DNA of 64,000 nt from Macrostomum lignano (taxonomy: Eukaryota). Both the position numbers and the translations under genes were made by a program. Within the stretch, counting starts at the first letter, position 1; each line of letters begins with the position of its first letter. Below the pieces are notes generated by a model. That model was not told where the DNA came from. It did not search any database and saw only the letters and a program-made list of their open reading frames with translations. The stretch is from assembly GCA_002269645.1 (NCBI GenBank), contig NIVC01000013.1, positions 496,001-560,000 of the forward strand, in the 5' to 3' direction. Positions 1-64,000 of this stretch are shown here, one piece after another.

Positions 1-20500: not shown

Positions 20501-23500
20501 GTGACAGGGGAGAGAGGGTGGGAGGGGAGAGAGGGTGAGAGCGAAGGTAGGTGACAGGGGAGAGAGGGTGAGAGGGGAGAGAGGGTGAGAGCGGAGAGAG
20601 GGTGAGAGGGGAGAGATGGTGAGAGCGGAGAGAGGGTGAGAGCGGAGAGATGGTGAGAGCGGAGAGAGGGTGAGAGCGGAGAGAGGGTGAGAGCGGAGAG
20701 AGGGTGAGAGGGGAGAGAGGGTGAGAGGGGAGATAGGGTGAGAGCGGAGAGAGGGTGAGAGCGGAGAGAGGGTGAGAGGGGAGAGAGGGTGAGAGCGGAG
20801 AGAGGGTGAGAGCGGAGAGAGGGTGAGAGGGGAGAGAGGGTGAGAGCGGAGAGAGGGTGAGAGGGGAGAGAGGGTGAGAGGGGGAAAGGATGAGAGGGCA
20901 AATAGGGTGAGAGGGGAGAGAGGGTGAGAGGGGAGAGAGGGTGAGAGGGGAGAGAGGATGAGAGGGCAGAATGAGACAGAAGAGACAGTGAGAGCTGCTG
21001 GGATAGAGGGGGAGAATGAGACAGAAGAGACAGTGAGAGCTGCTGGGAGAGAGGGGGAGAATGAGACAGAAGAGACAGTGAGAGCTGCTGGGAGAGAGGG
21101 GGAGAATGAGACAGAAGAGACAGTGAGAGCTGCTGGGAGAGAGGGGGAGAATGAGACAGAAGAGACAGTGAGAGCTGCTGGGAGAGAGGGGAGAATGAGA
21201 CAGAAGAGACAGTGAGAGCTGCTGGGAGAGAGGGGAGAATGAGACAGAAGAGACAGTGAGAGCTGCTGTGAGAGAGGGGGAGAATGAGACAGAAGAGACA
21301 GTGAGAGCTGCTGGGAGAGAGGGGGAGAATGAGACAGAAGAGACAGTGAGAGCTGCTGGGAGAGAGGGGGAGAATGAGACAGAAGAGACAGTGAGAGCTG
21401 CTGGGAGAGAGGGGAGAATGAGACAGAAGAGACAGTGAGAGCTGCTGGGAGAGAGGGGAGAATGAGACAGAAGAGACAGTGAGAGCTGCTGTGAGAGAGG
21501 GGAGAATGAGACAGAAGAGACAGTGAGAGCTGCTGGGAGAGAGGGGGAGAATGAGACAGAAGAGACAGTGAGAGCTGCTGGGAGAGAGGGGGAGAATGAG
21601 ACAGAAGAGACAGTGAGAGCTGCTGTGAGAGAAGATGACAAAGGGGTAAAAGAAAAGTGAAAAGAAAGCCGTAAGCAAGCCCAGCATCACATGCGCAGTA
21701 GAAGCCGTGCCTACAAAGGCCATAAAGACGATTCATACAGTTATGAGCATGCTGGCAGCTTGGGCCTGCCAGTTATCAGTGTCGCAGCCAAAGCCACGAA
21801 TCGATTGCATCATAACTGGCTCTGCATGTCTTTGGGGTCACTTGTTAGAACCACATTAAGCTGTTAAAGCTTGCGGCTTAATAGCCTGGCATTGTGTCTT
21901 TGCGCGAATGTCAGAATTGCGCAATCCGGTGTCCTACACACTGTCTATGGCTGAAACCCCGTCCCGCCTGCGGGCTTCCATCAAAAGGCCACTTGTCTGA
22001 GATTATAAAGAACCGCATGCTGGGTCTTAGGTGTCTATCTGGTTACATCATCGCGCGGGTCGTTGCAGACTCGAAATATACTTACTGAAACAATAAATAA
22101 TGCTTTTCAGGATGAAGTTCAGGATTTGCCTAATTGGACACTGTAGCTTTAGGAGTAATCTGACTCTTCTATTACAATTGCAGTCCTCCGGTCCTCTCTT
22201 GATTTACCAGAATTGCTCTCATTTTTTGTTCATCATTTACTTCACGCTCACTATTTCTTTGCATTCCTTCTGGCTCTTCAAATCTCACCATTCTCTTGCT
22301 CCCTTCCTCTCTCCCTTCCCCTCCCTTCCTCTCTCCCTTCCCCTCCCTTCCTCTCTCCCTTCCCCTCCCTTCCTCTCTCCCTTCCCTCCCTTCCTCTCTC
22401 CCTTCCCCTCCCTTCCTCTCTCCCTTCCTCTCCCTTCCTCTCTCCCTTCCCCTCCCTTCCTCTCTCCCTTCCCCTCCCTTCCTCTCTCCCTTCCCCTCCC
22501 TTCCTCTCTCCCTTCCTCTCTCCCCTCTCTCCCTTCCCCTCCCTTCCTCTCTCCCTTCCTCTCCCTTCCTCTCTCCCTTCCTCTCTCCCTTCCTTTCTCC
22601 CTTCCTCTCTCTCCTCTCTCCCTTCCCCTCCCTTCCTCTCTCCCTTCCTCTCCCTTCCTCTCTCCCTTCCTCTCTCTTCCTCTCTCCCTTCCTCTCCCTT
22701 CCTCTCTCCCTTCCTCTCCCTTCCTCTCTCCCTTCCTCTCCCTTCCTCTCTCCCTTCCTCTCTCCCTTCCTCTCCCTTCCTCTCTCCCTTCCTCTCCCTT
22801 CCTCTCTCCCTTCCTCTCCCTTCCTCTCACTTCCTCTCCCTTCCTCTCCCTTCCTCTATCCCTTCTTCTCCTCTCTCCCTTCCTCTCTCCCTTCCTCTCT
22901 CCATTCCTCTCTCCCTCCCTTCCTCTCTCTCCCCCTTCCTTCTTACCTTCATTTCCACTTCCATTCTATCATTCCCTCCCTCTCTCCCAAGGCATATCTG
23001 GAGACAGAGCTTGGGTCAGTGCCACTAGAAGCTTCCGCAGACTACCACACCTGCCACACAGCGTCAGCGCACTGCTGATGAATCTAATAGCAATTATCCA
23101 CTGACTTGCGGCTGGCAGCTTCTTCAGGAAAATTGATTGATAATCTGAAACCTACTACAATAACTGCGGCGACAATTGGGCTGGGTTAATTAACCTCTCG
23201 AATCTCTAAGAAATCGCCTAGAAACCGCAAATTGCGGGTCAGTGGTTTTGGTCTGACAAAAACAAAAATCAAAGATCTTGAAAGCTTGAAGTGATGATTC
23301 GATGAAATTAGTTTTAGGCTGACCGAACTGCAACTGACTGACCTGATTGATTGATGGATTAACGGACTCCAACCAAAGCAATTTTCTAAGAAACCGCCTG
23401 TTGAATCCGTCGAATGGGAGAACAATTTTTGTTTGGTTAAAAACGGGCAGAAGACAATTTGGGCAGAACAAACATTGACAAGAATAAGAAATCTGAATAA

Positions 23501-26145
23501 TTTCTTTAACTTTCGCCTCCCTCTTGAAAACTTTCGCCCTGAAGGGTTTTGGGCACTTCAGTGCTGGCCCACGGCAGCTAATGAATGATCATTCTTGCTG
23601 GAATATGGGCTGGAATTTCCATCGGCAGGCGATAGAAGAAAATCTTTCAACGCTCAAGTGGTTGTTCTGGGCTCCCGCTGACCGACTGGAGCCATCAGAA
23701 AGTTTGATGAAGCTCAGAAATATGGGGAGAGAAATGACTTGGTGTTTGCTTTCCTTCTCCTGACTGTCAGCTGGGAGCTGCTATTCCACTATGGGCAATG
23801 ATTGCAAACAGAGAAATCCAATTTGTTAATTTCATTTAGTGAGGTCTGAACTCATTCAGGTGGTCTGAACTCATTCAGGTGGTCTGAACTCATTCAGGTG
23901 GTCTGAACTCATTCAGATGGTCTGAACTCATTCAGGTGGTCTGAACTCATTCAGGTGGTCTGAACTCATTCAGGTAGTCTGAACTCATTCAGGTAGTCTG
24001 AACTCATTCAGGTGGTTTGAATGAGTTCAGGGTGTCTTAACTCCCTCGGGGTGTCCTCAACTCTCTCGGGGTGTCCTCAACTCCCTCAGGGTATCCTCAA
24101 CTCCCTCAGGGTGTCCTCAACTCCCTCAGGGTGTCTTAACTCACTCAGGGTGTCTCAACTCCCTCAGGGTGTCTCAACTCACTCAGGTTGTCTCTCAACT
24201 CCTTCAGGGTGTCTCAACTCACTCAGGTTGTCTCTCAACTCACTCAGGTTGTCTCTCAACTCACTCAGGTTGTCTCTCAACTCACTCAGGTTGTCTCTCA
24301 ACTCCCTCAGGGTGTCTCAACTCACTCAGGGTGTCTCAACTCACTCAGGGTGTCTCGACTCACTCAGGTTGTCTCTCAACTCACTCAGGTTGTCTCTCAA
24401 CTCTCTCAGGGTGTCTCAACTCACTCAGGTTGTCTCTCAACTCCCTCAGGTTGTCTCTCAACTCACTCAGGTTGTCTCTCAACTCACTCAGGTTGTCTCT
24501 CAACTCACTCAGGTTGTCTCTCAACTCACTCAGGTTGTCTCTCAACTCACTCAGGGTGTCTCTCAACTCACTCAGGTTGTCTCTCAACTCACTCAGGTTG
24601 TCTCTCAACTCACCCAGGTTGTCTCTCAACTCCCTCAGGGTGTCTCAACTTACTCAGGGTGTCTCAACTCACTCAGGTTGTCTCAACTCCCTCAGGGTGT
24701 CTCAACTCCCTCAGGGTGTCTCAACTCACTCAGGGTGTCTCGACTCACTCAGGGTGTCTTGACTCACTCAGGTTGTCTCTCAACTCACTCAGGTTGTCTC
24801 TCAACTCACCCAGGTTGTCTCTCAACTCCCTCAGGGTGTCTCAACTCACTCAGGGTGTCTCAACTCACTCAGGTTGTCTCAACTCACTCAGGGTGTCTCA
24901 ACTCTCTCAGGGTGTCTCAACTCACTCAGGTTGTCTCTCAACTCACTCAGGTTGTCTCTCAACTCACTCAGGTTGTCTCTCAACTCACTCAGGTTGTCTC
25001 TCAACTCACTCAGGTTGTCTCTCAACTCACTCAGGTTGTCTCTCAACTCACTCAGGTTGTCTCTCAACTCCCTCAGGGTGTCTCAACTCTCTGAGGGTGT
25101 CTCGACTCACTCAGGTTGTCTCAACTCTCTCAGGGTGTCTCAACTCACTCAGGTTGTCTCTCAACTCACTCAGGTTGTCTCAACTCTCTCAGAGTGTCTC
25201 AACTCACTCAGGTTGTCTCTCAACTCACCCAGGTTGTCTCTCAACTCCCTCAGGGTGTCTCAACTCACTCAGGGTGTCTCAACTCACTCAGGTTGTCTCA
25301 ACTCACTCAGGGTGTCTCAACTCACTCAGGTTGTCTCTCAACTCACTCAGGTTGTCTCTCAACTCACTCAGGTTGTCTCTCAACTCACTCAGGTTGTCTC
25401 TCAACTCACTCAGGTTGTCTCTCAACTCACTCAGGGTGTCTCAACTCTCTCAGGGTGTCTCAACTCACTCAGGGTGTCTCAACTCTCTCAGGGTGTCTCA
25501 ACTCCCCCAGGGTTGAGACACCCTGGCGTTGAGCGTTGAGACACCCAGGGTTGAGACAACTGGCGTCTTAACCATCACACCGGCCTTCATCATCAGGTGA
25601 AAATCTGGTTCCAAAACCGGCGCTACAAGGTGAAACGCCAGCAAGCCGACAAGTCTGTGGAGCTGCAGGCCGCAGCCTATAGCCAGTGCCGGTTCCCAGT
25701 CAGCAGCAGCTTGCTTCGCGAGGCCATCGCCTCCTCCGCTGCCGTCTCCGACCATGTCGACAGCGGCGGCGGCGGCGGCCAGGCGTCGGGCAGTTTCGGC
25801 AGCTACGCAAGCGCAACCGCAGCGGCCATGGCGGCGGCAGCGGCGGCGGCAGCAGCGGCGGCTGCGTCGGTTTCAGTCGCCGAATCGTTGGCAACAACTT
25901 CGGGTAGCAACGCGGAGGCTGTTGTAACTTCCGCGTCGGTCAACAACAAGCTGGTTGAAACTGACGCTCTTCATCAACAGCATCCGTATTTGAGCAGCCA
26001 GCAGCCGCCTCCACCGCCGCCTCCATACCACCAGGCCGTGTCTGCGGCGGCCGCCATGCAGCATCATCAGCATCATCAGTATTCAACAGGTGTCCCCGCC
26101 TATTCAGGTGCTGCAGCAGTTCACCATCTGGGTTGCCAGTGGTAG
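15906..26145 (+). CDS. nk4: NK4-class (tinman/Nkx2-5-like) homeobox transcription factor; exons 15906-16257, 17498-18051, 25597-26145 (1455 nt, ~484 aa)
   Basis: Spliced homeodomain [44 protein letters not shown]|[16 protein letters not shown] has the NK2-class Tyr54; RKPR and QNRRYK favour NK4 over NK2.1/2.2. GT-AG introns are phase 1 and 0. The exon-1 ATG is the least certain element. Confidence 0.88.
16281..17400. repeat. NK4 intron 1 minisatellite: 22-bp AATGACACCTGCTGG(G/C)ATTAGA grading into 19-bp AAATGACACCTGGGATTAT
   Basis: About 27 copies of the 22-mer, then about 23 copies of the derived 19-mer. Confidence 0.95.
18055..18612. repeat. 12-bp minisatellite GCTAGAGGGTGT immediately after the NK4 intron 2 donor
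   Basis: Direct reading; gives a (VLEG)n read-through ORF. Confidence 0.95.
19195..19830. repeat. 13-bp purine-rich repeat GAGAGGGAGATAA (NK4 intron 2)
   Basis: Direct reading. Confidence 0.93.
20420..20960. repeat. 17-bp purine-rich repeat GAGAGGGTGAGAG(C/G)GGA (NK4 intron 2)
   Basis: Direct reading. Confidence 0.9.
20960..21630. repeat. 44-45-bp minisatellite GAATGAGACAGAAGAGACAGTGAGAGCTGCTGGGAGAGAGGGGGA (NK4 intron 2)
   Basis: About 15 copies, e.g. GAATGAG at 21014 and 21059. Confidence 0.93.
22300..22930. repeat. Pure C/T low-complexity repeat (CCCTTCCTCTCT-type) in NK4 intron 2
   Basis: About 600 nt almost free of A and G. Confidence 0.93.
23840..25560. repeat. Compound array: 19-bp GGTCTGAACTCATTCAGGT (23840-24020) followed by 19/21-bp CTCAACTCACTCAGG(G/T)TGT(CT) (24025-25560)
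   Basis: Direct reading; ends about 35 nt before the exon 3 acceptor. Confidence 0.95.
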
Positions 26146-26269
26146 GACAGCTGCTACTGTCCAAGGCGCTTCGATGATTCAATGAGGTTCTTGAGCGGCT
26201 CATTGTCGCATGGAAGGGTCATTGGAGCTATTTGCTTAATGATTTGCATGCAAATTGATTGCTGGGTGA

Positions 26270-26725
26270 CTCATTGACCCAGATATAGCTCAATCAATGA
26301 CCCAATGACCCAATGACCTAATGACCCAGATAAAGCCCAATCAATGACCCAATGACCTAATGACCCAATGACCTAATGACCCAATGACCCAATGTCCCAG
26401 ATATAGCTCAATCAATGACCAATGACCCAATGACCCAATGACCCAGATAAAGCTCAATCAATGACCCAATGACCCAATGACACAATGACCAAATGACCCA
26501 GATATAGCTCAATCATTGACCCAATGACTCAGATATAGCTCAATCAATGACCTAGATACAGCTCAATCAATGGCCCAATGACCAATGCAGCTCAATCAAT
26601 GACCAAATGACCTACTAGATACGGCTCAATCAATGCCCCAAATGGCCCAGACATACTGATCGTAGCTCAACGAATAATGACCCAGTTATAACTCAATCAA
26701 TGAGAATGACCCAGATATAGCTAAA
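26270..26725. repeat. Degenerate repeat of AATGACCC and AGATATAGCTCAATC modules downstream of the NK4 stop
   Basis: Direct reading. Confidence 0.85.
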
Positions 26726-29124
26726 TCAACGACTTAATTATCGCGAGAACATTTTAGCCATTTAAATATTTAGAACTTTTCATCAGATTATTGATTTAAA
26801 ATATTTATTGATCTACGAGCTATTTCGCAAATCGCAGCGCACATTTTAACTCAGCAGTGCGCTCGCTATTCGAGGCTAAATTAACATAATTTGTGTAAAT
26901 TAATTTTTCTGACCATAAAAAAACGAATTTTGCTGTTACATGCACATGTATCTGATGACTTGATTGTAAACTGCACCATCTTGCTTGAAATTTTGTTATA
27001 ATGTAGTAATTTCTACACAGACCAGCTGTTCTCAATTGTGTACGGTGTACATGTACATGTACAAAGCACAGCTGTACATGTACGTTTGTCTCAAAACTAT
27101 CTCCTACTATGCAGTAAACTTTTGTAGTTGTATAAAATATCATAAATGTATGTATAAAATGGTTTATACATCTTAATTATAGTGTACATGATCCCGTTTT
27201 TTAATTACATGCATGTATATTTCTCATATCGTGTAAAGATGTCAGTTGTTGGATAATTGCCATTTGGTTTGCATGCATGTGCTGTAAATATAATATACTA
27301 CTTATACAAGTAGCAAAAAATACACGTACATATAAATGTATTACCATGCACATGCAGCAGTATTATTATACTGTATGAATTGCAATTCTAAGGCTTTGAA
27401 TTCTAAATTTGATGATACAATGTACCTCAATTAAGGTTAAGGTTTGACTAGCAGGCCAGAGACCAACTAGCTGGATTCACACTGGATTCTAATAGCGAAA
27501 ATGGTTATGCTATTATATCGAAAAAAATCTCTTTTGCTATAGGGAAACAGTCTTTTTTCAAAAATTTGAACCGTATTCATGACAGAACATCTCGAGCTCA
27601 GAATAATGACTCCCCTACATGTAAATCTTTTTCTATCTCTATTGTACATGTATAACTATAGCCAGCACAGCTGTACCTCGGCCTTACTGTGTACCCTGTA
27701 CCTGCACAAAACGCTGCAGGCCATACCGGCGAGGACAGGCGCACAATCGGCGTTTTGTCGACGGCATGCGTGACCGCAGGTACATAATTGTCCTAGGGGC
27801 TGTTATGAACGATAAACCTCATCAATTAGTAGAACAGTAAAGGAAAAATTTAACCAAGGATTGTTCTTTATACTTTGTAGCTCGTTCACTACATACAAAA
27901 GCTCAAGGAAGTCACGAACGTTCTATGCAGGGCACACCTGCACTTTTATGAGCGACAGTTAAACGAAAAAGAATAATAAAACAAACGATTTAGGTTAATT
28001 ATGTAGTAAAATTTTTATATTCAACAAGACGCATTAAAATTAATCTTATAAAGTTATTCAGAATGAATCTTTTTCAAGTACTTTATTTGTTAAATTCATA
28101 AGTAATCGAAGCTTGGTATTAAAATTCGAAATTGTGACTAATTTATTTTTGAATGGAATTTCATGTGCATGTTCTTCGTCGTGACTCGTGCTTTAATGCT
28201 GTAGCCTGTAGTACATCACTGTACATGTGTTGACAGTGTTGACAGTGACAGGGGCGTTCGGAGGGGCATGTTGGGATGTAGTCCCCCCGAATAGCCAAAA
28301 AAATGTTCGTCTGTTTTCTAGTAATTTCTTATTTCTTATTCGTTTTTGTTCTCCATAGCAGATGGGATGATAGGGCCGGCCAAGGCGGCCTAACCTCCTT
28401 AACCCGATAAAAAATTTTGGCGGCTTTTGGCTAGCCTTCTAAATTTTATTGATTTATCAATTTTTGTTTTGCATTTTATTAACAACAGCTAACGCCTAAA
28501 GCTTCTGACTAGGGTTTTGCAATAGACATTTGCTAGGTAATAATTTATTATTAATGATACCAAAATTTCCTTGCAGAAAGGGATACACTTGATCAGTTTC
28601 AGTTTCTTTTTAGTAATCCTAGGTCTAGACTTATTAGTGCATTATCCTTTGCCTTCCTTTGTTTTGTATCCTTTGTTTTAGCTATAAATATCTAAGTAGC
28701 TTAGCTATCTGTAGCCCTAGGCCTAGCTATTCAAGAACTTTTAATGCTTAATGTACTTATGTACTTTTTAAACTCTTGCAGTTGCTTTTAAAAAGCTTTT
28801 GTATTATTCTTTAAACAATATATCTATCTACTGTTTTCTGTTTATTGGTAGCTATATATTTATCAATTAAGGTAAAATTGTAAACCCTATTTTTACTTTA
28901 TAAAATGATTACTTGTTGTTTGCAATAGAGCATCTAGTTTTTTATCTATTATTTAAAGAAAGATATTTTAGTTATTTAAAATCTATATTCTTTTTTTGTA
29001 TAAGAAATTGTTATTAAATAAATAAATAAAACTAAATGTTTGTTTAAAACTTTTTTGCTAAAAATCAGAAAATTCTAATCTAATAAAAAATTATAATAAA
29101 AAATAATATATAAAGTGTTTTTGC

Positions 29125-29740
29125 CTGCTCACTGCTCCTGAAATCTCCCCAAATCAGTTAAAAGAATCGCCCCTCAACTGCTCCTGAAATCTCCCCAAAT
29201 CAGTTAAAAGAATCGCCCCTCAACTGCTCCTGAAATCTCCCCAAATCAGTTAAAAGAATCGCCCCTCAACTGCTCCTGAAATCTCCCATAATCAGTTAGA
29301 AGAATCGCCCCTCAACTGCTCCTGAAATCTCCCCTAATCAGTTAGAAGAATCGCCCCTCAACTGCCTTTGAAATCTCCCCCAATCAGTTAGAAAAATCGC
29401 CCCTCAACTGCTCCTGAAATCTCCCCTAATCAGTTAGAAGAATCGCCCCTCAACTGCCTTTGAAATCTCCCCCAATCAGTTAGAAAAATCGCCCCTTAAC
29501 TGCTCCTGAAATCTCCCCTAATCAGTTAGAAGAATCGCCCCTCAACTGCTCCTGAAATCTCCCCTAATCAGTTAGAAGAATCGCCCCTCAACTGCTCCTG
29601 AAATCTCCCCTAATCAGTTAGAAGAATCGCCCCTCAACTGCTCCTGAAATCTCCCCTAATCAGTTAGAAGAATCGCCCCTCAACTGCTCCTGAAATCTCC
29701 CCCAATCAGTTAATAGAATCGCCACTTAACCACCCCTGAA
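29125..29740. repeat. 46-bp minisatellite GAATCGCCCCTCAACTGCTCCTGAAATCTCCCCTAATCAGTTAGAA upstream of the septin
   Basis: About 13 copies (GAATCGC at 29164, 29210 and onward). Confidence 0.95.
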
Positions 29741-30106
29741 ATCGCTGTACTTGAGTAGTTGCCGTTATTTATAACTAAAGTTAAGTAGCTAGTTTTATTA
29801 TAATATTATGCAAATATATTCCATTCTATAAAATATAGTTTACCATAAGTCCTCGACCTCATGACAAAGCAATTTTGCTTAATGCTAATGTATTCCCCCC
29901 TTTTTTTCAAGACAACCAACAATATTGCGCATTGCAACCTGCTGAGTGTGTTTCTAATGGCTCTGATTTGCACAGCTGTAATGTGATATATTCGGCTAGT
30001 CAATAAAATATGCGCATATTCACAGATTCACACGCTCCCCGCTTTTCTTCATGTTCTCGGAAAATTCTACAAACTAGTAAAGAAATATCTGCGCATACCT
30101 TTGTGA

Positions 30107-33100
30107 ATGTCTTTAACAAACGGTTTAGCAGCAGCAATGTCCACTTCAAAGCGATCTGTAGACGAGCCGTACACAGCCAGCAGTTACCGATCGATGCGCA
30201 GTACCGCATGCGATGACGTATTGGCGAAATATCGAACCTCAGACACTTCATCTTCAGCGTTGAATTCTTCGAAGCAGTCGTATCGGCTTGATCACAGAGA
30301 GCCGAGCTCCGACACCTCAGCTCCTCACCAGCATCAGGTGGGCTACGCCAACCTGCCTAATCAGATCTACAGGCGAGCGGTTCGTCGCGGGTTCGAATTC
30401 AACTTGATGGTGGTTGGCGAGACTGGATTGGGGAAGTCCACCTTGTTGAATAGTTTGTTCTCGTCTGAGCTGTACAACTCTGACCATCCTGGTCCGTCCA
30501 AGCGGATTAAGAAGACTGTCTGTGTTGAATCCCACACTGTACTGTTGAAGGAGAACAGCGTGCACCTGCGGCTGAACCTGATTGACACGCCAGGATTTGG
30601 TGATGCTGTTGATAATACCAACTGCTGGAGTCCGGTGATTGATTATATTGAGGCCAGGTTCCAGGAGCACCTTACTGCCGAGCAGAAAGTGAGCTTTTTT
30701 TAATTGTCTTGAGATTGTGCACCTTCTGTTCGTTTAACTTTTTGATTTTGTGCCTCTAGTTGGGTGTGAGAATCGCCTCTAATTGGGGGTGAGAATCGTC
30801 TTATTGGGGTGAGAATCGCCTTGAATTAGGGGTGAGAATCGCCTCTAATTGGGGTTGAGAATCGCCTCTAATTAGGTGTGAGAATCGCCTTTAATTGGGG
30901 GTGAGAATCGCCTCTAATTGGGGGTGAGAATTGCCTCTATTTAGGCGTGAGAATCGCCTCGAATTAGGTGTGAGAATCGCCTCTAATTAAGTTTGAGAAT
31001 CGCAATTCGACCCCCCTCACTCACTATCTCCAGGTCAACCGAGGTCAGATTCTGGACAGCAGAGTACACTGCGTACTCTACTTCATAGCGCCAACTGGTC
31101 ACGGCCTGAAGCCGTTGGACATCGAATTCATGAAGCGCCTATCGGACCGGGCCAATGTGGTGCCAATTCTGGCCAAGGCCGACTGCATGACCCCGGACGA
31201 GTTGCGCGACTTTAAAAAGACAATACTGAACGAGCTTGCTCAGCATAAAATCCGGGTTTACGATTTCCCCGACTGTCCGGGCAGCGATGCGCCAGCTGCC
31301 GCCGCCTCCGCCGCTGCGTCGTCCGCCTCCGTTTCCGCCGCCTCGTCCGTCGTTGGTTCAACTAAAGACGACGATTTCAATGGCCAGATAAAGGGCTACA
31401 GAGAGCGAATGCCTTTCGCCGTGATTGGCGCCAACTGTACAGTTGAAGGTCGCGGCGGCAGCTCCAGCCAGCGAGCCCGGGCCAGAGTCTATCCGTGGGG
31501 CACAGTTGAAGTGGAAAATTTGGAGCACAACGATTTTCGAGCATTGAGAAACCTGCTGCTTCGGACTCATATGCAAGATCTGCGGGAGGTCACCAGCAAT
31601 CTGCACTATGAGAACTACAGGTGAGCGGCAAGGGGGCAGCCGCCATTGTGCCACTTTTCTGCCCTCTTCTGACCCCTTTTCCCCATCCCTCCCCTACACC
31701 CCTTTCCACCCCTCCCCTACACCCCTTTCCACCCCTCCCCTACACCCCTTTCCACCCCTCCCCTACACCCCCTTTCCACCCCTTCCCCTACACGCACCCC
31801 CTTTCCATCCCTCCCTTACACCCCCTTTCCACCCCTCCCCTACACCCCCTTTCCACCCCTCCCCTACACCCCCTTTCCACCCCTCCGCCCCCTCTTCGCC
31901 CTCTTCGCCGCCCTCCTCCCACCCCCTCTCCGCCCTCCTTCAGCCCCACTTTCCGCCCCCTTCCGCCCCTCCTCTCCGCCCCTTCTCCGCCCATCCTTTC
32001 CACCCCCTTTCCACCGCCGCTTTTTCTACCCCAAAATCTCCACTCCTCTCCGCTCCCCTTCACGCCACCCCACTTTCTCCACCCCCTCTTTGCCCATCTC
32101 CTCTCCGCCCCTCTCCGCCCCTGCACTCCAGTGCGCCATTAAAATTACTACGAGTAAAAGCAGCAGCTTCACCTCACCCTGCACAACATCCCTGCATCTC
32201 TCCAACCTTCAGATTTGGTAAGCTGGCAGGCATCGCCCAGGATTCGAAGTTTCGTACCACAGACGGCAAAGATCCGATGACACAGATGGAGGCGGAGAAG
32301 CGCGATCACGATCTTAAGCTGAAGAGTATGAAATCTGAGATGGAGGCAGTGTTCGAAATGAAGGTTGGCTTCTTGTTTGTGTACTTTGGCTTTGTCATAA
32401 TCAATTCATTGTCACTCACACCTAAAGTCACACTCACCCTATAGTCACTCATACAGTCACTCCAACACTATAGTCACTCTCACCCTATAGTCACTCTTAT
32501 CCTATAGTCACTCTCATCCTATAGTCACTCTCACCCTATAGTCACTCTTATCCTATAGTCACTCTCATCCTATAGTCACTCTCACCCTATAGTCACTCTC
32601 ACCCTATAGTCACTCTCATCCTATAGTCACTCTCACCCTATAGTCACTCATACAGTCACTCCAACCCTATAGTCACTCCAACCCTATAGTCACTCCCACC
32701 CTATAGTCACTCTCATTCTATAGTCACTCTCACCCTATAGTCACTCTCATTCTATAGTCACTCATACAGTCACTCCAACCCTAAAGTCACTCTCACCCTA
32801 TAGTCACTCTCACCCTATAGTCACTCATACAGTCACTCCAACCCTATAGTCACTCTCATCCTATAGTCACTCTCACCCTATAGTCACTCTCACCCTATAG
32901 TCACTCTCACCCTATAGTCACTCTCATCCTATAGTCACTCTCATCCTACAGTCACTCTCACCCTATAGTCACTCTCACATTATAGTCACTCTCACCCTAT
33001 AGTCACTCTCACATTATAGTCACTCCCACCCTATAGACACTCAAACACAGTCACCCTCACCCTGCTCGGGCCGCAGGTGAAGGAGAAAAACCAGAAGCTC

Positions 33101-33367
33101 AAAGACTCCGAGCAGGACCTGCAGCGCCGGGCGGACCAGATGCGGCGCCAGCTGGAGCAGCAGGAGGCCGAACTAGCCGAGCGCAGGCGCCAATTCGAAG
33201 CCGAGAAGCAGGCCTGGGAGGCCTCGTTCGGCAATCATCAGGCCGACGGCGGCGCGTCAGATCCTCGCCGGCAGAGCCTGGAACCGCAGCGGCAGCCGTC
33301 GCCTCAGCTGAACGATGCGGCCAGCAAGGAGAAGAGCAAGACTAAGCGGTTGCCGTTTTTCAGGTGA
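30107..33367 (+). CDS. SEPT7: Septin, SEPT7/peanut group; exons 30107-30688, 31034-31620, 32213-32363, 33077-33367 (1611 nt, ~536 aa)
   Basis: [22 protein letters not shown]1 [10 protein letters not shown]3 DTPGFGD, G4 AKAD, septin-unique element [18 protein letters not shown], and a C-terminal coiled coil EMEAVFEMK|[24 protein letters not shown] and this coil match my recollection of SEPT7. Intron phases 0, 2, 0 are consistent. Confidence 0.92.
30755..31005. repeat. 23-bp repeat GAGAATCGCCTCTAATTGGGGGT in septin intron 1
   Basis: About 11 copies. Confidence 0.92.
31660..32100. repeat. C-rich ~23-bp repeat CCCCTTTCCACCCCTCCCCTACA in septin intron 2
   Basis: Direct reading; G-tract-rich on the minus strand. 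Confidence 0.88.
32410..33040. repeat. 17-bp repeat CTATAGTCACTCTCACC in septin intron 3
   Basis: About 36 copies. Confidence 0.95.
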
Positions 33368-33524
33368 TTTTTATAGTTAAGCGTTGAATTTTGTTACATC
33401 TCTCTTCAATGATTAGTTTACTAGTACTTTATGTACTGTAATTATTTGATATCATTTAATAGCGTCCAGGCAATTTGAAATTAAATGAAGTTCGGTTACT
33501 TTGTGTATGCTATTATCGTTAACA

Positions 33525-33995
33525 TTTTTTCAAAGGTCAATTAAGGTCAAACCATGGGTCAATAAGGTCAAACCTAGATTTGATCAAGGTCAAACCAGTC
33601 AACTGTCTTAGGGTCAATCAAGGTCAAGCCTATCAACTGGCTTAGAGTTAATTAAGGTCAAACCTAGGGTCAATTAGGATCAAATCTTGGGTCAATCAAG
33701 GTCAAACCAATCAGCTGGGTTAGGGTCAATCAAGGTCAAGCCTATCAACTGGCTTAGAGTTAATTAAGGTCAAACCTAGGATCAATTAGGATCAAATCTT
33801 GAGTCAATCAAGGTCAAAACAATCAGCTGGGGTCAAAACAATCAGCTGGGTTAGGGTCAATCGAGGTCAAACCTATCAACTGGATTAGATTAGAATTAAT
33901 TAAAAATAAACTATCCACTGTTAAAGTTCTTCTAACTGGCTCAGGTTTATTTAGGGTCAACACTCGACAGCTGATTTCGGGTCATTCAAGGTCAA
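33525..33995. repeat. Degenerate GGTCAA-based repeat downstream of the septin stop
   Basis: GGGTCAATCAAGGTCAA blocks, with a ~112-bp internal duplication around 33610-33830. Confidence 0.8.
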
Positions 33996-34634
33996 GCGTG
34001 TCATCCTGTAATTTTGTGCATTTTATTATCAAATTTATCAGCTGATCTTGAATTCTTTGAGTTTCAAGGATTTTAAGGTCAAACTAGTCAAGTCAGTGAA
34101 ACCGACTCACAATTTAACAGCTATCAATGATTCTAAGGAATTCACTTTTTTCTTTTCTTTTGATATCCAGCGAATTCTGTATACAGGAACATGAACTCTA
34201 TAGTCTACTACTGCTGATCATATATAAATTGCTTCTCTGGTCCTACTATACTACTTATAATATTCTATCCGCATGTTAAAGTTTGCCTGCTCTAAAAATA
34301 TATTTTGTTACAATTTTGCCCAAAATCAAATCATTGTTTTTTGTTCTCTTTTACGCAAGCTGCTCTTCCAATCATTTATGGTTTTTTTTGTTGAACACTG
34401 AGTAAATATTGATATTGAGCAATTTTGGTATGTAAGGAGGTTTATAATGTTCATTTTTGCTCCTTTCCCGTGAAATTCTAAAGTTATTTTTAATGTATCT
34501 TTTATTAGTCGAGTCGCTTGTTGCGAAATTAGGGGAGAATTATCCCCCAATTAGGATATTTGTTAAGTCGCTTTAAGTGTGCTTTGTTGTACCAGTTACT
34601 CGGTGAATTGCTTTTTGCTTTCTGCTTTTGTGTC

Positions 34635-35245
34635 TAACAGGTGGGTAGCTGTGTCTAACAAGTGGGTAGTTGTGTCTAACAGGTGGGTAGTTGTGTCTAA
34701 CAGTTAGGTAGTTGTGTCGAACAGGTGGGTAGTTGTGTCTAACAGTTAGGTAGTTGTGTCTAACAGATGGATTATGTGTCGAACAGGTGGGTAGTTGTGT
34801 CTAACAGGTGGGTAGTTGTGTCTAACAGTTAGGTAGTTGTGTCTAACAGTTAGTTAGTTGTGTCTAACAGTTAGGTAGTTGTGTCTAACAGATGGATTAT
34901 GTGTCGAACAGGTGGGTAGTTGTGTCTAACAGGTGGGTAGTTGTGTCTAACAGGTGGGTAGTTGTGTCTAACAGATGGATTATGTGTCGAACAGGTGGGT
35001 ACTTGTGTCTAACAGGTGGGTAGTTGTGTCTAACAGGTGGATAATTGTGTCGAACAGGTGGGTAGTTGTGTCTAACAGGTGGATAATTGTGTCTAACAGG
35101 TGGGTAGTTGTGTCTAACAGGTGGGTAGTTGTGTCTAACAGGTGGATAATTGTGTCGAACAGGTGGATAGTTGTATCTAACAGGTGGGTAGTTGTGTCTA
35201 TCAGGTGGGTAGTTGTGTCTAACAGGTGGGTAGTTGTGTCTGACA
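34635..35245. repeat. 21-bp minisatellite TAACAGGTGGGTAGTTGTGTC
   Basis: About 28 copies. Confidence 0.95.
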
Positions 35246-36034
35246 CAATGAATAACACCAATGCAGTCCTACGTTGGATGATAATACTTGCCACAAAAAC
35301 TTGCTTTAATTTAACTTTTATTATGCAAATTCTTTTGATTGAAACATTTCAAGTCACTTTGTGCAAATATTTTCACTTGCAACCCAGTAGTGACTGCTGG
35401 ATATTGCTGGATTTTTTCGATTAATAAAATCTATCAACAGTTTTGAAGTGACCAATATTTCTATCGCGCATTGTTTTAATTTGGGGGCCAATTATTATAG
35501 CCGATATCATTTTTCATTCAATTTTTATTGACCGCAATCAATCATTTAGAAGCATGTTAATCAAGTTTATTTTTTATAGTTTTTTTTCACAAAAATTTGA
35601 GCTGAAATTAAAAAAAATAATTTCCGATGATAAAACGCGCTGCTTGTCTACTTGTAAGTAGTGTACTGTTGGCGTTCTTAATGCTGGTATATACAGACTC
35701 TATCTGAGTTATACAGACTCTGTGCATTAGTTAATGAAAAAACATTCTGCCACCCTTTTGCCTACGTGGTTACCTATTTGTAACGGAATGCAGATATGTA
35801 ATTGTACCGTAAAGCATATAGTATATGCACGTGTTTTATAATAGCAATAAAATTGTGCAATTCATGCGGAAATTGCTTTAATTTGTTAGTACCCAATTGT
35901 ATCGGATATAAATACAATGCAAATATCTTTACTCTGTTGCCAGCGCGCGGTTTAACTGTTTTAAAAATCATTTGCGCAAACAGAGCATTATAGATTTTTT
36001 AAATATTTCTTTGTGATTTACCTTGTAGTGTCCG

Positions 36035-38215
36035 TGTGAACTGGCTATGTGACAGGTGAACTGGCTGTGTGACAGGTGAACTGCTGTGAACTGGCTGTGT
36101 GACAGGTGAACTGGCTGTGTGACAGGTAAACTGGCTGTGTGACAGGTGAACTGGCTGTGTGACAGGTGAACTGGCTGTGTGACAGGTGAACTGGCTGTGT
36201 GACAGGTGAACTGGCTGTGTGACAGGTGAACGGGCTGTGTGACAGGTGAACTGGCTGTGTGACAGGTGAACTGGCTGTGTGACAGGTAAACTGGCTGTGT
36301 GACAGGTGAACTGGCTGTGTGACAGGTGAACTGGCTGTGGGACAGGTGAACTGGCTGTGGGACAGGTGAACTGGCTGTGTGACAGGTGAACTGGCTGTGT
36401 GACAGGTGAACTGCTGTGTGACAGGTGAACTGGCTGTGTGACAGGTGAACTGGCTGTGTGACAGTTGAACTGGCTGTGTGACAGGTGAACTGGCTGTGTG
36501 ACAGGTGAACGGGCTGTGTGACAGGTGAACTGCTGTGTGACAGGTGAACTGCTGTGTGACAGGTGAACTGCTGTGTGACAGGTGAACTGCTGTGGGACAG
36601 GTGAACTGCTGTGAACTGTCTGTGTGACAGGTGAACTGCTGTGGGACAGGTGAACTGCTGTGAACTGGCTGTGTGACAGGTGAACTGCTGTGAACTGGCT
36701 GTGGGACAGGTGAACTGGCTGTGTGACAGGTGAACTGCTGTGTGACAGGTGAACTGGCTGTGTGACATGTGAACTGGCTGTGTGACAGGTGAACTGGCTG
36801 TGTGACAGGTGAACGGGCTGTGTGACAGGTGAACTGCTGTGTGACAGGTGAACTGCTGTGTGACAGGTGAACTGCTGTGTGACAGGTAAACTGGCTGTGT
36901 GACAGGTGAACTGCTGTGAACTGGCTGTGTGACAGGTGAACTGCTGTGAACTGGCTGTGTGACAGGTGAACTGGCTGTGTGACAGGTAAACTGGCTGTGT
37001 GACAGGTGAACTGGCTGTGTGACAGGTGAACTGGCTGTGTGACAGGTGAACTGGCTGTGTGACAGGTGAACTGGCTGTGTGACAGGTGAACGGGCTGTGT
37101 GACAGGTGAACTGGCTGTGTGACAGGTGAACTGGCTGTGTGACAGGTAAACTGGCTGTGTGACAGGTGAACTGCTGTGAACTGGCTGTGGGACAGGTGAA
37201 CTGGCTGTGGGACAGGTGAACTGGCTGTGTGACAGGTGAACTGGCTGTGTGACAGGTGAACTGCTGTGTGACAGGTGAACTGGCTGTGTGACAGGTGAAC
37301 TGGCTGTGTGACAGTTGAACTGGCTGTGTGACAGGTGAACTGGCTGTGTGACAGGTGAACGGGCTGTGTGACAGGTGAACTGCTGTGTGACAGGTGAACT
37401 GCTGTGTGACAGGTGAACTGCTGTGTGACAGGTGAACTGCTGTGGGACAGGTGAACTGCTGTGAACTGTCTGTGTGACAGGTGAACTGCTGTGGGACAGG
37501 TGAACTGCTGTGAACTGGCTGTGTGACAGGTGAACTGCTGTGAACTGGCTGTGGGACAGGTGAACTGGCTGTGTGACAGGTGAACTGCTGTGTGACAGGT
37601 GAACTGGCTGTGTGACATGTGAACTGGCTGTGTGACAGGTGAACTGGCTGTGTGACAGGTGAACGGGCTGTGTGACAGGTGAACTGCTGTGTGACAGGTG
37701 AACTGCTGTGTGACAGGTGAACTGCTGTGTGACAGGTAAACTGGCTGTGTGACAGGTGAACTGCTGTGAACTGGCTGTGTGACAGGTGAACTGGCTGTGT
37801 GACAGGTGAACTGGCTGTGTGACAGGTGAACTGGCTGTGTGACAGGTGAACTGCTGTGTGACAGGTGAACTGCTGTGGGACAGGTGAACTGCTGTGAACT
37901 GGCTGTGTGACAGGTGAACTGCTGTGGGACAGGTGAACTGCTGTGAACTGGCTGTGGGACAGGTGAACTGGCTGTGTGACAGGTGAACTGCTGTGTGACA
38001 GGTGAACTGGCTGTGTGACATGTGAACTGGCTGTGTGGCAGGTGAACTGCTGTGGGACAGGTGAACTGCTGTGGGACAGGTGAACTGCTGTGGGACAGGT
38101 GAACTGGCTGTGTGACAGGTGAACTGCTGTGGGACAGGTGAACTGCTGTGAACTGCTGTGTGACAGGGGAACTGGCTGTGTGACAGGTGAACTGCTGTGA
38201 ACTGCTGTGTGACGG
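36035..38215. repeat. 19/20-bp minisatellite GTGACAGGTGAACTGGCTGT with an internal 850-bp duplication
   Basis: Over 100 units; rare variants recur exactly 850 nt apart. Confidence 0.96.
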
Positions 38216-40840
38216 AAACTATCTGTATATAACAGGGAAACAACTGCATATATCACGGAAAATATCTGCATATAACAGGTAAACTATCTGCCTATAACAG
38301 GGAAACTATCTGTATATAACAGGGAAACTATCTGCATATAACAGGGAAAATATCTGCATATAACAGGGAAAATATCTGCATATAACAGGGAAAATATCTG
38401 CAAAAAACAGGGAAAATATCTGCATATAACAGGGAAAATATCTGCATATAACAGGGAAAATATCTGTATATAACAGGGAAACTATCTGCATATAACAGGG
38501 AAAATATCTGCATATAACAGGGAAAATATCTGCATATAACAGGGAAAATATCTGCAAAAAACAGGGAAAATATCTGCATATAACAGGGAAAATATCTGCA
38601 AAAAACAGGGAAAATATCTGCATATAACAGGGAAAATATTGATGGGTTTCGACCTTCCGGCCCCCTTGTGGGGAAGCCTTCGGGCCTCAGGCTCAGAAAT
38701 AAATCAATTAGAGTCCTGGCCCCCCACTCCTGTCAGATGGTCAGCCCCATGGTAGCTTGATCGTGTGGCGAGCAGTCTAGGTCCTATAGCTAAGAGAGGG
38801 ACAGCGAGAGACAAGCAGGGAGAATTTTGAAGGTAGAGATCAGCTAATCCGCAGATTAACTAACCTGCTGCCACCAGCCCGTGCGTCCTGGCTCACCAAA
38901 CCGGGACTTTCGAAATCGGGCTTCCGACTAGAGGGGGCTTAGCACTTACATGTACCTGCCAACTAGTGTCTTTTTGCTGTCAATCTCGAATTCATAGCCG
39001 ATGATAAGGGACACTGCTGGGACTCGATCGCATTGGCCATGCAGGTACAGAGGGGACTTGTGCAGGGGGTTCTTGCAGTGGCGAGACTATGGGGTAGCTA
39101 CATACTATTACATTGCTAAATACGAGAAATGTACTTTTGGCCTTCAACGCGCCAACCAGCCTCTCCTAGCGCTGATGATAGACTAACTCGAACATCGGAG
39201 ACCGCATGATTCATTACCCGAGCCGCTTGGCGAACCTAGACTGCACAGAGTACATCTCTAGCGCTGATTTTGCACTATTGGCAATTTCGCTAACTGATTT
39301 CATAGATTGATCGACTGAGAACTGCCTTGCCATTGGTCCACTGTGACCGGCACCTACTAGCTTAGCTCCTCATCTGAGCCATCGGAGAGCAAAGAAATAA
39401 AACCGATAAAAATAACTGTTAGATTTAACCTTCTCCTTAGTTCACTTCACACTTCAGACTGAATTGGAGTTTTAGACTACTAACAGTATTATTAAGTGAT
39501 TTCTGCCTCAGTAACAGCACTACTGAACAAAATGAGCAAAAGTGTGCGCCTAATCCAGCTACTGAAACAGGGACAGATAAGGAATCACCCAATCAAGCAA
39601 GTCTAGGTAGCCTCTCACCCAACCAATCAGAAACTCAACAGCCGGAGACCAGGTAATCCACAGTGACCGAAGCGGCTTAGTGCTTCGCAGCTGTAGGCCC
39701 GGGATGATGCTGATGTCACAATCTTCGCAGATAGCTAGCAGGTGATGTTCTTAATCTTGATGTTCGCTGCTGACGACCGGGGGATTCATCCTTGATGATG
39801 ATGGGGGAGTCGCGATCCGGGGATCAAGAGACGACGGTCGCGAGTAGCAGCCGGGTGTCAGGTGACCGGCCAAGTTGAAGTCCGAGCGGGACAAAAGCGC
39901 CGGTTTTTATAGCCGCCAACTGGACTGCAATTTGTTATGATGGAACACCTCGATTCTGATTGGCTGAGCCGATTTGTTATAGCGCACGTCGAATTTTCTG
40001 ATTGGCTGAGCTTGTTTCCACCCAAAGTCACGTGACCAAGAGATCCTATCAGTTCCCTCGGGGCCATAAAAATACGACAGGTGCGGTCATAAATCACTCA
40101 AAACCGCTAACTAATGATTTATGACCTTTCGCGTAGGAATGACAAAAATTAATGAAAAAATATACACTAGAAAGCTCTTATTAAGTAGAAAGTGAAGATA
40201 ATGAAGAGAAATCGCTAATCGCTAATCCCAAAGTACTTTTAGGGGTAAAACGCATAGCTGTCAAAGCTGTCACACGCTTGAGTGAACACGAACAATAAGC
40301 CCTGACCTCATAAATCTTGATGGCCTGGCAAAATGATGAGAAAAAAGCCATCATTCGCATCCCCTCAGACCATCTGGCGCCCGCCTCGACACTGAGTGAG
40401 GTGCAGGTGGCTGTCAGACCAGCTCAGACGCTATGATTTATGACCCAAAAGCAGCAAAAAACCGCGCCTATGTTATTATAACTACAAGTATGGCAGATTA
40501 ATATAGCTACAGAAGTCCTACTAGTATGAATTCTAGAAAAATTACAAGAGGGAGAAAAACGCCTATAGCCTGCTGTTAGTAGGCTAGCAAGTTTGGAACC
40601 CATGTGCGAGCGTGAAATTTGGAAAAAAAAGTGCGTCCTCATCAATATCTGCATATAACAGGTAAACTATCTGTATATAACAGGTAAACTATCTGTATAT
40701 AACAGGTAAACATCTGCATTTAACAGGTAAACTATCTGTATATAACAGGTAAACTATCTGTATACAACAGGTAAACTATCTGTATATAACAGGTAAACTA
40801 TCTGCATACAACAGGTAAACTATCTGCATATAACGGGTAA
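38216..40840. repeat. 22-bp minisatellite ATATCTGCATATAACAGG(G/T)AAA, split into 38216-38639 and 40645-40840 by an insertion
   Basis: Removing 38640-40644 plus one ATAT restores an intact repeat unit. Confidence 0.93.
38640..40644. mobile_element. 2005-bp solo-LTR-like insertion (TG...CA ends, 4-bp ATAT TSD)
   Basis: Begins TGATGGG and ends CCTCATCA (imperfect inverted ends). ATAT at 38636-38639 and 40645-40648. No long ORF or internal direct repeat. Minus-strand CCAAT boxes (~40000, ~39960) followed by CTATAAAAA (39912-39904). Insertion boundaries are solid; the solo-LTR class is inferred. Confidence 0.75.
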
Positions 40841-41423
40841 ATGCCTATAATCCACCGGTTTTCCCAACGTCTTCAGTCAAAGAGATTCTCTTAAGTGTTT
40901 ACCATGTCTTTGCAGCACATAAATATGACACCAGGGACATCAATCAAATTCCGTTGCAGCATTAGCTGAATATTGACAGGTAGATTGAATGTATTTGTCA
41001 CATTGCGAATCTACTTGTTGAACACTTTATTCTCTGCCTATATTCACTTCAGACATTTGGGCCACTTGCATTTGTTTGAATCAGCTTCTTCATTGACAGC
41101 AAGAGAGCTTTATTTAATTGCTACTCAAACGCAAAGCCATCGGGCTTGTTTGCCAAAAAATTAAGGAGCTGTTTTGGATGGGGTTGAATTAGGAGTTTGC
41201 TGAATTGCAATCAATAGTGCACTCACACATGCTTAACGGATAATATCAATGAATTGATTGCTTCTTACTTGGCAAAAGCATACTCGGTTTTTAGTTAAAA
41301 TACAGTATGCTGAATTCCTGAAACCAAAAATGCAGAACCCAGAAAGAGAACTGAGTTATGACTTAGGGTTGCTCTCAGCATGGATCTCTCAGGGGGTCAT
41401 CCCAGTCATCAGGGTCACGATCA

Positions 41424-42746
41424 GCTGGCGCCCCCTCTGTAGCTGGCGCCCCCTCTGTAGCTGGCGCCCCCTCTGTAGCTGGCGCCCCCTCTGTAGCTGG
41501 CGCCCCCTCTGTAGCTGGCGCCCCCTCTGTAGCTGGCGCCCCCTCTGTAGCTGGCGCCCCCTCTGTAGCTGGCGCCCCCTCCTGTAGCTGGCGCCCCCTC
41601 TGTAGGTGGCGCCCCCTCTGTAGCTGGCGCCCCCTCTGTAGGAGGCACCCCCTCTGTAGCTGGCGCCCCCTCTGTAGCTGGCGCCCCCTCTGTAGCTGGC
41701 GCCCCCTCCTGTAGCTGGCGCCCCCTCTGTAGCTGGCGCCCCCTCTGTAGCTGGCGCCCCCTCTGTAGCTGGCGCCCCCTCTGTAGGTGGTACCCCCTCT
41801 GTAGCTGGCGCCCCCTCTGTAGCTGGCGCCCCCTCTGTAGGTGGTACCCCCTCTGTAGCTGGCACCCCCTCTGTAGCTGGCGCCCCCTCTGTAGCTGGCG
41901 CCCCCTCTGTAGCTGGCGCCCCCTCTGTAGCTGGCGCCCCCTCTGTAGCTGGCGCCCCCTCTGTAGCTGGCGCCCCCTCTGTAGGTGGTACCCCCTCTGT
42001 AGCTGGCACCCCCTCTGTAGCTGGCGCCCCCTCTGTAGCTGGCGCCCCCTCTGTAGCTGGCGCCCCCTCTGTAGGTGGCACCCCCTCTGTAGCTGGCGCC
42101 CCCTCTGTAGCTGGCGCCCCCTCTGTAGCTGGCGCCCCCTCTGTAGCTGGCGCCCCCTCTGTAGCTGGCGCCCCCTCTGTAGCTGGCGCCCCCTCTGTAG
42201 CTGGCGCCCCCTCTGTAGCTGGCGCCCCCTCTGTAGCTGGCGCCCCCTCTGTAGGTGGCACCCCCTCTGTAGCTGGCGCCCCCTCTGTAGCTGGCGCCCC
42301 CTCTGTAGCTGGCGCCCCCTCTGTAGCTGGCGCCCCCTCTGTAGCTGGCGCCCCCTCTGTAGCTGGCGCCCCCTCTGTAGCTGGCGCCCCCTCCTGTAGC
42401 TGGCGCCCCCTCTGTAGCTGGCGCCCCCTCTGTAGGTGGCGCCCCCTCTGTAGCTGGCGCCCCCTCTGTAGCTGGCGCCCCCTCTGTAGCTGGCGCCCCA
42501 CTTTGTAGCTGGCGCCCCTCTGTAGCTGGCGCCCCACTTTGTAGCTGGCGCCCCCCTCTGTAGCTGGCGCCCCCTCTGTAGCTGGCGCCCCCTCCTGTAG
42601 CTGGCGCCCCCTCTGTAGCTGGCGCCCCCTCTGTAGCTGGCGCCCCCTCTGTAGCTGGCGCCCCCTCTGTAGCTGGCGCCCCCTCTGTAGCTGGCGCCCC
42701 CTCTGTAGCTGGCACCCCTCTGTAGCTGGCGCCCCCTCTGTAGCTG
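41424..42746. repeat. 18-bp GC-rich minisatellite CTGGCGCCCCCTCTGTAG
   Basis: About 73 copies. Confidence 0.97.
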
Positions 42747-43224
42747 AATGGCAGAAAATTTCTGTGGACCCCTTCAGAATTCTTAGACAACATCATCACA
42801 GCGTCAGTTCCAGAACTTTCCGCTCTCTGGGACTCGCGTACCAGTCCTCCGTTCGGATGGAGCAGAATAGCTAGTTGTAAAAAACTTATCAAGCAGGGGT
42901 TTTTTTAGTTTTAACGCTCCAGCCTTGAAAGAATGGCGTTCAATATTATTAATAATAAATCTAAACGTAGATCCATAAACGGCAAAATTCAGATGCAGGA
43001 TGTGTCTGCATCTGTGCAACCAGGCTATTGTCTTGAAGTGGCTGCAATCAGTGCCACTGGCTTCACAAGCGGGATCTTCTTCAGAAATTCAGAAATGTTT
43101 TACCTCACGTTGGAGCAAAATGTATAGCCCCTAATTACCGGTATAACAAATTTCGTCAGGGAAGATTTCCAATATGAGATACCATGAGACATTTGCAATC
43201 AGACTGAGATTCCCAGTGAGAGAG

Positions 43225-43650
43225 ATTTCCAATATGAGAGATTTCCAATATGAGAGATTTCCAATATGAGAGATTTCCAATATGAGAGATTTCCAATATG
43301 AGAGATTTCCAATATGAGAGATTTCCAATATGAGAGATTTCCAATATGAGAGATTTCCAATATGAGAGATTTCCAATATGAGAGATTTCCAATATGAGAG
43401 ATTTCCATTATGAGAGATTTCCAATATGAGAGATTTCCAATATGAGAGATTTCCAATATGAGAGATTTCCAATATGAGAGATTTCCATTATGAGAGATTT
43501 CCAATATGAGAGATTTCCAATATGAGAGATTTCCAATATGAGAGATTTTCAAAATGAGAGATTTCCAATGTGAGAGATTTTCAATATGAGAGATTTCCAA
43601 TGTGAGAGATTTTCAATATGAGAGATTTCCAATATGAGAGATTTCCAGCC
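43225..43650. repeat. 16-bp repeat GAGAGATTTCCAATAT just upstream of the DEG/ENaC gene
   Basis: About 26 copies. Confidence 0.95.
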
Positions 43651-43870
43651 TGAGAGAGATTATCAACTTGAGAGAGCTTTCAGAGATTTCTTTGAGAGAG
43701 ATCTAAGAGAGTTCCAACCCGAGGGATTTTAGCCAGTTAAAGCCCAATTAAACAGAGCGTGTTCAGATCCAATGAAATGATTTTTACCAATAGCATAACT
43801 TGGTTGTTACTTATAATTAACTAATGACGAACTTCCTTGCTTTTCAAAATCCTGTAGCCACACAGCCGCC

Positions 43871-46748
43871 ATGAGTCCGGACACCACTGCGACCGCAGTG
43901 AGTAGCAGTCTGCGCCGATTCTGCGACTACACAACTGCCCACGGACTTGGCAGATTCGGCGCACAGACCGGCAGATTCGGTCGCACAGTGTGGCTGTGCT
44001 TCCTGCTTGGCACCTACACCGGTTTCACCTATCACGTGTACACCTTGGTTGCTCATTTCGTCAGCACGCCATTGACTACTAGTCTGACCGAGTCGCTGCC
44101 TTTCAAGCTGCCAGATTTGTACTTCTGTCCGAGCGATATTGTGCCGATGAGCCGAGTGAGCAAGCCGATCGATAGCGCCTCGGTGATGCGCAGCAGCTCA
44201 TGCAATCGGATCTGCCGGGAGCGGCAGCTCGAGTTCGATATTGAGGAAGACTTTGAGGCTGGCAATGGCAGCAAGAAGACGAAATTCAGCGACGCCGCAA
44301 TGGCTCTCTCGGACGCGTTCATAGCTGCGGAGGAGGCGCTGGTGCAGGCGATGGTGTTTAAAAGCTCGGGTGAGCGGCAGATTGATATCCACCTACCGAT
44401 ATGTAGCGTAAGTAGTTATAGAGTAGAATGTTCAACGTTAGACTACATGTATTTACAGGTGCTAGTGACTTTATTTAGTTAATTTTAATTCCAAAGTCTT
44501 TAAGGCAGAATAGCTCAGCGGTTGACGCTTTCGACTCTCGCGCCGAAAGGCCCGGGTTCGAATCCGCGCGCTATCAAAGATTAATTTGAATAATTTGAGA
44601 AAATTAGACTGGGTGCTTGTACGATACTTGCGCATCAAGGCGACAGAGGACAGTGCGTGCTCAGGGGTCAGTGGGATTGCCACGACTGCTCACATTCTCG
44701 CCTGTCCTCCGTCGCCTTGGAACTGCCGCACTGCTCAAAGGCATTAATTATTTGGAAACGGGGCACCTTGAAGTCTTGATTTTGACAAAAATATTAATAT
44801 GACAGCCAAGTATTAGTAGTAATAACAATTTTCACTTGTTTGTTCGGTGTAAAATACCGATATGTATCGAAAAAATATTTCGTAAAAAATTTCAAAATAA
44901 CTTATCCGTATAACTCATTGTGGTTTACCGCCGATATGTATAGTAATACACTTTATAAAGGGTTTATTTTGCTTTCGCTACGCAGCACATCCCAGCCAAT
45001 GTCGAACCACAGTCGCCGGTGAAGAGTACACTGGCAACCGCAGCTGGGCAGTGGTGTACTCCTCCAGCTACCTGCCCGTGTCATCAGGCACAGATGTCGC
45101 CGCCGCCAACGCCAAGCCGTTCTCAAATCGAGTGGCCTGCATTTCTTGGAATTCGGCCGCTCGAAAATTATTATCAAATTCGAACTATACTACTGAAGGT
45201 AATTCGACACTGAACTCTGATTCTATGCGACTCGCTTATCGTCTGCTGGCTTTGAATTTGTCGGAAAACGACAACCGATGTCGACAACCAGTGGGTTTGC
45301 CACTGACAGAGTTTTACGGCATCGCCATTCGTAAGTGTGCAAAGTTTATAGACTAATTTATAACAACCAGGGGTACTTTTAAGCGTCTGTTGGCACTAAG
45401 TTGATAGTAGCATACCCAACCCCATAGACACCACCCTTATAATCCCCGTATCACATAGACACCACCCTTATAATCCCCGTATCCTATAGACACCACCCTT
45501 ATAATCCTCGTATCCCATAGACGCCACCCTTATAATCCCGATATCCCATAGACACTACCCTTATAATCCTCGTATCCCATAGACACCACCCTTATAATCC
45601 CCGTATTCCATAGACACCACCCTTATAATCCCGATATCCCATAGACATCGCCTTTATAATCCCCATCTCCCATATACTTTACAACCCCATAGACACACAT
45701 ATAAAGTCAATAGGTGTACATCAACAAGGCATTAAAAGTATTTTAATGGCATTGAAACCGATGTATTTTAACAATCACCAACTGGACTAACAGACCCAAT
45801 AAAGGTGTACGCTGGTTGCTACAGCAGCTCTTTCATAAGCACCGCATTTTTCGATCAATGCACGTTTGATCTAAACCTGCTGACGCAAGAGCTATGCGCC
45901 GAATGCTGTTATAAAAAACGTTATACTCACATGGGTCTCTATTGGAATCAGTGCGTTTGCGGAAATGCAACCCTGGCTTTGAGTACCAGCAGTTGGGTCA
46001 TGTCAAGTGACGAGAGTCAATGCTTCGACTCGTGTCCTGGCAACGAGAGTCAGGTGTGCGGCGGCTTTATAGAATTTGCTAGCGTCTATCAACTGCGCAA
46101 CAAAGGTGATTTTCCTTCTCTTGTGGTTTCTGCTAAGAAATTACAAAGCGACATGACAGAGCGTGAGGTGGGTGTAACTGTACACTGCGGTGTAGAGAGT
46201 AAGCTATTAGTAGAACATCGAAGAGAGGTAATCACCATAGGCGTGAGGTGGGTGTAACTGTACACTGCGGGGTAGAGAAGTGAGCTATTAATAGAACAAC
46301 GAAGAGAGGTAATCCCCATAGGCGTGAGGTGGGTGTAACTGTACACTGCGGGGTAGAGAAGTAGAGAATTAATAGAACAACGAAGAGAGGTAATCCCCAT
46401 AGGCGTGAGGTGGTTGTAACTGTACACTGCGGGGTAGAGAAGTAGAGAATTAATAGAACAACGAAGAGAGGCAAGCTTCATGGGCTTGAAGTGTGATTAC
46501 GCGTATCAAGGAATACGAGCGTATCTAGTGATAGAGAAGCAATTGAACCAGTGTGGATTGAGTTTTGTACATAGAGAATTCACTTATTCTTTAAACACAC
46601 GTAGAAAGCGCGCCCCTGCGGATACCGTTCCGAATGTCGCTGCCAAGTTTCAACGCCGGGCCCTACTGTTTCTATCTAGACAGCGACAATGTGAATGAAT
46701 TGTCGGCTACCTATTGCAATGTTCCCTATTGCAGTGAGTGTAATTTTA

Positions 46749-46801
<53 letters not shown>

Positions 46802-48430
46802 CAATCCTTCAAGCGCTTGACAACGCCGAACTTGACTGCCTTCGCACTGACGCAAAAGGCGATGTTGGCAGTGTTGAAGTGAGCCGATACACTGGCCAGC
46901 TGGTCAGCTCAGGTGCTATCAACGAGGACGCGGGTAGCAACAAGGACAAGAATACTTGCCAGCCGTGGACTTTAGTGAAGCAGCAACTAGAAGCTGGGCT
47001 TTGGAAATACCCGATTAGATTGAGCGGTGCTGGTTTTAGTAAGTATATTTAGTACATAGGATAAGCCTATATAGGATAAGCCTTATGAAAGTTTATACCA
47101 AGAATAGCTACTATGTATATACTAACTACAATACTAATTATCCATTCGTTTAGATTCGACCTCGATGCTCGTAACTGCGGTTACCATAGAAACGGCCGAC
47201 TACGATTTGCATAGCATCAATAGCGGAGCCTATTGCCGCGCTGCTAGGGTTGTTTTGGATTATAAGCAAATCGCTCACAGTGGAACGTTTTCTTTTGGGT
47301 GAGCTGAACTGGTGACTGGGGGCGGAAAGCTGCTAAATGAGGGAGCGGAAAGCTGCTTAATGGGGGCGGAAAAGTGCTACACAGGAGCGGAAGACTGCTT
47401 GATGAGGGCGGAAGACAGCTAAATAGGGCCTGAAGACAGCTAAATGGGGGCGGAAGACAGCTTGATGGGGAGCGGAAAACAACTTGATGGGGGCGGAAGA
47501 CAGCTTGATGGGGGCGGAAGACAGCATGATGAGAGGGGGGGGCGGAAGACAGCTTGATGGGGGGCGGAAGACAGCATGATGGAGGGGGGCGGAAGACAGC
47601 ATGATGGAGGGGGGCGGAAGACAGCTGATGGAGGGGGGCGGAAGACAGCTGATGGGGAGCGGAAGACAACTTGATGGGGGCGGAAGACAGCTTGATGGGG
47701 GGCGGAAGACAGCTTGATGGGAGGGGGGCGGAAGACAGCATGATGGAGGGGGGCGGAAGACAGCTGATGGAGGGGGGCGGAAGACAGCTGATGGGGAGCG
47801 GAAGACAACTTGATGGGGGCGGAAGACAGCTTGATGGGGGGCGGAAGACAGCTTGATGGGAGGGGGGGCGGAAGACAGCATGATGGAGGGGGGCGGAAGA
47901 CAGCATGATGGGGGGCAGAAGACAAATCGATGGGGGGCGGAAGACAGCTTGATGGGGTAGGGCAGAAGACAGCTTGATGGGGTAGGGCGGAAGACAGCTT
48001 GATGGGGTAGGGCGGAAGACAGCTTGATCGGGGGCGGAAGACAGCTTGATCGGGGGCGGAAGACAGCTTGATGGGGTAGGGCGGAAGACAGCTTGATGGG
48101 GGGCGGAAGACAGCCTGCAGCAGTAATAAAGACTAATAGATAAGAAACGAACCGTTGTCCACTGCCTGCTTTCAGGCGGCTCGAAGTGGCATCACCAAAC
48201 AGCCCCGTGTGCCCCACAGAGACCAACAAATTCGTGGCGTTTGAGAACTGCATCTGGATCAAGGCTTGTCGTGAGTTGAGGCTTTTACTTGTTGCGGAGA
48301 GTGTAAGATGGGGAAAAAAAGAGAGGAGAGAGAGATGAGAGGAGAGGAGAGAGGAGAGAAGAGAGGAGAGACAAGAGAGGAGAGACAAGAGAGGAGAGAC
48401 AAGAGAGGAGAGACAAGAGAGGAGAGAGAG

Positions 48431-48462
<32 letters not shown>

Positions 48463-51400
48463 GAGAGGAGAGAGAGAGGAGAGAGAGAGGAGAGGAGAGA
48501 GGAGAGGAGAGAGAGAGGAGAGGAGAGAGGAGAGAGAGGAGAGGAGAGAGGAGAGGAGAGGAGAGAGGAGAGAGAGGAGAGGAGAGAGGAGAGGAGAGGA
48601 GAGAGGAGAGAGAGGAGAGGAGAGAGGAGAGGAGAGGAGAGAGGAGAGAGAGGAGAGGAGAGAGGAGAGGAGAGGAGAGAGGAGAGAGAGAGAGAGGAGA
48701 GAGAAGAGACAAGAGAGGAGAGACAAGAGAGGAGAGACAAGAGAGGAGAGAGAGGAGAGAGAGAGAGGAGAGAGAGAGGAGGGAGGATACGAAAACAAGA
48801 ACGAGGGGGAGGAGAGGGGAAGAGAAATGAGAGCAGAGATGAGCGATAAATGTTGGCAAAAGTAAATGAAATAAAGGTCCAATAAAACTCAGAAATTCCA
48901 AACTTTGAACCCAAACCCTATCCAGACTCCGTCGTCCGCAGCATCGCTGGCGTTATACGCGACCGCATCGGCGGCGCCAATTTATTGCGCCAATTTGGCG
49001 CCAGCGCCAGCGCTGGAGTAATCGCTTGTTCGGTTGGCGAGGCCACCTGCAGTTCATCGGATTTTCTCACCTTGGCCCATCCGGATTTCGGACTCTGCCA
49101 TCGATTAGACAGTCGCCGGATGACCAAACTGCTCGGGCAGAGTCAGAAGCCTTCTGACGTCAGCCTCTCCGTGACCTTCTTCACTGACTCCGCAGATTCG
49201 GCCGGGCGGAGCTACGCAAATCTGACCAAGCTGAGGCACATCTTGGCTCCAGGATTGTGGCAGCAGAAGCTGGCTGGCAGCTCGGCGGCTTTGAAGGTCG
49301 GCGCGGGTAGAGGATGGCAGATAGAGATGGCAGTGAAGGTAGAGGATGGCAGATAGAGATGGCAGTGAGGGTAGAGGATGGCAGATAGAGATGGCAGTGA
49401 GGGTAGAGGATGGCAGATAGAGATGGCAGTGAGGGTAGAGGATGGCAGATAGAGATGGCAGTGAGGGTAGAGGATGGCAGATAGAGATGGCAGTGAGGGT
49501 AGAGGATGGCAGATAGAGATGGCAGTGAGGGTAGAGGATGGCAGATAGAGATGGCAGTGAGGGTAGAGGATGGCAGATAGAGATGGCAGTGAGGGTAGAG
49601 GATGGCAGATAGAGATGGCAGTGAGGGTAGAGGATGGCAGATAGAGATGGCAGTGAGGGTAGAGGATGGCAGATAGAGATGGCAGTGAGGGTAGAGGATG
49701 GCAGATAGAGATGGCAGTGAGGGTAGAGAATGGCAGATAGAGATGGCAGTGAGGGTAGAGGATGGCAGATAGAGGCTGGCAGATAGAGATGGCAGTAAGG
49801 GTAGAGGATGGCAGATAGAGATGGCAGTTGAGGGTAGAGGATGGCAGATAGAGATGGCAGTGAGGGTAGAGGATGGCAGATAGAGGCTGGCAGATAGAGG
49901 CTGGCAGATAGAGATGGCAGTAAGGGTAGAGGATGGCAGATAGAGATGGCAGTAAGGGTAGAGGATGGCAGATAGAAATGACAGTAAGGGTAGAGGATGG
50001 CAGATAGAGGCTGGCATATAGAGATGGCAGTGAGGGTAGAGGATGGCAGATAGAGATGGCAGTGAGGGTAGAGGATGGCAGATAGAGATGGCAGTGAGGG
50101 GTAGAGGGTGGCAGATAGAGATGGCAGTGATAGGTAGAGAATGGCAGATAGAGATGGCAGTGATAGGTAGAGAATGGCAGATAGAGATGGCAGTGATAAG
50201 TAGAGAATGGCAGATAGAGATGGCAGTGATAGCACAGAGCAGATGCAGCACAGCAGTCAATATCCAAAGCAACTGAGACGAACCCCTAACCAGGTAATGG
50301 TTGTCCCGGAGGGCGTGTACCCTCGGTCGCAGCAAGCCCTGACAGTGGGCCGCGGTCAGCACGTGGAACTGCGGCTTACCTACGACTCCACGGTGAGATA
50401 CCCGAAGCCGCCAGCGAGAGACTGCCAGATGGAGAAGGACAGACAAGCCGTGGTGTACGCTGTGCAGTCGTGGAATTCAACTGCCAGCAGTCAAGTGTGA
50501 GCGCTTCTTGGGGGTGTCTGAGAGTGATGAAAATTGAGGATGAGTGCGATGCTGGAGAAGGAGATTATAATGCTGATATTGGGATTATAATTATAGGATG
50601 AGATCAGAATAGGGCGAGATTAGATTGGGATCCGGTTAGAACATGGTGAGATTAGAACGGGTCAGATGAGAATGGATGAGATTAGATTTGGATGTGATGA
50701 GAATGGGTTGAGATTAGATTGGGATGAGATTAGATTGGGATGATATTACATTGGGATTAGGTTAAACTGGGATGACACCATTTTGGGATAGGATTAGAAT
50801 GGGGTGAATTAGAAGGCAATGAGACTAGAGTCGATCAAGTGAGACCATAGAGTTAATTGAGATTAGAATGGCGTGAGACTATATTGATTATTTATATTGA
50901 TAGTATAAGACCAGGTGGTTTGGCGGAGTTTCGAGACAATTAAGGATTAATAAGATTCATATGTAATCTTGACAGTAGCACAATTAACTTTGCATTAAAA
51001 ATAATTAAAATCAGCAGGGAAATCGTAAACATGACAGAAATCCGTGAGGCCACAACTTGGACTGAAAAGATTGACGCGCTGGCAAATATTCTCGCTGATC
51101 TGAACAGAAAGCGAGAAGTTAAAGAGTGAGGCATCTTTTAATTTCTGTTTGTGAAATTGTATTAAAATATGCTTTGCCCTACTAACAGTAGAAAAACAAA
51201 AAATAATCTCATAATTTCTTTTTAATGTTCTAAAAACGCTTTTCCTCTACTTTGAGTAGCTTCATGTGCATATAAAGTGTCAATAATACCCTAAAAACAG
51301 AAGTCGAATTAACAATCGGCTAATCTTCAAATCCGGCACCCAAGCCGACTGCATCGATGCTTATAAGGCGCGTCGTTTCTTAGAAAACTGCGGCTGCCTT

Positions 51401-52855
51401 CCGACGGCTCTCCTGCCGTTGCCAGCCAGCCTCATCGGTAGTTTCTGCTTCAATCAGAGTGGCGCTGGACACAATTTCACCTGGACCGAGCGTTGCCTAG
51501 CAACCGAAACAGCCAAGCTGCTGCAATACGAACATGAGGCCAGATCGAAATGCCCGCCTCCGTGCGAGACGTTAAGCTACTCCATCAGCCAGGCGGGCAG
51601 CCCGTGGCCCGGCCTAGAGCGAGAGTCGGCTGTAGGCTGGATGAAGCTGCTGGCAACGTCGCTCGGCTATCCCGATAATCCCACCGGCTCGAGGGCCATC
51701 GCCGGCATATTCGCTACTTACTTGCGCGCCGAGCGACTGTCCAGACAGCCAGCCGAAAAGAGGGATCTCAACCAGATGCTGGAGTTTCAGCAAAAACTAC
51801 TGTCGCTAGAGAGGCAATTCGCTCGTATTACTGTGAGAATTCATAGATTTTTTTCGTTTATTCTGCTGGTTCGTTTCTAAGCCATAGAGATTGAGAAAAT
51901 CAATCGGCTGTTCTCAGCCAATCAGCGATGGCTATGAGATAGAGAGAATCAATTGACCATTCTCAGCCAATTAGCGACGACTATAAGATAGAGACAATAA
52001 ATTGGCCATTCCCAGCCAATCAGTGATGACTATAAGATAGAGATACTCAATCGGCCGTTCTCAGCCAATCAGCGACGACTTTGAGATAGAGAGAATCAAT
52101 CGGCCGTTCTCAGCCAATCAGTGACGACTATGAAATAGAGATAATCAATTGGCTGTTCTCAGCCAATCAGCGACAAATTTGAGAGATAGAGAGAATCAAT
52201 CGGCCGTTCTCAGCCAATCAGAGATGACTATGAGATAGAGATAGTCAAATGACCATTCTCAGCCAATCAGCGACGACTATGAGATAGAGAGAATCAATCG
52301 GCTGTTCTTGGCCAATCAGCGGCGAGTAGGAAATAGATAGTAGAGGGAAATAATTTGCCTTCTCAGCCAATGAAAACTGATATTTCTGTAACCAATCAAG
52401 TGCAAAGAAGCAGAATGGGATATTTATGCATAACAAACATTAAATATCGATTTTTTTCGAACAGGTAACAGCGGCTCGAGAGTTCGGAGAAGAAATAGTT
52501 GAAGAGCCTGGCTACACTATCAAGGATCTGATGGCCGACATGGGAGGTGCGTATCCTTCCTTGGCCTCTGTCCACTCGTATCCAACCAATATTATCGATT
52601 ATTATTGATTTTTCAGGAGCGCTCGGTCTGTGGTCGGGGGTGTCAGTGCTAACCGCGTGCGAGCTCATCGAACTGATTGCCTACCTGGCCGGGGCAGCCG
52701 CCAACTCCCGTCTGTTGCGAGGCGCTCAATCGAAAGTGCAGGCCCAACAGGAGGCTGCTTCATCCGCTTCCGTTGCCGCCGCCGCGGCCTCGGCCACCGA
52801 CGAGTCCGAGATGATCGACAGTGCAGTCAGCCTTCAAAAGACTATTAACTTATAA
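43871..52855 (+). CDS. DEG/ENaC (amiloride-sensitive Na+ channel superfamily) subunit with kringle-like and WSC insertions; exons 43871-44369, 44986-45330, 45794-46105, 46605-46733, 46814-47038, 47154-47298, 48176-48270, 48926-49296, 50294-50496, 51301-51832, 52465-52546, 52617-52855 (3177 nt, ~1058 aa)
   Basis: N-terminal TTAHG motif, TM1 (RTVWLCFLLG), post-TM1 LPDLYFCP, IACSVGEATC..DF...HPDFGLCH, thumb cysteines, and TM2 ADMGGALGLWSGVSVLTACELIE with the GxS filter. All 11 introns are GT-AG with compatible phases and the summed length is divisible by 3. ATG sits in GCCGCCATG context. Confidence 0.88.
44504..44830 (+). mobile_element. tRNA-derived SINE-like element (or tRNA pseudogene head) in DEG/ENaC intron 1
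   Basis: A-box TAGCTCAGCGGTT at 44511 and B-box GGTTCGAATCC at 44555-44565 with tRNA spacing. Acceptor, anticodon and T stems are mismatched, so it is not a functional tRNA. Followed by ~250 nt of unique body and an AT-rich tail; 3' end approximate, no TSD found. Confidence 0.6.
45420..45690. repeat. 31-bp repeat CCCATAGACACCACCCTTATAATCCCCGTAT (channel intron 2)
   Basis: About 8 copies. Confidence 0.9.
45794..46105 (+). other. WSC carbohydrate-binding-type domain encoded by one phase 1-1 exon (312 nt)
   Basis: YAGCY...LTQELCAECC...YTHMGL..NQCVCGN...CFDSCPGNESQVCGG....SVY matches the WSC cysteine pattern. Confidence 0.88.
46160..46475. repeat. ~81-bp repeat x4 (channel intron 3)
   Basis: GCGTGAGGTGG at 46161, 46241, 46322 and 46403. 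Confidence 0.92.
46837..48269 (+). other. Kringle-like domain 2 (exons 5-7)
   Basis: LDCL...RYTG...TCQPW (exon 5), AYCRAA (exon 6) and SPVCP...ENCIWIKAC (exon 7): six cysteines in kringle order with enlarged loops. Confidence 0.65.
47330..48115. repeat. G-rich 21-23-bp repeat GGGGGCGGAAGACAGCTTGAT (channel intron 6)
   Basis: Direct reading. Confidence 0.93.
48310..48780. repeat. (GAGAG/GAGGA)n polypurine tract (channel intron 7)
   Basis: Direct reading. Confidence 0.93.
49305..50230. repeat. 32-bp minisatellite GGTAGAGGATGGCAGATAGAGATGGCAGTGAG (channel intron 8)
   Basis: About 28 copies, starting ~10 nt after the donor. Confidence 0.96.
51880..52370. repeat. ~49-bp repeat containing TTCTCAGCCAATCAG (channel intron 10)
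   Basis: About 10 diverged copies. Confidence 0.9.
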
Positions 52856-52974
52856 GCGCTGGGTGTGAATTAATAGCGTTGAACTCGTTGACTTAATTTA
52901 TATAGGTCTTAGCTAATGCGCTTATAATTTAGATAAACTATTGTCTATTAATCAATTGTTTAGATTATATTTGT

Positions 52975-53805
52975 CTGAGCACATCTGCACACAATAAATT
53001 TGTTTGAGTACATTTGCACACAATAAATGTGTCTGAGCACATCTGCACACAATAAATTTGTTTGAGTACATCTGCACACAATAAATTTGTTTGAGTACAT
53101 CTGCACACAATAAATTTGTTTGAGTACATCTGCACACAATAAATTTGTTTGAGTACATCTGCACACAATAAATTTGTTTGAGTACATCTGCACACAATAA
53201 ATTTGTTTGAGTACATCTGCACACAATAAATGTGTCTGAGTACATCTGCACACAATAAGTTTGTCTGAGTACATCTGCACACAATAAATCTGTCTGAGTA
53301 CATCTGCACACAATAAATGTGTCTGAGTACATCTGCACACAATAAATGTGTCTGAGTACATCTGCACACAATAAGTTTGTCTGAGTACATCTGCACACAA
53401 TAAATGTGTCTGAGTACATCTGCACACAATAAATGTGTCTGAGTACATCTGCACACAATAAATGTGTCTGAGTACATCTGCACACAATAAATGTGTCTGA
53501 GTACATCTGCACACAATAAATGTGTCTGAGTACATCTGCACACAATAAATGTGTCTGAGTACATCTGCACACAATAAGTTTGTCTGAGTACATCTGCACA
53601 CAATAAATGTGTCTGAGTACATCTGCACACAATAAATGTGTCTGAGTACATCTGCACACAATAAATTTGTTTGAGTACATCTGCACACAATAAATTTGTT
53701 TGAGTACATCTGCACACAATAAATGTGTCTGAGTACATCTGCACACAATAAATGTGTCTGAGTACATCTGCACACAATAAATGTGTCTGAGTACATCTGC
53801 ACACA
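52975..53805. repeat. 29-bp minisatellite TGAGTACATCTGCACACAATAAAT(T/G)TGT(T/C) downstream of the channel stop codon
   Basis: About 28 copies. Confidence 0.96.
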
Positions 53806-54333
53806 TTTAATTTGTCTAATAAAGTTCAAATTCAGACACTGCATCTGAGAAAAGACAATAATATTGCAGTGGAATGTACTCGAGTATTGAAGCGCCAAAG
53901 AAGATATTGAAGCGCCATAAATGGATGTTAAAGTGCTATGGACGACAGGTAAAATTGAATAAAACCTGGCAAATTGAAATCAATCCAGTTAAATTAAAGT
54001 TGACAGGTTCACTGTCGCGTCGTGCCTATATATGCACCGCAGCGTGACAGGATAACTTCAGAGTTGTCCACTATAAGAAGAAAAAAGGCCAGCGCTCATA
54101 TTTTGTTTCATTATTTGCCTAATCCATTTAAAGTCAAAGCGAAAATTGGGAAGAAAAGGCGTCACTGAAATTTAATTAAATTACCCGTCACTTTAGACTG
54201 CATGCAGGTTTGTTGAAATCTGTATAAATTCGCAACTCTTTACAGACCCACACAAAGCATCAAAGTTGTTCTTTTATCGAGGTCAAAAGGCAGAGGCTTT
54301 TATCCTACATCATTACAGGAACTAAGAATTGCA

Positions 54334-64000: not shown

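What the first reader, a model, noticed from the sequence alone, without database searches (positions are those of the whole stretch)
43871..52855. DEG/ENaC channel carrying kringle-like x2 plus WSC modules in its extracellular finger region
Seen: exons 2-7 (44986-48270, 1251 nt = 417 codons) lie between the post-TM1 segment and the conserved C..C..DF...P.FG.C motif and encode two six-Cys kringle-like domains and a WSC domain. The channel core looks intact (HG motif, TM1, TM2, GVS filter). Established: the finger is the variable, ligand- and protease-sensing part of DEG/ENaCs; kringles bind proteins or lysine ligands; WSC domains are linked to glycan binding; kringle and WSC occur together in Kremen receptors. 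I know of no characterised DEG/ENaC with these modules. Inference: this may be a channel gated or tethered by an extracellular protein, glycan or matrix ligand, i.e. a receptor-channel fusion. The ORF track shows only fragments of it.
Basis: partly seen in the sequence, partly recalled or inferred. Interest (0 to 1): 0.92.

Follow-up and report, generated by a model that had tools for sequence, protein, structure and literature searches.

The report
Sodium channel with built-in kringle/WSC modules
This is a real, intact flatworm-type DEG/ENaC sodium-channel gene carrying about 420 extra residues in its outer "finger": a kringle split by a nested WSC domain, then a second kringle. The layout is conserved in a small family of uncharacterised Macrostomum lignano proteins and apparently not described in any paper.

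Summary
I rebuilt a 12-exon, all GT-AG gene on the + strand (43871-52855, 1069 aa).

- **Channel core:** intact, with Pfam ASC 6e-42, an HG motif, TM1, TM2 and a GVS filter.
- **WSC:** passes Pfam's threshold.
- **Kringles:** Pfam misses them on the single sequence. A family profile searched against 1.84 billion proteins hits true multi-kringle proteins (E 4.8e-12). hhalign puts all six Cys in register (kringle A 97.5%, E 2e-11; kringle B 68%, E 6e-6).
- **New detail:** the WSC exon sits inside kringle A, between Cys3 and Cys4.
- **Conservation:** RNA-seq-derived Macrostomum lignano proteins (best 1052 aa, 37% identity, 97% coverage) are colinear through every module and share the cassette intron positions. 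At least four deep paralogue groups keep the cassette. The window is from another species.
- **Literature:** six literature searches turned up no paper that describes it.
- **Function:** binding of, or tethering to, an extracellular macromolecule that acts on gating is inference only. The kringle lysine-binding residues are not conserved.

Verdict: a new variant of a known channel family, of moderately high interest.

The parts
43871..44369 (+). Exon 1: start codon, cytoplasmic N-terminus with the HG motif (TAHG), TM1, and the first ectodomain segment up to the pre-cassette helices. It ends in phase 1.
   Evidence: Pfam ASC E 2.5e-11, profile positions 1-103. Donor GCTCGG|gtgagc. 46% identity to P0002 over this region.
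44986..45330 (+). Exon 2: N-half of kringle A, holding Cys1-3 (CRTTVAGEEYTGN..., ACISWNSAAR, NRCRQPVGLPLTEF). Phase 1-1.
   Evidence: hhalign against true kringles: Prob 97.5, E 2.2e-11, Cys in register. Conserved in all full-length M. lignano paralogues. M. lignano has an exon with the same boundaries.
45794..46105 (+). Exon 3: complete WSC domain (10 Cys) on a single phase 1-1 exon, nested inside kringle A.
   Evidence: Pfam WSC 41.8 and 36.6 bits, above the cut-off of 27.8. Foldseek of the homologue model against yeast Wsc1 7pz2: TM 0.74-0.76 and E 5e-4, E 3e-4.
46605..46733 (+). Exon 4: C-half of kringle A, holding Cys4-6 (GPYCFY...TYCNVPYC). Phase 1-1.
   Evidence: 66% identity to P0002. 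Aligned to GPWCY...YC.IP.C of true kringles. HGF kringle hit in the PDB profile search.
46814..47038 (+). Exon 5: start of kringle B (DCL...RYTGQ...NTCQPW), holding Cys1-2.
   Evidence: The PDB profile search aligns this stretch with ROR2, tPA and plasminogen kringles. Pfam gives sub-threshold Kringle hits on the same stretch of paralogues P0006 and P0007.
47154..47298 (+). Exon 6: middle of kringle B (ETADYDL...GAYCRAARVV), holding Cys3. It ends in phase 2.
   Evidence: The motif N[FY]CRAA aligns with NYCRNP of kringles. It is invariant across the family.
48176..48270 (+). Exon 7: end of kringle B (SPVCP...ENCIWIKAC), holding Cys4-6. It ends in phase 1.
   Evidence: Acceptor ctttcag|G and donor TGTC|gtgagt. 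Cys in register with true kringles.
48893..49296 (+). Exon 8: the channel ectodomain resumes, covering the end of the finger and the beta-ball, with C-x6-C, DF and FGLCH.
   Evidence: A family profile of this segment aligns with human ENaC gamma residues 250-298 (E 5.6e-5) and, weakly (E 0.09-0.5, not significant alone), with ASIC1 residues about 162-200. Pfam ASC resumes at profile position 150.
50294..50496 (+). Exon 9: ectodomain beta strands (VMVVPEG...RYPKPPARDC).
   Evidence: The junction is supported by alignment to P0002. tblastn gives 45% identity.
51301..51832 (+). Exon 10: Cys-rich thumb and palm region.
   Evidence: Pfam ASC E 2.8e-8, profile positions 291-383. phmmer alignment to FaNaC1 8on7.
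52465..52546 (+). Exon 11: pre-TM2 segment (EEPGYTIKDLMADMGG).
   Evidence: Aligned to the FaNaC1 pre-TM2 segment. GT-AG splice sites.
52617..52855 (+). Exon 12: TM2 with the GVS filter motif, cytoplasmic C-terminus and stop codon.
   Evidence: Pfam ASC profile positions 428-455. Hydropathy peak at aa 993-1019.

Best explanation
**Shown.** The region encodes one intact 12-exon gene for a DEG/ENaC (amiloride-sensitive sodium channel family) subunit of about 1069 aa.
- A 417-codon, six-exon cassette interrupts its extracellular finger. The cassette encodes a kringle split between Cys3 and Cys4 by a complete WSC domain, followed by a second kringle with long loops.
- The cassette holds 22 Cys and 7 N-glycosylation sequons.
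- It is as conserved as the channel core across a family of Macrostomum lignano paralogues.

**Inferred.**
- The protein assembles as a trimeric Na+ channel.
- The cassette is a Kremen-like binding module for a protein or glycan. It attaches the finger, the part of DEG/ENaCs that transmits ligand, protease and force signals to the gate, to an extracellular macromolecule such as a matrix, mucus or adhesive component or a secreted protein.
- Binding or pulling on the cassette would then bias gating, or position the channel.

I put about 0.9 on the architecture being real and expressed as one protein. I put about 0.4 on the binding or tether-to-gating mechanism.
For: **Gene model.** All splice sites are canonical and all phases agree, with no internal stops.

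**Channel core.** Pfam ASC is 6e-42 and WSC 5.5e-9. The HG motif, TM2 and GVS are present. The nearest solved relatives are FaNaC1, ASIC5 and ENaC.

**Kringle homology.**
- The family profile of exons 4-7 hits a protein with seven true kringles at E 4.8e-12, and others at 3.5e-7 to 1.5e-5, in 1.84 billion proteins.
- hhalign gives Prob 97.5 and E 2e-11 for kringle A with the WSC removed, and Prob 68 and E 6e-6 for kringle B. The six Cys are in register in both.
- All 11 weak PDB hits are kringles.
- UniProt names the kringle-B fragment of one paralogue 'Kringle domain-containing protein'.

**Structure.** The AF2 model of the homologue's cassette (pLDDT 69, pTM 0.66) matches yeast Wsc1 (E 3e-4) and Kremen1 KR-WSC (E 1.9e-3, prob 0.97).

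**One transcript.** M. lignano BOX15_Mlig007204g1 (1052 aa, 37% identity, 97% coverage) and other paralogues are colinear through every module. They share the cassette intron positions. That annotation comes from an RNA-seq transcriptome assembly.

**Constraint.** Cassette identity to the best homologue, P0002 (30-66% by module), is similar to that of the channel core (38%).

**Position in the finger.** The post-cassette segment aligns to ENaC gamma 250-298 and, at weak E-values, to ASIC1 about 162-200.

**Disulfide parity.** Each half of kringle A carries three Cys. All three canonical kringle disulfides link the N-half to the C-half, so the halves must fold together around the WSC. The Cys counts are; the rest is inference.
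Against: - No RNA evidence exists for this species. Exon 1 can splice in frame directly to exon 8, so a cassette-less isoform is possible.
- Pfam does not call a kringle on the window sequence, and kringle B is only moderately supported.
- The lysine-binding residues of kringles are not conserved, so the ligand class is open.
- The full-length AF2 model is poor (pLDDT 54). The geometry of the cassette relative to the channel is therefore unknown.
- No functional data exist for any family member. Three M. lignano DEG/ENaCs tested elsewhere gave no peptide currents, and it is unknown whether they belong to this family.
Confidence: 0.6

Rival explanations
1. The cassette is an optional, alternatively spliced block. 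The main product would be an ordinary channel of about 652 aa (exon 1 joined to exon 8), and the kringle/WSC form a minor or tissue-specific isoform.
For: Exons 2-7 together form a phase 1-1 block, and the exon 1 to exon 8 splice keeps the frame and gives a complete ASC protein. The WSC exon alone is also phase 1-1.
Against: Every M. lignano model that spans a cassette boundary runs straight through it: full-length P0002, P0016 and P0020, and fragments P0018, P0021 and P0001. No cassette-less form was seen in the clusters read. The cassette is as conserved as the core.
Confidence: 0.12
2. The model is an artefact that fuses two genes: a kringle/WSC gene nested in a long intron of a plain DEG/ENaC gene.
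For: Automatic ORF tracks show only fragments. There is no RNA for this species. Chimeric gene predictions are common in metazoan genomes.
Against: The cassette has no start codon, signal peptide, stop codon or membrane anchor of its own. It is on the same strand, and all phases match exons 1 and 8. Transcript-derived M. lignano proteins from two annotation efforts show the same fusion in several paralogues that are only about 33% identical to each other.
Confidence: 0.03
3. The cassette is an autoinhibitory or regulatory finger module like the ENaC GRIP domain. It would hold the channel shut until a protease or a conformational change relieves it, and it would not be a ligand or tether receptor.
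For: It occupies the finger stretch upstream of the segment that aligns to ENaC gamma 250-298. From published ENaC structures, as I recall them, GRIP lies in that stretch.
Against: There is no furin-type RX[KR]R site anywhere in the protein. Kringle and WSC are binding modules in all characterised contexts. Twenty-two disulfide-bonded Cys argue for a stable module rather than a releasable tract.
Confidence: 0.1
4. The cassette is a passive structural elaboration for folding, assembly, glycan shielding or subunit selectivity, with no external partner. The channel would be gated by a conventional small stimulus such as protons, a peptide or a constitutive leak.
For: The lysine-binding pocket is lost. 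The closest solved relatives are peptide-gated FaNaCs. The finger is the most variable DEG/ENaC region.
Against: About 420 residues are kept under constraint equal to the core across paralogues about 33% identical to each other. The surface-binding domain types are retained in order in all members.
Confidence: 0.25

Closest known systems
Macrostomum lignano BOX15_Mlig007204g1 (PAA-series protein, 1052 aa) and paralogues Mlig026586g1, Mlig006398g1, A0A1I8IV52 and A0A1I8H6Q0
   Same: The layout is colinear: HG-TM1, kringle A N-half, WSC, kringle A C-half, kringle B, the rest of ASC, then TM2. All cassette Cys are conserved, and the intron positions around the cassette modules are the same.
   Different: Identity is only 32-38% and the species differs. 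The loop lengths differ: the window has longer loops in kringle A and in the YTG-Cys2 loop of kringle B. These proteins are named only 'hypothetical' or 'WSC domain-containing' and have not been studied.
DEG/ENaC channels with elaborated fingers: ENaC (GRIP domain), C. elegans degenerins (extra Cys-rich finger domain) and FaNaC (finger peptide site)
   Same: The same superfamily, core fold and motifs. The extra material sits in the finger, upstream of the C-x6-C / FGxCYTFN segment.
   Different: The insert here is made of recognisable mobile extracellular modules (kringle and WSC) encoded on phase 1-1 exons. It is not a lineage-specific loop or tract. It has no furin sites.
Kremen1/2 ectodomain (Kringle-WSC-CUB; PDB 5FWS, 5FWT)
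   Same: Kringle and WSC domains packed together. After yeast Wsc1, Kremen1 is the only other PDB match with Foldseek probability above 0.9 for the cassette model (E 1.9e-3, prob 0.97).
   Different: In Kremen the domains are in series and are followed by a CUB domain and a single TM helix. Here the WSC is nested inside the kringle, a second kringle follows, there is no credible CUB (sub-threshold hit only), and the whole module is embedded in a channel.
Yeast Wsc1 cell-wall mechanosensor domain (PDB 7PZ2)
   Same: WSC fold: TM 0.74-0.76 and rmsd 2.6-3.1 A over about 100 residues of the homologue model.
   Different: Wsc1 is a fungal single-pass sensor that binds cell-wall glycans. Here the WSC is an insert in an animal channel, and its ligand is unknown.
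Flatworm membrane-bound multi-kringle proteins (Tmed-krg1 of Theama mediterranea, PMC9229212) and the kringle-GPCR P0008
   Same: Kringle modules displayed on a flatworm membrane protein. Tmed-krg1 is proposed to hold the cell to a secreted lysine-rich adhesive. The P0008 kringles are the best true-kringle match to the cassette profile.
   Different: Those proteins carry canonical, contiguous kringles in tandem, with no WSC and no channel.

Membership tests
DEG/ENaC (Pfam ASC, PF00858) | Profile match above the curated threshold across the ectodomain and both TM segments | tested here: met
   144.7 bits against a cut-off of 23.6, in two stretches flanking the cassette. PDB relatives are FaNaC1 at 4.3e-12, then ASIC5, ENaC and ASIC1.
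DEG/ENaC (Pfam ASC, PF00858) | Pre-TM1 HG motif, two TM helices, G-x-S filter in TM2 | tested here: met
   TAHG at aa 22-25. TM1 is aa 39-63 by alignment. The TM2 hydropathy peak is at aa 993-1019 and contains GVS.
DEG/ENaC (Pfam ASC, PF00858) | Conserved ectodomain Cys framework (FCP; C-x6-C; G-x-C-[YH]-x-F; thumb Cys cluster) | tested here: met
   YFCP (C86), C629-x6-C636, FGLCH (C652), and thumb Cys at 803-874.
DEG/ENaC (Pfam ASC, PF00858) | Trimeric assembly and an amiloride-sensitive Na+ current | not testable with these tools
   This needs heterologous expression and electrophysiology.
Kringle (PF00051) | Pfam profile match above the gathering score on the protein itself | tested here: not met
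   7.8 bits, E 5.8, against a cut-off of 34.3, for kringle A with the WSC removed. Nothing for kringle B.
Kringle (PF00051) | Statistically significant homology of the family profile to true kringles | tested here: met
   hmmsearch gives E 4.8e-12 to the seven-kringle protein P0008, and 3.5e-7, 9.5e-6 and 1.5e-5 to others. hhalign gives 97.5% and E 2.2e-11 for kringle A, and 68% and E 6e-6 for kringle B.
Kringle (PF00051) | Six Cys in the 1-6, 2-4, 3-5 framework | tested here: inconclusive
   The six Cys of each module align in register with true kringles and are invariant in the family. The disulfide connectivity itself was not determined, because no coordinates were available.
Kringle (PF00051) | Compact, contiguous domain of about 80 residues | tested here: not met
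   Kringle A is interrupted by a WSC of about 104 aa and also has long loops. Kringle B is about 147 aa.
Kringle (PF00051) | Lysine-binding pocket (Asp55/Asp57, Trp62, Trp72). This defines a subclass, not the family. | tested here: not met
   CRNPDGD is replaced by CRQPVGL, CRxPPGL or CRAARVV, and PWC by PYC or PVC.
WSC (PF01822) | Profile match above the gathering score, and the fold | tested here: met
   41.8 and 36.6 bits against a cut-off of 27.8, covering the full profile 1-82. The homologue model matches Wsc1 7pz2 at TM 0.74-0.76.
Kremen-type receptor (KR-WSC-CUB-TM) | Serial kringle, WSC and CUB domains followed by a single TM helix | tested here: not met
   The WSC is nested in the kringle. 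The only CUB signal is a sub-threshold hit (18-20 bits against 27) that overlaps the ASC finger. The membrane anchor is a two-TM channel.

The most novel reading that the evidence does not exclude
The kringle(WSC)-kringle cassette is a built-in receptor. It would make this DEG/ENaC directly gated by an extracellular macromolecule (a secreted protein, mucus, adhesive or matrix glycoprotein) or by force passed through such a tether. That would be a gating mode not known for the superfamily, and a natural case of a modular receptor ectodomain grafted into a channel's gating domain.
Probability: 0.3. Interest if true: 0.85.

Novelty: new variant of a known kind. Interest (0 to 1): 0.62.

Why it matters
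DEG/ENaC channels respond to protons, peptides, proteases and force, and the finger is where these inputs enter. A conserved family with a Kremen-like binding module spliced into the finger by exon shuffling would be a natural experiment in coupling a macromolecule-binding domain to a channel gate.

It bears on the long-running question of whether, and how, DEG/ENaCs are gated through extracellular tethers.

It is experimentally tractable. M. lignano has homologues, transgenesis, RNAi and in situ methods, and cassette-deleted constructs are in frame by design.

The nested WSC-in-kringle arrangement is also an unusual case of domain insertion into a small disulfide-knotted module.

Tried and rejected
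- **Pfam on single exons and on the spliced kringle regions.** No kringle call. This was resolved only with family profiles.
- **Word-indexed homologue search.** It found just one hit per query. The exhaustive HMMER search was needed to see the family.
- **Full-length AF2 of the M. lignano homologue.** pLDDT 54 and pTM 0.36. This is too poor to place the cassette on the channel. Its Foldseek hits are used only for local domains.
- **Foldseek.** It gave no isolated-kringle hits. Only Wsc1 and Kremen1 matched.
- **CUB domain after the cassette, completing a Kremen-like trio.** Only a sub-threshold hit overlapping the ASC finger. Rejected.
- **Cassette-skipped isoforms among M. lignano cluster members.** Only fragments, none skipping.
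- **Alternative exon 1 donor at 44407 (GTAAGT).** It puts exon 2 in a frame with no homology to P0002. Rejected.
- **Alternative exon 8/9 junctions.** Rejected on the basis of the alignment.
- **Species identification via the septin exon.** It shows only that the window is not M. lignano. The source species is unresolved.
- **tRNA-like stretch in intron 1.** Not called by ARAGORN or Rfam.
- **Second paralogue in the window.** None.
- **Literature.** Six searches found no paper linking DEG/ENaC to kringle or WSC domains (and paper text).

Full report
**1. What is in the sequence**

Reading the three forward frames between 43800 and 52900 shows islands of open frame separated by tandem repeats. 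From the DNA I placed splice sites by hand.

The result is a 12-exon gene on the + strand. Every intron is GT-AG and every phase is consistent. Exons:
- 1: 43871-44369
- 2: 44986-45330
- 3: 45794-46105
- 4: 46605-46733
- 5: 46814-47038
- 6: 47154-47298
- 7: 48176-48270
- 8: 48893-49296
- 9: 50294-50496
- 10: 51301-51832
- 11: 52465-52546
- 12: 52617-52855

The product is 1069 aa with no internal stop. I set that junction by homology (ALK|VMVVPEG against AMQ|VVVVPVG).

All the minisatellites fall in introns or flanks. No second copy of the gene lies in the window.

**2. The channel core**

Pfam ASC matches the spliced protein at 144.7 bits (cut-off 23.6). The match comes in two blocks on either side of the cassette. 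The HG motif (TAHG), TM1, the pre-TM2 segment, TM2 and the GVS motif are present.

With the cassette removed, the closest solved structures by sequence are:
- FaNaC1 (8on7, E 4.3e-12; 7yvb)
- ASIC5
- ENaC delta, gamma and alpha
- ASIC1

A family profile of the segment just after the cassette aligns with human ENaC gamma residues 250-298 (E 5.6e-5). It also aligns, at weak E-values (0.09-0.5), with ASIC1 residues about 162-200, the C-x6-C / GxCYTFN region.

**3. The cassette**

- **WSC (exon 3).** It is a full WSC domain: 41.8 bits alone and 36.6 bits in the whole protein, against a cut-off of 27.8.
- **Kringles, single sequence.** Pfam does not find them (E 5.8).
- **Kringles, PDB.** A profile of exons 4-7 with the M. 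lignano homologues gave 11 hits at E up to 10, the only ones among 177,635 distinct sequences. All are kringles (ROR2, tPA K2, HGF, plasminogen K4; E 0.24-7.1). None is significant alone.
- **Kringles, exhaustive search.** In an HMMER scan of 1.84 billion representative proteins, the same kind of profile retrieved the family itself and then true kringle proteins. These were P0008 (seven Pfam kringles plus a 7TM receptor, E 4.8e-12), P0010 (four kringles plus PAN, 3.5e-7), P0011 (9.5e-6) and P0012 (1.5e-5).
- **Kringles, profile-profile.** My own hhalign ran against 13 kringles cut from those proteins. It gives Prob 97.5 and E 2.2e-11 for kringle A once the WSC exon is removed. It gives Prob 68 and E 6e-6 for kringle B. 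The six Cys are in register in both.
- **Independent naming.** UniProt labels the kringle-B fragment of one paralogue 'Kringle domain-containing protein'.

**4. The WSC is nested in kringle A**

- Exon 2 carries Cys1-3 (CRTTxxGEEYxG; C[IM]xW; RCRxP).
- Exon 4 carries Cys4-6 (GPYCFY; YCNVPxC).
- The WSC exon lies between them.

All three exons are phase 1-1, and an exon 2 to exon 4 splice would also be in frame.

Each half of kringle A has three Cys. The canonical kringle disulfides (1-6, 2-4, 3-5) each link the N-half to the C-half. The two halves must therefore fold together around the WSC. This is an inference from the Cys counts.

Kringle B is about 147 aa, with long insertions between Cys2-3 and Cys3-4. 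The lysine-binding residues of plasminogen-type kringles are replaced.

The cassette holds 22 Cys and 7 N-glycosylation sequons, and the protein has no furin-type site.

**5. Structure prediction**

| Target | Mean pLDDT | pTM |
|---|---|---|
| Full-length M. lignano homologue | 54.2 | 0.36 |
| Cassette alone (397 aa) | 69.2 | 0.66 |

- The full-length model is too poor to place the cassette on the channel. Its local pieces still hit FaNaC, ENaC and ASIC, yeast Wsc1 (TM 0.74-0.76, rmsd 2.6-3.1 A) and Kremen1.
- The cassette model's matches with Foldseek probability above 0.9 are yeast Wsc1 (E 3e-4) and four Kremen1 entries (E 1.9e-3 to 8.8e-3, prob 0.96-0.97, about 170-214 aligned columns).
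- Isolated kringles were not retrieved by Foldseek.

**6. Relatives elsewhere**

The best homologue is Macrostomum lignano BOX15_Mlig007204g1 (P0002): 1052 aa, E 2e-205, 37% identity, 97% coverage, with Pfam WSC plus ASC. It is colinear with the window protein through every module, and all cassette Cys are conserved.

Its gene (locus L001, contig NIVC01000440.1) has exon boundaries at the same positions around kringle A-N, the WSC, kringle A-C and the start of kringle B.

The exhaustive search and the cluster look-up found more M. lignano members:
- Mlig034226g1 and Mlig026586g1 (1091 aa)
- Mlig013355g1 and Mlig006398g1 (1033 aa)
- A0A1I8IV52, A0A1I8IYW4, A0A1I8HMR1 and A0A1I8HZ70

They fall into at least three deep M. 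lignano groups, only about 33% identical to each other, with the window gene closest to the P0002 group (38%).

By region, identity of the window protein to P0002 is:

| Region | Identity to P0002 |
|---|---|
| N-terminus and TM1 | 46% |
| Kringle A, N-half | 39% |
| WSC | 35% |
| Kringle A, C-half | 66% |
| Kringle B | 30% |
| Rest of the channel | 38% |

The cassette is therefore under about the same constraint as the channel.

The GenBank annotation of that genome was made from an RNA-seq-based, genome-guided transcriptome assembly (PMC5730564). The joined architecture thus reflects assembled transcripts. Fragments from an independent annotation also run across the boundaries, and none skips the cassette.

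The window is not M. lignano. A septin exon in it finds nothing better than 66-71% identity. The family therefore exists in at least two species. No member was found outside M. lignano and this window.

**7. Literature**

Full-text searches that combined ENaC, degenerin or sodium channel with kringle or WSC found nothing relevant. Neither did searches on flatworm DEG/ENaCs.

Dandamudi et al. 2022 (PMC9234716) included M. lignano in a DEG/ENaC tree. They tested three M. lignano channels, saw no peptide response, and do not mention extra domains.

A flatworm membrane protein with six kringles (Tmed-krg1) is proposed to hold anchor cells to a lysine-rich adhesive (PMC9229212). This is a useful functional analogue.

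**8. How it most likely works**

Shown:
- One conserved gene with an intact channel core.
- A finger insertion made of kringle(WSC)-kringle.
- A cassette that is extracellular, disulfide-rich and glycosylated.

Inferred:
- In DEG/ENaCs the finger carries the ENaC GRIP domain, the FaNaC peptide site and part of the ASIC acidic pocket. I draw this from the published structures as I recall them.
- Kringle and WSC domains are binding modules in Kremen (Dkk), Wsc1 (cell wall) and Tmed-krg1 (adhesive).
- The most economical reading is that the cassette binds an extracellular macromolecule and couples that binding, or a pull, to gating or to channel placement. I put about 0.4 on this.

Rivals:
- A passive structural elaboration (0.25).
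- An optional spliced block (0.12).
- A GRIP-like autoinhibitory module (0.10).
- A gene-fusion artefact (0.03).

**9. Verdict**

The architecture is unreported in the searchable literature, but it is already present as unstudied predicted proteins in M. lignano. It is a new variant of a known channel family. Function is open. Interest is 0.62.

Noticed in passing
window 43220-53817 (introns and flanks of the channel gene): Eight of the 11 introns carry a different minisatellite, and the exons are the non-repetitive islands. Arrays: 45421-45674 (period 31), 46161-46471 (period 81), 46750-46801 (AACT), 47317-48114 (period 22/42), 48320-48778 (AG-rich), 49305-50229 (period 32), 50596-50813 (period 16) and 51887-52337 (period 49). 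The flanks hold 43220-43647 (period 16) and 52972-53817 (period 29). The whole 64-kb window is similarly saturated, for example 3400-4700, 10022-12700, 14533-15308, 19098-23104, 24021-25539, 35968-38271 and 41375-42892.
   Followed up: partly
window 17515-18459 and 25597-26145 (+): A homeobox gene, NK-like by eye. Its homeodomain is split after position 46 (Pfam Homeodomain E 1.1e-10) by a repeat-filled intron of about 7 kb. The second piece begins [14 protein letters not shown].
   Followed up: partly
window 30107-30703 and 31115-31624 (+): A septin-7-like gene (Pfam Septin E 2e-36 and 2e-46). The best database identities are only 66-71%, with no near-identical M. lignano hit, so the window comes from another species, probably a flatworm.
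   Followed up: partly
window 1411-4907 (-) and 61686-62249 (+): A major-facilitator transporter gene (MFS_1 E 3e-16 and 9e-12), interrupted by a CTGT-type repeat. Separately, an exon with a molybdopterin-dehydrogenase FAD-binding domain (FAD_binding_5 E 4e-11), like that of xanthine dehydrogenase or aldehyde oxidase.
   Followed up: partly
protein P0008 (ENA contig, unnamed; found): A 1084-aa protein with seven canonical kringles (Pfam E 7e-99) fused to a rhodopsin-type 7TM receptor. This is another case of kringles grafted onto a membrane signalling protein. Its source organism is unknown.
   Followed up: no
window 44500-44580 (intron 1): A stretch that looks like a tRNA or tRNA-derived SINE head (tagctcagcggt ... 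ggttcgaatcc). Neither ARAGORN nor Rfam calls it.
   Followed up: yes
model aa 590-647 (window about 48910-49083): A sub-threshold Pfam hit to CUB_M02D8_5_1st (18-20 bits against a cut-off of 27) just after the cassette. It overlaps the ASC finger segment and is probably chance. If real, it would complete a Kremen-like KR/WSC/CUB set.
   Followed up: partly
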